From NCBI GenBank assembly GCA_005893305.1, contig VBOZ01000008.1, positions 9,286-73,285 on the forward strand: DNA of 64,000 nt. The letters are read 5' to 3'. Below are positions 1 through 64,000 of this stretch, in pieces. Origin of the DNA: Candidatus Eiseniibacteriota bacterium (GTDB taxonomy: Bacteria > Eisenbacteria > RBG-16-71-46 > SZUA-252). Both the position numbers and the translations under genes were made by a program. The notes beneath the pieces are model-generated. The model searched no databases. It was not told the origin of the DNA and saw only the letters and a list, made by a program, of their open reading frames with translations. The number at the start of each line of letters is the position of its first letter. The stretch's first letter is position 1.

Positions 1-724
1 GAAGCGACGGCGCGATGAATTCGTTCGTGCCGGTGTTCCAGAGAATCCGCGTGGTGGTCGCGTCGGTGAGCTTGGCACCGGCCGACAATCCGTGCGGGCC
101 CACATAGAGGGCCGCCACGTCCAGCCCGAAGCCGTTCGAGCGGAGGCTGTCCCCAAGCCACTGCCGGATCACCTTGAGGCTGCCCCCCAGGGACAGCTTC
201 TGTCCCAGGGCACGCGCATAGCTGAAGAGAAGGGCCACGTCGTTGTCGCTGTCGAAGACGAATTGGCTTTCGTCGACGATCAGCCGGTCCTCCGGATAGT
301 CGAACTTCCCGTTCCCGTTCACGTCGAGAATCTGGAGACCCCGCGTGTCCGGGATGTTGTCGACCCCGAGCCGGATGAGGGAAATGGCGAGGGCCTGCTT
401 CGGCTGGCCCGGCGCGCTGAGCGGCATCGTGTACGAGAGGAAGTCGTATTTGACGATCGAGCCGAACTGCTCGGCGTGCATGGCGGTGATTTCCCGCGAG
501 GTGAGGGTGGCGAGCCCGGCCGGATTCCAGAACGCGGCGGTTCCGTCGTCGGCGAGCCCGGCGAAGGCGCTCCCCATCCCTAGGGCGCGGGCGCCGACCC
601 CGATGCGCAGGAACTCCCCAGCGTAACGGGTCGCGCCGGCAGGCGCGGGGGCGAGGATCGCGCCGGCGAGGATCGCGCAGGCCAGGAGGCGCCGGGGCGG
701 GAGAGAGCGTTCGGAGCGGGTCAT
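1..724 (-). CDS. outer-membrane beta-barrel protein, PorV/UPF0164-like (N-terminal part only; gene continues past the window start)
   Basis: Not in the ORF track because there is no stop inside the window. My translation from the ATG at 722-724 gives MTRSERSLPPRRLLACAILAGAILAPAPAGA (signal peptide). It continues AGEFLRIGVGARALGMGSAFAGLADDGTAAFWNPAGLA, an N-terminal signature I associate with PorV/PorQ/UPF0164-type barrels. The frame stays open to position 1. Confidence 0.55.
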   Translation of the reverse strand, partial: MTRSERSLPPRRLLACAILAGAILAPAPAGATRYAGEFLRIGVGARALGMGSAFAGLADDGTAAFWNPAGLATLTSREITAMHAEQFGSIVKYDFLSYTMPLSAPGQPKQALAISLIRLGVDNIPDTRGLQILDVNGNGKFDYPEDRLIVDESQFVFDSDNDVALLFSYARALGQKLSLGGSLKVIRQWLGDSLRSNGFGLDVAALYVGPHGLSAGAKLTDATTTRILWNTGTNEFIAPSL

Positions 725-815
725 GGGTGGCGGTTCAGGCTCCTATGGGAAGGAATGGGCCTTCGTCCTCCACTACCCTGGGGCGGGGCGTTGGGTTCCG
801 CCCCGCGCCGAAGGG

Positions 816-1253
816 TCAAGGCGCCGCGGACTTCCGGCGCGGCTTGTGCGAGGCGGCGTCTCCGTTGACCGACGGGAGGCGGCGGATCGTCCGCCAGAGC
901 ACGTATTGCTCGATCAGCTCCCGGTCGCCGACCGTGAGGTCGGTGAAGTAGCAGGCAAGCTCGTAGCGGAGCTTCTGGCCGGACCCTACGCGCTCCTCGC
1001 ACCGGACGATCACCCCTTCGCACTGAAGCATCCGCTCGCGCCTGAGCCGCCGGCCAAAGGGCGGGAGGAGAAGCGTCAGCGCGACCTTGGTCAAAGGGGA
1101 GAGGAAGAGGCGGCTCCCGAACTGGATGCCGCTCGAGGAGAGATTGATGCTCTCCGTCGTCAGGACGGAGGCGTCGTCCCGACCCGAAATCTGCATCGCC
1201 AGCTTGGCGGGAATCCGCGGCGATTTTCTTCGCTCGCGGCCGGGCTTCGTCAT
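816..1253 (-). CDS. PilZ domain protein
   Basis: 145-aa ORF. RRKSPR (RxxxR) is followed by NLSSSG (D/NxSxxG), the two c-di-GMP-binding PilZ motifs. Confidence 0.75.
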   Translation of the reverse strand: MTKPGRERRKSPRIPAKLAMQISGRDDASVLTTESINLSSSGIQFGSRLFLSPLTKVALTLLLPPFGRRLRRERMLQCEGVIVRCEERVGSGQKLRYELACYFTDLTVGDRELIEQYVLWRTIRRLPSVNGDAASHKPRRKSAAP

Positions 1254-1307
1254 GTGGCTCTCCTTCTCGGCGCTAGAGCTCGCCAGGTCGGGGGATGAAA
1301 CACGCCG

Positions 1308-3374
1308 CTAGCGGCGGCGCTTTCGCCCGGGCTTCGCCGCGCGGCGGCCAGGGTGCTTGGTTCGTTCGGCCTTTCCGCCCGCGCGACGGGCAAGGCCCAG
1401 CTCCACCTCGCGGCGGTCCAGGTCCGCGCGCGCGACCAAGACCTGCACCGTATCACCAAGCCCGAGGCGATGCCGCGACCGCTTCGAGCGAAACGAAAAT
1501 CCATGCTCCGCGAGCGTGAGCGAAGGGTCCCCCACCGAGCGCTTGGGGAGAAAGCCCTCGATGCGCCACGCCTCGATCCAGATGAACAAGCCCGCCGGGG
1601 TCAGTCCGGAGATCACCCCTCGCGCTTCCTCGCCCAGTCTCTGGAGCGCGAACCGAACGGCCTTCCGCTTCTCGACCGACCGCTCCGCGTCGTCCGCGCC
1701 CACCTCCGCGGCGGACGTGGCGGCCGCGACCGAAGCGTCGAGCCAACCCGCCGAGAACGCCCACGGGTCTCCCGAGCGCTTCGCCCCGTCCACCAGGAAT
1801 CTCTTCACGATCCGGTGGTTGGCCAGATCCGGATATCTTCGGATCGGGGAGGTGAAGTGGGCATACCCTTCCATCCCCAATCCGAAGTGGCCGACATCGA
1901 CCAGGTCGTACCGAGCCTTCTCGAGCGCGCGCAGAAGGTACATGTTGAGCAGCCGGTCCTTCGCGCTCCGCCCGTGGCTCACCCAGCGTTGCAGCTGCTT
2001 CGCGTCGGTGACGATCTGGGTCGGTCCTTGACGACCCAGATACTGCGCCGCCTCGAAGAACGAGCGCAGCTTATCATAGCGAGGTCGCTCGTGAACCCGG
2101 TAAAGAAACGGGAGCTCGAGCGTGCGAGCGCGCTTGCCGACGACCTGATTCGCGAGCAGCATGAACTCCTCGATCAGCTCGTGCGTCGGAAGCCGGGGCG
2201 CCTCGTCGAACACGATCGGCTCCCCCCGCGCGTCCAGCTCGGGCTTGATCTCGGGAAGATCGAGCTCCAGCCCGCCGCGCTCGAGCCGCTTCGAGCGGAG
2301 CGCCTTCGCCAGCCGGTCCAGCGGTCGGAGCGCGCCCGGGATATCGCCGCTCCCTTCCCGAAGCAGCCGGTGCGCTTCCTGGTAGGTGAGGTCCTTGGCG
2401 CTCCGGATGATCCCCTCGACGACGCGGGAGCTCCGGAGCTGCCCGTCCGCGGTGAGATCCGCCACGACGCTCACGGTCAGCCGGTCCTTCCCTTCCGACA
2501 GGCTGCAGAGGCCGGAGGAGAGCGCCGCGGGCAGCATCGGAAAGGTCGTATCCGCCAGATAGACGCTGGTCCCCCGCGCTTGGGCCTCGCGGTCGAGCGC
2601 GCTGCCCGGCCGCACGTAGTGGGTCACGTCGGCGATGTGGATCCCCACGGTCGCGCTCCCGTCGGGCCGCTCCTCCAGCACCGAGAGCGCATCGTCGTGG
2701 TCCTGGGCGTCCTCGGGATCGATCGTGAGGACCAGGCCATTTCGAAAATCGACGCGATCGTGGGCGGCGCGGGCGACCGAATCCTCGTGAAACGCCGCGG
2801 CCTCGTGCTCGGCCTCGGGGTCGAATTCGGTCCGGATCCCCTCCTCCAGCGCGACGAGGAGGCTGTCCTCGCGGGGATCGTCATCGGCGAAGATGGCCTC
2901 GATCGTGCCGACGAGCGGCTCCGGTGGGGTCGCCTTCAACCGCACGAGAATCCGGGCGCCGGAGGCGGCGCGCCGGCTCGCGTGGAGGGTCAGGATGATC
3001 TCGCGGGGATACTCGGGACGGTCGGGCAGAAGCGCGGAGCGCCGGCCGCGCCCCTCGAAGCGCCCGACGATGCCGTAGCGGGTGCGCTCGAGGATCTCGA
3101 GCACCTCGTGGGAGTCGCCCTCGCGGCGGGTGTCGAGGTGTCCGACCCGCACGCGGTCACCGTGGAGGGCGCCCCCCATGGCGTGTGGAGGAATGAACAG
3201 ATCCTCTCCGCCGTCCTCCGCGATCACGAAGCCGTAGCCGAAGCGGGTGCACTTCAGCCGGCCGACGAGGGATCGTCTCGTCACGGGTGAAATGGGACCG
3301 GCCCGGGCACCCCGATGAGGGGCGCGCCGGGCCGGATGGCGCTCCGAATGCGGCGACGATCGAGCCGCGCCCAC
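1308..3374 (-). CDS. rnr: ribonuclease R (RNB-family 3'-5' exoribonuclease)
   Basis: 688-aa ORF. It has a cold-shock-like N-terminus (FGYGFVIAEDGGEDLFIP), an RNB core (DPEDAQDHDDALSV, HFGLGMEGYAHFTSPIRRYPDL), an S1-like C-terminus and a basic tail. GTG at 3372-3374; the true start could be slightly internal. Confidence 0.9.
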   Translation of the reverse strand: MGAARSSPHSERHPARRAPHRGARAGPISPVTRRSLVGRLKCTRFGYGFVIAEDGGEDLFIPPHAMGGALHGDRVRVGHLDTRREGDSHEVLEILERTRYGIVGRFEGRGRRSALLPDRPEYPREIILTLHASRRAASGARILVRLKATPPEPLVGTIEAIFADDDPREDSLLVALEEGIRTEFDPEAEHEAAAFHEDSVARAAHDRVDFRNGLVLTIDPEDAQDHDDALSVLEERPDGSATVGIHIADVTHYVRPGSALDREAQARGTSVYLADTTFPMLPAALSSGLCSLSEGKDRLTVSVVADLTADGQLRSSRVVEGIIRSAKDLTYQEAHRLLREGSGDIPGALRPLDRLAKALRSKRLERGGLELDLPEIKPELDARGEPIVFDEAPRLPTHELIEEFMLLANQVVGKRARTLELPFLYRVHERPRYDKLRSFFEAAQYLGRQGPTQIVTDAKQLQRWVSHGRSAKDRLLNMYLLRALEKARYDLVDVGHFGLGMEGYAHFTSPIRRYPDLANHRIVKRFLVDGAKRSGDPWAFSAGWLDASVAAATSAAEVGADDAERSVEKRKAVRFALQRLGEEARGVISGLTPAGLFIWIEAWRIEGFLPKRSVGDPSLTLAEHGFSFRSKRSRHRLGLGDTVQVLVARADLDRREVELGLARRAGGKAERTKHPGRRAAKPGRKRRR

Positions 3375-3379
3375 GCCAA

Positions 3380-3475
3380 TTAGCGAAGCTTCTTCTTGTG
3401 CCGATCGCGGCGAAGCCGCTTCTTCCGCTTGTGCGTGGCGATTTTCTTGCGCTTGCGTTTTTTTCCGCTTCCCAT
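3380..3475 (-). CDS. 31-aa Lys/Arg-rich micro-protein, candidate bS22 / AURKAIP1-COX24-like ribosomal protein
   Basis: Too short for the ORF track. My translation is MGSGKKRKRKKIATHKRKKRLRRDRHKKKLR, from ATG 3473-3475 to TAA 3380-3382. A GGGAGAG Shine-Dalgarno-like run lies about 5 nt upstream. The ORF is packed between the HU stop (3499) and the rnr start (3374). It resembles mycobacterial bS22 ([21 protein letters not shown]...) from memory. Confidence 0.45.
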   Translation of the reverse strand: MGSGKKRKRKKIATHKRKKRLRRDRHKKKLR

Positions 3476-3498
3476 TGCTCTCCCTTGCCCCCGGGCGC

Positions 3499-3777
3499 TC
3501 AGCCCCCGCGGACCGCTCCCTTGAGCTCGTTCGAGGCCTTGAAGACGGGAACCAATTTCGCGGGGACCATCACCTCGGCGCCTGACCTTGGATTCCGGGC
3601 CTTCCGCGCCTTGCGCTCCCGCACCTTGAACGTTCCGAATCCGCGAATCTCGATGTGCTTCCCCTCACTCAACGCCCGCGAAATGGCGTTCAGCAGCTGA
3701 TCGACGATCGTCGCCGTCTCGCTCTTGGAGATTTTGGTCTGCGAAGAGATTTCATCCACGAGATCGGCCTTGGTCAT
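3499..3777 (-). CDS. HU/IHF-family DNA-binding protein
   Basis: 92 aa. It contains IEIRGFGTFKVRERKARKARNPRSGAEVMVPAKLVPVFKAS, the typical HU/IHF beta-arm region. Confidence 0.85.
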   Translation of the reverse strand: MTKADLVDEISSQTKISKSETATIVDQLLNAISRALSEGKHIEIRGFGTFKVRERKARKARNPRSGAEVMVPAKLVPVFKASNELKGAVRGG

Positions 3778-3859
3778 GGACTCCCTCCTGCTTATTCGCC
3801 GTTCGACCGCGAATCGGTCGGTGGCGCAGAATCTAGCACCGGCCCCAACCGCCCGTCAA

Positions 3860-4753
3860 TCAGCGCAGGCGATACTCGAGGCGAGGACCCTTCGACGATA
3901 GCCCCGCCGCTGCGCCCACCAGATTCAACTTTTCGTCGAGGAGATCGAGGAGCGATCCCCGGCGGCGCTCCTTCCGCACGATCGACGGCTTGCCGTGAAT
4001 CCCGCCCAGCTTCGCCGCCATGTTGATGGCGTCGTCCAGATCCCCAAGGCGGTCGACGAAACCGTAGTCCAGCGCCTGGTCCCCGGTGAACACGCGGCCG
4101 TCGGCGTACGGAAGGATGTCCTCCCGATTCAGGCTTCGGCCCTCGACGATCGCGTCCACGAACTGGTCGTAGACGTTCGTGAGCACGTCCTGGAGCAGCT
4201 TCCGCTCCTCCTCGGTCATCGGACGCCAGATCGAGCCGACATCCTTGAATTTTCCGGTCTTCACGACCTCGAGGCGGACACCGACTTTACGGAAGAGCTC
4301 CTCCGTGTTCGGGAAGCTCATGATCACGCCGATGCTCCCGGTGAGGGTGCCGGGGTTCGAGACGATGGAATCCGCGGCGCACGCCACGTAGAACGCACCG
4401 GATGCGGCAACCCCGGCCAGCGAGGCCACGACCGGTTTCCCGTCCTCCCTGATCTTCCGGACCGCCTCGTACATCTCCTGCGACGCGGCCACGCCCCCTC
4501 CGGGGCTGTCGAGGCGCAGGACCACCGCGCGCACGCTGGAATCACGCTCCAGCCGGTCCAGCTGCTCGACGACCGGCTCGGAATCGCTGATCTCGCCGAC
4601 GATCTCGACGAGCCCCACGCGGCCTCCGAGGCCGGCCAGGCTCGGCCGGTCCCCATTCAACGCCATGTTCACGACCACGAACGCGAGCGCGATCATGGCC
4701 ACGGTTCCGGCGATGAGTAGACCGCAGCCCAAGAGCCAGCGATTTTGCGCCAC
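3860..4753 (-). CDS. sppA: signal peptide peptidase SppA, 36K type
   Basis: 297 aa. N-terminal TM segment, then S49 peptidase motifs (LDSPGGGVAASQEMYEAV, ASGAFYVACAADSIV, GSIGV). GTG start at 4751-4753 with GAGGGAA upstream. Confidence 0.85.
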   Translation of the reverse strand: MAQNRWLLGCGLLIAGTVAMIALAFVVVNMALNGDRPSLAGLGGRVGLVEIVGEISDSEPVVEQLDRLERDSSVRAVVLRLDSPGGGVAASQEMYEAVRKIREDGKPVVASLAGVAASGAFYVACAADSIVSNPGTLTGSIGVIMSFPNTEELFRKVGVRLEVVKTGKFKDVGSIWRPMTEEERKLLQDVLTNVYDQFVDAIVEGRSLNREDILPYADGRVFTGDQALDYGFVDRLGDLDDAINMAAKLGGIHGKPSIVRKERRRGSLLDLLDEKLNLVGAAAGLSSKGPRLEYRLR

Positions 4754-4797
4754 GTTGCAATTCCCTCGGTTCCGAACGACAAGGGGAGATCCCGAAC

Positions 4798-4826
4798 AAG
4801 CTAGCAGAGGGAGCGGGCGGATTCAA
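4798..4826 (-). promoter_or_regulatory. sigma70-like promoter candidate for sppA (TTGAAT-17-TAGCTT)
   Basis: Minus strand: -35 TTGAAT (4826-4821), 17-nt spacer, -10 TAGCTT (4803-4798). It lies immediately downstream of the 4836-4860 hairpin and about 45 nt upstream of the sppA start. Confidence 0.35.
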
Positions 4827-4835
4827 ATGAAGGAA

Positions 4836-4860
4836 GGCGCCGAAGTCCAACTTCGGCGCC
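4836..4860 (-). terminator. intrinsic terminator-like hairpin
   Basis: GGCGCCGAAG-UUGGA-CUUCGGCGCC: a perfect 10-bp stem with a 5-nt loop. On the minus strand it is followed by UUCCUUCAUUUG. Confidence 0.55.
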
Positions 4861-5248
4861 TTCGAGAGCCCGGGGGAGGGGCCCTTGGGGATTATTAAAG
4901 TTCCCCGCCGGCGTCGTGCGTCCGGTGCCAGTAAACTGCGTCGTCTCGTCGAGGGGATCAGCTCAGGACCGGACGATTCTCGCGAGCACCGCAGGGAACA
5001 AACTCGGTTGCTATGTCACGACACTCATGTGTCATTGCAACCGGTGTTCCCCGATCGGCTCTCGGACGAATTAATATCGGCGGGACCGAGCGATGGTGGC
5101 TGGACCTAGCCACATTGTAAGTATCATAGTTGCAGCTATCTACGGGTTCTGTCTAACGTACTATCGACGGAGGGTCGGCTTACCGAGAGGGCCCTCTTCG
5201 TGAGGGCGAAATTCGAGGCCGGCCGTGGGGAGGGCGGCTCAAAGTCGA

Positions 5249-5262
5249 GGGGCAAAAGCCCC
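5249..5262 (-). terminator. short GC hairpin 4 nt after the gpmI stop (weak terminator candidate)
   Basis: GGGGC-UUUU-GCCCC on the minus strand, followed by UCGACUUUGAG, which is only a modest U-tail. Confidence 0.35.
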
Positions 5263-5266
5263 ACGC

Positions 5267-6796
5267 CTACGGATCGAGGAGGCTTGAACCGGTCATTTCT
5301 GGCGGGGCTTCCAGATTCAGCAGACGCAAAATTGTAGGCGCGACGTCGGCCAGGATTCCCGATCGCACCCGAATCGGCTTTCCAGCCGCGATCAGAACCG
5401 GCACGGGATTGAGCGTGTGCGCGGTGTGGGGCTCGCCGGTCGCTTCGTCGATCATCTGCTCGGCGTTGCCGTGATCGGCCGTCACGAGCGCGAGACCCCC
5501 TCCCCGGCCCACCGCATCGAGAACGCGGCCCAAACATTGGTCGACGGTCTCCACCGCGCGGACGGCGGCCTCGAGCACGCCGGTGTGGCCAACCATGTCG
5601 GCGTTCGCAAAATTGAGGACGAAGAAGCCGTACCCGCCGTCCTTGAGCCGCCGCTCCAGCTCGTCGGTGACCTCGAAGGCGCTCATCTCGGGCTTCTGAT
5701 CGTAGGTCGTAACCTTCGGTGACGGGATCAGGACTCGATCCTCACCCGGAAACGCCGTCTCTTCGCTGCCGTTGAAGAAATAAGTGACGTGCGCGTACTT
5801 CTCGGTCTCGGCGATCCGGAGCTGCCGGATGCCCGCCCGGCTCACGACCTCCCCCAAAGTCCGGCGGAGCGGCTCGTCCGTGAAGATCACCGGGTACGGG
5901 AACGTCTCGTCGTACTGCGTCATCGTCACGTAATGGAGATCCGTGGGCCGCCCGAGCCTGGGAAAGGCATCGAAGGAGGGGTCCGCGAGGGCCCGGGAGA
6001 GCTGCCGCATCCGATCGGGGCGGAAATTGAACGCTAGCACCGTGTCTCCGTCGTGGATCGATCCGTCGGCGCCTTCGATGACGGTCGGCGTCACGAACTC
6101 ATCGGATTCACCACGCGCGTAGGCGTCCTCCAGCGCCTTTGACGCCGACCTGGCGACGGGTCCATCGCCTAACACCATCGCGCGATAGGCCTTCTCGACC
6201 CGCTCCCATCGCTTGTCGCGGTCCATCGCGAAGAACCGGCCCGACACGGTGGCGATGGCGCCCCCCGAGATCGCGCGGAGGACCGATTCCGCGGCCTCGA
6301 TCGACTTCTTCGCCGAGCGGGGCGGCGTGTCGCGGCCGTCGAGGAACGCGTGGACGCGGATCCGCTTCACGCCGGCATCGGCCGCGATGCGGAGCAGCGC
6401 GTGGAGATGGTCCTCGTGGCTGTGCACTCCGCCCGGCGAGAGGAGCCCGATGAAGTGAAGCGTGCCCCGCTTCCTCGCACGGTCGAAGGTCCCCTGAAGC
6501 ACCCGGTTCTTTCCCAGCTCCCCATCCGCGACGGCCTTGTCGATCCGCGTGAGATCCTGGTAAACGATCCGGCCGGCGCCCAGATTCAAGTGTCCGACCT
6601 CCGAGTTCCCCATTTGCCCGGCGGGAAGTCCCACTGCCTCGCCGCACGTCGTGAGGGTCGCGTTCGGATAGGTCGCGAGGAGACGATCCATCACCGGGGT
6701 GCGCGCGAGGCGGATCGCGTTCCCCTCCGCGCGCGGATGGATCCCCCAGCCGTCCAGGATGACCAAGCCCACGAGCGGACCGTTGCCGTTGCTCAT
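5267..6796 (-). CDS. gpmI: 2,3-bisphosphoglycerate-independent phosphoglycerate mutase
   Basis: Track ORF 5267..7252 trimmed to the ATG at 6794-6796 (MSNGNGPLVGLVILDGWGIH...), giving 509 aa. iPGM motifs are present: GNSEVGHLNLGAGR, ADHGNAE and NFANADMVGHTG. Confidence 0.9.
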   Translation of the reverse strand: MSNGNGPLVGLVILDGWGIHPRAEGNAIRLARTPVMDRLLATYPNATLTTCGEAVGLPAGQMGNSEVGHLNLGAGRIVYQDLTRIDKAVADGELGKNRVLQGTFDRARKRGTLHFIGLLSPGGVHSHEDHLHALLRIAADAGVKRIRVHAFLDGRDTPPRSAKKSIEAAESVLRAISGGAIATVSGRFFAMDRDKRWERVEKAYRAMVLGDGPVARSASKALEDAYARGESDEFVTPTVIEGADGSIHDGDTVLAFNFRPDRMRQLSRALADPSFDAFPRLGRPTDLHYVTMTQYDETFPYPVIFTDEPLRRTLGEVVSRAGIRQLRIAETEKYAHVTYFFNGSEETAFPGEDRVLIPSPKVTTYDQKPEMSAFEVTDELERRLKDGGYGFFVLNFANADMVGHTGVLEAAVRAVETVDQCLGRVLDAVGRGGGLALVTADHGNAEQMIDEATGEPHTAHTLNPVPVLIAAGKPIRVRSGILADVAPTILRLLNLEAPPEMTGSSLLDP

Positions 6797-6825
6797 GCGG
6801 GCGAAGGTATCACACGACCGGGCGG

Positions 6826-7275
6826 TTAGCCTTCGCGCGTCCCGCTCCGATGGAGCAGCAGGGCCACGACGAGCGATCCGATGGAGCACGCGAACGGCAC
6901 CCACACCGGGAAGATCCACTCGTGGGGAACGAGAAACACGATGTCGCGGTCGCCGAGGCCCGAGGGAAAGCCGGTGAGGAATCGCAGGAACGCGTAATAG
7001 AGAAGGTCCCAGATCCCGAAGATCCAAAGGAAGCGCGCCGCCCCTTCGCGCCACGCCGGGCGGCCGAGGAACGCGACCGCCGCGATCATGACGAGCGTTG
7101 CCGTCTCGCGCGCCTGCTCGAGCAGGAGCCCGTCGGCCGGAATCGCGTGGAACGGCGGCCGCCACCCTTCGGGGAAGTAGAGGCGCTTCAACGACACCAC
7201 ACAGGCGGTTTCCACGAAGGCCATGGCGGCCGCGTAGAGGGTGATCCCCCACCAGTCGAACCGCGGCCGCCTCAT
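6826..7275 (-). CDS. hypothetical 4-TM membrane protein
   Basis: 149 aa with four hydrophobic segments and normal composition. ATGA overlap with the upstream gene's stop (7272-7275). No recognisable family motif. Confidence 0.6.
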   Translation of the reverse strand: MRRPRFDWWGITLYAAAMAFVETACVVSLKRLYFPEGWRPPFHAIPADGLLLEQARETATLVMIAAVAFLGRPAWREGAARFLWIFGIWDLLYYAFLRFLTGFPSGLGDRDIVFLVPHEWIFPVWVPFACSIGSLVVALLLHRSGTREG

Positions 7276-8051
7276 CCTTCCGCCGGCTCCGCGATTCCGA
7301 GCTCGGCGAAGACGGCGGGGCGAAGCGGTGCCAGGAGCCGGGCCGAGAGCGCCGCCGCGACGCGCGCGCCCAGGAGCGAATCCACGACGTCGCGCCCCAG
7401 GAGCTCGGTCGTGGAGCGCGCGTGCCGCTCGAGCAATGCCCGGTCGCCCCCCGCGTTCGCGCGAAACGACGCGACGTCGCGGTGGCGCGGAGAGAGCGGC
7501 ACCGAGGCGTGGCTCAGCGCGGCCCCCCGGGTGAACCGGGACGCGATCCCCGCGACCTTGTAGGGACCCACGCGAACTTCCCCTGCGGACGACCGGGCGA
7601 AGCAGGGCTGGTCGCCGGGGCGGCCCACCGCCGCCCGCTCCTCACCGGGATCGATCCGCTCCGCCGGAAGCGCGAGCTCTCGGAGCGCCTCCGCCAGCGC
7701 CTCGGCCACCAGGTCGGCGAACGCTCGGGGCCGGAGCGCCCACGGACCCGGAAGGCTCGCGGCCACGGCGAACGTGAGCTCCCCGTCGTGCAGCACCGCA
7801 TCCCCGCCCGTCGGCCGGCGCACGACGTCCAGCTCCGCGGCTTCAACCGCCGCCACGTCCCACCCCGAGGGATACGGCTCCGCCCTTCCCAGGCTCAAGG
7901 TCGGCCGCGACCAGGCATACGTGCGGAAGACGGCGCGCGACGGTCCCGACGCGGCCCATTCGAGAAGCGCGCCGTCGATCGCCATCTGATCGGCGCCCGA
8001 GCCGGCGCGGTGGGGAAGGTAGTGGACGGAAGGTCGGCCGGACATGGCCAC
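7272..8051 (-). CDS. lipoate-protein ligase / octanoyltransferase family protein (BPL/LPL catalytic domain)
   Basis: 259 aa. MAIDGALLEWAASG..., TYAWSRPTLSLGR and KVAGIASRFTRGAALSHAS resemble the LplA/LipM catalytic core. Context: downstream of gcvH. Confidence 0.65.
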   Translation of the reverse strand: MAMSGRPSVHYLPHRAGSGADQMAIDGALLEWAASGPSRAVFRTYAWSRPTLSLGRAEPYPSGWDVAAVEAAELDVVRRPTGGDAVLHDGELTFAVAASLPGPWALRPRAFADLVAEALAEALRELALPAERIDPGEERAAVGRPGDQPCFARSSAGEVRVGPYKVAGIASRFTRGAALSHASVPLSPRHRDVASFRANAGGDRALLERHARSTTELLGRDVVDSLLGARVAAALSARLLAPLRPAVFAELGIAEPAEG

Positions 8052-8055
8052 GGCC

Positions 8056-8700
8056 TCAGAACCGAAGCAGGCCCAGCCAATCGTCGAGAAGGAACATCAC
8101 CCGTCCGATGAGCAGCGAGACCCGTGCCATGACCGTGTAGCCGTAGGAAGCTCCGAAGCTGATCATCAAAAAGTAGATCCCGACGCGAGCGCTCCCGCCG
8201 AGCGCGCCTTTGTGCTCCTTCGAGAAGAAGAAGAAGATGAGCGTGGTGAGGAGACCTCCGACGAGGAGCCAGTTGTTAATCGTCGTTCCGGCGTCTCCCG
8301 GGACCCAGAGCGGAAGCATCGTTCCGTGCACCTGCTCCACGAGATCCCCCTGAGCGAACCCGGTGATCCGAAGCGCCGGGTAGACGCCCAGGATGAAGGC
8401 GATCGGCCAGCGGGAGAGCCAGTCGCCGCGCGGGAAGAAGCGCGAGAAGAGCATGATGCCGAGCGCGAGCGGGATGAGCAGGAAGTAGTTCCGATCGTGC
8501 GTGAAGTTCGTGAAGAGAGGCTGAATCATGTTGGGATAGACGGACGAGATCATCGTGAGCACGACGTAATAGCCGGCCGAGATCCCGACGAAGAGATGCT
8601 CGCAGAACTTGTATACGGGGTTGTCCTTGTAGAGAAAGCTGAAAATCCCGAGCGTGAGGAAGGCCCCGATCCAGACTCCGATGTCCGAGCTCAGATGCAT
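8056..8700 (-). CDS. hypothetical polytopic membrane protein (quartet member 4)
   Basis: 214 aa with about 6 hydrophobic helices. No family motif recognised. Tightly packed with neighbours. Confidence 0.65.
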   Translation of the reverse strand: MHLSSDIGVWIGAFLTLGIFSFLYKDNPVYKFCEHLFVGISAGYYVVLTMISSVYPNMIQPLFTNFTHDRNYFLLIPLALGIMLFSRFFPRGDWLSRWPIAFILGVYPALRITGFAQGDLVEQVHGTMLPLWVPGDAGTTINNWLLVGGLLTTLIFFFFSKEHKGALGGSARVGIYFLMISFGASYGYTVMARVSLLIGRVMFLLDDWLGLLRF

Positions 8701-8707
8701 GGCTCTC

Positions 8708-9541
8708 CTATCCCTTCGCGGGCTTCCGCTGCCCGAGAAACGCGATGTTGCCCAGGATGATCATGAACGCGATGAACACGTGGGCCAGGGACTGGGCGTC
8801 CATCCCCCTCGTGGCGAGCGCGGGCTTCCCCACGAGAGCTTCGTACTCCGCGGCGCCGGCCATGCCCCCCAGCAGCCCCTGGAGCTGTCCGGCCTGGAGG
8901 TAGGGATAATACTCGGGCGCGCTCACGGCGGTGACCCCGGCGATCATCGGCACGTGAAAGCGGGACACCACCTGCTGCACCCACTCCTTGGTCCCCGGAT
9001 ATCCCGCGCTGATGCTCACGATCATGTCGATCTGCTGAAAGTTCTCGATCCCCCTCATGACCGGAATCTTCGAGACCGGAACGCCTCGGCTGTCCACCGG
9101 GAACGTCTTCGGAATGCTGGTGCCCATCGAGGACATCACCAGCTCGTTCCCGACCTTGTAGCCCAGGTTCACGTAGTCGACGCCGAGTTTCTTTCCAAGC
9201 TCCGCGCCCATGGTCCGCAGCACGTCGTCGCCGATGGGAACGCCCGCGGGGTAGAGCTCGACGCCGATGATCTTGATGTTCCGCCGCATCAGCTGGCGGG
9301 CCGCGGCGAGGTGCATGGGATAGTTCTCGGCCCTCGTCCCGGGATCGTAGTCCGCGGCGACCAGCACCGTGGAGCCTTCCGGGAGGCGCTCGATGGCATC
9401 GTAGAAGCCCTTTGCGCGATGGCTGGGCACGACGGGCGCGAGGTGAAAGCCGAAGAGGAGCGGGGCGATGACCAGGAGCCCGACGGCCAGAAAGATCCAT
9501 CGGCGGTCCAGCGCCCGCAGCCCGGCCAGGAAGTCCCTCAC
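8708..9541 (-). CDS. hypothetical bitopic membrane protein with central globular domain (quartet member 3)
   Basis: 277 aa. N-terminal TM (WIFLAVGLLVIAPLLFGF), a globular region of about 220 aa, and a C-terminal TM (LAHVFIAFMIILGNIAFLG). 4-nt overlap with the upstream gene. Confidence 0.65.
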   Translation of the reverse strand: MRDFLAGLRALDRRWIFLAVGLLVIAPLLFGFHLAPVVPSHRAKGFYDAIERLPEGSTVLVAADYDPGTRAENYPMHLAAARQLMRRNIKIIGVELYPAGVPIGDDVLRTMGAELGKKLGVDYVNLGYKVGNELVMSSMGTSIPKTFPVDSRGVPVSKIPVMRGIENFQQIDMIVSISAGYPGTKEWVQQVVSRFHVPMIAGVTAVSAPEYYPYLQAGQLQGLLGGMAGAAEYEALVGKPALATRGMDAQSLAHVFIAFMIILGNIAFLGQRKPAKG

Positions 9542-10179
9542 GCGCCTCCTTCCCCTCCGCCGCCGTAGGCCTTCTCGAGGCCGAGGATGACCCGGATGCC
9601 GGTGGCCATGACCCCGAGCGCCGCGCCGATCAGAATGCCCCGCTTCGCGGCGTTCTGCGGAATCTCCATCAACCAGTCCGCCGCGTCCGGTATGTAATGG
9701 CTAATCGCGTTGCCGAGCGGAACGCGGCCGATCATGAGGATGAACGCCGCGATGGCGAGCAGGAGCGCCTCAGGCGAGCGGATCCGGAACGCGCGGAACG
9801 CGGCGGACGCGATGAAGAACGCCAGGAGCGCGAACATGGTGGACGTCATCGGCGAGTAGAACGTGAGGTAAATCCACTGGAAGCGTGAATGCACGTCCGA
9901 GTAGTGGTTCCCTTCCGAGAACCCGATCGCCATCGTGGTCAGAAGGCCGAGGATGAGCACGATCTTGTAGATCCAGTCACCCTCTCTCCGCTGGGCCTGG
10001 CGGAGGTTGATACGCAAGAGATTCGCGACGCCCAGGACGTACGTGCAGCCGACCACCACGATCCCCCAGTTCTGCACGTCGCCGTAGAGATCGTGGATCC
10101 AGGGATGCGGCACGAAGAAACCGATCAGGCAGAAGATCCCCGACACCAGAGTGATCAGGATCGGGACTTCGCGCTTCAT
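9538..10179 (-). CDS. hypothetical polytopic membrane protein (quartet member 2)
   Basis: 213 aa with 5-6 hydrophobic helices and a Gly-rich tail. No family motif recognised. Confidence 0.65.
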   Translation of the reverse strand: MKREVPILITLVSGIFCLIGFFVPHPWIHDLYGDVQNWGIVVVGCTYVLGVANLLRINLRQAQRREGDWIYKIVLILGLLTTMAIGFSEGNHYSDVHSRFQWIYLTFYSPMTSTMFALLAFFIASAAFRAFRIRSPEALLLAIAAFILMIGRVPLGNAISHYIPDAADWLMEIPQNAAKRGILIGAALGVMATGIRVILGLEKAYGGGGEGGA

Positions 10180-10189
10180 CGCGGACGCC

Positions 10190-11335
10190 TCACTGGGTGG
10201 CGAAGAAGCCGGTGAGCCACGACTGGCCGAAGGTGAGGAGGAGCGAGCCGGCGACGATGACCGCGATGAGGAAAATCTTGACCGTGTCGGAGGCCTTGAG
10301 GCTCCCCAGAAGGCGCGCGTCGTTCGAGAGGAGAGCGCTGGCCGCGAAATATTCCTCGCCGATCAGCGTGTAGTCGCAGGCGACGACGAAGAACGGCATC
10401 TGATGCACGTTGGCGGTGCCGGCGATCTGGATGGCCCCGACCGAGTGGCCGGTCTCCGCGAGGAGGAGCGATTCCGCGAAGAAGGCGCCGAGAAGGAAAT
10501 TCGCGGCGGGACGCTCCCGGAGCATGATGCCGTTGACCGCCGCGACGTAGGCGAACTGCTCCGAGGTGATGTAGCGGACCTGGTCGCTCCGGTACGCGTC
10601 GGACCGGCCCACGTCCGCGTAGGCCGACTTGACTACCTCCTCGGCCACCGTGTAGACGCCCGGCGAGTTCGCGGGAACGAGCAGATTGGTCTCGTACTTG
10701 GCGGCCATCCGGGCGACCTTGGTCAGGAGGATCATGCTCGCGATGGTCTGGATGTCGTCGATCTCCTGAACCCCGGGCACGTAGAGGATGCCGCGCCCCA
10801 TCTCCGTCGCTCGTCCGATCGCTTCCTCGATCGCGGCGAGCCCGGGGATCTTCCGGAAAGACCAGCGAACCCCGCTCTCGGCCTGGCGAATGTAGAAGAA
10901 GAGGAGAAAAAAGAAGATCCCTGCGACCACCAGGACGTTCAGCTTGGTCCGGTCGAACCACGCGGCGAGGGCCCGCGTCGGCGCGGAGACTTCGGAGTCG
11001 AGCTGAGGGTCGGTCGGCTGGGCGACGAGCTGATATTCGTAGAAGACGCCGGTCTGGACGGCGCCGTCGCGGAAGGAATGGGCCGTCCCCTCGATGGTGA
11101 TCACCGGCGCGAAGGTCCCCCCGCGCTCGCGGCGGACGAGGACCCACTCCTTGGCCACGGGCGCTGGAGCGGTCCATTCGAGGGTGATGCTTCCCCCGCC
11201 GTCGTTCGGCGTGTCCCTTGCTCTGAGCGGGAAGGCGGCTGCGGGGGAGGCCAACAGGAGAGAACAGAGGAAAAACACGACTGAAACGGCCGCCGGGAGG
11301 TGTACGCCCGCTCTGCCACGCTCGACGCCCAGCAC
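10190..11335 (-). CDS. hypothetical membrane protein with FN3-like ectodomain (quartet member 1)
   Basis: 381 aa. Signal peptide (VVFFLCSLLLASPAAA), then an FN3-like pattern (SITLEWTAPAP...WVLVRRE...FRDGAVQTGVFYEYQLVA). This is followed by a TM, a globular domain of about 190 aa and a C-terminal TM. GTG at 11333-11335 is preceded by GGGAGGGG. Confidence 0.65.
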   Translation of the reverse strand: MLGVERGRAGVHLPAAVSVVFFLCSLLLASPAAAFPLRARDTPNDGGGSITLEWTAPAPVAKEWVLVRRERGGTFAPVITIEGTAHSFRDGAVQTGVFYEYQLVAQPTDPQLDSEVSAPTRALAAWFDRTKLNVLVVAGIFFFLLFFYIRQAESGVRWSFRKIPGLAAIEEAIGRATEMGRGILYVPGVQEIDDIQTIASMILLTKVARMAAKYETNLLVPANSPGVYTVAEEVVKSAYADVGRSDAYRSDQVRYITSEQFAYVAAVNGIMLRERPAANFLLGAFFAESLLLAETGHSVGAIQIAGTANVHQMPFFVVACDYTLIGEEYFAASALLSNDARLLGSLKASDTVKIFLIAVIVAGSLLLTFGQSWLTGFFATQ

Positions 11336-11380
11336 GCGAATTCGACCCCTCCCTACGTCTTACGTCCGGCGTTCCCAATC

Positions 11381-11410
11381 ACGTTAGTGGCGCTCCGGCG
11401 CGGGTGTCAA
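11381..11410 (-). promoter_or_regulatory. promoter candidate TTGACA-18-TAACGT inside the module
   Basis: Minus strand: CTTGACACCC...CCACTAACGTG, with -35 at 11410-11405 and -10 at 11386-11381. It sits in the only sizeable gap (99 nt) of the gcvT-to-gpmI gene string, leaving a 45-nt leader with a Shine-Dalgarno sequence. Confidence 0.4.
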
Positions 11411-11434
11411 GCGGCATCTGCCCGTTCCGAGGCT

Positions 11435-12565
11435 CTAGGACTCGATCATCTCCACGTTCGCGCGCGGCAAGAGCGTGCGTTTGCCGTCTCCAAAATCCAC
11501 CTCGAGGACCCGGACTTTAGCTTCGGTCTCGAGAGGGACGAGCTCGGGCGGCAGGGACACGACCTTCCCGAGGCGCCCGAAGTACGGCTCTCGAATGGCG
11601 CGGATCAGGCTCCCGACCGTGAGCCCCTCGGGCTCGGCACCGTCGGCGCGAGCCTCCGCCGGGATCGCCTCCGTCAGGCGGGGCGCCACGATCTCGGGCC
11701 TGAGCACCCCCGCGCGGATCTGCGTCGCGCCGCTCACGGAGACCTTTCGCCCCTCGCAGCTTTTCAGGAGCTCGAACGTCCGGCCGGCCATCGGAATCTC
11801 TCCGAATCCCTCCGTGACGACGAGCGTCAGCCCCTTTTCCTCGGAGCCGGTGATCGCCACGCCCAGGTCGTAGCCGAGGAACTCGCGGAGGTCCTGGTCG
11901 TCGAACCCGCCGATGACCACGGCCTTCGCGCCGAGCTGGATCGCCCGGTTGAGGACCCTCGTCGTGACGTGCGATCCCCCCACGAGGACCTTCCCCCGTA
12001 CATCGCTCCCGAGATTCGCCTCGGTCAGCGCCTCCCCCGGTCCCGCCACGCAGACGTGCAGCTGCCCGCTGATCTCTCCCCCGATGCCGAAGATCCCCTG
12101 GATGAAGGTGCCGCGCGTCTCGACGGTGACCCCCTGGCTCTCGTGCACCTCGACGACCGTCCCGTCGACGTAGGCGTCGACCTCGACCGGAATCGGCGGC
12201 TCGCGGAGCAGGGCCTGGCCCGTGACCGTGGAGACGCTCTCCACCGTGCCGTCGGTGGGCGACAGGACCTTCGACCGGAAGAGCCCGAAGAAGGAGCGGC
12301 TTTCCGCGATCGCTTCCCCTTTCTTCACCGGGGATCCGATCGGCTTCACGAGGCAGTCCGGGACATCCTCGGGGAGAACGCCCATGATGTTCGCCGCGTT
12401 CACGGTCTGGACGTTTCCGGGCAGCTCGGTCCGTGCGACGATCGTCTCGGCCTCGACCTTCTGTCCGACCGAGACCAGAACGGTTCCCGCGAGCGGGAGC
12501 TTCCTCTCCCGACGCAGCGTCGTGAAGGCGGAGACCTTGAGTCCGGGCGTGTACGAGTGGGCCAT
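11435..12565 (-). CDS. hypothetical soluble protein with N-terminal barrel-sandwich-hybrid-like fold and Rossmann-like middle domain
   Basis: 376 aa. N-terminus LPLAGTVLVSVGQKVEAETIVA...VKKGEAIAE...LSPTDGTVESV recalls the NqrA/RnfC/HlyD-type hybrid motif. The middle region reads GKVLVGGSHVTTRVLNRAIQLGAKAVVIGG. No confident family call. Confidence 0.6.
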   Translation of the reverse strand: MAHSYTPGLKVSAFTTLRRERKLPLAGTVLVSVGQKVEAETIVARTELPGNVQTVNAANIMGVLPEDVPDCLVKPIGSPVKKGEAIAESRSFFGLFRSKVLSPTDGTVESVSTVTGQALLREPPIPVEVDAYVDGTVVEVHESQGVTVETRGTFIQGIFGIGGEISGQLHVCVAGPGEALTEANLGSDVRGKVLVGGSHVTTRVLNRAIQLGAKAVVIGGFDDQDLREFLGYDLGVAITGSEEKGLTLVVTEGFGEIPMAGRTFELLKSCEGRKVSVSGATQIRAGVLRPEIVAPRLTEAIPAEARADGAEPEGLTVGSLIRAIREPYFGRLGKVVSLPPELVPLETEAKVRVLEVDFGDGKRTLLPRANVEMIES

Positions 12566-12568
12566 GCG

Positions 12569-14392
12569 TCAGACCTTCACGGCGGCAACGGGGTAGGCAT
12601 CGAGCGCCTCATTCCATTCCGCCAGCTTCGAAATGCGGCGATCGCGGTCCGCGGGGAGCGTGAACGGCTGGCGACCCCGACAATCGAAGATCACGCCCAC
12701 CACGCCGCCCTTCAAGACCACCTCGCGCTCACGGCCCTTCCCGGCGCCGACGTCGAGCCCCCGCTCGGGATTCAGGACGGCTTTCACCGACTCGCCCTCC
12801 GGCACGGGAACGAGCTTCAGATACCCGTACGGGATCGACAGGGTCTCCCGGCGTCCGTCCGGGAACTCCAGGGAGGCGCGCAGGGCCGTGACCCCCTCCT
12901 TCCCCGGGCCGACCGGCGCCACCGTCGAGCCGAGACGGATGAGGCAGTCTTTCTCGAACACCTGCTTCGCGGCCCTGGGATGCACGGTCGACAGAACGCC
13001 GAGCTGCGGCATCATGAAGATGGAATCGACCGCCAGCTCGGTCACGTGCTCCGGGAGGAAGGCGTCGAGAAGCATGAGCGCCGCCTGGGCCCGGCGCGGC
13101 GCGTGCGACAGGACGCCGCCGCTTCCCACCAGAAGGTCCAGGTGGTCGAGCCGCACCAGCGTCTCGCCGCTCCCCGTCTGCTCGAAGGTGTCCGAGATCG
13201 TCCGCTCCTGCTGCACCCCCTTGAGACCGACCGCCAGCATCTTGTGCTGCTCGAAGGCGAGGCGCAGCGCCTCCCGGGAGATCGCCTGCTCGATGATCAG
13301 CTCTTCCAGGGTCTGGGGAATCGTCGTCGGCCGGATCATCTTGTTCTTGATCCGATTTCTGAGATCGTGCTCGCTGATCTCGAACGGCACCCAGCGCAGG
13401 ATGTTCGGGAGGCCGGCCTCCGCCAGGACGTTCGAAACGCTGTACGACATCCCGAGGTTGGCGCTGACCGTCCGGTTGAACACGCTCTGGAACACCGAGA
13501 AGACGTCGGTCGTCGCGCCGCCGATGTCCACGCCGATCACGCTGATCTTCTCGTCCCGGGCGATCGTCTCGATGATGAGGCCCACCGCGCCGGGCGTGGG
13601 CATGATCGGAACGGGCGACCACGTCATCAGCTTCCGGTAGCCCGGAGCGTGCGCCATCACGTGCTCCATGAACAGGTCATGGATCATGTCGCGCGCCGGG
13701 GTCAGGTTCTCCCGCTCGAGGACGGGCCGGAGGTTGTCGGTGATCTTGAGCGCGGTCTTGTGCGCCAGCCGCTCTTCCACGATCTTCCGCGCGTCCTTGT
13801 TCCCGGCGTAGATCACCGGCAGCTCGTACCCGGCGCCGAGGCGCGCTTTCGGGTCCGCCGCAGCGAGCAGCTCCGCCATCTCCGCGACGTGGGAGGTCGT
13901 CCCTCCGTCCACCCCGCCGGATAGGAGGATCATGTCGGGGCGAAGTTGGCGGATGCGCTTGATCTTCTGGTACGGCAGGCGGCCGTCGTTGCTCGCGATC
14001 ACGTCCATCACGATCGCCCCGGCGCCGAGCGCGGCGCGCTGGGCGCTCTCCCCGGTCATGCTCTTCACCACGCCCGAGACCATCATCTGGAGGCCACCGC
14101 CCGCGCTGGAGGTCGAGATGTAGAGATCGACTCCCTGCGTTCCGGACTGGGGGGTCATGATCCTCTCGCCGTCCAGGATCTTCCGGCCGGCGAGCTCCTC
14201 CACCTCCATGATCGCGTTGAGGACGCCCCGCGTCACATCCTCGAACGGGGCTTCGACCGTGGTCGGCGCCTCGCCGCGAACGATCAGGCGATATTCGTCC
14301 CCGCGCCGCTCGATCAGGATCGCCTTCGTCGTCGTGCTCCCGCAGTCGGTCGCGAGTATCGAATTGATCGCTTCAGGCTTTGGGATCGTCAC
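12569..14392 (-). CDS. GlmL/MutL-type ASKHA (actin-fold) ATPase-like protein
   Basis: 607 aa. ATDCGSTTTKAILIE lies at the N-terminus and there is a second phosphate-binding-like site, VIGVDIGGATTDVFSV. This is the pattern I know from glutamate mutase accessory protein GlmL (MutL family). Confidence 0.65.
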   Translation of the reverse strand: MTIPKPEAINSILATDCGSTTTKAILIERRGDEYRLIVRGEAPTTVEAPFEDVTRGVLNAIMEVEELAGRKILDGERIMTPQSGTQGVDLYISTSSAGGGLQMMVSGVVKSMTGESAQRAALGAGAIVMDVIASNDGRLPYQKIKRIRQLRPDMILLSGGVDGGTTSHVAEMAELLAAADPKARLGAGYELPVIYAGNKDARKIVEERLAHKTALKITDNLRPVLERENLTPARDMIHDLFMEHVMAHAPGYRKLMTWSPVPIMPTPGAVGLIIETIARDEKISVIGVDIGGATTDVFSVFQSVFNRTVSANLGMSYSVSNVLAEAGLPNILRWVPFEISEHDLRNRIKNKMIRPTTIPQTLEELIIEQAISREALRLAFEQHKMLAVGLKGVQQERTISDTFEQTGSGETLVRLDHLDLLVGSGGVLSHAPRRAQAALMLLDAFLPEHVTELAVDSIFMMPQLGVLSTVHPRAAKQVFEKDCLIRLGSTVAPVGPGKEGVTALRASLEFPDGRRETLSIPYGYLKLVPVPEGESVKAVLNPERGLDVGAGKGREREVVLKGGVVGVIFDCRGRQPFTLPADRDRRISKLAEWNEALDAYPVAAVKV

Positions 14393-14841
14393 GGAGAATC
14401 CTTCCCTTTCCGGGCCTGATCGCGGGCCGCGCGCTCCTCGGCCTTCCGCTCGCGCTCGGCCTGCCTGGCCTTCTCGTCCCGGTCCTCGATCTTCACCAAG
14501 AGTACCTCGATGTTCTCGCGCCGCTCCATGAGCGCCGCGAATCGCTCGTATTCCGGGACCGTGAAGAGCGCCCGGACCATCGGCTCGAAAAAGTAGAGCG
14601 CCTGGCTCCCCAGGAAGGAGAGCGGCTTCACGCTTTCGAGAAACAGGATCGCCGGAACCGTCATCCGGCGCGACACCGCGAACTCGGCCAGCCGCTCCAA
14701 GAGACGCTCGTCTTCCGGAGAGCGCCCGCCGTCCCGAGCCGGGTCGGAGCCCGCGGGCGGATCAGGCCGCCTAGGCTTCCGCGGCACCTCGCCCGATACG
14801 GGCTTCGACGAACGCCACCACTTGATCGCGATTTCCTCCAA
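14389..14841 (-). CDS. hypothetical protein with charged coiled-coil tail
   Basis: 150 aa. Conserved-looking core (MTVPAILFLESVKPLSFLGSQALYFFEPMV) and a KE/R-rich C-terminus. The listed TTG start overlaps the upstream gene by 71 nt; an internal GTG at 14785-14787 is an alternative start. Confidence 0.5.
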   Translation of the reverse strand: MEEIAIKWWRSSKPVSGEVPRKPRRPDPPAGSDPARDGGRSPEDERLLERLAEFAVSRRMTVPAILFLESVKPLSFLGSQALYFFEPMVRALFTVPEYERFAALMERRENIEVLLVKIEDRDEKARQAERERKAEERAARDQARKGKDSP

Positions 14842-15220
14842 AGAGAAGCCGGACGCCTCGGTAGGCTTCCAGCCAGTTTCGCCGGTCGAATGGGCTCAGG
14901 AACACGCCGGTCCGATCCACGGTCATCCGCCGCATCTCCGTCCACGGACGCACGCGCGAGACCCCGAGCGAGCGCACCTCCAACGACTCCTTCGTCAGTC
15001 GGTAGCTCGTCGGGAGCAGAAACGAAGAGAGCGACGCCAGGACGAAGCCCGGAGCGGCCACGCCCAGGAACGAATCGTCGGTTCCCTTCTTCACGAGCAT
15101 GCCCAGCACGACCGCGGCCACGATCAGCACCGCGGCGGCGAGGGGACGCTCACGCGCCGGCCAGGCGGTCCAGCTCAGCTCCCCTGCCTTGCGCGGCCGC
15201 TCCTCATGCGGCTCCGCCAT
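14771..15220 (-). CDS. hypothetical 2-TM protein with bacterial PH-like C-terminal domain
   Basis: 149 aa. Two hydrophobic helices, then YRLTKESLEVRS...VRPWTEMRRMTVDRTGVFLSP, which resembles bPH/YdbT-type domains. Overlaps the gcvPB stop by 17 nt. Confidence 0.5.
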   Translation of the reverse strand: MAEPHEERPRKAGELSWTAWPARERPLAAAVLIVAAVVLGMLVKKGTDDSFLGVAAPGFVLASLSSFLLPTSYRLTKESLEVRSLGVSRVRPWTEMRRMTVDRTGVFLSPFDRRNWLEAYRGVRLLFGGNRDQVVAFVEARIGRGAAEA

Positions 15221-16673
15221 GAGCCTCCGTGTCCTGCCAGCTGAGCTCCAGTCTCCGCGCGGCGCGGGCCTCGTCGAGGCGGCGTACCGGCGTCTTCGTG
15301 GGAGCGGCCTTGACCCGAGCCGGGTCCTCGATCGTCTCCCGGTCGATCGTGAGCATTGCCTCGGCGAACGAATCGAGGCTCGCCTTCGTCTCCGTCTCCG
15401 TCGGCTCGATCATGAGCGCCTCGTCCACGATGAGCGGGAAGTAGGTCGTCGGGGCGTGCATGCCGAAATCGAGCAGCCGCTTCGCCACGTCGAGCGCCTT
15501 CACGCCCCGCGCCTTCTGCCGGCTCGCCGAGAGGACGAACTCGTGCATGCAGTACCCGGGGTGCGAGGGCGCGTAGGCCTCCACGAGGCGCGCCTTGAGA
15601 TAGTTCGCGTTCAGGATCGCCTCGCGGCTCACCTCGGAAATCCCCGTCCCGCCCAGCGTCCGCATGTAGCAGAGCGCGCGGAGGAGGATGCCGAAATTGC
15701 CGTAATGCGAGTGGACCCGGCCGATCGATCGGGGCCGCTCGTAGCTCCAGCTGTAGCGCTCACCATTCTTCTCGAGCACGGGGAGCGGGAGATAAGGCTC
15801 CAGCTCCTGCCGGGTGCATAGAACCCCGCCGCCGGGGCCGCCCGTTCCGTGGGGCGTCGAGAACGTCTTGTGGAGGTTGATGTGGGCGAAATCGAACCCC
15901 ATCGCGCCGGGGTTCGCGAGGCCCACCATCGCATTGAGGTTCGCGCCGTCCAGGTAGAGGAGCGCTCCCGCTTCGTGAACCAGGCGCGCGATCTCCCCGA
16001 CGTGCGTCTCGAAAATCCCCAAGGTGTTCGGGTTGGTGAGCATCATCGCGGCCGTCTTCTTGGTGATCGCGTTCCGCAGCGCGTCCATCTCCACGCGCCC
16101 GTCCGGCCCCGAAGGGACGGTCACGACCCGATAGCCGACCTGGTGCACCGTCGAGGGGTTCGTGCCATGGGCCGAATCGGGGACGATGACCTCTTCGCGG
16201 GCGTCTCCCCGATCGCGGTGGTAGGCGCGCGTCATGAGGATCGCCGTGAGCTCGCATTGCGCCCCGGCCACCGGCTGCGTCGTGATCGCGGGCATCCCCA
16301 TCACCGTCTTGAGCCAATCTTGAAGCTCCCAGATGACCGCCATCGCTCCCTGCGAGGTCTCCTCCGGCTGCAACGGATGCAGCATTGCAAATCCCGCAAT
16401 ACGGGCCACTTCATCGTTTAGCTTCGGGTTGTACTTCATGGTGCAGGAGCCGAGCGGATAGATCGCTTTGTCGATGTGGTGGTTGAGCGTCGAGAGGTTC
16501 ACGAAGTGGCGGACCGCGACCGGCTCGGACACCTCGGCAAGGGCGGGGGCCGCGCGCCGCAGGCGATCCTTGGGGATCACGCGCTCGGCTCCCTGCGCGG
16601 GCACGTCGAGCGGCATGAGCCGCGGGCCGCGGTGCCCAGGAACCGAGAGCTCCCTCAAGGTCAGCTCCGACAC
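15204..16673 (-). CDS. gcvPB: glycine dehydrogenase (decarboxylating) subunit 2
   Basis: Track ORF 15204..18074 trimmed to the GTG at 16671-16673 (VSELTLRELS...), in frame and overlapping the gcvPA stop by 13 nt. PLP site: NLHKTFSTPHGTGGPGGG. Confidence 0.9.
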   Translation of the reverse strand: MSELTLRELSVPGHRGPRLMPLDVPAQGAERVIPKDRLRRAAPALAEVSEPVAVRHFVNLSTLNHHIDKAIYPLGSCTMKYNPKLNDEVARIAGFAMLHPLQPEETSQGAMAVIWELQDWLKTVMGMPAITTQPVAGAQCELTAILMTRAYHRDRGDAREEVIVPDSAHGTNPSTVHQVGYRVVTVPSGPDGRVEMDALRNAITKKTAAMMLTNPNTLGIFETHVGEIARLVHEAGALLYLDGANLNAMVGLANPGAMGFDFAHINLHKTFSTPHGTGGPGGGVLCTRQELEPYLPLPVLEKNGERYSWSYERPRSIGRVHSHYGNFGILLRALCYMRTLGGTGISEVSREAILNANYLKARLVEAYAPSHPGYCMHEFVLSASRQKARGVKALDVAKRLLDFGMHAPTTYFPLIVDEALMIEPTETETKASLDSFAEAMLTIDRETIEDPARVKAAPTKTPVRRLDEARAARRLELSWQDTEAHGGAA

Positions 16674-18049
16674 GCCGCCTCCGCCGGGGCCTTCGCCGCC
16701 GCGGTCCTCGCCCACTGGGCCGCGGTCTCGACGTAACGGTCGAGCTCTTCCCGGCTCCGCTTTTCCGTGACCGCCACGAGAAGATCCTTGCCGCGAGCGC
16801 GATCGAAGCGTGCCAGCGGAATCCCGGCCAGAATCTTTCGCTCGAGCGCGGCGCGCGCAAACGCTTCCGCGCTCCCTGGGAGCCGGACGACGAACTCGCG
16901 GAAGTAGGGGGCGTCCCCGTTCGCCAGGGTGATTCCGGGAATTTCGGCCAGGCGTCCCGCCAGGTAGTGCGCCCGCTCCAAGCACTGCGTCGCCACGTCG
17001 CGCATTCCCTGCGCCCCGAGGAGCGCCAAATGGACCGTGTTCGCGATCGACATCAGCCCTTGGTTCGTGCAGATGTTGGATGTCGCCCGCTCCCGGCGTA
17101 TGTGCTGCTCGCGGGTCTGGAGCGTGAGCACGTAGCCGCGCTTCCCGTCCAGGTCGACCGTCGCGCCGGCCAATCGGCCGGGGAGCCGCCTCACGTCGGT
17201 CTTCCGGATCGCGAAGAAGCCGACCAGGGGACCGCCGTAGCTCATCGGGACGCCGATCGGCTGGCCTTCCCCGACGACGATGTCGGCGCCGTCCTCGCCC
17301 GGCGGCGTGAGGATCGCGAGCGCGACCGGATCCGCGACCGCGATCGAGTATCCGCCCGCCGCGTGCGCGGCCTCCGTGAGGACCTTTCCGTCCTCGACGA
17401 TTCCCTCGAAGTTGGGCTGCGGCCAGATGACTGCCGCGATCTGCGGTCCCTCGGCTCGCGCGATCGACGCCGCGGACGTGCGCCCTCCCGCGAGCGGAAG
17501 GTCCTCGACCGTGAATCCGCCGGCCGACGCGTATGTTCTCAGTACTTCGCGGTAATGCGGGTGAAGCCCCGCCGAGACAAGGACGCGCGTCCGGCCGGTC
17601 GCGCCGGCGGCCAGGTGCGCGGCCTCGGCGGCGGCGGTCGCGCCGTCGTACATCGAGGCGTTGGCCACCTCCATGCCCGTCAGCTCGCGGATCAGCGACT
17701 GGTACTCGAACATGACCTGGAGCGTTCCCTGCGAGACCTCGGGCTGATACGGCGTGTAGGCGGTGGCGAACTCCGAGCGCGAGATGATCGAGCGGAGGGC
17801 GGCGGGGATGAAATGGTCGTAGATCCCGCCTCCGAGAAAGCAGGCGTAGCGGCTCGCGTCGGCGTTCCGCTCCCCCCACTGCTCGAACTTCCGGGCGATC
17901 TCGTACTCGGCGAGCGGCGCCGGTAGGGGGAGCGGTCCCGTGACGCGGAACTCCTCGGGGATCGACGCCCAGAGCGATTCGAGGTTGGGCGCGCCGATCC
18001 GCTCCAGCATCTGGCGGCGCTCGGCGTCGCTCCGTCCGACGAAACTCAC
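16661..18049 (-). CDS. gcvPA: glycine dehydrogenase (decarboxylating) subunit 1
   Basis: 462 aa. MSFVGRSDAERRQMLERIGAP...YTPYQPEVSQGTLQ is typical of P-protein subunit 1. Confidence 0.9.
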   Translation of the reverse strand: MSFVGRSDAERRQMLERIGAPNLESLWASIPEEFRVTGPLPLPAPLAEYEIARKFEQWGERNADASRYACFLGGGIYDHFIPAALRSIISRSEFATAYTPYQPEVSQGTLQVMFEYQSLIRELTGMEVANASMYDGATAAAEAAHLAAGATGRTRVLVSAGLHPHYREVLRTYASAGGFTVEDLPLAGGRTSAASIARAEGPQIAAVIWPQPNFEGIVEDGKVLTEAAHAAGGYSIAVADPVALAILTPPGEDGADIVVGEGQPIGVPMSYGGPLVGFFAIRKTDVRRLPGRLAGATVDLDGKRGYVLTLQTREQHIRRERATSNICTNQGLMSIANTVHLALLGAQGMRDVATQCLERAHYLAGRLAEIPGITLANGDAPYFREFVVRLPGSAEAFARAALERKILAGIPLARFDRARGKDLLVAVTEKRSREELDRYVETAAQWARTAAAKAPAEAACRS

Positions 18050-18432
18050 GCGTGCGCCCCCAGGTGCTTCTCATAGGCGCCCGCGTTCAGGAGCGTGTCG
18101 ATCTCCTTCGGGTTCGCCACGCGGATCCGGACCATCCAGCCCTTGTCGTAGGGCGACTGGTTCACGAGAGCCGGATTCTCCTTCAGCTCGGTGTTCACCG
18201 CCGTCACCTCGCCGCCCACCGGCGCGAAGAGATCGCTCACGGTCTTCACGGCGTCGATCGTACCGAATGCCTTCATCTGGGCTACCTTGGTCCCCGGCGC
18301 CGGCAGCTCGACGAAGATCACGTCCCCCAGCTCTCCCTGGGCGTAGTCGGTCACGCCGACGATCACCTCGTCGCCCTCCACGCGAATCCACTCATGCTCC
18401 TTCGTATAGTGAAGGCTCTTTGGTACGTTCAT
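18046..18432 (-). CDS. gcvH: glycine cleavage system H protein
   Basis: Track ORF trimmed to the ATG at 18430-18432 (ATGA overlap with the gcvT stop), giving 128 aa. Lipoyl-lysine context: GTIDAVKTVSDLFAP. Confidence 0.9.
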   Translation of the reverse strand: MNVPKSLHYTKEHEWIRVEGDEVIVGVTDYAQGELGDVIFVELPAPGTKVAQMKAFGTIDAVKTVSDLFAPVGGEVTAVNTELKENPALVNQSPYDKGWMVRIRVANPKEIDTLLNAGAYEKHLGAHA

Positions 18433-19562
18433 TTTGGGCTCCTGGGTTTCGGCGATTTGACGGATCCGTTGCGGTAGATCGGGCGGGACGTCACGGCCGC
18501 GGGGGCGCTCGTGCCGCGCGTGATGACCTCGACGCGGGCCCCGGGCTTCGCCGCGTCGCCGGCGAGATAGGCCATCGCGACCGGCCGCCCCACGCTGATT
18601 CCCATCGACCCGCTCGTCACGCGGCCGACCGGCTTCTCGTCGAAGCGAACCTCGCAGCCCGCCCGGGCGATCCGGTCTTCTTCCAAGACCAGGCCCAGGA
18701 GGCGCCGATTCACGCCCGCCTCCTTCACGCGGCGGAGCGCGTCCAACCCGATGAAATCCTGCTTCTCCCACCGGACCGTCCAGCCAAGCCCCGCTTCGAG
18801 CGGATTCGTGGTCTCGTCGATATCGTTTCCGTAGAGGCAGTAGCCCATCTCGAGACGGAGCGTGTCGCGGGCGCCGAGGCCGATCGGGCGGATCCCCTCG
18901 CTCTTCCCCGCCTCGAAGACGCGGTCCCAGAGATCGAGGGCGCGCGGAGCCCGGACATAGATCTCGAAGCCGTCCTCGCCGGTGTAGCCGGTCCGCGAGA
19001 CGAGCGTCCAGTCGTCCCCCGCGCCCTCCTCGAACGCCTCGTAGAAGCCGAGGGCCCGAGCGCGGTCTCCGTAGAGGCGCGCCACGACCGCCTCCGCCCG
19101 GGGACCCTGCACCGCGAGCTGCGCGGTCTGCGCGTTCTCGTCGACGACGGTAACGTCCGCCGGCGCGTGCCGGCGGATCCAGGCGATGTCCTTCTCGAAA
19201 TTCGACGCGTTCACGACCAGGAGGCGGTCCGGACCCGAGGCGTAGACCAGGAGATCGTCGATGATCCCGCCGGTCTCCAGGCACATGGGGGTGTAGACGA
19301 CCTTTCCACCCGGAAGATTCCCCGCCTCGTTCGTGACGAGGCGGTTGGCGTAGGCGGCGGCGCCGGGACCTTGAAGCCGGATCTCGCCCATATGCGAGAC
19401 GTCGAAGACCCCGACGCCAGAGCGCACGGTCCGGTGCTCGGTCAGGATCCCCTCGTACTGGATCGGCATCTCGTGGCCGGCGAAGGGCACCATCTTCGCC
19501 CCAAGGGCTACGTGACGGGGATGGAACGGGGTCCGCTTCGGTGCGGTTGCGGTTTCGAGCAT
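18429..19562 (-). CDS. gcvT: glycine cleavage system aminomethyltransferase T
   Basis: 377 aa. [26 protein letters not shown] and [11 protein letters not shown] are typical GcvT motifs. Confidence 0.9.
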
Positions 19563-19628
19563 CCTCTTTCCATTGGGACAGTTGCGGCGTGAAAGGCGGT
19601 CGCTACCTTACCACATTCGCGGGGGATT

Positions 19629-22474
19629 TCAAACCGCCGCCTGGGCCGTGCGGCGCCGTGGGCGGGCCGGCTGGAGGAGCGGGCGCAACGCCTCGCCGGT
19701 GAACGAGTCGGACACGGCCGCGACGGCTTCCGGCGGGCCCTCGGCGATGATCCGCCCGCCCGCCTCTCCCCCTTCGGGGCCCAGATCCAGGATCCAGTCC
19801 GCCCGCTTGATCACATCGAGGTTGTGCTCGATGACGATGACCGTGTTTCCCCGCTCCGTCAGACGGTCGAGCACCTCGAGGAGCATCCGGACGTCCTCGA
19901 AGTGGAGCCCGGTGGTCGGCTCGTCCAGGATGTAGAGCGTCCGCCCCGTCTCGACCCGGGAGAGCTCGGTCGCGAGCTTGACGCGCTGTGCCTCTCCGCC
20001 CGAGAGGGTCGTCGCGGGCTGGCCCAGGTGGACATATCCGAGCCCCACGCCCTGGAGCGTCTCGAGCTTCCGACGGATCGCCGGGATGGGACCGAGGAGC
20101 TCGAGCGCGTCGTCGACCGTCATCTCGAGCACGTCGGCGATCGACTTACCCTTGTATGTCACCTCGAGCGTCTCGCGGTTGTACCGCTTGCCGCGGCAGA
20201 CGTCGCACGTGACGTAGACGTCGGGGAGGAAGTGCATCTCGATCTTCGTGAGCCCGTCCCCGGCGCAGGCCTCGCAACGGCCCCCCTTCACGTTGAAGCT
20301 GAACCGCCCCGCCGAATACCCGCGCACCTTCGCTTCCGGGACCTGCGCGAAGAGGTCGCGGATCAGGCCGAAGACGCCCGTGTACGTGGCCGGGTTGGAG
20401 CGCGGCGTCCGCCCGATCGGCGACTGGTCGATGGCGACGACCTTGTCGATCTGGTCGAGTCCCACGATCCGGTCGTGCCGTCCCGGGGTCTCCTTCGCCA
20501 GGTGAAGCCGCTTCGCGAGCGCCTTGTAGAGAATGTCGTTCACGAGGGTGCTCTTCCCCGAGCCGGAGACCCCCGTCACGCAGACGAACGTGCCCAGAGG
20601 GAACCGGGCGTGGATCGACTTGAGGTTGTTGTGGCGCGCTCCGATCACCTCGAGCCGCGCCCCGCTTCCGGAGCGCCGCGTCCGCGGCACCGCGATCTCG
20701 CTCGCCCCGGCGAGATACCGGCCGGTGAGCGAGTCGGGCGTTGCCCGGACGGATTCGAGCGTGCCCTGCGCCACGAGGTAGCCGCCGCGGCGGCCCGCGC
20801 CGGGACCCAGGTCCACGATGTGGTCCGCGGCCTCCATCGTCTCCCGGTCGTGCTCCACCACGAGAACCGAATTGCCGAGGTCGCGGAGCGCCAGGAGCGT
20901 GCCCAGGAGCTTCTGGTTGTCGCGGGGGTGGAGCCCGATGCTCGGCTCGTCGAGGATGTAGAGGACCCCGGTGAGCCGCGATCCGATCTGGGTCGCCAGG
21001 CGGATCCGCTGCGCCTCGCCCCCCGAGAGCGTCGATGCGGCGCGCTCGAGCGTCAGGTATCCCACCCCGACGTCGAGGAGGAACTGGAGCCGCGCCAGAA
21101 GCTCCTTCACGATCGGCGCGGCGATCGAAGATTCCCGCGGCCCGAGCGAGAGCCCCCGGATCGTCTGGAGCGCCCGCTCGACCGACTGGGCGGCCCATTC
21201 GGCGATGTTCTCCTTGCCGATCCGGACCGCGAGCGCCTCGGGGCGGAGTCTCGCCCCGCCGCAGGACGGGCAGGGGCGCTTGGACATCGCGGCCTCGATC
21301 TGAGATCGGATGGAGTCGGACTTGGTCTCCCGGTACCGGCGCATCATCTCCGGGATCACGCCGTGGAATTTCCCCTGGTGCTTCCACACCTTGCCGCTCT
21401 TGAGCTTGAAGCGGTACTGGAGCTTCTCGTCGCCCAGGCCGTGGAGGATCGCGCGCTGCGCCGCGGCGGGGAGCTTGGCGAACGGCGTGTCGAACGAGAT
21501 GCCCAGACGCTTCGCGAATGCCTGGAGCAGCCCCTTCGTCCACGTCCCCTCCGGATCGCCCCACCAAACAACCGCCCCCTCGCGAAGCGACTTCGAGCGG
21601 TCGGGGATCACGAGGTCGGGATCGATCTCCAGCGTCGTCCCCAGGCCGTCGCACGCCTTGCACGCGCCGTAGGGACTATTGAAGGAGAACGACCGCGGCT
21701 GGAGCGGCTCGTAGGAGATCCCGCATACCGAGCAGACGGCGCTCGCGGAAAGAGTCTCCTCGCTTCCGTCCCCATGGACGACGAGCGCCATTCCCTCGGC
21801 GAGCCGCGTCGCCGTCTCCAGCGATTCGTGAATCCGGCTCCGGCGCTCCGGCTCGGCCGCCAGGCGGTCGACCAGGATCTCGATCGAGTGTTTCCGCTTC
21901 TTGTCGAGCGTCAGCTCCTCCTCGAGCTCCTTCCAGACGCCGTCCACGCGCGCGCGCACGAAGCCGAGCTTCCGCCACTGCGCCCATTCCTTTCGGTATT
22001 CGCCTTTCCGGCCGCGCACGACGGGGGCGAGGATCTGGAGCCGCTGCCCCGCGCGCGTCGCGAGGAGGGCGTCGACCATCTCCTGCACGGTCTGGCTCCG
22101 GATCGGCCGGCCGCAGTTCACGCAGTGCTGCACGCCGATTCGCGCGAAGAGGAGCCTCAGGTAGTCGTAGATCTCGGTGACGGTGTGGAGCGCGGATTGC
22201 TGCCCGCGGTCCGCTGCTCGATCGAGATCGCGGGCGAGAGGCCCTCGATCTGATCCACGTCGGGCTTCTCCATCTGCCCCAGGAATTGCCGGGCGTAGGC
22301 GGAGAGCGATTCGACGTAGCGGCGCTGGCCCTCAGCGTAGAGCGTGTCGAAGGCGAGCGACGATTTTCCCGAGCCCGAGACGCCGGTCAGGACGACGAGG
22401 GCGTTCCTCGGGATGTCGAGGCTCAGGTTCTTGAGGTTGTGCTCGCGCGCTCCGCGCACGCGGATCCAATCCAC
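19629..22474 (-). pseudogene. uvrA: excinuclease ABC subunit A, reading frame broken near 22180-22186 (true pseudogene or assembly error)
   Basis: Two track ORFs together make one UvrA. ORF 22157..22474 ends ...[18 protein letters not shown] and then runs out of frame. ORF 19629..22133, read upstream in its own frame, gives [24 protein letters not shown]. The invariant VGT of NPRSTVGTVTEI is missing. Confidence 0.85.
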
Positions 22475-22577
22475 GGTGGCCTTTCGGGAAATGGGGGTTT
22501 GGAGGTCCCGACGAGTTCCGGGCGAACACCCGAGTTTAGCATACCAAGGGAGGGGGGCTCCCCCGGGCCGCCCACCC

Positions 22578-23768
22578 TCACTCGTACCGGAGGGGGTAGA
22601 GCCCGAAGAAGAGGCCGATGGCCGTCGAAGAGCCGAACGCGAGCAGGATGCCCCAGAGAGGCACCGCGAAGCTGAGCGGCGTGACGATGTCGATCAGCTT
22701 CCCGACCCCGAGCCCCACGACCACGCCGATCACGCCGCCCGCGCCGGTCAGGGTCATCGCCTCCACGAGGAACTGCCAGAGGACGTCGCGCTGCCGGGCT
22801 CCGAGCGCCTTCCGGACGCCGATCTCACGCGTCCGCTCGGTCACCGAGACGAGCATGATGTTCATGACCCCGATTCCCCCGACCATCAGCCCGATCGAGG
22901 AGATCGCGACCATGACCAGGTAGAACGCGCCCGTGATCTGGCTGTAGAGATCGACCAGCGACTGGTCGGTGAAGATGGCGAAGTTGTCGCCCTGGCCGTA
23001 CTGGACCTTCCGCTGCCGGCGCAGGACCTCCCCGATCTGCTCCTTCGCGGTGTCGATGAGCTCCGGCGACACGGGCTTCGCGTTCAGGACCATTCGGAGC
23101 TTCGGCCCGAAGAGCTTCTCGAGCGTCGTGTGCGGAACGAGCACGATGTCGTCCAGGCTCTGCCCGAGAAACTTGCCGCGAGGCTCCGCCTGCCCGATGA
23201 CCGTGAACGGCTGGCCGCCGATGTAGATGCTCTTCCCGATCGGGTTCACGTGCGGAAAGAGCGTCTCGACGTGATCGACGCCCAGGACGCAGACCGGGGC
23301 CCGGTGATCCACCTCCGCCTCGGTGAAGCCGCGCCCGTTGTTGACCGCGTAGTTGTTGGTCACCATGTAGTCTGGGGACGTTCCGATCACGAAGGTGAGG
23401 CGGCTCTCCGTGTCACGGTAGCGAAGCCGGAGCTCTTCGAAATTCAGCGGCGCCACCGCTTCCACCGCGGGGCAGAGGCGCCGGATCGCGTCCGCGTCGT
23501 CGGGCGTGAACCATTTCCGGCGCCGGAGGCTGTCCGGCATCTGCCCGACCCAGGCTCCCGGCGCGAAAGGCCGGATGTAGAGGACGTCCGTTCCGAGCGA
23601 GGCGAGCTGCGCCTTCATGCTCCGGTTCAGCCCCTCGATGATCGAGATCATCGCCATGATGGCGGTGATGCCGATGATGACGCCGAGGACGGTCAGGAAG
23701 GAACGGAGCTTGTTGGTCCGGAGCGAGTCGAAGGCGATCGACGCGCCCTCGCGGATCTCGATGGCCAC
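22578..23768 (-). CDS. ABC transporter permease, MacB/FtsX type
   Basis: 396 aa. One TM, a large periplasmic domain, then three C-terminal TMs with [16 protein letters not shown], the FtsX-family signature. Confidence 0.85.
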
Positions 23769-23771
23769 GGG

Positions 23772-25025
23772 CTACTCCTGCCGGAGCGCGACGATCGGAT
23801 CGAGGCGGGCCGCCCGGGTCGCCGGGTAGACGCCGAAGAAGAGCCCGACCGAGGAGGCCACCGCGAGGCTGATCGCGACGGACCAGGGCTGAATCGACGC
23901 GGGGAGCGGCGTGACCGCCCGGATCAGGAGCGCGAAGGCGATGCCGCAGAGGACGCCCAGGATGCCCCCGAAGAAGGCGAGGACCACCGCCTCACTCAGG
24001 AATTGTGAGAGGAGATCCGATCGCCGCGCGCCCACCGCCTTTCGGATCCCGATCTCCGGGGTCCGTTCCGTCACGGCGACAAGCATGATGTTCATGATCA
24101 CGATCCCGCCGATCACCAGCGAGATCGCGACGAGACCGATCGTGCCGGCGAAGATGCCGCCGGTCAGGGTCTGATAGAGCGCCATGTAGGTCTCGGCGGT
24201 GCTGATGGCGAAGTCGTCCGGCGCTCCGAGCGGGACGTGGCGGGCGGAGCGGAGCACGACGCGCGCCTCGTCCGAGAGGCGCTCCAGGTCGACGCCCGGA
24301 ATGGCGCTCACGAGGATCGTCAGCGATCGACGCGCGCCGAACATCTTCTCGAATTGCCCAAGCGGCACGACAACGAGGTTATCCTGGCTCTGCCCCAGCA
24401 CGTTGCCGCGCGGAACCACGGTCCCGACGACGAGCAGCTCATGCCCCGCCACGCGGATCGACTTTCCGATCGGATCGACCTGGGGAAACAGCTTCTCCGA
24501 AACCTCGGAGCCGATCACGCAAACCGACCGGCGCCGGGAGATGTCGCTGTCTTCGAGCGCCCGGCCTTCCTCCGTCTCATACTTGCCGACCGATTGGTAC
24601 CCCTCGGTCGTGCCCAGCACGCGGACGTTCCGAAGCTCCGTTCTCCCCGCCCGGACGCTCTTGTTTGTCTCAGCCTGGGCCACGACCCGGCCCGCGAGCT
24701 GCATGCGGTCTTGGAGCGCGCCAGCCTCGAATTGCGTCAGATCCTGCCGCTTCGCGGCAAGCCGCCACGCGTCGTCATCCGTAATGAGGCCGAACTTGTC
24801 GACATAGATCACGCGAAGGCCCTGCTCGAGGATCTTCTCGGAGACGTAGGTATTCAAGCCGTCGATGATCGAGACGACGGCGATGACCGACATGACGGCC
24901 ACGACGTTGCCGAGAACGGTGAGGACGGTGCGGAGCTTGTGCGCGCGGAGGGCGCGAACCGCGATCTTCAGATTCTCCGTCAGCGCGATCCAGAAGTCGC
25001 CCCGGATCGGGCGCTCAGGACTCAT
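23772..25025 (-). CDS. ABC transporter permease, MacB/FtsX type (paralog)
   Basis: 417 aa with the same architecture; [16 protein letters not shown]. Confidence 0.85.
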
Positions 25026-25750
25026 GCGGGGGACGGCGCGGCCGTCCTTGTCGATCGATCGCTCTCGATGCGGCCGTCGCGCAGCCGCACGATGCGGTGG
25101 GCGCGTTCGGCCACCTCTTCCTCGTGGGTGACCAGGATGACCGTGTTGCCGCGGCTGGAGATGTCGTCGAGCAACGCCATGATCTCGAGGCCGGTCTTGG
25201 AGTCGAGGTTGCCGGTCGGCTCGTCGGCGAGGACCAGGGACGGCCCGTTCACGAGCGCGCGGGCGATCGCGACGCGCTGCCGCTGGCCGCCCGAGAGCTC
25301 GTTGGGGCGGTGGTGCGTCCGGTCGCCCAGCCCGACCATCTCCAGCATGCCGCGGGCGCGCTCGCGGCGCTCCTTGGCCGGCCTGCCGGCGTAGATCAGC
25401 GGAAGCTCGACGTTGTGGAGCGCGTCCGCGCGGGGGAGGAGGTTGAAGGTCTGGAAGATGAACCCGATCTCCTGGTTCCGGATCCGCGCGAGCTCGTCGT
25501 CGTCCCGCTCGCGGATCTCCGTGCCGCGGAGCTTGTACGATCCGCTGGTCGGCGTATCCAGGCAGCCGACGATGTTCATGAGCGTCGACTTCCCTGAGCC
25601 CGACGGGCCCATGATCGCCAAATACTCGCCCTTCCGGACGTGAAGGGAGACGCCGTCGAGGGCGTTCACCTCCGTCGAGCCCATCTCGTAAACTTTGCGG
25701 ATGTCGGTGATATCGATCAGGGCGCTATTGTCGCTCGGGCCGGCGCTCAC
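25022..25750 (-). CDS. ABC transporter ATP-binding protein (MacB/LolD-like)
   Basis: 242 aa. Walker [10 protein letters not shown], signature LSGGQRQR, Walker [12 protein letters not shown] at 25748-25750. Confidence 0.9.
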
Positions 25751-27038
25751 GATTGCTCCTTCCCCTTCGGCTTCTTCGGCTCCTCGATCTTGACCTTCTG
25801 TCCCGGTTTCAGCGTTCGGAGCGTCTTGTGGGGCCCGATCACGACCTTGTCCCCGGGCTTCAGCTCCCCGGCGACCTCGAAGTCGGTGTCGCTCGCGGGA
25901 ATTCGGCCTTCCCGCCCACGATCACGAACACGCCGCGAATCTCTTCCGTCTTCTTGGCCTTGGGATCGGTAGGCGCCGCGGTCGGGCCGGCCTCATCCGC
26001 CTTCGCGTCGCGGGGAGCCGACTTCCGCTTCCCCTTTACCGGCGGCTTGAGATCGTCGGGAGTCCGCACCACGACCGACTGGATCGGCACGGTGAGCACG
26101 CTATCCCTGGTCGCGGTCTTGATCTCAACGTCCGCGGTCATCCCGGGGCGAAGCATTCGGGGGGGATTGTCGATCATCACGTCCACCTTGAAGTTGGTCT
26201 GCTGCTCCTGCGTCGCGACGTCCTCGATCGTGGGCGAGTTCGCGATGTCGGAGACGCGGCCGGTCAGCGTCGTGTCGGGGAGCGCGTCGACCTTCACCTC
26301 GGCGCTCTGCCCCAGCGTGACCGTCGAGACGTCCGTCTCGTCCACGTCCGCTTCCACCTTCATGCGGGCAAGGTCGGCCACCGTCAGGATGACCGTGCCC
26401 GGATTGTTCATCGTCCCGATCACGGCGATCTCCCCCCGCTCGATGCTGAGCTGGGTGATCGTGCCGTCGATCGGAGCGTCGAAGCGGGTCTTCCGGAGGT
26501 AGTCCTCCGATACCTGGACCGCCGCCATCTCGCGCTCCACTTCCTCGCGGTTCGAATCGACACGGGCCTTGTCGGAGTTCCGCTGCGTCCTCGCCTGGTC
26601 CAGCTCCTCCGGCGAGACCAGCTTCTGCGCGGCAAGCGATTCCTTCCGCTGCAAGGAGGCCTCGGACTGCTGGAGCGCCGCATCGGTCAGGCGGAGGTTC
26701 GACCGGGCCGCGGCCAATGCCGCGGTCGCCTCGCGGAGCTGCGCCCGGTACTGGGTGTCGTCGATCTGGAGGAGGAACTGACCCTTCCGCACGCGATCGC
26801 CCTCCTTCACGGAGAGCCGCACCACCTGGCCCGGCACGTTGGCGCTCAGCTTGACCTGGGTCTCGGGCTGAACCCGACCCGGCGCCCGCACCGTCGCGGA
26901 GATCGACCCCCTCTTCACGTCACCGGCCTGGACGGCCACCTGCCCGCCCGCGGATCGCCTGAGGTTCGAGATCACGATCACGAGCAGCACGACCGTCCCG
27001 ATCCCGATCCACAAAATCCGCTTTCCGCCGCCGCTCAT
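25747..27038 (-). pseudogene. efflux pump periplasmic adaptor (HlyD/MacA family), frame broken near 25894-25899
   Basis: Track ORF 25860..27038 ends ...[24 protein letters not shown]. The expected C-terminus [49 protein letters not shown] is in another frame. That frame stops at 25747-25749 in a GTGA overlap with the ATPase start. Confidence 0.8.
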
Positions 27039-27069
27039 TCCGATCTCTCCTCCGGTGCCGTTCGAGAGG

Positions 27070-28587
27070 CTAGTACCGCTTCGCCCCGACCGCGAACTCG
27101 AGCCCCGCCTCGGCGATCCTGGCGTCCGCCGCCGCCTCCACCAAGCTCTGGCGGGCGGTGGCCAGCCCGACCTCCGAGGTCAGGAGGTCGAGGTACGTCC
27201 CCGCGCCGAGCTCGTAGCGGCCCTTCGAGAACTTGTAGTCCTCCTCGGCCGAGGTGAGCCCTTCGCGCGCCACGTCGATCCGCTGGACCGCCTCGCGCAG
27301 CGTGAGCCACGCCTGCTGCACTTCGACCGCCACGTCCAGCTCCCGTTGACGCCGCTGCGATTCCGCCTCGAGCATCGCCCCCTTTGCCTGGCGCACCCTG
27401 CCTTCGATCGCGAGACCGTCGAAGATCGGCAGCGACGCCCTCAGCGAGCCCTGCCACTCCGTGGCGTAGCGGGTGGGACTGAAATCCCCGAACGGCCCTT
27501 GGACCGTCTCGTCGATCCGAGACCGGTCGACGGTGACCGTCGCTGTGACCGACGGGAGCCGCACGGCCCGCGCGCCGAAGAGGTTTGACCGAGCGGCGCT
27601 CTCCGCCGCCTTCGCGCTCTCGAGACGCGGCCGTGCCGCGATCGCCAGTCGGATCGCGGCGGCGGAATCGGGGATCACGATCCCCTCCTCTACTTTCGGA
27701 TCGGGGACGATTCGCTGCCCGGGCCGGACTCCGATGATCTGCCCCAGCTTCGCGGCCTGGATCTCGACCTGACTCTCGGCTTTCAACCGGTCGCCCTGCG
27801 TCGTCGCGCGCCGGGCCCGAGCCTTGAGCACGTCCCCCCGCGCCACCGTGCCCACCTGGAAGAGCGCGTCGGCCCGCGTCTCCTCGTCGCGCGCGAGCTT
27901 CTCGGTCTCCCGCGCCACTTGGGCCAGCCGATCGGCCTTCAGCAGGACGAAATATTGCTGCTTCACCTGGTAGACGACCTGGTTCCGCGTCTCGATCTCG
28001 TCGAACTCGCTTCCTCGATGCACGTGATCCCGGCGCCGCTTCTCCACGATCGAAGCGGCGCTGATCACGTTCGACGACGCGGTCGCGCTAAGCGTGGTGA
28101 ACTCCTGCTTCGTGTTCACGCCGAGGAACGTGCCCGACGGATCGAACAGCTGCGAGCGTGCCTTGTCGGGCCGAATCTGCGTGTACGACGCCTCGGTCGT
28201 GACCGACGGGAGGATCCCGCTCCAGCCCCCGAGCGCCGACCCGCTTGCCTGGCGCGAACGCGCGTGCGCCGTCCGAATGTCCGCGTTCCGCTCCAGGGCG
28301 GTCTGGACGCAGCGGGCGAGGCTCCACCGCTCGCCTGCGGGGACGGTCGATGAGGTCAGGAGGCTTTCGGCCGCGGTCGTGGGGGCAAGCTGGATGGTGT
28401 CCGCGGCAGCGGCGGGCCGCGAGGCTTCGGGCGGCGCCTTGGTCTGCCCGGCTGCCGGCGTGAACACCGCCGCCGGCAAGGTGAGCGCGAGGAGCACCAG
28501 CGTCCAATTTCTTCCCCAGTTCATCCGACTTACCCCCATGACGGTTCGAAGCGACGGCGCCGCAAAGTGATCCCGATCAATACGCAT
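27070..28587 (-). CDS. TolC-family outer membrane efflux protein
   Basis: 505-aa ORF with two TolC repeats and typical LSLARCVQTALERNADIR. A signal peptide follows Met22 (MNWGRNWTLVLLALTLPAAV), so the start may be at 28524. Confidence 0.85.
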   Translation of the reverse strand: MRIDRDHFAAPSLRTVMGVSRMNWGRNWTLVLLALTLPAAVFTPAAGQTKAPPEASRPAAAADTIQLAPTTAAESLLTSSTVPAGERWSLARCVQTALERNADIRTAHARSRQASGSALGGWSGILPSVTTEASYTQIRPDKARSQLFDPSGTFLGVNTKQEFTTLSATASSNVISAASIVEKRRRDHVHRGSEFDEIETRNQVVYQVKQQYFVLLKADRLAQVARETEKLARDEETRADALFQVGTVARGDVLKARARRATTQGDRLKAESQVEIQAAKLGQIIGVRPGQRIVPDPKVEEGIVIPDSAAAIRLAIAARPRLESAKAAESAARSNLFGARAVRLPSVTATVTVDRSRIDETVQGPFGDFSPTRYATEWQGSLRASLPIFDGLAIEGRVRQAKGAMLEAESQRRQRELDVAVEVQQAWLTLREAVQRIDVAREGLTSAEEDYKFSKGRYELGAGTYLDLLTSEVGLATARQSLVEAAADARIAEAGLEFAVGAKRY

Positions 28588-28631
28588 GATCTACCGCGAT
28601 TGTTTCCAGCCAGTTCCCAACCGACGCGTCC

Positions 28632-29357
28632 CTACCTCGAGATCCCGGACAGGACGGCGCCGATGAGGAAAGCAGGCAGGACCACGAGCACTCCAAAGCT
28701 GAATTTCTTCTTCGCGAAGACGGATACGCCGACGGCGGAGACCGCCCCCGACCAGAGCATCAGGGGATTGCTCAGGGTGTCGAGAAATCGCCCGAGGAAA
28801 CCGGGATCCTCGCCGAACAGGTTTCCCAGGCCGAGGCGGATGTCGAGCGTTCCCTTTCCAAGGGCGAGTCCCAATCGAACCGCGACGTCGACGAGGCCGA
28901 TGACGGCCGCGTGCGCCGCGACGCAAAGGTAGTGCTGGAATCTGAGCCGCGCCCCCAGCATGAGATTGCCGATGAAGAAGAGGAGCGCGGAGTTGAAGAG
29001 CAGAACGAAGGCGACCACGACGACGGCGGTGGTGGCCCCGATGACCGGCGCGGCCGGAGAGTCGAAGAACTTCTCCATGGCGCCGATCATCTCGGGCGGC
29101 TTTCCCTTCGCCTCCATCTTGGCGATGGCGTCGCTCTTGACGATGCCCGATTGGAAGATCGCGACCGCGAAGGCCGCCTGAGCCAAGACAACGAGGATCA
29201 ACGGAATCAGGAAGCGCGGCTTCGCGGCCATCCCCTCGAAGGTTTTCCTGGGATTCGCGAACACCCCGATGATGCTCTGAAACGCCGATATCGAGGGCGC
29301 TGCTTCCACCCCATTGGCGTCGCCGGAGCCGGGCGCGGAGTTCCTATCACCCTCCAT
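28632..29357 (-). CDS. Yip1-domain membrane protein
   Basis: 241 aa. N-terminal FQSIIGVFANPRKTFEGM, then five hydrophobic helices, resembling Yip1/YIPF-type bacterial proteins. Confidence 0.55.
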   Translation of the reverse strand: MEGDRNSAPGSGDANGVEAAPSISAFQSIIGVFANPRKTFEGMAAKPRFLIPLILVVLAQAAFAVAIFQSGIVKSDAIAKMEAKGKPPEMIGAMEKFFDSPAAPVIGATTAVVVVAFVLLFNSALLFFIGNLMLGARLRFQHYLCVAAHAAVIGLVDVAVRLGLALGKGTLDIRLGLGNLFGEDPGFLGRFLDTLSNPLMLWSGAVSAVGVSVFAKKKFSFGVLVVLPAFLIGAVLSGISR

Positions 29358-29479
29358 GTTATTGACCCCCCGTCATTTGCGAAGCCGCCTTCAGCGAGAA
29401 CATGAGCCCGAGGAAGGTGCGGCCGAAGCGCGGAAATGCTTATGGAGAAGAAGCTTGCCCGGACCAAGCACGACCAGCA

Positions 29480-29508
29480 AGAGTAGGCTGCGGGGGTAGC
29501 GCTGTCAA
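29480..29508 (-). promoter_or_regulatory. promoter candidate TTGACA-17-TACTCT upstream of the Yip1 gene
   Basis: Minus strand: -35 at 29508-29503 and -10 at 29485-29480, within a 200-nt gap. This leaves a leader of about 120 nt. Confidence 0.35.
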
Positions 29509-29557
29509 AGAGAAATGGGGTCGAGGAGCGCTCGGGAGCGCCCCCCGGCCACGGCGT

Positions 29558-30277
29558 TCAAAGCTTGAACTCGATTGGAATCTCGACCCATACGGCGACG
29601 GGGTTCCGCCCGGAGAGGGCCGGGTGAAAGCGCCACCGGGCGATCGCTTCCCGCGCGGCGTCGGTCAGGCCCGAGACATCGCGCAACACCGTGATCCGCG
29701 TGACCTGCCCGTCCCGGCCCACGAGGACGTGCAACACGACGCGGCCCTGGATCCCCTGCTCGCGCGCCCAGTCGGGATAATCGGGTGCGGGGCGGTAGAT
29801 GGGAACGGGCGGTTGGTCGAAGGCGACGAATGCTCCTTCCGAGGGATTCCCGTCGACCGCGGGCTCGCCGCTGGGCTCGCCGCTGGGTGGCGGCGCGGAG
29901 GAAGGCGGCTCCCTCCTCGTGTCGTTCCCGATCGCCTTCACGTTCCGGCTCGGGTTATCGAGCGTGGGCGGATCCCATTGGACGGGCTTGAACACGCCAT
30001 TGTCGGTCGGATTCGTCGTGGGGCGCTCGGAGGGCGGCATGACCGGCGGAGGCGGCAGGTCGGTCGGCGGGACCGGCATGACGTGGATCGCCGTCTTGTA
30101 CCAGGTTGGTTGCGTCTCGACAGAGCGCGCTTGGAGCCAGAGGACGCCACCGAGGACTGCTAGATGCCCAACACCTGAGATCGCCAACGCACGGCTGAAA
30201 AACCGGCGGGCGTTCGCGCGAATCTCCGGGGCACCGATCGGAATCCAGCTGGGGGGAGGGACGGTCGCGGCGGTCAT
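29558..30277 (-). CDS. energy transducer TonB (paralog 2)
   Basis: 239 aa. N-terminal TM, Pro-rich linker (PPTDLPPPPVMPP), and a TonB C-terminal domain (QGIQGRVVLHVLVGRDGQV...AIARWRFHPA). Confidence 0.85.
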   Translation of the reverse strand: MTAATVPPPSWIPIGAPEIRANARRFFSRALAISGVGHLAVLGGVLWLQARSVETQPTWYKTAIHVMPVPPTDLPPPPVMPPSERPTTNPTDNGVFKPVQWDPPTLDNPSRNVKAIGNDTRREPPSSAPPPSGEPSGEPAVDGNPSEGAFVAFDQPPVPIYRPAPDYPDWAREQGIQGRVVLHVLVGRDGQVTRITVLRDVSGLTDAAREAIARWRFHPALSGRNPVAVWVEIPIEFKL

Positions 30278-30357
30278 GGCGCGTCGACCTTTCTTGTCCC
30301 GGCTCCGTCCCGCCGCGCGGCGGCGGCGGGAGATCTACGCGAGGGGGGTGAAACGCT

Positions 30358-31071
30358 CTAGAAGTGGAAGTCCATCGGCACTTCCACCCACACGGCCACC
30401 GGCTTGTTGTTGCTGAGCGCCGGCTTGAAGACCCACTGCTTGATGGCGGCAACTGCGGCTTCGTCGAGCATCTTCACGCTTCGGATCACCTTGACGTTCT
30501 TGACCCGCCCATCCTTTCCGACGAGGACGTGGAGCACGACGCGGCCCTGAACCTGGGCGTCGCGCGCCATCTCGGGATACTTGGGCGTCACCTGGGTTAC
30601 GGGCACCGGCTCGTCCTCGTAATACACGAACTCCCCTTCGCCCGGCAGCTCATCCGAGGCGATGACGAGGCTGTCCTTGCCGGCGGTACCCAAGCCGACC
30701 GGAGAGAGGGCCTGCGAGAGCTCCTGCTGGGTCATGATGGTCTGTTCGGGCGCCTGCGCATCCGGAACCGGGACCGGCGTTCCGATCGTGGGCTTCACGA
30801 TCTCCTGATTGATCGGGATCACCGGCGGAGGCGGCGCCGAGGAGAGCGGCGGCGGCGGCGGCAGGGTCTGCATCTTGATCACGCGTCCCGTGTAGGCGGC
30901 CTCGTCCGGCGGGTGCCAGATCTGGGTCAGCATGTAGATTCCGATGATCGCCAGATGGATTCCGGCGGAAATGAGGAGCCCCTTCCGGAACATCCGCTGC
31001 GAGTTCGCCTTGAGATCGGCGGCTCCGATCGGGACACGCTCGAACACGGTCGAAGCGACGGTGGAGGTCAC
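30358..31071 (-). CDS. energy transducer TonB (paralog 1)
   Basis: 237 aa with the same architecture (LPPPPPLSSAPPPPV; QVQGRVVLHVLVGKDGRV...AIKQWVFKPA). Confidence 0.85.
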   Translation of the reverse strand: MTSTVASTVFERVPIGAADLKANSQRMFRKGLLISAGIHLAIIGIYMLTQIWHPPDEAAYTGRVIKMQTLPPPPPLSSAPPPPVIPINQEIVKPTIGTPVPVPDAQAPEQTIMTQQELSQALSPVGLGTAGKDSLVIASDELPGEGEFVYYEDEPVPVTQVTPKYPEMARDAQVQGRVVLHVLVGKDGRVKNVKVIRSVKMLDEAAVAAIKQWVFKPALSNNKPVAVWVEVPMDFHF

Positions 31072-31586
31072 AGACCCGCGATCTCCTTCCTGTCCGCGTC
31101 GTCGAGCGGCGCCAAGGAGAATCGATTCAGCTCGGCGAACTGCAGCTGGTCGATGATGTTCACCATGTACTTGTACTTCACGGTCCGATCGATCTTCACG
31201 AGGACCACCAGCTTGGGATTCTTCTTTCCTTCCGCCGCGAAGATCGCCTCGAGCTCATCGAACTTCGCCTCCTTGGGCGGGGCCTTGGCCAGCGTCCAGA
31301 ACGCGCGGACCCCTCCCTGCGTCGTGTCCGCGGGTGCGACCACCCGGAGTGTGAACACGTTCGACTCCGCGATCTCGACCTTGGCTTTGGGGTCCGGCGG
31401 GAGGTTGATCTCGAGCGCCTGCGGCTTGCGGAATACCGTGGTGCACATGAAGAAGATGAGCAGGAGGAACGCGACGTCGACCATCGGGGTCATGTCGATC
31501 TTGACCCCGATGCGCTTCGGCGCCCTCTTCCGAAGTCCGCCCTTTTTGTGTTTTACGCCAGCTTCAGGGGTGTCTACGGCACCCAT
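31068..31586 (-). CDS. exbD: biopolymer transporter ExbD/TolR
   Basis: 172 aa. IGVKIDMTPMVDVAFLLLIFFM is the ExbD TM signature. Confidence 0.85.
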   Translation of the reverse strand: MGAVDTPEAGVKHKKGGLRKRAPKRIGVKIDMTPMVDVAFLLLIFFMCTTVFRKPQALEINLPPDPKAKVEIAESNVFTLRVVAPADTTQGGVRAFWTLAKAPPKEAKFDELEAIFAAEGKKNPKLVVLVKIDRTVKYKYMVNIIDQLQFAELNRFSLAPLDDADRKEIAGL

Positions 31587-31624
31587 GGTACGTCACTTCC
31601 TTTCGGTGTCGCGGCGGTCGGCCG

Positions 31625-32065
31625 CTACCTCATTGCCGACTTCTTGCTCGCCACCAGCTCCGTGACGAGTTCGAACGTGATCGTATTCGTCTTCTGCATG
31701 ATGGCCATGACGTCTTCCATCGTCCCGTATTCCGAGTCCTTGTCCGCCTTAATGGCCACGCGGAGCCGGGGGTTGCGATGGCGCTGATCCAAGACCAGCT
31801 GCTCCAGGCTCACCATGTCGGTTTCCTGCTGAGGGTTCTTCCCCACCTGCCAATACAGCTTGTTGTCCTTGGATATTCCCAGAATCAGCACATCCGACTC
31901 GGGCACCTTGAGATTGGAATGGCTATCCGGGAGGGCGATCGGCACCTTCTGGGGCGGATCGAACTGCGACGTCGACATGAAGAAAATCAGCAGCAGGAAG
32001 GCCACGTCGACCATCGGCGTCATGTCGATCTTGACGCCGATCCGCTTCATCTTCTTCGCAGCCAT
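31625..32065 (-). CDS. exbD: biopolymer transporter ExbD/TolR (paralog)
   Basis: 146 aa with an identical IGVKIDMTPMVDVAFLLLIFFM segment. Confidence 0.85.
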   Translation of the reverse strand: MAAKKMKRIGVKIDMTPMVDVAFLLLIFFMSTSQFDPPQKVPIALPDSHSNLKVPESDVLILGISKDNKLYWQVGKNPQQETDMVSLEQLVLDQRHRNPRLRVAIKADKDSEYGTMEDVMAIMQKTNTITFELVTELVASKKSAMR

Positions 32066-32066
32066 G

Positions 32067-32789
32067 CTACTTCGTCGCCTCCTTCAGCGCCAACACCTCG
32101 ACGACCTCGAGGGTCGCCTCGTCCATCATGTAGTTGAAATTGTCGATCATCGTGACGAACACGTTGTAGAGCACGATCGAGAAGATGGCGACGAAGAGAC
32201 CGCCGGCGGTGTTGATGAGCGCCTCGGAGATCCCGACCGCGAGCTTGACCGCGTCCACCGATCCGGTGTGTCCCAGCGCCGAGAACGACCGGATCATTCC
32301 GATCACCGTTCCGAGAAGACCGACCATCGTCGCGATCGAAGCGATCGTGGCGAGAGCGATCAAATTCCGCTCGAGAAGCGGAACCTCGAGCATGTTCGCC
32401 TCCTCCATCGCCTTCTGAACCTCTTGGAGCTTGGCCTGGCGATCGATCGGCGCGGTGCGCACGAGCAGATAGCGGTCGAGGCCGGCCCGGAGCACGTTCG
32501 CCAACGAGCCCCGCTGCTTCGAGCAGAGGTCCGCGGCGCCCTCGATGTCCATGGTGTCGATCTTCTTCCGAACGTTGCGCATGAAGGTCGGGATCGGATC
32601 CTTGCCCCTCGCGCGGGAAATCGTGAAGAGGCGCTCGAACACGAGCGTCACGGACATGATCGAAAGCATGATGAGCAGCGCCACCAGCGGTCCGCCCGAC
32701 TTGATGTACTCCGGGAGAAACATGTAGATGACGATGGAGATGGCCAGGGCGGCCACGGCGACGATCGTGATGAATAAGCCTTGTCTCAC
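32067..32789 (-). CDS. exbB: MotA/TolQ/ExbB proton-channel protein
   Basis: 240 aa with three TMs. GLLGTVIGMIRSF and EALINTAGGL are typical ExbB/TolQ motifs. Confidence 0.85.
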   Translation of the reverse strand: MRQGLFITIVAVAALAISIVIYMFLPEYIKSGGPLVALLIMLSIMSVTLVFERLFTISRARGKDPIPTFMRNVRKKIDTMDIEGAADLCSKQRGSLANVLRAGLDRYLLVRTAPIDRQAKLQEVQKAMEEANMLEVPLLERNLIALATIASIATMVGLLGTVIGMIRSFSALGHTGSVDAVKLAVGISEALINTAGGLFVAIFSIVLYNVFVTMIDNFNYMMDEATLEVVEVLALKEATK

Positions 32790-32878
32790 TACGACTCCCT
32801 CCTCTTCCGAGATGAGAACGTCCTACCGGGCTGGACGCAAAAAGTATGCATCAGGCCCGAACTGACCGGCAATACCTG

Positions 32879-33217
32879 TTACTTGAAGCTCTTCGAAGCC
32901 TCATCGCAGCTGTCGTACACGTCGAAGACGAGCGAGAGCTTCGTCACGACGAAGATGTTCTGGATCTTCTTGTCCACGGCGCAAAGCTTCATCTGCGCGC
33001 TGCGCTTCGCGTAATTCGAATGACCCGCGATGAGCACTCCCAGCGAGACCGAGTTCATGAACGTGGTCTGCCCCAGGTTGATCAGCAGTTTCTTGTTTCC
33101 CGCCTCGCTCAGCTCCTTGATCTTGGCCGCCAGCTCGTCCGTCTCCTTGCCGCCCAAGAGCATTCCCTTCGGCGTGAGGATCGTGACGTCACCCGAGGTC
33201 CGGACATCCAAGCTCAT
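32879..33217 (-). CDS. STAS-domain protein (anti-sigma-factor antagonist-like)
   Basis: 112 aa. VTILTPKGMLLGGKE...LLINLGQTTFMNSVSLGVLI has the SpoIIAA-like STAS pattern. Confidence 0.7.
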   Translation of the reverse strand: MSLDVRTSGDVTILTPKGMLLGGKETDELAAKIKELSEAGNKKLLINLGQTTFMNSVSLGVLIAGHSNYAKRSAQMKLCAVDKKIQNIFVVTKLSLVFDVYDSCDEASKSFK

Positions 33218-33253
33218 CGTGCCTCCCTGTTCGCGGCATCCCGCCGCGTTGGC

Positions 33254-35122
33254 CTACGGAGTGCTGGCACCAGCGCCAGACGGTTTGGCGCCCGCGCCTG
33301 TCGATTTGGCGCCTTTGCGCTGTAGCTGCTGCTCCTCCCATTTTCGAATGATCTCGAGTCCCCGCGATGCTTCACGGTTTGTCGGGTCGATCTCGAGCGC
33401 TTTGTTGAACTCGAATTTCGCTTTATTTTGATCGCGGCATTTGGAGTAGGTCTGTCCCAGCCAGATGTGGCCCTGCACGTGGTCCGGCGTCAGCTCGGTG
33501 GCCTTCTGGAACAGCCCGAGGGCCTCCGAGCAGTTGTCCATGAGCAGGAGCGCCAGGCCGGCCCCCCGGTACGCGTCGGCGTTCGCCGAATCGGCCGCGA
33601 TCGCCGCGCGGTAGGTCTCGAGCGCCACGGGGAGCGAGTCCGGCTCCATCGTGAGCATCGTCTGGCCGATCCAGATCATTGCCCGCACGTCCTTGGGATT
33701 CACCGCCAAAGAGCGTCTCAGGATCTCGATCGCCTTCGCCTTGTCGCCGAGCTGGAGCCTCGAGAGGGCCAGGTTCAAGAGCGCCGGGACGAACACGGAA
33801 TCGGCCTGGAGCGTCCGCTCGAAATACGGAGCCGCCGACGCGAAATCCTGCCTCGAGAAGTAGAGGAAGCCGAGCTGGAAATTCCCGTCCTTGGTCAACG
33901 TCGAGTCCTGCGCGAGAGCCCGGGTCAGATGCTCGAATGCCTTGGCGGAATCGCCGGCCGCGACGAACAACGTTCCGACGCGAAGGTTCTCCTCGGCGGT
34001 GAGCGAATCGGTGGCGGAGGCGTACTGGTCGCAGTACGCGAGCGCGCTGTCGCGCCCGGCCTCCCCTTGTTCGGCGTAGAGCTTGCAAAGCGCCCCCAGG
34101 ACCTCGGGAACGCCGGGCTTCATCTCGTTCGCCTTGGTCAAGGTGATGACGGCTTCCACCTTGTCGTTGGAATCACGGCTGTTGGATAGCGCTCGGCCCG
34201 ATTCCAGATAGCCCTGGTAGTCGTCGGGCACGAGGCCGGTGTAGACCTTGAAATTATCGGCGGCTTCCTTGTATCGCTTCGCGCGATAGAAGAGGCGCCC
34301 CGATTCCAGATACGCGGGCGCGTACGTCGAATCCTGCTGCGTCGCGGCGATGAACGCGGTGAGACCCGCGTTGAACTCGTTCATCCCGACGAGCGCCTTG
34401 CCGTAGAGGTAGTGGTACTCGGGATTTTTCGGATCCAGCTCGGTCGCGCGGCCGTACTCCGGCGCGGCCAGGACCGGGATCTTCTTCCGCATGTAGAACC
34501 CGCCGAGATCGACGCGGACGCGCAGGTTGTTCGGGTCGGTCTCGCGCGCGCGGATGAATACTTCTTCCGCCTGCTTCAGGTCGCCCTTCCCCTCCAGGGC
34601 AAGCGCCAAGCCCGCGAGAAAGAGGGCTCTCCCCTGCTTGAGAAGGGTTCCCTTCCGGAAGACCTTAGCGGCGTCGTCGTACCGCTTGTCCTCCAGGTAC
34701 GATTGGCCCAGGGCGTAGAGCGCCGCCGGATCCTTAGGGTCGTACTTGACCGCGTCCTCGAGCTTGGCCGTGCCCTCCTCCTTCTTGCCCGTCTTGCGCA
34801 GGAGTTTTCCGAGCCCGGTGAGCGCCTCCGGGTACTTTGGATTCAGCTTGAGCGCGGTCTGGTACTCCACGAGCGCGCTGTCGGCGCCTTCGGGCGTGCC
34901 GAACCGCTCGAGGGCGGACGCGAGGTAGTAGTGCGGCTTCGGGCTGTTTGGATCGAGCTTCTGGGCCTTGCTGAAGAGGTCGAGCGATTCCCGGATCTTT
35001 CCCTCCCGGAGCATGGAGATCCCCTGCTTGATTAGGTCTCCCGAGGAGAGAGCCCACGCCGGAGGGGTCGCCAGGGCGAGCACGAGGATCGTGGCGGGCA
35101 CGAGATAGCGGACGAGCTTCAC
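33254..35122 (-). CDS. secreted tetratricopeptide-repeat protein
   Basis: Track ORF 33254..35692 trimmed to the GTG at 35120-35122 (VKLVRYLVPATILVLALATPPAWA, a signal peptide), in a GTGA overlap with the upstream stop. 622 aa with more than 10 TPR-like repeats. Confidence 0.75.
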   Translation of the reverse strand: MKLVRYLVPATILVLALATPPAWALSSGDLIKQGISMLREGKIRESLDLFSKAQKLDPNSPKPHYYLASALERFGTPEGADSALVEYQTALKLNPKYPEALTGLGKLLRKTGKKEEGTAKLEDAVKYDPKDPAALYALGQSYLEDKRYDDAAKVFRKGTLLKQGRALFLAGLALALEGKGDLKQAEEVFIRARETDPNNLRVRVDLGGFYMRKKIPVLAAPEYGRATELDPKNPEYHYLYGKALVGMNEFNAGLTAFIAATQQDSTYAPAYLESGRLFYRAKRYKEAADNFKVYTGLVPDDYQGYLESGRALSNSRDSNDKVEAVITLTKANEMKPGVPEVLGALCKLYAEQGEAGRDSALAYCDQYASATDSLTAEENLRVGTLFVAAGDSAKAFEHLTRALAQDSTLTKDGNFQLGFLYFSRQDFASAAPYFERTLQADSVFVPALLNLALSRLQLGDKAKAIEILRRSLAVNPKDVRAMIWIGQTMLTMEPDSLPVALETYRAAIAADSANADAYRGAGLALLLMDNCSEALGLFQKATELTPDHVQGHIWLGQTYSKCRDQNKAKFEFNKALEIDPTNREASRGLEIIRKWEEQQLQRKGAKSTGAGAKPSGAGASTP

Positions 35123-36045
35123 TCTACCCCCTCGGCCGTGCGGATGATCCGGATGGGAACGGTGGCTGGGGCGTAGCCGTGCCGCGCGATGATGCGCTGC
35201 CCGTCTATGCCCGAGACGAAGTTGATGAAGCTCGAGACGGTCGCGGCCGGATGAGCGCTCGTCGCGACCGAGATCGGTTTCAGGAGCGGGTACCGGCGCG
35301 TGAAGAGCGTCTCGCGCGTCAGCGGAATCGACTCCAGCCCGATCGCCTGGGAAACCCGAAGCGTCTTCACCCGCGAGCCGACGCCCTCCGCCAGCGGCCG
35401 CGACACGCAGGCGAGCGCGTTTCGCCGAGTCGCAACCACCTCGACGACTTCCTCCTCCGTCGGCGGCGCGTAGACGGTCGGCGCGTACGGGTCGCCTCCG
35501 AGGAGCGCCTGCTCCAGGTAGGCGTAGATACCGAGCCGCGGCCCCGCTGTCAGGGTGATAATCTCTCCTCCTTGCCTCCAACCGAGGGAGGCCCATTCCT
35601 TCGTTTCGCCGCGGTAGACGGCGGCGAGCTCCGTGCGCGAAATCTGCTCGATCGGCGAGGCCGGGTTCACGATCACCGCCACCGCGTCCCACGCGACCGG
35701 GAATGCTTGCATTCCATCCCGCCGGATCGCCGCCTCGACCTCCGGGTCCGTCAACTCCCTCAGCAAGAGCGACATCGAAACCTCACCGTTCACCAGCTGC
35801 TCCATTCCTTCCGCGGAGCCCGATGGCCGTATGACGATCGAGTCCGCGTCCGGGTACTGATCCCGGAATTCCCGGATTTCGGCCCGGAACAGAGGAGACA
35901 GGTACTCTGTCCCCGCGAGCGTCAGCGGCGGAGAGGATGTCTTCCGAGGGGGGGATGGCGATGAGCAGGCCCCGCAGGCCAGGGCCGCCATGACGAGCGC
36001 CGCCCGAGAAAACCGAGCGCGCGACGCCCGGCGAAAGCCACTCAC
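35119..36045 (-). CDS. PstS-family (PBP type 2) substrate-binding lipoprotein
   Basis: 308 aa. Lipobox LACGAC. SGSAEGMEQLVNGEVSMSL...ISRTELAAVYRGETKEWASLG is PstS-like. Confidence 0.7.
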   Translation of the reverse strand: MSGFRRASRARFSRAALVMAALACGACSSPSPPRKTSSPPLTLAGTEYLSPLFRAEIREFRDQYPDADSIVIRPSGSAEGMEQLVNGEVSMSLLLRELTDPEVEAAIRRDGMQAFPVAWDAVAVIVNPASPIEQISRTELAAVYRGETKEWASLGWRQGGEIITLTAGPRLGIYAYLEQALLGGDPYAPTVYAPPTEEEVVEVVATRRNALACVSRPLAEGVGSRVKTLRVSQAIGLESIPLTRETLFTRRYPLLKPISVATSAHPAATVSSFINFVSGIDGQRIIARHGYAPATVPIRIIRTAEGVE

Positions 36046-36051
36046 CTCGTA

Positions 36052-36080
36052 AGACTACCCGCCCTCGTAACCCCTGTCAA
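36052..36080 (-). promoter_or_regulatory. promoter candidate TTGACA-17-TAGTCT, apparently leaderless
   Basis: Minus strand: -35 at 36080-36075 and -10 at 36057-36052. Only 6 nt separate the -10 from the GTG at 36045. Confidence 0.35.
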
Positions 36081-36177
36081 TCCCTGCACATTTCCGCGCC
36101 TTCCGGGCGCCGAACCGAGCCTACTGGGGATACCCCGCCGGGAGCCAATTAATTCCCCGTAACGGCCGCGACCGCTT

Positions 36178-36204
36178 GCAAAAACGCCACCCACGAGGGG
36201 TGGC
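36178..36204 (-). terminator. intrinsic terminator downstream of asnS
   Basis: Minus strand: GCCACCC-CUCGU-GGGUGGC (36204-36186), followed by GUUUUUGC. Confidence 0.7.
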
Positions 36205-36235
36205 TGCACGGCGTCGCGCCGTCGAAGAGTGGGGG

Positions 36236-36265
36236 AACGTACGGTGGTGTCCATCGGGGTGTCAA
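36236..36265 (-). promoter_or_regulatory. promoter-like motif TTGACA-18-TACGTT between the asnS stop and its terminator
   Basis: Minus strand: ATTGACACCCC...CACCACCGTACGTT. It shares TTGACACCC and the CCAC..TA.CGT context with the motifs at 11381-11410 and 37702-37731. Confidence 0.3.
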
Positions 36266-36323
36266 TCCATATTCTGGTGGGAAGCCCTCAGGGCCTAGCG
36301 CTCTGCCGGATCCCACCCCGCGC

Positions 36324-37637
36324 CTAGGGGCGCAGGCGGTTCAGGAGACGAGGAAACGGGATCGTCTCGCGCAGGTGCTCGATCCCACAGATCCAGGCGA
36401 GCGCGCGCTCGATGCCCATGCCGAACCCGCTGTGCGGCACCGACCCGTACCGCCGCAGGTCCAGGTACCACTCGAACGTCTCCTTGGAGAGCTTCTCCTC
36501 CTCGATCCTCTCGACGAGCGTTCCGTAGTCGTCCTCCCGCTGCCCTCCGCCGACGATCTCGCCGTATCCCTCCGGGGCGAGGAGATCGCACGAGAGTGAG
36601 AGCCGGTCGTCGCCGGGATCGCGCTTCATGTAGAAGGCCTTCACGGCCGCCGGGAAGCGGTGCACGAAGAAGGGCCGATCGCGCCCCTCGGTCAGGACCG
36701 TTTCATCCGTCGCCCCGAAATCGCCGCCCCACTCGAACGGGAGCCCCTTTTCCTTCAGCGTTCGCGCGGCCTCCTCGTACGAGACGCGCGGAAACGGAGG
36801 ATGGACGCGCTCGAGGGCGGCGACGTCCCGGCCCAGGACCTTGAGCTCCTCGCGCCGATCCTCGAGCACGCGCGCGACGATCGCCTCGACGAAGCGCTCG
36901 ATCCAGACCATCAGATCGTCGAGCGTCGCGTACGCGATCTCGGGCTCCACCATCCAGAACTCGATCAGGTGGCGCCGCGTTTTCGATTTCTCGGCCCGGA
37001 AGGTCGGGCCGAAACAGTAGGTCCGGCCGAAGGCCATCGCGGTCGCCTCGTTGTAGAGCTGGCCGCTCTGTGTGAGATAGGCTTTCTCGTCGAAGTACTC
37101 GGTCTCGAACAGGGTGGTCGTCCCCTCGCACGGATTGGGGGTGAAGATCGGGGCGTCGGCGAGGGTGAAGCCTTCCCGGTTGAGGAAGCCGCGGCAGGCG
37201 TCGACGAGGGTGTGGCGGATCTTCAAGATGGCGTGCTGCCGCTGCGAGCGGATCCAGAGATGCCGGTGATCCAGGAGGAACGGCGTTCCGTGCTCCTTCG
37301 GCGTGATCGGATACTCGCGGCTCTCCCCCACGACCTCGAGCCCCGTGAGGGTGAGCTCCACGCCGCTCGGAGCCCGCTTGTCCTCGCGCACGAGGCCCCG
37401 CGCCCGGATCGCCGCCTCCTGCGACACCGCCGCGGCGCGGGCAAAGACGTCCTCGGGCAGATCCGCCTTCGAGGCGACGCACTGCACGACGCCGCTTCCG
37501 TCCCTTACTTGGAGAAATTCGAGCTTCCCGCTCGATCGTCGCGCGTAGAGCCACCCCTCCAGCAGGACCTCTTGTCCGACCTTTCCGGGGAGTGCTTCGA
37601 TGCGGGTCGCTTGCGCCGGCATGCCGCTTCCTCCCAA
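36324..37637 (-). CDS. asnS: asparagine--tRNA ligase
   Basis: 437 aa. OB-fold N-terminus, then class II motifs [21 protein letters not shown] and [18 protein letters not shown] is typical of the short AsnRS type. Confidence 0.85.
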
Positions 37638-37701
37638 CCTCCCTTGGATGACAACGATGCGTCGTGAGGCGCGTAGGATAGCACGCTGGGGGACAAATCC
37701 C

Positions 37702-37731
37702 TTGACACCCCTTCCACCCCACCACTAACGT
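37702..37731 (+). promoter_or_regulatory. promoter candidate TTGACA-18-TAACGT, apparently leaderless
   Basis: Plus strand: CTTGACACCCC...CCACTAACGTG. Six nt separate the -10 (37726-37731) from the GTG at 37738. It lies in the divergent gap shared with asnS. Confidence 0.4.
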
Positions 37732-37737
37732 GCGCCC

Positions 37738-39690
37738 GTGACGCGCCGAACGACTGGTCATCGAGCCTCGCACGCGCACCGGCGACATTTTCGCGTCCCC
37801 GCGGTTGCGTTCACACTCCTCGCCTCGGCACTCTCTCTGGCTTCCCCGCGGGCTGCCATCGCGAAGGGTGAGGCGTTCGCGCCGGCCGGCGCCGAAGCGA
37901 TTACGAGCGCGCTCAACCAGAAGTACGACTCCGGCGTGACGCGCGCCCTGGCGGCGGCGCAGGCCTGCTACCGCGAGGCCCTCGCGCAGGACGCCACCGG
38001 GAAACCCGCCGAGGCCATCCGACTCCTGGAAGCGGCGTCCGCCTTCGACCCGGACTTCCCGGACGCGCACTTCACGCTGGCCCGCGTGCTGGCGTTTCGA
38101 AACCCGGGCCGCGCGGTGGGCGAGCTGAGCGAGGCCTTCCGCATTCTCGGGCGAAGCTACCCCTGGCAGCGCCACCTTCTCGCGAACGTGCTGACCGGCC
38201 TCATCGCCGTTTGGATGGTCAGCCTCCTTCTCGCGGTGATCGGAATCGCGTTCCGGCACTTCCCCCACCTGGTCCACGTCGTGCGGGAGCTGTTGGGAGC
38301 GCCCCAATCGCACATCGGGCAGGCGTCCGCCGCCGTCGTGACGCTCTCCCCCGCGGTATGGGGGCTCGGCGCCATCCCGACGGCGACGCTCTTCTCCGGC
38401 CTCACCTCCTTCCGTTTCGGGAAGCGCGAGGTGGGTCTCGTGGTGCTGTTCCTGGTCTCCGCGCTCGTTCTCGCGGGCGGTATCGGCGCGATCGCCCCTT
38501 GGGCGGGCGCGCCGACGCTCGAGGAGCCGGGACTTCTGGTGGACCGCGCGATGAACTCCGGGTACGACCCGGACCTCGCGGCGGCGCTCATGTCGTGGGA
38601 GGCCCGCGACGCGACCGAAGCGCTCTTCCCGTTCGCGCTCGGATCGATGGCGCGGCGAAGCGGGGACCTCGACATGGCCGAGAGGCAGCTTACCCTCGCC
38701 GCCGTGCTCCGCCCGAAGACGGCCTGGATCCTGACGAACCTCGGAAACGTCTACTTCGCGCGCGAGGATTTCGGGCGGGCGAGGCAGACCTACGAGGCGG
38801 CCGCGGCCGCCACGCCCGGGGCGGTCGAGCCTCATTTCAATCTGGCGCAGGTCTATACGAAGCAGCTCATGTTCACGGAGGCGAGTCGAGAGCAGTCCCG
38901 CGCCTCCACAATCTCGTTCGATCGCGTGGCCGATTTCAGCCGCTGGACCGCGCCGCAGCTCAACCGGAGCGTCATGGACGCGGATCCGCCCGCCGAGGCG
39001 CTGTGGGGGCTCTCCCGGCGTTTCGCGTCGCACCGGATCCCGAGCGTCCGCGAAGGAAACGCCCTGATCCGGTGGGTCACGCGCCTGGCGCCGCCGGCGC
39101 CTTTTGCGCTGGTCTTCATCCCCGCGATGTTTCTCATCTTCGCCGGGATCGGCCAATTCCTCGGGCGGGGCCTCCCGACGATGCACTGCTCCAACTGCCA
39201 GACGGTGATCTGCCGCCGCTGCGTCAAGCGGATGCAGCAGCGCGCCTTCTGTGAGAACTGCTTCAAATCGGTGAAGGAGCTGAAGTCGACGGAGTTCACC
39301 CGGCTTCTCCTCACCCGGCAGGGCCGGGGCGCCGCGCGGAGGCGCACGGCGGGCCAGGCGATCCTCACCCTCCTCGTGCCCGGTGCGGCTCAGATGCTCC
39401 GGGGCGCGACCCTCTCGGGATTCTTCGCTCTCCTCGTGATGAGCTCGGCGGCGCTGCTCGTCGTTTGGAACGGCGCCCTGGTGCCGTCGCTCGACGTGCT
39501 TCCGTCCCCGACGTCGGGATTGGCCAAGAGAATCCCACTCATCCTCCTCTTCCTGCTCACGTACGCGATCAGCGTCGCGCGGTATTTCTCCACGACGACG
39601 ACACACGTCGAGGACCTGACCGCCCCGGTGGACGAGGCAACGGGCGCGGGCGCGAGACCGGCGCGCGCCCGAACGGGCCGGAGACCCTGA
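37738..39690 (+). CDS. hypothetical TPR / polytopic membrane protein with internal zinc-ribbon
   Basis: 650 aa. Signal-like N-terminus and TPR-like repeats on both sides of a cluster of TM helices. CSNCQTVICRRCVKRMQQRAFCENC is a 4-Cys ribbon. A C-terminal TM hairpin carries LVPGAAQMLRG. Confidence 0.7.
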   Translation: MTRRTTGHRASHAHRRHFRVPAVAFTLLASALSLASPRAAIAKGEAFAPAGAEAITSALNQKYDSGVTRALAAAQACYREALAQDATGKPAEAIRLLEAASAFDPDFPDAHFTLARVLAFRNPGRAVGELSEAFRILGRSYPWQRHLLANVLTGLIAVWMVSLLLAVIGIAFRHFPHLVHVVRELLGAPQSHIGQASAAVVTLSPAVWGLGAIPTATLFSGLTSFRFGKREVGLVVLFLVSALVLAGGIGAIAPWAGAPTLEEPGLLVDRAMNSGYDPDLAAALMSWEARDATEALFPFALGSMARRSGDLDMAERQLTLAAVLRPKTAWILTNLGNVYFAREDFGRARQTYEAAAAATPGAVEPHFNLAQVYTKQLMFTEASREQSRASTISFDRVADFSRWTAPQLNRSVMDADPPAEALWGLSRRFASHRIPSVREGNALIRWVTRLAPPAPFALVFIPAMFLIFAGIGQFLGRGLPTMHCSNCQTVICRRCVKRMQQRAFCENCFKSVKELKSTEFTRLLLTRQGRGAARRRTAGQAILTLLVPGAAQMLRGATLSGFFALLVMSSAALLVVWNGALVPSLDVLPSPTSGLAKRIPLILLFLLTYAISVARYFSTTTTHVEDLTAPVDEATGAGARPARARTGRRP

Positions 39691-39691
39691 C

Positions 39692-40792
39692 ATGGCGCTC
39701 CAGGGAAACCTCGACGATTTCAGCCTCCCCGAAATCCTTCAGCTGATCGCGGTTCAGCAGAAGTCGGGCGTGCTCAAGCTGACCGCCGGCGATGATGTCG
39801 CGGTCGTCTTCTTCGAGGCGGGCAAGATCGTCTCGACGCGCGACCGACGCAGGAACGCGCGCGATCCGCTGAAGCCGTACTTGGTCCGGACGGGGCATCT
39901 GACCGAGGCCCAGCTGAAGCAGATCGAGACCATCGAGGCCGAGAGTCGGAGGGAGCTGACCGACGTCCTCCTCTCCGGCAACTACATGACGAGCGAGGCG
40001 CTCACGCAGGCGCTGGAGCACCAGATCCAGGACACGCTCCACCAGCTGCTCACGTGGAAATCCGGCTCCTACCACTTCTCGGGCGATTCACGCACCGTTC
40101 CCAAGTTCGCGGTGAACGTCCGCCTGAATACCGAGGGGCTCCTGATGGAGAGCATGCGGCGAATCGATGAGATCGTCCGCTATCGGGAAACGCTCTCCTC
40201 CCCCGCGATGGTGCTCCGCCCGAAGCCGCTGGCCATGCCGCCCAAGGAGATGTCGTCCCAGGAGCGGCGCATTCTGCCGCTCGTCGACGGCTTGCGGCCG
40301 CTGCGCGACCTCGTCGCGCAATCGAAGCTGGTGGAGTTCGAGGCGTTCGAGGCGCTCCATCACCTCCTGGACCTCGGCGTCATCGAGGTTTCGCTCGGTG
40401 CGGCGCCCGCGAAGGTGACCCCGATCGCCGCGGAGCCGCCCCCGGTTCCCGCGCGGCGGACCGCCAACAGCTTCCTCGCCTTCGCGGTCGCCATCGTTTC
40501 CCTTGCCGCCTCCTTCGCGATCGCGTTCTTTGTCACTCCGGCTCTTCTCTCCCGAGCGGCGCGAGCCGCGGCGCCGGCGGTGGTCGCCGTCCCGCCCGAG
40601 ATCGCGCTCGTCGACGAGGCCGCCCGCGTGAGCCTCGCTCTGGAGACCTACCGGCGGGTCCGGGGGGAATATCCTCCGGATCTGGAGACCTTGGGTGTCG
40701 AGGGCTACCTCCCCGCGGCGATGGCGCGCGCGGCCGCCCGCCTCTATCAGTACCAGAGCGACGGGGTGACCTACTCGCGCGTTCTCCGCTGA
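39692..40792 (+). CDS. DUF4388 (PATAN-like) domain protein with C-terminal TM
   Basis: 366 aa. MALQGNLDDFSLPEILQLIAVQQKSGVLKL matches the G-L-x-x-F-x-L-x-(D/E)-(I/L)-L-Q signature I associate with DUF4388. One TM lies near residue 260. Starts 1 nt after the upstream stop. Confidence 0.65.
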   Translation: MALQGNLDDFSLPEILQLIAVQQKSGVLKLTAGDDVAVVFFEAGKIVSTRDRRRNARDPLKPYLVRTGHLTEAQLKQIETIEAESRRELTDVLLSGNYMTSEALTQALEHQIQDTLHQLLTWKSGSYHFSGDSRTVPKFAVNVRLNTEGLLMESMRRIDEIVRYRETLSSPAMVLRPKPLAMPPKEMSSQERRILPLVDGLRPLRDLVAQSKLVEFEAFEALHHLLDLGVIEVSLGAAPAKVTPIAAEPPPVPARRTANSFLAFAVAIVSLAASFAIAFFVTPALLSRAARAAAPAVVAVPPEIALVDEAARVSLALETYRRVRGEYPPDLETLGVEGYLPAAMARAAARLYQYQSDGVTYSRVLR

Positions 40793-40793
40793 G

Positions 40794-41768
40794 TCACGCA
40801 CCACCCCGGCCGACCGCTCGTAGCGGGTAGCCGACGCCCCACCGCCATCGGTTGTAAGCTTCCGTGGCGCCCGCGATCAGAATCGCGGCGAGGAATGCGG
40901 CCGGCGCTTGGGGCGCCAGGATCACGAGAAAAAGCAGCTGGAGCCGTATCGAGAGCGCGTTCCACGAGGCGGCCGTCCGCGAATCGAGTCCCGGCCCGAG
41001 CGCCAGAATCGCCGCCGCGAGGATGCCCCAGACCGCAGGCGTGAGATCGAGCGCCCAGAGCCCCGCCGCCATCGTCCCCCACGCGAGCCCGACAGACAGG
41101 CCCGCCGCCCGCCCCGCGCCCAGCGCGACCGCCGTGGTCCGCTGACCCGCCTGCTCGTCGCCCTCGCGATCGGCCAACATGGTGAGTAGCGAGACCGTCA
41201 TGATCCCGAGCGTATACGGCAGCGACGCCATCGACCCCGCGCGCAGATCCCCCACGCCCCACGGTCCGCCGCAGCCTGCCGCTCCGAGCAGGAACGCCAC
41301 GACCCCGTAGCCCGCGCCGTGCGAGAGCACGTCCAGGATCGGCCTTCGCTTGAGCTCGAAGGGCGGCGCCACGTAGGCCACCCCAAGGACCAATGAAACC
41401 AGAAGGAGACCCTGCTCGAAGGACGACGCGCCCCGCGCGACAATCGCCGCCACAAGGACGGCGCCGAGACCCACCGCGAGAAGGGATCGGCCGCCGACGA
41501 GGCCGCGCACCACGGGGAGTCCCTTCCGGTTCCGACGGTCCCCGTCGCGGTCGCGCCAGGCGTTCGCCCCGTGGACGGCCGCCAGGATCAGAAGCAGCGA
41601 CGCGAGGGGTCCCGGCGAGAAATCGTTCCGGCCCGACACGCGAAATTCCCAAGCACGCCCCGCGCCGTAGACGGCCACCGCGGGGATCCAGAGGAGGGGC
41701 CGGATCGCGAACGTCCGGTCGAGCAGCCACTCGAGCGCCCGCCGGCCCCCGCGCCCCTCGCCGGTCAC
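40794..41768 (-). CDS. UbiA-family prenyltransferase-like membrane protein
   Basis: Track ORF 40794..41897 trimmed to the GTG at 41766-41768 (GTGA overlap with the GT9 stop). Polytopic. NAWRDRDGDRRN resembles the NxxxDxxxD UbiA motif. Confidence 0.5.
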   Translation of the reverse strand: MTGEGRGGRRALEWLLDRTFAIRPLLWIPAVAVYGAGRAWEFRVSGRNDFSPGPLASLLLILAAVHGANAWRDRDGDRRNRKGLPVVRGLVGGRSLLAVGLGAVLVAAIVARGASSFEQGLLLVSLVLGVAYVAPPFELKRRPILDVLSHGAGYGVVAFLLGAAGCGGPWGVGDLRAGSMASLPYTLGIMTVSLLTMLADREGDEQAGQRTTAVALGAGRAAGLSVGLAWGTMAAGLWALDLTPAVWGILAAAILALGPGLDSRTAASWNALSIRLQLLFLVILAPQAPAAFLAAILIAGATEAYNRWRWGVGYPLRAVGRGGA

Positions 41769-42769
41769 GGGAGGAGCTGCTCCAGCGCCCGCGACGCCTC
41801 CTCCGGGCCGATCGAGCGGAGGCATCCGTAGCCGATCGGGCAGGTCCGGCGATAGCAGGGAGAACAGGGGTAGGCCGCGTAGAGATTCGACACCCACGGG
41901 GCGGAAGCCGAAGTCCAGACCGGGCTCGTCGAGCCGAACACGCCGACCGTGGGCCGGCGGAGCGCCGCGGCGAGGTGCATGACGCCGGAATCGTTCGAGA
42001 TGACGCCGTCTGCGCCCGCGACGATCCCGAAGAGCTCACCCAGCCCGGTGGAACCGGCGAGGTCGATCGCGCGTGCCCCCGCGCCCCGAGCTTCGCGCGC
42101 CGCCGACGCGGCGGCATCGCGATCCTCGACCCCGCCGACCACCACGACCGCGCGGCCGGTGCGCCGCGCGATGCCGGCCCCGGCCGCGGCGAAGCGCTTC
42201 GGCTCCCACTGCTTCGCCGGACCGTAGCTGGCCCCCGGCGCGAGCAGGAGATAGGGAGCGCCCTTCCACCCCGCGCGCTCGAGGGCGACCCGCGCGCTGT
42301 CGGACTCCTCGGCCAACGGCTGAAGCGTCGGGATCTCCGAGCGCGGGGCGATCCCCGCGGCGGCCGCGAGCTCGCGATACTCGGCGGCGCGGGCGGTCGA
42401 TCGCGGCGGTCCCGCCCGGCGAACGCGCGTGGTGAGCAGGGGCCCGCGCCACTCCGCGGCATAACCGATCCGCTCGGGTACGCCGGCGAGCCACGTGAGA
42501 AGGGCCGAAGAGAGCGACTCGGTAAGGAGGAGTGCCCTGCGCGGGCGGAGCGCGCGGATCGTGGGGAGCGGCGCCCATCGCGCCGCCCGGCTCGTCGCGA
42601 CGTAACGGACGCTCGGAAATCGCGGCTCGAGGATGTCCCGGAACGACTCCGGGCCCAGGAAGATCGCCGGTCCTTCGGCGGCCGACTCCAGGGTGGGAAG
42701 CGAGAGGACGAGATCTCCGAGCCAGTTGGGAATGCGAACGAGCAGGGGCGCGTCTTCCGGGCGTGTCAT
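41765..42769 (-). CDS. glycosyltransferase family 9 (LPS heptosyltransferase-like)
   Basis: 334 aa. LLVRIPNWLGDLVLSLP at the N-terminus and ISNDSGVMHLAAAL near the C-terminus are GT9 hallmarks. Confidence 0.8.
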   Translation of the reverse strand: MTRPEDAPLLVRIPNWLGDLVLSLPTLESAAEGPAIFLGPESFRDILEPRFPSVRYVATSRAARWAPLPTIRALRPRRALLLTESLSSALLTWLAGVPERIGYAAEWRGPLLTTRVRRAGPPRSTARAAEYRELAAAAGIAPRSEIPTLQPLAEESDSARVALERAGWKGAPYLLLAPGASYGPAKQWEPKRFAAAGAGIARRTGRAVVVVGGVEDRDAAASAAREARGAGARAIDLAGSTGLGELFGIVAGADGVISNDSGVMHLAAALRRPTVGVFGSTSPVWTSASAPWVSNLYAAYPCSPCYRRTCPIGYGCLRSIGPEEASRALEQLLP

Positions 42770-42788
42770 GGCTTCGCCACGCAGCGGG

Positions 42789-43988
42789 TCAGCGGATGAT
42801 TTCGAGGCCTCGCCCCACCTCTTCGAGGATGGAGAGGGCGCGGTCCAGCTCCTCTTCGGTGTGCGTCGCGGTCACGATCGTGCGGAGCCGCGCCTTCCCC
42901 TTCGGGACGGTCGGGTAGCCGATCCCCTGCGCGAAGAGGCCGCGGTCGAAGAGGCGGTCGGAGAACTTCATCGCGAGGTCGGCCTCTCCCACGAAGATGG
43001 GCGTGATCGGGGTCTCGCTGATTCCCGTGTTGAACCCGAGGCGCTTCAACCCGTCCTTGAAGCGCTTCGTGTTCGACCACAGCCGCTCGATGCGCTCCGG
43101 CTCGGCCTCCAGAACGTCGAAGGCCGCGATGCAGGCCGCCGCGACCGCCGGAGGATGAGAGGTGCTGAAGAGGAACGGCCTCGCTCGGTGATACAGGTAC
43201 TCGATGAGGGATCGCGTGCCGGCCACGTAGCCGCCCAGGACGCCGATCGCCTTGGAGAGGGTCCCTACCTGGATGTCGACCTGTCCGTGCAGCCCGAAGT
43301 GATCGACGGTGCCGCGCCCGGCCTTGCCCAGAACGCCGCTCGCGTGGGCGTCGTCCACCATCATGATGGCCCCGTGCGCCCTCGCGAGCGCCGCGATCTC
43401 CGGCATCGGCGCGATGTCGCCGTCCATGCTGAAGACCCCGTCGGTGATCACGAGACGGCGCTTCACCGACGCGGTCTCCTCGAGGAGGCGTCCGAGCTCG
43501 GTGGGATTGCGGTGCGGGAAGACCCGGATCGTCGCCCGGCTCAACCGCGCGCCGTCGATGATGCTCGCGTGGTTCAGCTCGTCCGAGAGAATCAGGTCGT
43601 CCTTTCCGAGAATCGCGGCCACGGTCCCGGCGTTCGCGGCGAAACCGCTCTGGAAGACGACGGAGGCCTCGGTCTTCTTGAAGGCCGCGATCCTCCGCTC
43701 CAGCTCCATGTGGATCTCCATCGTCCCCGCGATGGTCCGGACCGAGCCGGAGCCGACCCCCAGCTCCTTGAGCGCGCGGAGCGCGGCCTCGCGGAGCTTC
43801 GGGTGGGTCGTCAATCCCAGGTAGTTGTTCGACGAAAGGTTGATCACGTCCTTCGAGTCGAAGCGCGCGGCCGCGCGCTGCTCCCCAGCCAGGACGCGGA
43901 GCTTTCGGTAGAGGCCTTCGGCGCGGATCTGGGCGAGGGCCTCGTCGAGGAACTGGAGCGGGTTGTTCGTCGCGGTGGCGCGGCTCAT
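42789..43988 (-). CDS. kbl: glycine C-acetyltransferase (2-amino-3-ketobutyrate CoA ligase)
   Basis: Track ORF trimmed to the ATG at 43986-43988 (ATGA overlap with the tdh stop), giving 399 aa. PLP lysine in GTLSKAIG. Called kbl rather than bioF because tdh is adjacent. Confidence 0.8.
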   Translation of the reverse strand: MSRATATNNPLQFLDEALAQIRAEGLYRKLRVLAGEQRAAARFDSKDVINLSSNNYLGLTTHPKLREAALRALKELGVGSGSVRTIAGTMEIHMELERRIAAFKKTEASVVFQSGFAANAGTVAAILGKDDLILSDELNHASIIDGARLSRATIRVFPHRNPTELGRLLEETASVKRRLVITDGVFSMDGDIAPMPEIAALARAHGAIMMVDDAHASGVLGKAGRGTVDHFGLHGQVDIQVGTLSKAIGVLGGYVAGTRSLIEYLYHRARPFLFSTSHPPAVAAACIAAFDVLEAEPERIERLWSNTKRFKDGLKRLGFNTGISETPITPIFVGEADLAMKFSDRLFDRGLFAQGIGYPTVPKGKARLRTIVTATHTEEELDRALSILEEVGRGLEIIR

Positions 43989-45067
43989 TTGCGGTCCCGC
44001 ACCAGCACGATCTTTCCCGCCTTGCCCGAGCGTTGGAGCTCCACCGCCTGGTGGAAATCGTCCCAGCCGAGCACGTGCGTGATCACCGGCCGGATGTCGA
44101 GCTTCCCGGAGAGGAGGAGCGCCTCCATCCGGTACCACGTGTCGAAGATCCAGCGGCCGTTGATTCCCTGCACGGTGGCCCCGCGGAAGATGATCTCCTT
44201 GGCCACGTCGATCTCGAGCGGCTTCGACGGGATGCCGAGGAGCGAGACGCGCCCTCCGTTGGCGAGCACCTCGAAGCCGTCCCTGAGCGCGCCCGCGCTG
44301 CCCGACATCTCGAGCATTCCGTCGACGCCGTCGCCCCCCGTCGCGTCGAGGATCGAGCGCACGACCGCGTCCCGCTCCACGTGGAGGAGCCGGTCCGCGC
44401 CCATTTTCTCGGCGAGCTCGAGCCGGATCGGGTTCTTGTCGATCGCCGCCACCCACGCCGCTCCCGCCGACTTTAGAACCCCCACCGCGAAGCAGCCGAT
44501 CGGCCCGCAGCCGAAGACCGCGAAGCGGAGCCCCGCGACGGGACCCGCCAGCGCCGTGTGGACCGCGTTTCCGAGCGGATCGTGGACCGCCGCGATCTCC
44601 TCGGGAATCTTGGGATCCACCTTCCAGACGTTCTGCTCGGGAATCACGACGAAGTCGGCGAAGGCGCCCTGCCGGTCCACGCCCAGGATCTGGACGTTCT
44701 TGCAGAGATGGAGGAGTCCGCGGCGGCAGGCGTAGCAAAGGCCGCAGTAGATGTGCGTCTCGCCGGTGACGCGATCCCCGGCCCGTACGAGCGCCACCTC
44801 GGAGCCGACCGATTCGACGATCCCCGTGAATTCGTGGCCCGGAATGAGCGGGGGCTTGATCCGCGACTCCGCCCAGCGATCCCACTCCACGATGTGGAGG
44901 TCGGTCCCGCAGATCGCGAAGGCCGTGACGCGGATTCTCACGTCCCTCGGCCCGACGTTCGGGATCGGCGCGGTGATGCGCGTGAGGCCCGGCCCTGGGG
45001 CCGATTTCTCCATCGCCCACATCGTGCCCTGGGTCACCGTAGGCTCCTTCTGCGTCCGTACCGCCAA
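43985..45067 (-). CDS. tdh: L-threonine 3-dehydrogenase
   Basis: 360-aa ORF with a TTG start at 45065-45067 preceded by GGGAGGAAG. Zn-ADH motifs: GHEFTGIVESVGSEV and FGCGPIG. Confidence 0.85.
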   Translation of the reverse strand: MAVRTQKEPTVTQGTMWAMEKSAPGPGLTRITAPIPNVGPRDVRIRVTAFAICGTDLHIVEWDRWAESRIKPPLIPGHEFTGIVESVGSEVALVRAGDRVTGETHIYCGLCYACRRGLLHLCKNVQILGVDRQGAFADFVVIPEQNVWKVDPKIPEEIAAVHDPLGNAVHTALAGPVAGLRFAVFGCGPIGCFAVGVLKSAGAAWVAAIDKNPIRLELAEKMGADRLLHVERDAVVRSILDATGGDGVDGMLEMSGSAGALRDGFEVLANGGRVSLLGIPSKPLEIDVAKEIIFRGATVQGINGRWIFDTWYRMEALLLSGKLDIRPVITHVLGWDDFHQAVELQRSGKAGKIVLVRDRK

Positions 45068-45088
45068 CGTGTCTTCCTCCCTATGGCG

Positions 45089-45116
45089 ATTATGGGTGCG
45101 AAGGGGCCGGAATCAA
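45089..45116 (-). promoter_or_regulatory. promoter candidate TTGATT-16-CATAAT upstream of tdh
   Basis: Minus strand: -35 at 45116-45111 and -10 at 45094-45089, within a 58-nt gap. Confidence 0.35.
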
Positions 45117-45125
45117 GGCAATTCC

Positions 45126-46052
45126 CTAGTAGCCCCGGGCCCGGTCGACAACGTTCCGGAGCGCGACCCCGCTGCGATATCGCCGCCAATTCTCCGCGAA
45201 GTCCTCCGCGAGCGGCCGGAGCGTGCCGATCCCGGCCACGTGCGGCGTGATCCAGATTCCCTTGGCCGTTCGAAGGGGATGCGTGGCCGGCAGAGGCTCC
45301 TCGCGGAAGACGTCGAGGAGCGCCCGCGCCGGGCGTCCCTTCGCGATTCCCTCCAGAAGCGCCGCCTCGTCGACGGTGGCGCCCCGCGAGGCATTCACGA
45401 AGGTCGCGCCCTCCCGCATGAGCGCGAAGCGCTCCCGGTTCCAGAACGATTCCGTCGCGGGGGTGTGCGGCAGAAGGTTGACGATGAACTCGGCGTGCGG
45501 CAGCCGGTCGCGAATCGCATCCGGCCCGTACATTCCCGCCGCGTCCTCCCCCGCGGGGACCGGCCCTCTCCGGATTCCCTCCACGCGCATGCCCAGCTCC
45601 CGCCCCACGGAGCCCACGTGAGCCCCGATCGCGCCGTACCCGACCACGAGGAGCGAGCTGCCCGCCAGCGTCCCGGGCGTCCATCGCTTCCATTCGCGGG
45701 CTTCCATCTGGCGCAGCGCTTCCGGAACGCCGAGCTCCCACGCGAGCAGATAGCCGAACACGTACTCGGCGATCCGCTTCGGAAAGTCCCCCACGGTGCG
45801 GGTCAAGGTCACGCCGTCGCGCCATTCCGGGCGACCGGACCATGCCTCGATGCCCGCCCAGCCGCTCTGAATCCATCGAAGCGCCGGGAGGGCTACCGGC
45901 GCGGGCGGTGGGAGCCCCGCGCAGAACCAGACGTCGGCGGTCGCGTCCCCGGCGCCCTCTAGCCCCGTCCACGGGATCGACTCTCCGAGGACTCCCTCGA
46001 CTTCCCGCGCCAGAGCCTCGGGCTCCGCGTGGGTGATCAGGACCCGCGTCAT
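45126..46052 (-). CDS. D-isomer-specific 2-hydroxyacid dehydrogenase family protein
   Basis: Track ORF trimmed to the ATG at 46050-46052 (MTRVLITH..., ATGA overlap with the GT9 stop), giving 308 aa. NAD site VVGYGAIGAHVG; catalytic-region motif ASRGATVDEAAL...ITPHVAG. Confidence 0.8.
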   Translation of the reverse strand: MTRVLITHAEPEALAREVEGVLGESIPWTGLEGAGDATADVWFCAGLPPPAPVALPALRWIQSGWAGIEAWSGRPEWRDGVTLTRTVGDFPKRIAEYVFGYLLAWELGVPEALRQMEAREWKRWTPGTLAGSSLLVVGYGAIGAHVGSVGRELGMRVEGIRRGPVPAGEDAAGMYGPDAIRDRLPHAEFIVNLLPHTPATESFWNRERFALMREGATFVNASRGATVDEAALLEGIAKGRPARALLDVFREEPLPATHPLRTAKGIWITPHVAGIGTLRPLAEDFAENWRRYRSGVALRNVVDRARGY

Positions 46053-47110
46053 CCGACCTTCCTGGAAGCGAGAAGGGGCCGGAGCGACGCCAGCACCAGC
46101 TCGGGCGGGAGGCGCTCCATGCACGCGTGGTGCGAGAGCGGGCATCGCCGTTTCCCGTGCACGTCGCAGGGCCTGCAGCCGAGCGGGATCTCCACCACCG
46201 AGTCGCGGGGGCCCTGGGGCGCGAACCCGAATGCGGGAACCGTGCTCCCGAAGATCCCCAGACCGGGCACGCCGAGGGCCGGCCCCAGATGGAGGAGAGC
46301 GGAATCGTTCGAGACGATCGCCGAGGCGCCCGCCGCGAGGGCCGCCGCGTCGCGAAACCCAAGCGAGGCGATCTCGGCGTGGCGCCCCTCCGGGAGAAGC
46401 GCGCGAAGCTCCGCCTCCAGCAAGCGCTCCTTGGGGTCGATCGCGTAGCGGACGCCCAGGCCGAGATCGGAGGCGATCGCCGTCCCGAGCGCGACGAAGT
46501 GCCGCGCCGGCCACCGCTTCGTCTCCCACCGCGCCCCGACGCCGAGGAACACGAAGCCGCGCCCCGCGTCCGCGCCCAGCCGCGCCGTCGCCCGCGAGCG
46601 CTCGGCCCCGGTGAGGGCGTCGCGAAGCCACGGCTTGAGCGGCGCGTCCGGCGGCAACCCCGCGAGAGAGCGGTAGGTTTCGAGGAGCGGCGGAACGGGC
46701 TTCACGCGGATCCAGCGCGCGTGAACCATGAGCCGGCGGCGAAGGCCGTGCTTTTGCGGCAGGGTCCGCTTCGCCTGATCGAAGGCCCCCACGATCCGCG
46801 ACGATCGAAGATTCTGGTGAAGGTCGATCACCTCCGCGATCCCCTCACGCCGGAGCGCTGCGACGAGATCCCCGAGCCCGCCCACGAACCCGAAGGGGGC
46901 GGGCTCGGCGGGATCGCTCGTTCCGTCGCGCAGCACGTAGAAGCGGTCGATGTCGGGATGGCCACGGAGCGCGCCGGCGTACTGCTCCTTGGTGACGAAG
47001 AGGACGTGGCGGCCGGGATCGGCGGCGCGAAGGAACGAGGGCACGTGCGCGGCGAGCAGAACGTCGCCCAACGACGAGAACCGGACGACAACCGCCGGTC
47101 CCTGGGGCAC
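46049..47110 (-). CDS. glycosyltransferase family 9 (LPS heptosyltransferase-like)
   Basis: 353 aa. VVVRFSSLGDVLLA and VSNDSALLHLGPAL are GT9 hallmarks. Confidence 0.8.
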   Translation of the reverse strand: MPQGPAVVVRFSSLGDVLLAAHVPSFLRAADPGRHVLFVTKEQYAGALRGHPDIDRFYVLRDGTSDPAEPAPFGFVGGLGDLVAALRREGIAEVIDLHQNLRSSRIVGAFDQAKRTLPQKHGLRRRLMVHARWIRVKPVPPLLETYRSLAGLPPDAPLKPWLRDALTGAERSRATARLGADAGRGFVFLGVGARWETKRWPARHFVALGTAIASDLGLGVRYAIDPKERLLEAELRALLPEGRHAEIASLGFRDAAALAAGASAIVSNDSALLHLGPALGVPGLGIFGSTVPAFGFAPQGPRDSVVEIPLGCRPCDVHGKRRCPLSHHACMERLPPELVLASLRPLLASRKVG

Positions 47111-47113
47111 AGG

Positions 47114-49180
47114 TCAGCTCGCCCGGTTCTGGGCTGCGAGCTCGGCGTCGGCGAGGCGGAACTGGAGGCGGTGCAGCTTCTGGTAGAGTCCCGGAACCTG
47201 GACCAGCTCCGGATGGGTGCCGGTCTGGACGATCCGGCCCCCGTCGAGCACGAAGATGCGGTCCGCCCGCTGGATCGTCGAGAGTCGGTGCGCGATGACG
47301 AACACCGTGCGTCCCGCGAAGAGCGCCTCCAGCGCCTCCTGCACCAGAAGCTCGGATTCCGAGTCGAGGCTGGACGTTGCTTCGTCAAGGAGGAGGAGCG
47401 GCGGGTTCTTGAAGATGGCGCGCGCGATCGCGATCCGCTGCCGCTCGCCGCCCGAGAGCAGCATTCCGCGATCCCCGATCTTGGTCTGGTACCCCTCCGT
47501 CGTCTGGAGAATGAACCGCTCCGCGTTCGCCGACCGGGCGGCGAGACGGACCGACTCCTCGTCCGCGTCGGGAACGCCGTAGGCGATGTTGTTCCAGACG
47601 GTATCGTTGAACAGGATCGGCTCCTGGGTCACCACGCCCATCAGCCGACGGAGCGAGGCGACGTCGTACTCGCGGAGATCCAGGCCGTCGAGCAGGATCC
47701 GCCCCTGGCTCGGATCGTAGAAGCGGGCCACCAAATCGACGAGGGTCGACTTCCCCGCCCCGCTCGGCCCTACCAGCGCCACCATCTCCCCGACCCGCGC
47801 GCGGAAGGAGACGTCGTGCAGCACGTCGCCGCCGGATCCGTAGCGGAACGATACGCCCTCGAACTCGAACCCATCGCGGATCGACACCACCGTCCGCGCG
47901 TCGGGCCGGCTCGCCACGGTCGGCTGCGTGTCGAGGAGGCGGAAGATGCGCACCGCCGCCGCGAGCCCCTCCTGGATCGTCGCGTTCACGTTGCTGAGCG
48001 ACTTGAGCGGGGCCATCAACTGGAGCATCGCGAAGAGAAAGATGAAGAACTGCTGCGGCTCCAGAGCCCGTTGGAGGAGGATTTCGTGCCCTCCGTACCA
48101 GAGCACCAGCGTGGCGGCCACCACGCCGAGGAACTCCGTCAGGGGGCCGGCCATCGAGCCCAGGCGCTTCTGCCTCACGAAGGAGCGGAAGTAGTCCTGC
48201 GCCGCGCGGGCGAACTTGCGCTTCTCGAATTCCTCCATGGAGAACGCCTTCACCACCCGGATTCCGGTCAGGGTCTCCTGGAGGATCGAGTTCAGGTCCG
48301 CCATCCGCTCCTGGGTGATGGTGCTGCGCCGGCGCAGCTTCTTCCCGAGCCAGACGATGAGGAAGATCGAGGGCGGGATCACGATCACCGAGAGGAGCGC
48401 CAGCCGCCAGGAGGTCCAGAAAATCCAGAAGAGACAGACCGCCAGGAGGAGTCCGCTCTTGATGAGGTTGCTGAATCCGGCCGCGAGCGCGCCGCGCACC
48501 AGCGAGATGTCGTTCGTAAGACGCGAGAGGAGCGCCCCGGTTCGACGCGAGTGAAAGAACGACAGGGAGAGCTGGTGGAGGTGCGAATAGACCTCATTCC
48601 TCAGATCGCGCACGACCGCCTGCTCGACCCAGACGGTCAGCACGCTCTGCAGATAATCGAACGCATTCTTGAGGAGGAAGACGATCAGGAGCGTGAGGCA
48701 GATCCGGTTGAGCGAGCGGATGGGGTCGCCGGTCATGAAGAAACCTTCGAACCAGGTCCGCATGTCCCGCTTCCAGCCGGTGAACCGCGGCGCGATCCCG
48801 CTCTCCGGAGCGCCGGCGGATGCGCCCGGCGCAGGGCCAGCCCCAATCTCGCGCTCCGTCCCCATCCCACCCACGCCGGGGATCATCGCGATGGGCGCGG
48901 CCGGCTCGGCGGCGCCCGGAGCCCGCGGCCCGACGGCGGCCTGATGGCGCGGCGTGAAGAGGATCTTCACGAAGGGCGAGATCATGCCGATCGTGATCCC
49001 GCTCGTGAGGGCGAAGCCGACCATGAGGGCGGCGGTGACGAGGAGCCTACCGCGGTAGGGCCGCAGGTACTGGAGGAGACGGAGCGAGGCGCTCGATTGC
49101 TTGGTGCGGGGACGGGTCAAGTCGCGCGGGCCCGCTATTCGGCGGCCCACGGCCGCTTCGGGGCGATTCGGTCGAGCCAA
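47114..49180 (-). CDS. msbA: ABC transporter permease/ATPase, MsbA-like lipid exporter
   Basis: 688-aa ORF. Six-TM exporter domain followed by an NBD (GPSGAGKST, LSGGERQR, LLLLDEATSS). The listed start overlaps the upstream gene by 46 nt, so the true start may be internal. Confidence 0.8.
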   Translation of the reverse strand: MARPNRPEAAVGRRIAGPRDLTRPRTKQSSASLRLLQYLRPYRGRLLVTAALMVGFALTSGITIGMISPFVKILFTPRHQAAVGPRAPGAAEPAAPIAMIPGVGGMGTEREIGAGPAPGASAGAPESGIAPRFTGWKRDMRTWFEGFFMTGDPIRSLNRICLTLLIVFLLKNAFDYLQSVLTVWVEQAVVRDLRNEVYSHLHQLSLSFFHSRRTGALLSRLTNDISLVRGALAAGFSNLIKSGLLLAVCLFWIFWTSWRLALLSVIVIPPSIFLIVWLGKKLRRRSTITQERMADLNSILQETLTGIRVVKAFSMEEFEKRKFARAAQDYFRSFVRQKRLGSMAGPLTEFLGVVAATLVLWYGGHEILLQRALEPQQFFIFLFAMLQLMAPLKSLSNVNATIQEGLAAAVRIFRLLDTQPTVASRPDARTVVSIRDGFEFEGVSFRYGSGGDVLHDVSFRARVGEMVALVGPSGAGKSTLVDLVARFYDPSQGRILLDGLDLREYDVASLRRLMGVVTQEPILFNDTVWNNIAYGVPDADEESVRLAARSANAERFILQTTEGYQTKIGDRGMLLSGGERQRIAIARAIFKNPPLLLLDEATSSLDSESELLVQEALEALFAGRTVFVIAHRLSTIQRADRIFVLDGGRIVQTGTHPELVQVPGLYQKLHRLQFRLADAELAAQNRAS

Positions 49181-49536
49181 TCGAAATTGCGGACGAAGGC
49201 TTCGTCGAAATCGTATCCGCGCGCGAAGTCACTCCTCTTGTCGGCGTCGGTCTTTCCGAGGAGCCCCTGCTCCACGAGCTGGAACACGATCTCCCCGAAA
49301 TCCTCGGTGGTTCCGATCCCCCACTGCTCGAACACGGTCTTGGCCATCGGGCCGAATCGGGCCAGGGCCAGATCCCGGATCCCGTCCAGAAGCTCGCCGC
49401 CGGTGACGTGGCGAATCTCCTTGAGATGATCGACGGTGTGGTGGACCGCATCGAGCGTGAAGCGGTAGGCGTTCGGCTTGTAGCGGCCGTGTTTTTGCGC
49501 GACGTCCAGAATCGCGGTTTCGAAGTCTATCGCCAT
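49135..49536 (-). CDS. small conserved hypothetical soluble protein
   Basis: 133 aa with normal composition (MAIDFETAILDVAQKHGRYKPNAYRFTLDAVHHTV...). Its ATG shares 1 nt with the nadB stop (TGATG). It may belong to the Minf_1886-type family, from recollection only. Confidence 0.55.
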   Translation of the reverse strand: MAIDFETAILDVAQKHGRYKPNAYRFTLDAVHHTVDHLKEIRHVTGGELLDGIRDLALARFGPMAKTVFEQWGIGTTEDFGEIVFQLVEQGLLGKTDADKRSDFARGYDFDEAFVRNFDWLDRIAPKRPWAAE

Positions 49537-51176
49537 CAGCGCACGTCCTGCCGGGTGAGCACGGTGTCTCGGCGGTAGCGGCGGTCGTCGACCTTTGGAT
49601 GGTCGACGTTGTAGTGGAGCCCGCGGCTCTCCCGGCGCCGCCGGGCGCAGGCCACGATCAGATCCGCGACCAAGCCGACGTTCCTGAGCTCCACCAGATC
49701 GGCGTCGAGCCGATACCTCCAGTAGTCGCTCTCGGTCTGGTCCCGGAGCACCCGCACCATGGCCGCGGCCCGAGCCAGACGTTCGTCACTGCGTACGATA
49801 CCCATATAGTCCCACATGACCCGCCGCAAGGCATCCCAATTGTGGTCGAAGATCACCTGCTCCTTCGCCTGCACCGCCCCGTCCAGGCGCCAGGACGGGA
49901 GGCGCGGCGGCCGATCCCCGGGCTCCTGGGCCACTTGGCGGAGCACCGCCCTGCCGGCGCGGCGCGAGAAGACCATCGCCTCGAGAAGGGAGTTGGACGC
50001 GAGGCGGTTCGCCCCGTGGACGCCGGTCGAGGCCACCTCGCCGCACGCGTAGAGGCCCGGGATCGCCGTCCGCCCCTCCAGATCGGTGACGACGCCCCCG
50101 CACATGTAGTGTGCCGCCGGGACGACCGGGATCGGGTCGTGGAAGATGTCGTAGCCAAGCTCCTGCACGCGCTTCGTGATATGGGGGAACCGGCGCATCA
50201 GAAGCCGCTTGCCGAGGCGCGCCATGTCCAGGAGGACGTACTTGTCGCCGCGGCGCTTCATCTCGAAGTCGATCGCGCGCGCCACGGTATCGCGCGGCGC
50301 CAGCTCGCGCAGCCGGTGGTAGCGCTGCATGAACGGCTTTCCGTCGGTCGTGAGGAGCTTCGCGCCCTCCCCACGCACCGCCTCGGAGATGAGAAACGAC
50401 TTGGCTTCCGGATGGTAGAGGCAGGTGGGGTGAAACTGCATGAATTCGAGGTTGGCGACCGGCGCGCCCGCGCGGAACGCCGCCGCGAGCCCGTCGCCGG
50501 TCGCGATGTCCGGGTTCGTCGTGTAGAGGTAGGCCTTGCCGCATCCGCCGGTGGCGAGCACCGTGGCCTTCGCGGCGGCGGGAACGATCTCCCCCGTCGC
50601 CCGATCCAGCAGGTACGCGCCCCAGACGCGGTCCCTCGAGGGCAGCCTCCTCCGGCCTCCCAGATGCCGCGATTCGAGGATGAGATCGACGGCCAGGTGG
50701 TTCTCGAGAACCGTGATCTTGGGGTGAGCACGCGCTTTCTTGAGGAGCACCCGCTCGATCGCGTTCCCGGTCCGGTCCCTCGCGTGGACGATCCTTCGCC
50801 TCGAATGCCCGCCCTCGCGCCCCAGGGCGAACCGACCGCGATCGCGCGGATCGCGCGAAAACCGGACCCCGAGCGAAACGAGGCGCATGATCTCGGTCGG
50901 GCCGTCCTCGACCAGGACGTGAACCGCCTCGGGATCGCAGAGGCCGCGGCCGCATTCCAATGTGTCGCGCTCGTGGATCGAGAGCGCGTCGTCCTCCCCC
51001 AGCGCGGCCGCGACCCCTCCCTGCGCGTAATTGGTGTTCGACTCGAGGGCATCGACCTTGGTCGCGACGAGAACGCGCGCGAACTGGGCCGCGTGGAGGG
51101 CAACGGAAAGTCCCGCGATCCCGCTCCCGATCACGAGCACGTCCGCTTCGAGCTGGCTCTGCTTCGATCGCTTCAC
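49536..51176 (-). CDS. nadB: L-aspartate oxidase
   Basis: Track ORF trimmed to the GTG at 51174-51176 (GTGA overlap with the lpxK stop), giving 546 aa. FAD site DVLVIGSGIAGL; also GGCGKAYLYTTNP and GANRLASNSLLE. Confidence 0.88.
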   Translation of the reverse strand: MKRSKQSQLEADVLVIGSGIAGLSVALHAAQFARVLVATKVDALESNTNYAQGGVAAALGEDDALSIHERDTLECGRGLCDPEAVHVLVEDGPTEIMRLVSLGVRFSRDPRDRGRFALGREGGHSRRRIVHARDRTGNAIERVLLKKARAHPKITVLENHLAVDLILESRHLGGRRRLPSRDRVWGAYLLDRATGEIVPAAAKATVLATGGCGKAYLYTTNPDIATGDGLAAAFRAGAPVANLEFMQFHPTCLYHPEAKSFLISEAVRGEGAKLLTTDGKPFMQRYHRLRELAPRDTVARAIDFEMKRRGDKYVLLDMARLGKRLLMRRFPHITKRVQELGYDIFHDPIPVVPAAHYMCGGVVTDLEGRTAIPGLYACGEVASTGVHGANRLASNSLLEAMVFSRRAGRAVLRQVAQEPGDRPPRLPSWRLDGAVQAKEQVIFDHNWDALRRVMWDYMGIVRSDERLARAAAMVRVLRDQTESDYWRYRLDADLVELRNVGLVADLIVACARRRRESRGLHYNVDHPKVDDRRYRRDTVLTRQDVR

Positions 51177-52366
51177 CGACGGTCCGGTCCTTCCGTGCGG
51201 GAGATTGGCCCGATCGGGGGCGTCGCTGCCGCCGCGGCGCGGAGCCGCGCCAGCGCTCCCTCGACCGGGTCGAGGGGACGAAGTGAGGCCCGGAGCACGC
51301 GCACCGGGAGGGTCGAGCTCAATCCTCCGGGCCAGCGGGGCTCGTCCTTCTCCGTGATCAGGGCGATCGCGGCGCCGGCCCCCGACGCGAACCGGAGCGC
51401 GGAGGCGACCGCATCGGCGCTCCAGCGCGCGTGGTCCGGGAACACGGAATGCGAGGCGAGGCGGATGCCGGAAGCCCGCGCGAATCGCTCGAGGCGGGCG
51501 GGCGCTCCGACGCCCGAGAGAAGGCCGGCCGGCGGGGCCCCCGCGCCCCATGGCTCCGCCGTCCTTTCCCCGATCGCCGACGTACCGTCCAGATGGCGCC
51601 GGAACCGGAGCATCGGCACACCGGGAGCCCGCGCAGCGACCCAGCTCTTCGTCGCGGCCGGGAGCTCCACTCCTGCCTCCTCCATCACAAAGGCGATCAC
51701 CGAGGCCTCACGAAGGGTCGACGCGGGGCGGCGGAGCGGTCCCGCGGGAAGGACCAATCCATTCCCTTGAGGCCGGTCCGGGTCCAGGGTCACCCATAGC
51801 TCGTCCCACCGCAAGCCGCCCTGCTCCCAGCCGTCGTCGAGGATCGCGACCCGGGCGCCGTATCCGCTTTGCGCGGCGCGAGCTCCCCGGTACCGATCCC
51901 GATCGACCACGACCGTCGCCCCGCGCGGGAGGGCGGCGCGATGCGCGGCCGCTTCGTCTCCAAGGCGGTCCACCGCTTGCCCGAGCGGATAGCCGTCCAG
52001 ATCGGGCACCACATCGGTATCCCTGTCGCGCCGGATCGCGCCGTGGCCTCGCAGGAGTACCGCCGGGCTCGCGCCGAGCTCCATCGCCTGAAGGGCGAGC
52101 CACCGGGCGAGGGCGGTCTTTCCGGTGCCACCGACCGTGAGGTTCCCGATCGAGATCACATAGAGGCCGGGAAGAGAACGGCGAGCGTCCGCGGCGCGAG
52201 CGCGCGCGCGGGCGGAGGCCGCGGCGTAGACCGCCGCGGCGGGAAGGAGCGCGCGCGTCCACGGGATCGACCCGGCCTCGCCGGACCAGCCGCGCTCGAG
52301 GACGCCGACAAGACCGCGCCGCCTGGCACCGGCGAGACCCCGGCGACCCACGCTCTCCGGCCTCAT
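51173..52366 (-). CDS. lpxK: tetraacyldisaccharide 4'-kinase
   Basis: Track ORF trimmed to the ATG at 52364-52366 (ATGA overlap with the waaA stop), giving 397 aa. P-loop: IGNLTVGGTGKT. Confidence 0.85.
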   Translation of the reverse strand: MRPESVGRRGLAGARRRGLVGVLERGWSGEAGSIPWTRALLPAAAVYAAASARARARAADARRSLPGLYVISIGNLTVGGTGKTALARWLALQAMELGASPAVLLRGHGAIRRDRDTDVVPDLDGYPLGQAVDRLGDEAAAHRAALPRGATVVVDRDRYRGARAAQSGYGARVAILDDGWEQGGLRWDELWVTLDPDRPQGNGLVLPAGPLRRPASTLREASVIAFVMEEAGVELPAATKSWVAARAPGVPMLRFRRHLDGTSAIGERTAEPWGAGAPPAGLLSGVGAPARLERFARASGIRLASHSVFPDHARWSADAVASALRFASGAGAAIALITEKDEPRWPGGLSSTLPVRVLRASLRPLDPVEGALARLRAAAAATPPIGPISRTEGPDRR

Positions 52367-53739
52367 GCGATCGCGGGCGCCGATTTCGGCAGGAGACCCC
52401 ACGCCGCGAGCGCGGCGATCCCCCGCTCCGTGGCGCCCGACGCGCGCGCGGCCGCCCGCGCCGCCGCGGCGCCGACTCGCTCGAGCTCGGGGTCGGCGAG
52501 CCACGAGTCGAGGGCCTCGCGCAATCGCTCTTCCGCGCCGGTGACGATCCGCCCGCCTCCTTCGCCGACGATCGCATCGATCGCGGTGGCCACCTGCGCA
52601 TGGTAGGGGCCGACCAGGACGGGACAGGCCCGCGCCGCGGGCTCCCAGACGTTGTGGCCGCCGAACGGAGCGAAGGTCCCCCCGATGACGGCACCCCACG
52701 CCGCTCCATAGGCGCGGTCCAGCTCCCCTCGGGTCGCGAGGAGGGCGGCGCGCATTCCCGGGCGCCTCGAGACCTCGTCGATCCAGGAGACGACGTCGGT
52801 CCCTCGGGTGGCTTCGTCTCGAGCCGCGAGCTCGAACCCGCTCGACGCGAAGACCGCCCGCACGCGGGCTTCCCCGTCCGCATGCCGCGGGGCGATCACG
52901 AGGAGCGCGCGGCTCCTGCCCTCGAAGATGCCCTCGCGGTCTTGCCGCGCCTTCGCCTCGCCTGATTCCATCGCCGTTCGGACCCGGTGCCGCTCCAGCT
53001 GGACGCCCATCCGGAGCGCCGCCCCTTCCTCGCCGGGACGGAGGCTCCCGAAAATCAACGCCGGGCGAGATGCGAACGGTCGACCTTCGGGCACGCCGCG
53101 CGCCGCTCCGGCCGCCTTGAGGTCACCCATCATCCGGATCCGCTCCTGGGGAACGCCCAGCGATTCGAAGCGCGCGGCGTGCGCCTCGGATTGCGGCAAG
53201 GCGAAGATGCCCTCGCCAAAGAGCGCCCGGCCCGCGATCCCCAGGGACCGAAGGCGCGCCGTCGAGCGCTCCGAGATGGCAGCGCACACGAAGGTCACGG
53301 GCGAAGAGCGGCGCCTCGCCTCCACCAGCATGTTCGGCCAGATCTCGGTCTCGATGACGTCGATCCGTCTGGGCCGGGCGTCGTCCAGGACCGAGCCGAC
53401 GATGCCGGGCAGGTCATGCGGGGCGATGCGGGCAGCGACGCGGTCCCCGAGCTCTCTTCGCGCGCGTTCCAGTCCGGTCCGTGTCCGCGTTGTGAGAAGG
53501 ACGGGAGACCGCTCGCCGCGCGCGAGGAGCTCCTCGATCCAGGTCCTCGCCATTCCGACCTCGCCCATCGAGGCGGCGTGCACCCAGACCGTGCCCGTCG
53601 CGCGGTGGGTTTCCGTCCCGGCGCCGCGGAACCCGGCGCGCCAGATCCCGTCCACCGGACCGAGCCGCCCCAAGAGAGATGCTACGGGCGGGCCGAGGAA
53701 GGAGGTCGCCGCCCGGTACGCCGCGAGGCCGATCGCCAC
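52363..53739 (-). CDS. waaA: 3-deoxy-D-manno-octulosonic acid (Kdo) transferase
   Basis: 458 aa. VWVHAASMGEV and ETEIWPN are typical KdtA/WaaA motifs. Confidence 0.85.
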   Translation of the reverse strand: MAIGLAAYRAATSFLGPPVASLLGRLGPVDGIWRAGFRGAGTETHRATGTVWVHAASMGEVGMARTWIEELLARGERSPVLLTTRTRTGLERARRELGDRVAARIAPHDLPGIVGSVLDDARPRRIDVIETEIWPNMLVEARRRSSPVTFVCAAISERSTARLRSLGIAGRALFGEGIFALPQSEAHAARFESLGVPQERIRMMGDLKAAGAARGVPEGRPFASRPALIFGSLRPGEEGAALRMGVQLERHRVRTAMESGEAKARQDREGIFEGRSRALLVIAPRHADGEARVRAVFASSGFELAARDEATRGTDVVSWIDEVSRRPGMRAALLATRGELDRAYGAAWGAVIGGTFAPFGGHNVWEPAARACPVLVGPYHAQVATAIDAIVGEGGGRIVTGAEERLREALDSWLADPELERVGAAAARAAARASGATERGIAALAAWGLLPKSAPAIA

Positions 53740-53748
53740 CTGGCCGCC

Positions 53749-54930
53749 TCAGCCAGAGGACGCCGCCGCGGTGGCCGGGCGTCGCTCGGAGATGAACTCG
53801 AGGAGGGCATCGGCCGCGCGGCCGGCGGAGCCCGCGCCGCCAAGGCGCTCCTGGAGCGAGGCGAAGGCGGCGCGCTGCCGCTCGCGCTCGGCCGGCACAT
53901 CGAGGAGCGTCGCCGCGGCGGAGGCGATCCGCGGTCCGGTCGCGTTTCCCTGGATCCGCTCCGGCGCGGCGTCCGACTCCGCGACGATATTGGCAAGCCC
54001 GATCCGCTGGAGGCGCACCACGCGCCGCGCGATCGCGTAGTTGAGGGCGCCGGTCTTGTAGACGATCACCATCGGCACGCCGAGCGCGGCCGTCTCGAGC
54101 GTCGCGGTTCCCGAAGCCACGAGCGCCAGGTCCGCGGCGCGGAGCAGTGTCTCCGAATCGCCGCGATGGTGGATCGGCGCGATCAGCCGCCACAGATCGG
54201 CCACTCTCCCGCGCGAGGCGATCCCGGCGACCGGTCCCGCGTCGCTCACCGCGACCCGGATCCCCCGTGCGCCGTGGTTCACGAGCCGGGCGGCCGCCTC
54301 GAGCATGGGCCCGAGGTGGCGGCGCACTTCGCCGCGGCGGCTCCCCGGAAGGACCGCGATCAAGGTCTCCGAGGGAGCGATCCCCAGCCCGCGGCGTGCC
54401 TCTTCGCGCCGCCCGGGATCGGTGGTCAAGGCGCCGGCGGGATGCCCCACCCAGCGCGCCCGCGCTCCCTCGCGGCTCAGGATCGCCTCCTCGAAGCGGA
54501 AGAGCAGGAGCGTCAAATCCACGTCCTCCCGGAGTCGCCGGACACGCCCATATCCCCAGGCCCAGATCTGCGGACAGACGTAGTACACCACGCCGCGCCC
54601 CATGCGGTGGGCCGCTCGAGCGAGCCCGAGGTTCAATCCGGGCGAGTCGATCGGAAGGAAGATCGCATCGGAACGCCGGGCCAGCAGATCCACGAGCGCC
54701 GCGCGGGCGCGGCGGATCGCGGGAAGGTGGCGGATGACCTCTGCGAAGCCCATCACGGCCACCGACTCCATCGACGCGACCTCCGTGAAGCCGGCGGCGC
54801 GGAGCGCCGGACCCCCGAGGCCCGCGGCTTCAACCGAGACTCCGCGGGCGCGCAGGGCGTCGAGAAGCGCCGCGCCGAGCCGGTCCCCCGAGGGATCGCC
54901 GGCCGACACGATGAGGCTGACCGCGGTCAG
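53749..54930 (-). CDS. lpxB: lipid-A-disaccharide synthase
   Basis: Core begins SLIVSAGDPSGDRLGAALLDAL (compare the E. coli AGETSGD motif). There is no ATG/GTG/TTG close to it. The nearest candidate is a CTG overlapping the upstream stop at 54927-54930, so the start is uncertain. Confidence 0.8.
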   Translation of the reverse strand: MTAVSLIVSAGDPSGDRLGAALLDALRARGVSVEAAGLGGPALRAAGFTEVASMESVAVMGFAEVIRHLPAIRRARAALVDLLARRSDAIFLPIDSPGLNLGLARAAHRMGRGVVYYVCPQIWAWGYGRVRRLREDVDLTLLLFRFEEAILSREGARARWVGHPAGALTTDPGRREEARRGLGIAPSETLIAVLPGSRRGEVRRHLGPMLEAAARLVNHGARGIRVAVSDAGPVAGIASRGRVADLWRLIAPIHHRGDSETLLRAADLALVASGTATLETAALGVPMVIVYKTGALNYAIARRVVRLQRIGLANIVAESDAAPERIQGNATGPRIASAAATLLDVPAERERQRAAFASLQERLGGAGSAGRAADALLEFISERRPATAAASSG

Positions 54931-55898
54931 ACCGGAATGCCCTGGGGGAGAATCGGCGCGATCTGCCGCCCGATCAGATCGGCCGCCCGGAGCGCGTCGA
55001 GAGCCGTCTCCGACTCCGCCCACGAGCGCGCCGGCTCGGCCAGGAGGGAGAGGACGTGTCTGAGCTCGGACTCCAGCGGATCGCTCTCCGTTACGCGAAT
55101 CGCGAGCGGGCGAATCCGGCGCATCCAATCGCCGGCCTCCGCCCCGGCCGACGCGGGGGCGAGCGAATACGCCTCGATCGTCCGATTCAGGCAATCGATC
55201 GAGAGGTACTCGCTCGACTCGAAGAACCGGATCTTGCGGACCTTCTCGCGCGAGATCCGGCTCGCCGTCAGGTTCGCGACGCAGCCCGATTCCAGGACCA
55301 GCCGGGCGTTCGCGATGTCGATCCTCGGCGTGAGGACGGGAACCCCGACCGCGTGCACCTCCACGATGCGCGAGCGCGTGGCGAGGAGGGTCAGATCCAG
55401 GTCGTGGATCATCAGGTCGAGGACGACGTCGACGTCGATCCCCCGGTTGACCGGCGGGGCCAAGCGGTGGGCTTCGATGAACTTGGGGGAGCGAAGGTGC
55501 GGGAGCGCCGCCGCGACGGCGGGGTTGTGGCGCTCCACGTGCCCGACCGAGAGGACGCGCTCGGCGTGGCGGGCCGCTTGAAGCATCCGCTCGCCCTGCT
55601 CCGGGTGCGCCGCGATCGGCTTCTCGACGAGGACATGCACCCCGCGCCCGAGCGACTCGATCGCGAGATCGGCGTGCGCGGGGGTGGGGGCCGCGATCGA
55701 GACGAGATCGACCTGATCCAGGAGCGCTTCGAAAGAATCGAAGAACTTGAGCGCGGGCTCCCCGGCCGTCCGCCCGCGGGCGCCGGGGTCGGGGTCATAG
55801 GCCCCCGCGAGCGCCACCCCCTCGATCCGGGACCAGGCGCGCGCGTGGTGGGTGCCTAAGTGGCCGACGCCGACCACCCCGACGCGAACCGCTTTCAC
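54927..55898 (-). CDS. Gfo/Idh/MocA-family NAD(P)-dependent oxidoreductase
   Basis: 323 aa. Rossmann N-terminus VGVVGVGHLGTHHA and the EKP motif (VLVEKPIA). 4-nt overlaps with lpxA and lpxB. Confidence 0.8.
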   Translation of the reverse strand: MKAVRVGVVGVGHLGTHHARAWSRIEGVALAGAYDPDPGARGRTAGEPALKFFDSFEALLDQVDLVSIAAPTPAHADLAIESLGRGVHVLVEKPIAAHPEQGERMLQAARHAERVLSVGHVERHNPAVAAALPHLRSPKFIEAHRLAPPVNRGIDVDVVLDLMIHDLDLTLLATRSRIVEVHAVGVPVLTPRIDIANARLVLESGCVANLTASRISREKVRKIRFFESSEYLSIDCLNRTIEAYSLAPASAGAEAGDWMRRIRPLAIRVTESDPLESELRHVLSLLAEPARSWAESETALDALRAADLIGRQIAPILPQGIPV

Positions 55899-56701
55899 CG
55901 GACGATGCCCCGCTCCGAGCTCCGGACGAATTCCACGAATTCATGGACCTCGGGATACGGCTTCAGCTCCCCCTGGATCCGATCGAGGGCCTGGGAGACG
56001 TTGAGCTGGGAGCGATAGAGAATGCGATAGGCGCGCTTGAGCTCGAGGCGAACCTCGGCGGGGATCCCCCTGCGATCCATTCCGATCGCGTTCAGCCCGC
56101 AGGCCCGGAGCGGGTTCCCGGCCGCTTTCACGTACGGCGGAACGTCTTGAGGCACGCGCGAGCCGCCGCCGACGAACGCGTGGCAGCCGATCGCGACGAA
56201 TTGGTGGACCGGTGTGAGGCCGCCGAGAATCGCGTACTCGTCGACCCGGACGTGGCCGGCGAGATTGACCGCGTTGGCGAGGATGACGTGGTTTCCGAGG
56301 CGGCAGTTGTGCGCGACGTGGGCGTAGGCCATCAGGAGCACGTGGTCGCCCACGAGGGTGGTCTCCCCCTCTTCGGTCGCGGCGTGGATCGTCGCGTACT
56401 CGCGCACGGTCGTGTCGTTCCCGATCACGACCTCGCTCGGCGCGCCGCGATACTTCAAGTCCTGGGGCAGGTTCCCGATCACCGCCCCGTGATGGATCTG
56501 GCAACGGGCCCCGATCGTGGTGCGCCCCTCGATGACGACGTGGAGCCCAACGCGTGTCCCTTCCCCGAGCACGGCCTTCGGGCCGATGTACGAGAAGGGT
56601 CCGATCTCGACGCCCGGACCCAGCTCCGCCCCCTTTTCGACGATCGCGGCCGGGTGGACCGACGGCCTGGCGTGCTCCCGCGCGCTGGGGAGCGGGAGCA
56701 C
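55895..56701 (-). CDS. lpxA: acyl-ACP--UDP-N-acetylglucosamine O-acyltransferase
   Basis: Hexapeptide-repeat protein with an LpxA-type C-terminal helical domain. Track ORF 55895..56803 trimmed to the in-frame GTG at 56699-56701, 13 codons before VHPAAIV. The start is uncertain. Confidence 0.85.
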   Translation of the reverse strand: MLPLPSAREHARPSVHPAAIVEKGAELGPGVEIGPFSYIGPKAVLGEGTRVGLHVVIEGRTTIGARCQIHHGAVIGNLPQDLKYRGAPSEVVIGNDTTVREYATIHAATEEGETTLVGDHVLLMAYAHVAHNCRLGNHVILANAVNLAGHVRVDEYAILGGLTPVHQFVAIGCHAFVGGGSRVPQDVPPYVKAAGNPLRACGLNAIGMDRRGIPAEVRLELKRAYRILYRSQLNVSQALDRIQGELKPYPEVHEFVEFVRSSERGIVR

Positions 56702-56744
56702 CGCGCCCTCGACGCGGGCCCACGTCCCGGTCAGGCGATCGACT

Positions 56745-58079
56745 TCAGGGACTGCGCTCGACAATGCTTGAGAGAAGCTCTGCTTCCGCGACGAGGTCTC
56801 CATCGACGTAGGCCTTCCCCTCCATCTTGCAGATCCGTGACTTGAGGCGGAGCAGGGTCAGCTCGAACCGAAGCTGATCCCCGGGCCGCACGGGCTTCCG
56901 GAACTTCGCGTTATTGATTCCCATGAAGTAGACCAGCTTGTCTTTCGGGCGCTCGACCGTGTTGAGGAGAAGCACTCCCCCGCACTGCGCCATGGCCTCG
57001 ATGATCAGCACCGCCGGCATGATCGGATGACCCGGAAAATGGCCCGAGAAAAAGGGCTCGTTGATCGTGACGTTTTTGATGCCGACGACCCGATTCGCCT
57101 CGAGGCTCAGGATGCGATCGATGAGCAGGAACGGGTACCGATGCGGCATGATCTTCTGGATCGCGTTGATGTCGAGCTGAATCGGGCCCGAGTCTCCGTT
57201 CGAGGTCGCCGTGCGGAGCAGGTTGCCCGGCTCCTCCGCGGCCGCAAGCCGCTGGACGAACCTCACGTTGGTCGCGTGGCCCGACTTGATGGAGAGGAAA
57301 TGCCCCCGGGCCGGGCGCCCGAGCAGATAGAGGTCCCCGAGAAAATCCAGGATCTTGTGCCGGACGAACTCGTCTTCGAACCGGAGCGGCTCCTGGTTCA
57401 TGATCCCGGTCGGCTGCACGACGACGGCGTTCTGGAGCGTGCCGCCCAGGATCATCCCCCGCGCGCGGAGCTTTTCCACGTCGCGCTCGAGCACGAAGGT
57501 GCGCGCGGGCGCGATCTCCCGGATGAAGACCTCCGGATCGATGTCGTAGGTGGCGTGCTGGGTGCCCCGCCAGGCGTTCGTGTACTCGATCGTGAAGGTC
57601 ACGCGCAGGCCGTCGTGCGGCAGCCCCACCAGGATGACCCCGTTCTCCTCGTAGCGGACCGGCTCGGTGACCCGGAAGTAACGCCGCGGCGCCGGCTGCT
57701 CCACGATCCCCGCGTCCTGAAAGAGGCGGACGTAGGGGCCCGCGCTGCCGTCGGCCGGCTCGGGCGGCTCCTGCGCGTTCAGGGCGATGATGAGATTGTC
57801 GATTCCCAATCCGGCCGCCGCGGCCAGGATGTGCTCGACCGTGTGCACCTCGGCGTCGCCGTTCTTCAAGATCGTCCGCCGCATGTGGTCGGTGTCGACG
57901 CGCGCGTAACGGGGCGCCACCGGAATCTCGGGCTTGCCGGGCAGGTCGAGCCGGACGAACCGAATCCCCGTGCCCGGCGCGGCCGGACGGAACTCGACAT
58001 GACAGCCGACGCCGGTATGGAGGCCGACCCCGTCGTACGCGATGACGCGGCCGAGCGTGCGCTGGTTGGGAGTGTTCAC
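56745..58079 (-). CDS. lpxC-fabZ: bifunctional UDP-3-O-acyl-GlcNAc deacetylase / 3-hydroxyacyl-ACP dehydratase
   Basis: 444 aa. The N-terminal ~280 aa are LpxC-like (QRTL...[16 protein letters not shown]). The C-terminal ~150 aa are FabZ-like ([23 protein letters not shown]). Confidence 0.9.
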
Positions 58080-59082
58080 TTGAGGCTGGAGGGACCCTCG
58101 AGCTCCTCGACGCGCCGCTTGAGCTGGCGAACCGTCTGGAGGAGCTCGGGCAGATGCCGCAGGCTGGCCTCGATCCGCATCGCTTGCGTGACCGGGAGGG
58201 CCGGATATCCGAAGAGTTTCTCGCCGGGCTTCACCGACTTCGATACGCCCGACTTGGCGCCGATCATAGCGCCGGCTCCGATCTCAATGTGCCCGACGAC
58301 GCCGACCTGGCCGGCCAGGACCACGTCGTCGCCGAGGACGGTGCTTCCCGAGATCCCGACCTGGGCCACGATGATGCAGTTCTTGCCCACCTGGACGTTG
58401 TGGGCGATCTGGACCAGGTTGTCGATCTTGCTGCCGGCGCCGATCCGGGTAGTCCCGGTCGTCGCGCGATCGATGGTGACGCAGGCGCCCAGCTCCACGT
58501 CGTCCTCCACGACGACGTTGCCCACCTGGGGGAGCTTGCGGTGCACATCGCCATCGCGCACGAAACCGAATCCGTCGCTTCCGATCACCGTTCCGGAGTG
58601 GATGATCGCCCGCGCTCCGATCTCGCATCGCTCGCGCAGGGTCACGTTCGGATAGAGAAACGCGTCGGCGCCGATCCGCGCGCCGGCGCCGACGAAGCAT
58701 CCAGCCTGGACGACCGCGCGCGGGCCCACGGAAACGCCCCGTTCCAGGACCCCGACGCGTCCTTCGCCACGACCGCGGTCGCGTGGACGCCCTGGGCCGG
58801 CCGCTCCTCGTCTCCCTGGAAGAACCGGACCGCCTTCAGGAAGGCCAGGTACGGGTTCGGGTTCTGGATCAGCGGCTTCGCCACGTTTCGGTGATTCTCC
58901 GCGACGATGATCGCCGACGCGTGAGTGCACGCGAGGTACGGCTCGTATTTGGGATTGGCCAGGAACGTGAGGTCCCCTTCTTTTTTTTTGCGAATGCCCG
59001 CGACCCCCGTGATCTCCACGGTGCCGTCTCCGACGACTAAGCCGTCGATGGCCTTGGCGACCGTATCCAGCGTGACCTTCAT
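58076..59082 (-). pseudogene. lpxD: UDP-3-O-acylglucosamine N-acyltransferase, frame broken near 58755-58760 (true pseudogene or assembly error)
   Basis: Track ORF 58642..59082 carries the LpxD N-domain up to ...[12 protein letters not shown] and then goes out of frame. Track ORF 58076..58930 carries the hexapeptide body from ...[30 protein letters not shown] to the C-terminal helix. Confidence 0.85.
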
Positions 59083-59148
59083 TCGCGGCTCTCTATCGGA
59101 GACAAGTGTGACGGCAGGAGGGTTGAAGCACCGGGCCGAAGGCGCGTC

Positions 59149-59742
59149 TCACTGCTGGCCTTGATTGCCCGTATTCTGATTGGTTCCGGAACCCTGGTTG
59201 GTCCTGGGTGTCGTTCGGCGGGTCCCCTCGTCCTCCTGGCGCAACGCCAGAAGAACCCGGTCGGTCAGATCGAGCGCCTTGTCCAGGATCAGGGAGTAGC
59301 CCTCCTCGGTTCCGAACTCGGCCACGATCGCGTGCACGCGGTCGACGATCGGCTTCAGGTACTCTTCGTTCAGCTTCGAGATTCGCCCGCCCGGACCCCA
59401 GTTCGTCTGGACGAACGTTTCGTATTCGCTCGACTTCCGCTGGATCTCCCGATTCTGCTCATCCTTCTTGGCTTCGCTGAGCATCGGACCCTGCTGATCC
59501 AACTTTCGCTGGAGCTCGTCGATTTCGGTCTTCTTCTCTTTCGCGGTCTTTGAGAGCTCCTGTACTTCCCGGTTGAACGACTCCTGCGCCTCCCGGGTTT
59601 TCGGATACTCGGCAAAGATCCGGTCCGAGTCAATGAACCCGATCTTGATGTCGGCCCGGACGCTGACCGCCCCCGCGAAGAGGGCCACGATCACGCCCGC
59701 AAGGGCCCACACTAGCGCACCCCTGCTCCTCTGTATAGTCAT
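59149..59742 (-). CDS. skp: OmpH/Skp-family periplasmic chaperone
   Basis: 197 aa. Signal peptide, then IGFIDSDRIFAEYPKTREAQ and a long charged coiled region. Positioned between bamA and lpxD. Confidence 0.8.
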   Translation of the reverse strand: MTIQRSRGALVWALAGVIVALFAGAVSVRADIKIGFIDSDRIFAEYPKTREAQESFNREVQELSKTAKEKKTEIDELQRKLDQQGPMLSEAKKDEQNREIQRKSSEYETFVQTNWGPGGRISKLNEEYLKPIVDRVHAIVAEFGTEEGYSLILDKALDLTDRVLLALRQEDEGTRRTTPRTNQGSGTNQNTGNQGQQ

Positions 59743-59758
59743 AACCTAACCCCTTTTA

Positions 59759-62199
59759 TCACAAGGTATTGCCCAGCTGGAAGTGGGTCTTCCAACCGGG
59801 CCCTTCCTCCCGGTCAAGGCCGTAGCCCAAGTCGAAGCCGATCCGGCCCAGCGCCGGAACCTCGAACCGGACCCCGAAGCCGACGGATCGGCGAAGATCC
59901 CCCAGGTCGATCTCGCGCGTCGAATTCCAGGCGTTCCCCGCGTCGAAGAACAGGAGGCCGTGGAGCGGCTCCGCGATCGGGAACTGGATCTCGGCGCCGG
60001 CGACGAGCATCCTCCGCCCGCCCGGGTAGCGCTCGAGCACCAGGCCGGTCACGGGGTCCCGCGTGATATTGGTCCGGGGGACCACGTAGTAATCGGGGTA
60101 CCCCCTCAGGTAGTCGACCGCCGTGCCTCCCAGCCGGAACCGCTCGTAGTCGGGGACGCTGGAGCCGCCCAGAAAGCCGGTGCGGGCCCGGAGCATGAGC
60201 ACCAACGGTCCGCTCAGGCGGCTGAAGTTCTTGATGTCGAACGTGCTCTTGTAGAATTCCTCGACCCCGCCCAGAGCCCCGCCCGCGACCGTGTTGGTCC
60301 AGGTCGTGCGCGATCCCTTGGAAGCGTAGAACGGATTATCCGTGCTGGTGCGAGAGAAGCTCAGCGTCACGCTGCTCACGAGGCGCGGCCAGTCCGTGTT
60401 GCGGAGCGTCGTGAGGTTGCTCGATTCGCCGGGTTGGTGCGCGATAAAATTGGAGAGGGTCACGTTGCGCAGGTCGTAGGAGATCAAGCCGCGGGTATAG
60501 TCCGGCCAGGACACCGGCCTCCCGAACCGGATCCCGCCGCCGACGTCCTTCCGGTTGTAGACGTCCAGCTCCCGCTCGGTATTGAAGAGGCTGAACCCCG
60601 CGGTGAGCGGCGTATCCCGGAACCAAGGATCGGTGAAGGCGATTTCGTAGCTGCTCCGCTTTCCGCCGCGCTCCAGGTGGAGATTGACGCTTTGCCCGTT
60701 CCCGAACAGGTTGTTGTGCCCCAGCTCCACGAAGCCGGTCAATCCCGTGCTGCTCGCGAACCCGGCCCCCGCGCTCGCGGTTCCCGTCTGCTTCTCCTGC
60801 ACCTTGAGGGTGAGCTTGATGTCGGCGCTGTCACCCGTCGGCTCGTAGTCGACGTTCACGTCCTGGAAGAAGCCCAATCCGAAGATGTCGCGCTGGGTAC
60901 GGATCAGCGCGGAACGCCGGAAGACGTCGCCCGGACGGACCGACGCCTCCCGCCGCACCACGTTTTCCTTCGTCCGCGTGTTCCCCACGATCTCGAGGTC
61001 GGCGACGCGGGATCTCGACCCCTCCTGGATCGCGAACTCGATGTCCACGATCGAATCCCGCTCGGTGAATTTCGGCTCGATCGAGAGGTAGAGGAATCCC
61101 TGCTCCTGGTAGAGCGTGTACGCCCCTTCGAGCGTCTTGTGGATTTGGGCCTCGCTGTACGGCCCTCCGGGCTGGACCGCCGTCACGGACGTCAGTATCG
61201 GCGTTGGGACGACGGTGTTCCCGCTCCACAAGGCGATCCCGAAGCGGTAGCGCGAGCCCTCACGTAGATAAACGTGGAGGGCGACCCCCGTTCCGTCCTC
61301 GGTGTAGACCGGGCGGATCGAGTCGACATCCGCGTCCTTATAGCCGCGGCTCCGCATGAAGAGCCGGAGCTGGGTGGCATCCTGGTCGAGCTGCGAGGGC
61401 TTGAAGGTTCCCCCCCGCAGGAACCCGGGCATCTTGCTCTTCATGGCTCCTCGAAGGTCGGCGGGCTTGAACGACGGACCGCCCCCCACCGCGTGGAAGA
61501 CGACGCCGCGGACCTTGACCTTCGGGCCCTCGTCCACCACGAAGACGACCTGCACGACGCCCGCGCCGGCCGGATCGGTCCGCGCCGTCACCTTGGCCCG
61601 AGGGTATCCATCCTCCGCGTAGGCCTCGGTGATCTTTCCCGCGTCGAGATCGAGCGTCCCTTGATCCAGAAGCTGGCCGTCGGCGATGGTCAGCTTGGCC
61701 TTGAGCTTCGATTCCTCGATCTTCTTGGCGCCCTGGAACCGAATCCCCTTGATCCGCGAGCGCTCCTGCACGACCACCGTGAGCGTCACGCCGTCCCCCT
61801 CGACCGCGTCAACGACGTTGACGTCGGTGTAGAGCCCGCTCTGGTAAAGCTTCCGGACGGCCTCCCGGACGGCCTCCCGGGTGTAGGGGTCGCCGATGCG
61901 AAGCCCGAAGGTCCGGATGATGACCATGGAGTCCACGTTGACGAACCCCTTGGCGCGGATCGCCCGGATGATCTTGCCGGCGGCCGCTCCCCCGTCGAGG
62001 GGCGGAACGATTGGGACCTGGAGCCCGGCCGCGGAGTCGGTCGGCGCCAGGCTCGGGATTCCCTCGATGGCGAGGCCCTGGCGAGCGCTCAGGAAGAGAC
62101 CGAGAGATCCCGCCACGGCAAGCCAGACGAGCGTCCGCCGAACGAGGCCCCCGCGGGGCGCCGTCGTCGCGGACCTCCCTGTCCTCTCGAGCGGGCCGG

Positions 62200-62203
<4 letters not shown>
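59759..62203 (-). CDS. bamA: outer membrane protein assembly factor BamA
   Basis: 814 aa with POTRA repeats and a C-terminal Omp85 barrel ending ...WKTHFQLGNTL. TTG start in a TTGA overlap with the clpC stop. Confidence 0.88.

Positions 62204-64000
<1,797 letters not shown>

Follow-up and report, generated by a model that had tools for sequence, protein, structure and literature searches.

A conserved module of a GlmL-family ATPase and four membrane proteins recurs beside lipoyl-enzyme genes in diverse bacteria

Gene content and organization of the locus

The window analysed here is a 64,000-nt stretch of contig VBOZ01000008.1 in the assembly (GCA_005893305.1) of a Candidatus Eiseniibacteriota bacterium. 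Eight tightly spaced genes, denoted g1 to g8, occupy positions 8056-15220 of its minus strand, flanked by the gcvT-H-PA-PB operon on one side and by a gene of the lipoate-ligase family on the other (Table 1). Such a packed array between these two neighbors was reported in the initial annotation, which was made without database searches, and all eight ORFs lie where they had been placed. The genes are apparently translationally coupled, with 4-nt overlaps or gaps of at most 10 nt at most of the junctions within the module. The long gap, between g4 and g5, had been described as carrying a promoter-like motif. This motif is present, with a perfect TTGACA (11410-11405, minus strand) and a weak TAACGT half, and a Shine-Dalgarno sequence, GGGAGGGG, precedes the GTG start of g5; the consensus scanner called no promoter in the gap, and the motif has no shown function. 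The window has a GC content of ~67%, and long spurious ORFs are numerous on its opposite strand.

Table 1. Features of the locus, listed from high to low window coordinates, that is, in the reading direction of the minus strand
Feature	Position	Strand	Description	Junction with the following gene
gcvT	18429-19562	-	Glycine-cleavage operon (whole gcv span 15204-19562); Pfam GCV_T and GDC-P cover gcv operon genes	
gcvH	18046-18432	-	GcvH, identified by direct reading of the sequence	
gcvPA	16661-18049	-	Glycine-cleavage operon	
gcvPB	15204 to ~16680	-	Glycine-cleavage operon	Overlap, 17 nt (gcvPB stop with g1 start)
g1	14771-15220	-	149 aa; two predicted TM helices (26-44, 51-69)	Overlap, 71 nt (TTG start of g2) or 17 nt (GTG start)
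g2	14389-14841	-	150 aa from TTG 14841; 132 aa from alternative GTG start 14787	Overlap, 4 nt
g3	12569-14392	-	607 aa; ASKHA (actin-fold) ATPase, GlmL/MutL family	Gap, 3 nt
g4	11435-12565	-	376 aa; cytoplasmic partner protein	Gap, 99 nt
Promoter-like motif	11381-11410	-	TTGACA, 18-nt spacer, TAACGT, in the g4/g5 gap; read from the sequence	
g5	10190-11335	-	381 aa; DUF6754 membrane protein	Gap, 10 nt
g6	9538-10179	-	213 aa; polytopic membrane protein, ~6 TM helices	Overlap, 4 nt
g7	8708-9541	-	277 aa; TM helices 17-35 and 252-270	Gap, 7 nt
g8	8056-8700	-	214 aa; polytopic membrane protein, ~5-6 TM helices	Gap, 4 nt
LplA/LipB-family gene	7272-8051	-	259 aa; single-domain enzyme, start 4 nt past g8	

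The ATPase and the proteins encoded next to it

The g3 protein, initially described as resembling GlmL/MutL-type actin-fold ATPases, is a genuine member of this family: it matches Pfam PF13941 (MutL/GlmL) over residues 12-483 with 423.5 bits (cut-off 27; E = 1e-126). The phosphate-1 (DCGSTTTK, residues 16-23) and phosphate-2 (DIGGATTD, residues 289-296) motifs are each present in at least 95% of 27 orthologues; these are the ASKHA motifs for ATP use, and ATP hydrolysis itself is only inferred from them. Among the families of polymerising actins, the sole match is to MreB-like_C, at 14.9 bits, below the cut-off of 27.8.

Compared with GlmL and with Or-4 of ornithine aminomutase, g3 matches the whole ASKHA core and keeps the nucleotide-binding motifs, but it differs in several respects. 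It is substantially longer than GlmL (~460 aa) owing to an extra conserved C-terminal domain of ~125 aa, and its conservation between phyla (59-89% identity) is much higher. Its gene is always found beside g2 and g4, usually beside the quartet of membrane protein genes described below, and never beside B12-mutase genes; at every g3-holding locus, g3 is adjoined by g2 and g4, by g8, or by a small protein specific to the lineage, and no B12-binding or mutase families were found among the annotated neighbors at any of these loci. Although its database name is 'glutamate mutase L', g3 scores below the curated NCBIfam cut-offs of NF040745, NF040744 and TIGR01319 (224.3, 211.6 and 162 bits versus 475, 600 and 204, respectively). 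Given these scores and the lack of B12-mutase neighbors, we rejected the possibility that g3 is a functional equivalog of GlmL. In two cases, g3 and g4 are fused into a single protein (995 and 1003 aa), but these fusions could be gene-calling artefacts, the two genes being just 3 nt apart.

In the AlphaFold2 (AF2) model of g4 (pLDDT 83.8), the chain runs from a barrel-sandwich/beta N-terminal region through a small alpha/beta domain to a C-terminal KOW-like barrel. The first two of these elements had been recognized in the initial annotation, which missed the third. Weak matches to RnfC_N and biotin-lipoyl barrel-sandwich domains were obtained in Pfam, none of them above the cut-off (RnfC_N, 19.8 versus 25.6 bits), and Foldseek produced only domain-level matches to generic barrel-sandwich and KOW folds; no family was found in Pfam (above the cut-off), NCBIfam, PADLOC or PDB. 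The alpha/beta domain contains invariant loops (LGYDLGVAITG, TEGFG, and GATQIRAGV.RPE), and the hairpin position of the barrel-sandwich domain is occupied by R or K, without a conserved modifiable lysine. The family is large, with 996 clusters at 50% identity (E<=1e-30), and in many lineages, including Latescibacteria loci that lack g3 nearby, g4 is located directly upstream of the first quartet. The succession of a barrel-sandwich hybrid and a small alpha/beta domain, and the position of the gene just ahead of membrane subunits of 200-380 aa, resemble RnfC and NqrA, but g4 lacks Fe-S and flavin motifs. An Rnf/Nqr complex was rejected, with RnfC_N under the cut-off, no NqrA or RnfC in the Foldseek top 50, and no membrane-subunit families.

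The two remaining proteins of this part of the locus are small. As initially read, g1 has two predicted TM helices; these are N-terminal and are followed by a conserved C-terminal domain, but there are no matches at all in Pfam, NCBIfam or PDB, and the PH-like domain that had been suggested is not supported by any Pfam or PDB match. Orthologues of g1 show 67-78% identity in Eisenbacteria and 27-43% at four other loci, and the gene is confined to some lineages. The g2 protein consists of a conserved hydrophobic/amphipathic core (P..LFLES..P..FLGSQ) followed by a charged tail. Both the ORF and the charged tail that had been reported for g2 stand, but the length of 150 aa probably does not: the orthologues are ~123 aa long and conservation starts near residue 43, so that, judging from the alignment, the GTG start at 14787 is more likely than the TTG at 14841. 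These orthologues are encoded immediately upstream of g3 in Nitrospirota and Planctomycetota, and no family was found for g2 in Pfam, NCBIfam, PADLOC or PDB.

The quartet of membrane proteins

The assignment of g5-g8 as four membrane proteins agrees with the TM prediction. The only one with a recognizable family is g5, which matches Pfam PF20539 (DUF6754; 1e-107) and also FN3. In its AF2 model (pLDDT 86.9), FN3 spans residues 37-122 and an alpha/beta domain, residues 160-338, is bracketed by TM helices (129-153 and 340-368), so that the predicted order is signal peptide, periplasmic FN3, TM helix, cytoplasmic six-stranded alpha/beta domain, and TM helix. Invariant residues of this domain are found at the C-termini of the strands (G188, G283, G306-T307, C320-D321, and G326-E327-E328). 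No fold match was detected for the alpha/beta domain in searches swamped by FN3, to which the Foldseek and PDB matches were restricted; the lone described non-FN3 match, in the viral list of Foldseek, is a weak one to a LabA/NYN-like protein. Neither did we find a cofactor-binding motif in g5: the DxHxxG of B12 domains is missing, there is no invariant His, and only one Cys is invariant.

In all loci, g6 follows g5 and g8 closes the quartet. These two polytopic proteins lack internal repeats and homology to each other, and no family was found for either in Pfam, NCBIfam, PADLOC or PDB; g8 contains the conserved motifs FSFLYKDNP.YKF.EH and FGYTVMAR.SLLIGR. In g7, N- and C-terminal TM anchors flank a domain of ~215 aa that is predicted to be periplasmic on the basis of the flanking positive charges and of the homologue from Chloroflexia, which has a zinc ribbon and a long disordered N-terminus (a cytoplasmic arm). 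The fold class of this domain remained unmatched, without hits for g7 in Pfam, PDB, NCBIfam or PADLOC.

Conservation, synteny and copy number

The module genes co-occur in conserved order in at least 7 phylum-level groups, which meets the expectation that the association extends beyond this genome. The g2-g8 genes are found in identical order in Eisenbacteria, Nitrospirota and Planctomycetota, and the g5-g8 quartet also in Zixibacteria, WOR-3, Latescibacteria, Fermentibacteria, Ignavibacteria and Chloroflexia; the order within the quartet is invariant across more than 100 loci from several phyla. In Chloroflexia, g3 is encoded just past the quartet although its identity is merely 27%, indicating that the linkage is old. 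Thus, the eight genes are a real module that is common to many bacterial phyla, and for none of their homologues has a function been tested.

What had been viewed as a single eight-gene module is indeed conserved but consists of two units, namely, g1-g4, with g1 restricted to some lineages, and the g5-g8 quartet, which occurs alone or as 2-3 tandem paralogous copies. At seven loci, a single g3-g4 pair accompanies two or three tandem quartets, whose four subunits diverged in parallel, mostly, to ~31-58% identity. The most divergent between the tandem paralogues is g7 (31-55% identity in most loci, the lowest together with g6), and such prominent divergence of g7 and g6 is the pattern expected of specificity determinants. 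Most of the quartet loci contain neither g3 nor g4 within 10 kb, and the quartet may therefore do without the ATPase or use it merely for regulation.

Genomic context

Lipoyl-related genes are located within 3.5 kb of the module in 17 of the 85 loci with usable flanks, and the g5 tree places these 17 in five or more clades. Three arrangements were observed: gcvTHP, the module and a LipM-like gene; E1, E2 and LipA followed by the module; and the module followed by Lpd and LipA. The first begins with the gcv genes, and the gcv-to-module order recurs at four other loci; LipA or E2 lies immediately upstream of g2 in Nitrospiraceae; and Lpd-LipA is found downstream of the module in a planctomycete. 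A LipM-like homologue follows the last g8 at six further loci, and in at least 7 lineages or loci in all. Because lipoyl genes recur beside the module, the gcv and lipoate-ligase-family flanks are more than its borders. Lipoate or lipid neighbors are missing at most quartet loci. Other contexts include PlsY, an enzyme that uses acyl-phosphate, upstream of the module in six Nitrospira loci, Memo, also in Nitrospira, and, in Zixibacteria-like loci only, an operon in which g3 and g4, separated by another gene, are joined to tolQ-tolR-tolA-tolB-pal-cpoB.

The enzyme encoded next to g8 contains the catalytic domain of the LplA/LipB family (Pfam LplA-B_cat, 69.6 bits) without the LplB/C-terminal accessory domain, and among PDB structures it is closest to 2ars, a single-domain archaeal LplA, with an alignment over the full length (E = 5e-19). 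Nine homologues encoded beside the module all share the RRPTGG motif, Cys150 (in PCF) and Lys165; in the absence of an alignment with LipM, we only tentatively take Cys150 and Lys165 to be the equivalents of the catalytic Cys and Lys in the acyl-thioester mechanism of LipM. The scores with the NCBIfam ligase models are far below the cut-offs. LipM has been described as an archaeal-type LplA that has lost LplB (PMC10332631). The flanking gene had been called a lipoate ligase, which holds as far as the catalytic domain is concerned, but, judging from these sequence features, the product is more likely to be a LipM-type octanoyltransferase.

Comparison with known systems

None of the module proteins is confidently homologous to a member of a characterised complex according to Pfam, NCBIfam, PADLOC, PDB sequence and profile searches, and Foldseek searches with two models, which yielded only the GlmL membership of g3, DUF6754 and FN3 in g5, and the generic barrel-sandwich and KOW folds of g4. 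The initial impression that no known complex can be recognized here is thus upheld. All eight proteins are also without matches among the PADLOC models of known or candidate defence systems.

The resemblance to ECF and ABC importers concerns architecture only. As in these, a single cytoplasmic ATPase unit is combined with a set of paralogous membrane modules that diverge together; the polytopic subunits are small, with ~6 TM helices; a tethered extracytoplasmic domain could serve as a binding protein; and the genes are sometimes found beside a cofactor-attachment enzyme. By the same logic, the LipT S-component reportedly was once predicted from its position beside lplA. Unlike these importers, however, the module has an actin-fold ATPase and no ABC ATPase, EcfT or S-component homology, and each membrane unit consists of four different subunits, one of which exposes domains to the cytoplasm as well as to the periplasm. 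An ABC/ECF transporter was rejected, with no ABC_tran, EcfT, S-component or permease match in Pfam or NCBIfam (E<=10 for g6-g8). The pairing of a cytoplasmic ASKHA protein with inner-membrane proteins that bear periplasmic domains is shared with PilM-PilN-PilO, GspL-GspM, FtsA and MreB-MreC-MreD, but the membrane partners are not homologous, g3 comes from the enzyme-like GlmL branch, and secretion ATPases, pilins and cell-wall synthases are missing; the quartet shows no resemblance to MreC/D, RodZ, PilN/O or FtsN.

Possible functions of the module

We tentatively propose, with a probability of about 0.3, that the module encodes an undescribed ATP-serviced inner-membrane translocation complex that is tied to the supply of lipoyl/acyl cofactors or to the substrates of lipoyl enzymes. 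The genes, their order, conservation, copy number and context, and the joining of g3 to g4 in single proteins are observed, and the domain architecture and topology come from predictions, but the physical assembly, the coupling to ATP, and the direction and nature of the cargo are all inferred. In the proposed complex, the g3 ATPase would work with g4 at the cytoplasmic face, together with the small membrane-associated g2 and, in some lineages, g1. The membrane-embedded core would be formed by g6 and g8, and the periplasmic alpha/beta domain of g7, tethered at both ends, might recognize a ligand or a partner. Spanning both sides, g5 could offer the conserved crevice of its cytoplasmic alpha/beta domain as a docking or ligand site for the cytoplasmic unit. 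One such unit would serve 1-3 paralogous quartets, much as in systems where exchangeable membrane modules draw on a common energising module. That the locus is found time and again inside lipoyl-enzyme operons suggests two options for the cargo, which could be an octanoyl/lipoyl (acyl) cofactor precursor that is supplied or handled, or a compound on which the lipoyl-dependent dehydrogenases act, for example glycine or a 2-oxo acid. The view of the locus as a machine in which an ASKHA protein joins a membrane assembly, already voiced in the initial annotation, fits these data and remains unproven. No module protein is homologous to a known transporter, channel or energising subunit, and, to our knowledge, no protein of the GlmL family is a precedent for an energiser of transport, the sole role suggested for the family being that of a chaperone or reactivase of B12 mutases. 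The tol-pal context in the Zixibacteria-like loci and the PlsY and Memo contexts in Nitrospira give no hint of a lipoate link.

Several other explanations have to be considered. GlmL, EutA and the diol-dehydratase reactivases are thought to be ATP-driven, Hsp70-like factors, and in characterised operons GlmL adjoins a small alpha/beta cofactor-binding subunit; possibly, although we consider it doubtful, g3 is likewise an Hsp70-like factor that, with g4 as the adaptor, loads, exchanges or repairs a ligand or cofactor in the cytoplasmic alpha/beta domain of g5 or assembles the quartet, which would then be a membrane enzyme or sensor instead of a transporter. The family membership of g3, the crevice in the six-stranded domain of g5, the servicing of several quartets by one g3-g4 pair, as suits a catalytic role, and the frequency of stand-alone quartets all fit such maintenance; the lack of a cofactor-binding motif in g5 and of B12-dependent mutase genes near any locus, the scores of g3 under every curated GlmL cut-off, its extra C-terminal domain, and a conservation unusually high for an accessory chaperone do not. 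That conservation, at the level of MreB or DnaK, and the actin fold would instead suit a g3 that polymerises and is tethered by g4, g2 and g1 to the quartets for envelope organization or division, with the FN3 and g7 domains in contact with the cell wall or outer membrane. The presence of g3 and g4 in a tol-pal operon, the suitability of FN3 and of a doubly anchored periplasmic domain for structural contacts, and the disordered cytoplasmic arm with a zinc ribbon in the Chloroflexia g7 are compatible with this role. It nevertheless appears unlikely: the GlmL branch of the superfamily has been placed among non-polymerising enzymes (PMC5597319), the lipoyl-operon context is left unexplained, the tol-pal link is limited to a single lineage, and the quartet is unlike the known platform proteins.

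The ASKHA superfamily also includes short-chain carboxylate kinases, which raises another possibility, one that we likewise regard with considerable skepticism, namely, that the quartet extracts or imports octanoate, lipoate or a fatty acid and g3 acts as a carboxylate kinase, delivering the product to LipM/LipA or PlsY by a logic analogous to that of the Fak system. The LipM-like genes right behind the last g8, LipA/E2 or Lpd-LipA on either side of the module, and PlsY upstream of it are in line with such an assembly, but g3 belongs to the GlmL/hydantoinase-like rather than the acetate/butyrate-kinase branch, no acyl-binding domain was recognized, the barrel-sandwich of g4 lacks the modifiable lysine, lipoate or lipid genes do not adjoin the majority of the quartets, and a membrane-permeant acid would hardly seem to call for a complex of four subunits. 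Finally, the high GC content and the abundance of spurious ORFs would be compatible with accidental neighbors among unrelated hypothetical genes or with ORFs that are not real. Such a chance juxtaposition is refuted by the protein-level orthologues of all eight genes in the same order at many loci, and the large size of the families and the confident AF2 folds of g4 and g5 leave virtually no room for it.

The translocation complex that we favor has a bolder version, which at present is no more than a long shot: an ASKHA ATPase of the GlmL type, paired with a barrel-sandwich/KOW adaptor or fused to it, would drive multi-subunit inner-membrane translocators of a new class, with interchangeable, substrate-specific quartets, at least one of which supplies the octanoyl/lipoyl pathway. 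If so, one type of quartet could represent, for example, the long-missing bacterial route of lipoate/octanoate uptake and activation, and the module would embody a principle of primary transport unrelated to ABC, P-type, F/V-type or Sec-type ATPases. With homologues that have never been functionally tested and a recurrent location in operons for lipoic-acid enzymes, the module makes a good candidate for a membrane machine of a new type.

Organization of the locus

The eight minus-strand genes (g1 to g8, numbered in transcription order) are as tightly packed between the glycine-cleavage (gcv) operon and an LplA/LipB-family gene as the initial annotation had it: the ORFs and junctions were confirmed, with 4-nt overlaps or gaps of at most 10 nt everywhere except at g1/g2 and g4/g5. 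The g1/g2 overlap is 17 nt with the GTG start of g2 at 14787 and 71 nt with the TTG start at 14841. Besides a strong Shine-Dalgarno sequence, the 99-nt gap between g4 and g5 contains a perfect TTGACA separated by an 18-nt spacer from a weak TAACGT; the promoter-like motif described there is present, but a consensus scanner scored no promoter. Upstream of g1 lie gcvT, gcvH, gcvPA, and gcvPB, the stop codon of which overlaps the g1 start; the LplA/LipB-family gene, encoding a single catalytic domain, starts 4 nt past g8 and is followed by the gene for a small membrane protein and by gpmI. The gcv genes, the module, and the downstream genes read as one long operon. The small membrane protein, the gene for which overlaps the stop of the LplA/LipB-family gene by 4 nt, has no Pfam family and is 64-76% conserved in Eisenbacteria loci; it may be an additional operon member.

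Long ORFs antisense to g3 and g4 were rejected as genes, being a by-product of the ~67% GC content, and a 956-aa ORF is gcvPB over-extended across gcvPA. Another ORF without a Pfam family lies upstream of gcvT.

Features of the locus and of relative loci (L-numbers, from genome or metagenome scans)
Feature	Locus	Position	Strand	Remark
g1-g8	window	8056-15220	-	149, 150, 607, 376, 381, 213, 277, 214 aa
LplA/LipB-family gene	window	7272-8051	-	259 aa
Small membrane protein	window	6826-7275	-	149 aa
Antisense ORFs	window	e.g. 11300-13924	+	up to 874 aa
Over-extended gcvPB	window	15204-18074		956 aa
ORF upstream of gcvT	window	20146-21663	-	505 aa
g5 domains (model)	window	residues		signal peptide; FN3 37-122; TM helix 129-153; alpha/beta 160-338; TM helix 340-368
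Protein between g3 and g4	L062; L064	4772-5179; 8037-8507	+	small membrane protein
g3-X-g4 with tol-pal genes	L010	385-9401	-	also L085, L101, L105
Chloroflexia g7 homolog	L040	11351-13492	+	713 aa

Conservation and modularity

Scanning a genome collection with g5 yielded 41 loci; from the 546 relatives returned by a metagenome scan, 80 were retained. The loci were mapped by tblastn. The module is not confined to this genome: the gene order recurs across several phyla, and chance juxtaposition of the eight genes is excluded. The g2-g8 order is intact in Eisenbacteria, where the proteins are 67-89% identical to those of the window, so that the window probably belongs to this group. It is likewise intact in Nitrospirota and Planctomycetota, at identities of 55-70% for g3, 39-55% for g4, and 26-51% for the membrane proteins. 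The order g5-g6-g7-g8, hereafter the quartet, is invariant in all mapped loci. Quartets often stand alone within 10 kb on each side (Zixibacteria, WOR-3, Fermentibacteria, Ignavibacteria); Latescibacteria have g4 ahead of the quartet but no g3 nearby; and in Zixibacteria-like loci, g3 and g4 are transcribed divergently from the quartets. A Chloroflexia locus has the order g5-g6-g7-g8-g3 at just 20-33% identity, a sign of an old association.

At many loci, two or three quartets occur in tandem, accompanied by at most one g3-g4 pair. The quartets of such arrays are paralogs that arose by old duplication, with 31-58% identity at most loci; their four subunits diverged jointly, g7 and g6 furthest. 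An exhaustive profile-HMM search for g4 retrieved 996 representatives (50%-identity clusters) at E<=1e-30, 2256 at 1e-10, and 3365 at 1e-3; at 90% identity, the clusters that match g4 and g5 number in the thousands. Among the g4-profile representatives, P0417 (995 aa) and P0482 (1003 aa) consist of a full-length g3 (59% and 53% identical to the window g3, respectively) with g4 C-terminal to it; with g3 and g4 only 3 nt apart in the window, these may be read-through artefacts instead of natural fusions. Taken together, synteny, copy number, joint divergence, and fusions show, as far as comparative evidence can, that g3 and g4 cooperate and that the four quartet subunits form a cognate unit, functionally linked to the g3-g4 unit. 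This is a conserved, modular gene system.

Two loci (L062 and L064) differ in detail: between g3 and g4 lies the gene for a small membrane protein that matches PF24838 ('8xMP', octameric membrane protein family) below threshold, and unrelated genes (SIR2-like, PEMT, cation efflux) separate g2 from g3.

Protein families and predicted structures

The initial description of g3 as a GlmL/MutL-type actin-fold protein holds: it is a clear member of the Pfam MutL/GlmL family (423 bits), though far under the curated NCBIfam cut-offs for GlmL, ornithine-pathway Or-4, and TIGR01319, and its C-terminus has ~125 extra residues. The g5 protein belongs to DUF6754 (1e-107). In Pfam and NCBIfam, g4 has just sub-threshold barrel-sandwich matches (RnfC_N and Biotin_lipoyl), and g1, g2, g6, g7, and g8 have no match; g6, g7, g8, and the isolated soluble domains found nothing in Pfam even at E<=10. 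Sequence and profile searches of the PDB gave nothing for g1, g3, and g7, only the FN3 of the N-terminus for g5, and weak sub-threshold matches for g4, mostly to KOW at the C-terminus; PADLOC matched none of g1-g8. Paralogy among the module proteins (g6-g8, the g5 domain with the g7 domain, and others) was not supported, with all hhalign probabilities <3%, and internal repeats sought in g6 and g8 were not found. The earlier view that no characterized complex is recognizable was thus upheld by the profile, PDB, and PADLOC searches, which yield only the g3 and g5 assignments and domain-level matches of g4. A search of the available literature found no description of the module and no mention of DUF6754, PF13941, or TIGR01319. 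Judging by these searches, six of the eight proteins lack a described family and one is a DUF; in public databases, g3 is called 'glutamate mutase L', a function it cannot have in the module context, or 'TIGR01319 family', and the remaining proteins 'hypothetical'.

The g4 model (pLDDT 83.8) comprises an N-terminal region rich in beta structure that includes a barrel-sandwich hybrid, as initially inferred, a small alpha/beta domain, and a C-terminal KOW-like barrel. The most conserved motifs, LGYDLGVAITG, TEGFG, and GATQIRAGV.RPE, fall in lower-confidence loops of the model, a pattern typical of putative interaction surfaces. Foldseek returned domain-level matches, at the top Thermotoga maritima NusG, Spt5 KOW, PA-domain ectodomains, and BCCP, without any full-length analog, enzyme-like or otherwise. 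A role of g4 as a lipoyl or biotinyl carrier was rejected, since R or K occupies the hairpin position and the spacing is non-canonical.

In the g5 model (pLDDT 86.9), the alpha/beta domain has six parallel strands, and the family-invariant residues G188, G283, G306-T307, C320-D321, and G326-E327-E328 lie at strand C-terminal ends; doubly wound alpha/beta domains bind ligands at this edge. Foldseek lists for g5 against the PDB and BFVD are swamped by FN3, which leaves the DUF6754 alpha/beta domain without a fold class; the sole match in the viral list described as neither FN3 nor a tail protein is a weak one to a LabA/NYN-like protein (rank 49, E = 2.6e-3). Hydropathy predicts that g6 and g8 are polytopic, with ~6 helices each, and, with the charge distribution, puts the domain that lies between the two TM anchors of g7 outside the membrane. 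In the Chloroflexia g7 homolog, the first TM helix is preceded by a zinc ribbon at the N-terminus and by a disordered arm of ~400 aa, acidic and rich in proline; this ribbon and arm, presumably cytoplasmic, support the N-in topology of g7. The Chloroflexia g5 is without the FN3 domain.

Genomic neighborhood and the lipoyl connection

We annotated the flanking genes with Pfam, clustered all flanking ORFs without prior assumptions, and counted neighbors in the 85 loci with >=2.5 kb of flank. As far as gene order can tell, the recurring theme is lipoyl-dependent metabolism: lipoyl-related genes lie within 3.5 kb in 17 of the 85 loci, from several clades, in three different arrangements. The order gcvT-H-PA-PB, module, LplA/LipB-family gene is shared by Eisenbacteria and the more distant L048, L049, L081, L093, and L094, and in L012 and L050 this gene follows quartets; E1-E2-LipA precedes the module in the deep-branching Nitrospiraceae L023, L032, L033 (with 2 nt between the LipA stop and the g2 start), and L035; and Lpd-LipA follows it in the planctomycete L038. 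On a neighbor-joining tree of g5, lipoyl contexts occur in at least five separate clades. By rough inference, an estimate rather than a calculated statistic, three independent lipoyl contexts would arise by chance at about the 1e-3 level, assuming that lipoyl-related genes make up ~0.5% of a genome and that there are about a dozen independent contexts.

The flanking LplA/LipB-family protein has RRPTGG, Cys150 (PCF), and Lys165 invariant among module-associated homologs. Its best solved relative is a single-domain archaeal LplA; archaeal LplA requires a separate LplB subunit. LipM octanoyltransferases are archaeal-type LplA proteins that have lost LplB, and Bacillus subtilis LipM is specific for GcvH (Tanabe et al., PMC10332631). 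Because the flanking protein is of the single-domain archaeal-LplA type, matching the description of LipM, the gene initially called a lipoate ligase, correctly as to family, more probably encodes an octanoyltransferase serving GcvH rather than a salvage ligase. This weakens the reading of the locus as a lipoate-salvage importer with an ATP-dependent ligase; the link to octanoyl/lipoyl assembly remains.

Other neighbors recur in Nitrospira and in Zixibacteria-like loci. In Nitrospira, a gene for a Memo-like protein (PF01875, ~415 aa) always comes after the module (18 of 85 loci; ~100-200 nt past g8 in L016, L027, L042, and 15 others), and plsY lies upstream within 3.5 kb in six loci (6/85), ~190 nt from g2 in L039 and separated from g2 by inserted mobile elements in L042. 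In six Zixibacteria-like loci (6/85), the operon runs, in the same direction, g3, X, g4, tolQ, tolR, tolA, tolB, pal, cpoB, X being a secreted protein of ~260 aa with a C-terminal TM anchor; g3-X-g4 sit where ybgC sits in proteobacterial tol-pal operons.

Possible functions of the module

The actin-fold protein g3 is extremely conserved and competent to bind nucleotides, the hydrolysis of which is inferred; g4 is its partner, at times within one fused polypeptide. The quartet is a four-subunit membrane unit with, by predicted topology, domains on both membrane faces. The mechanism of the module can only be inferred. We favor, tentatively (probability of about 0.3), an ATP-serviced translocation complex in which a single g3-g4 unit would serve one to three quartets, each substrate-specific. 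This model best accounts for the 1:n copy number and for the joint divergence of the quartets, with the periplasmic subunit most variable; the two-sided topology is consistent with it as well, as is the position of the module in operons whose enzymes depend on the supply of a cofactor or substrate. Against it, none of the module proteins shows homology to a transporter, g3-g4 is absent from the 10 kb on each side of many quartets, and, to our knowledge, there is no precedent in the GlmL family for energizing transport.

Maintenance or assembly of a membrane enzyme in the manner of GlmL is an unlikely, if still viable, explanation; g3 fails the tested defining features of a GlmL functional equivalog. 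The tol-pal linkage and the level of conservation suggest an actin-like envelope scaffold, which we nevertheless regard as improbable, and we are equally skeptical of an acyl or lipoyl activation route, for which the LipM, LipA, and PlsY neighbors speak and which overlaps the translocation model as to cargo. An Rnf/Nqr-like complex, hinted at by subunit sizes and RnfC_N, was rejected for lack of membrane-subunit homology or a structural match, and a defence system for lack of a PADLOC match. The module also fails the tested defining features of Rnf/Nqr, ABC/ECF transporters, and defence systems. It fits no known kind of system and is undescribed and unassignable; no new mechanism has been demonstrated.

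Implications

The module is widespread though unknown, with ~1000 50%-identity clusters of g4 at E<=1e-30, and is present in environmentally dominant, poorly studied phyla, among them Nitrospira (the key nitrite oxidizers and comammox organisms) and a large part of the FCB candidate radiation. The current annotation of its proteins is empty or misleading; at the very least, 'glutamate mutase L' as an annotation in module-bearing phyla is to be regarded as misleading. The association of the module with lipoyl-enzyme operons is a concrete, testable entry point and, together with the g3-g4 fusion, offers direct experimental handles; it bears on bacterial lipoate or octanoate uptake and on the supply of LipM-type enzymes in organisms where the donor is unclear. 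Should the module prove to be a membrane machine that an actin-fold ATPase drives or services, it would represent a new principle in bacterial membrane biology.
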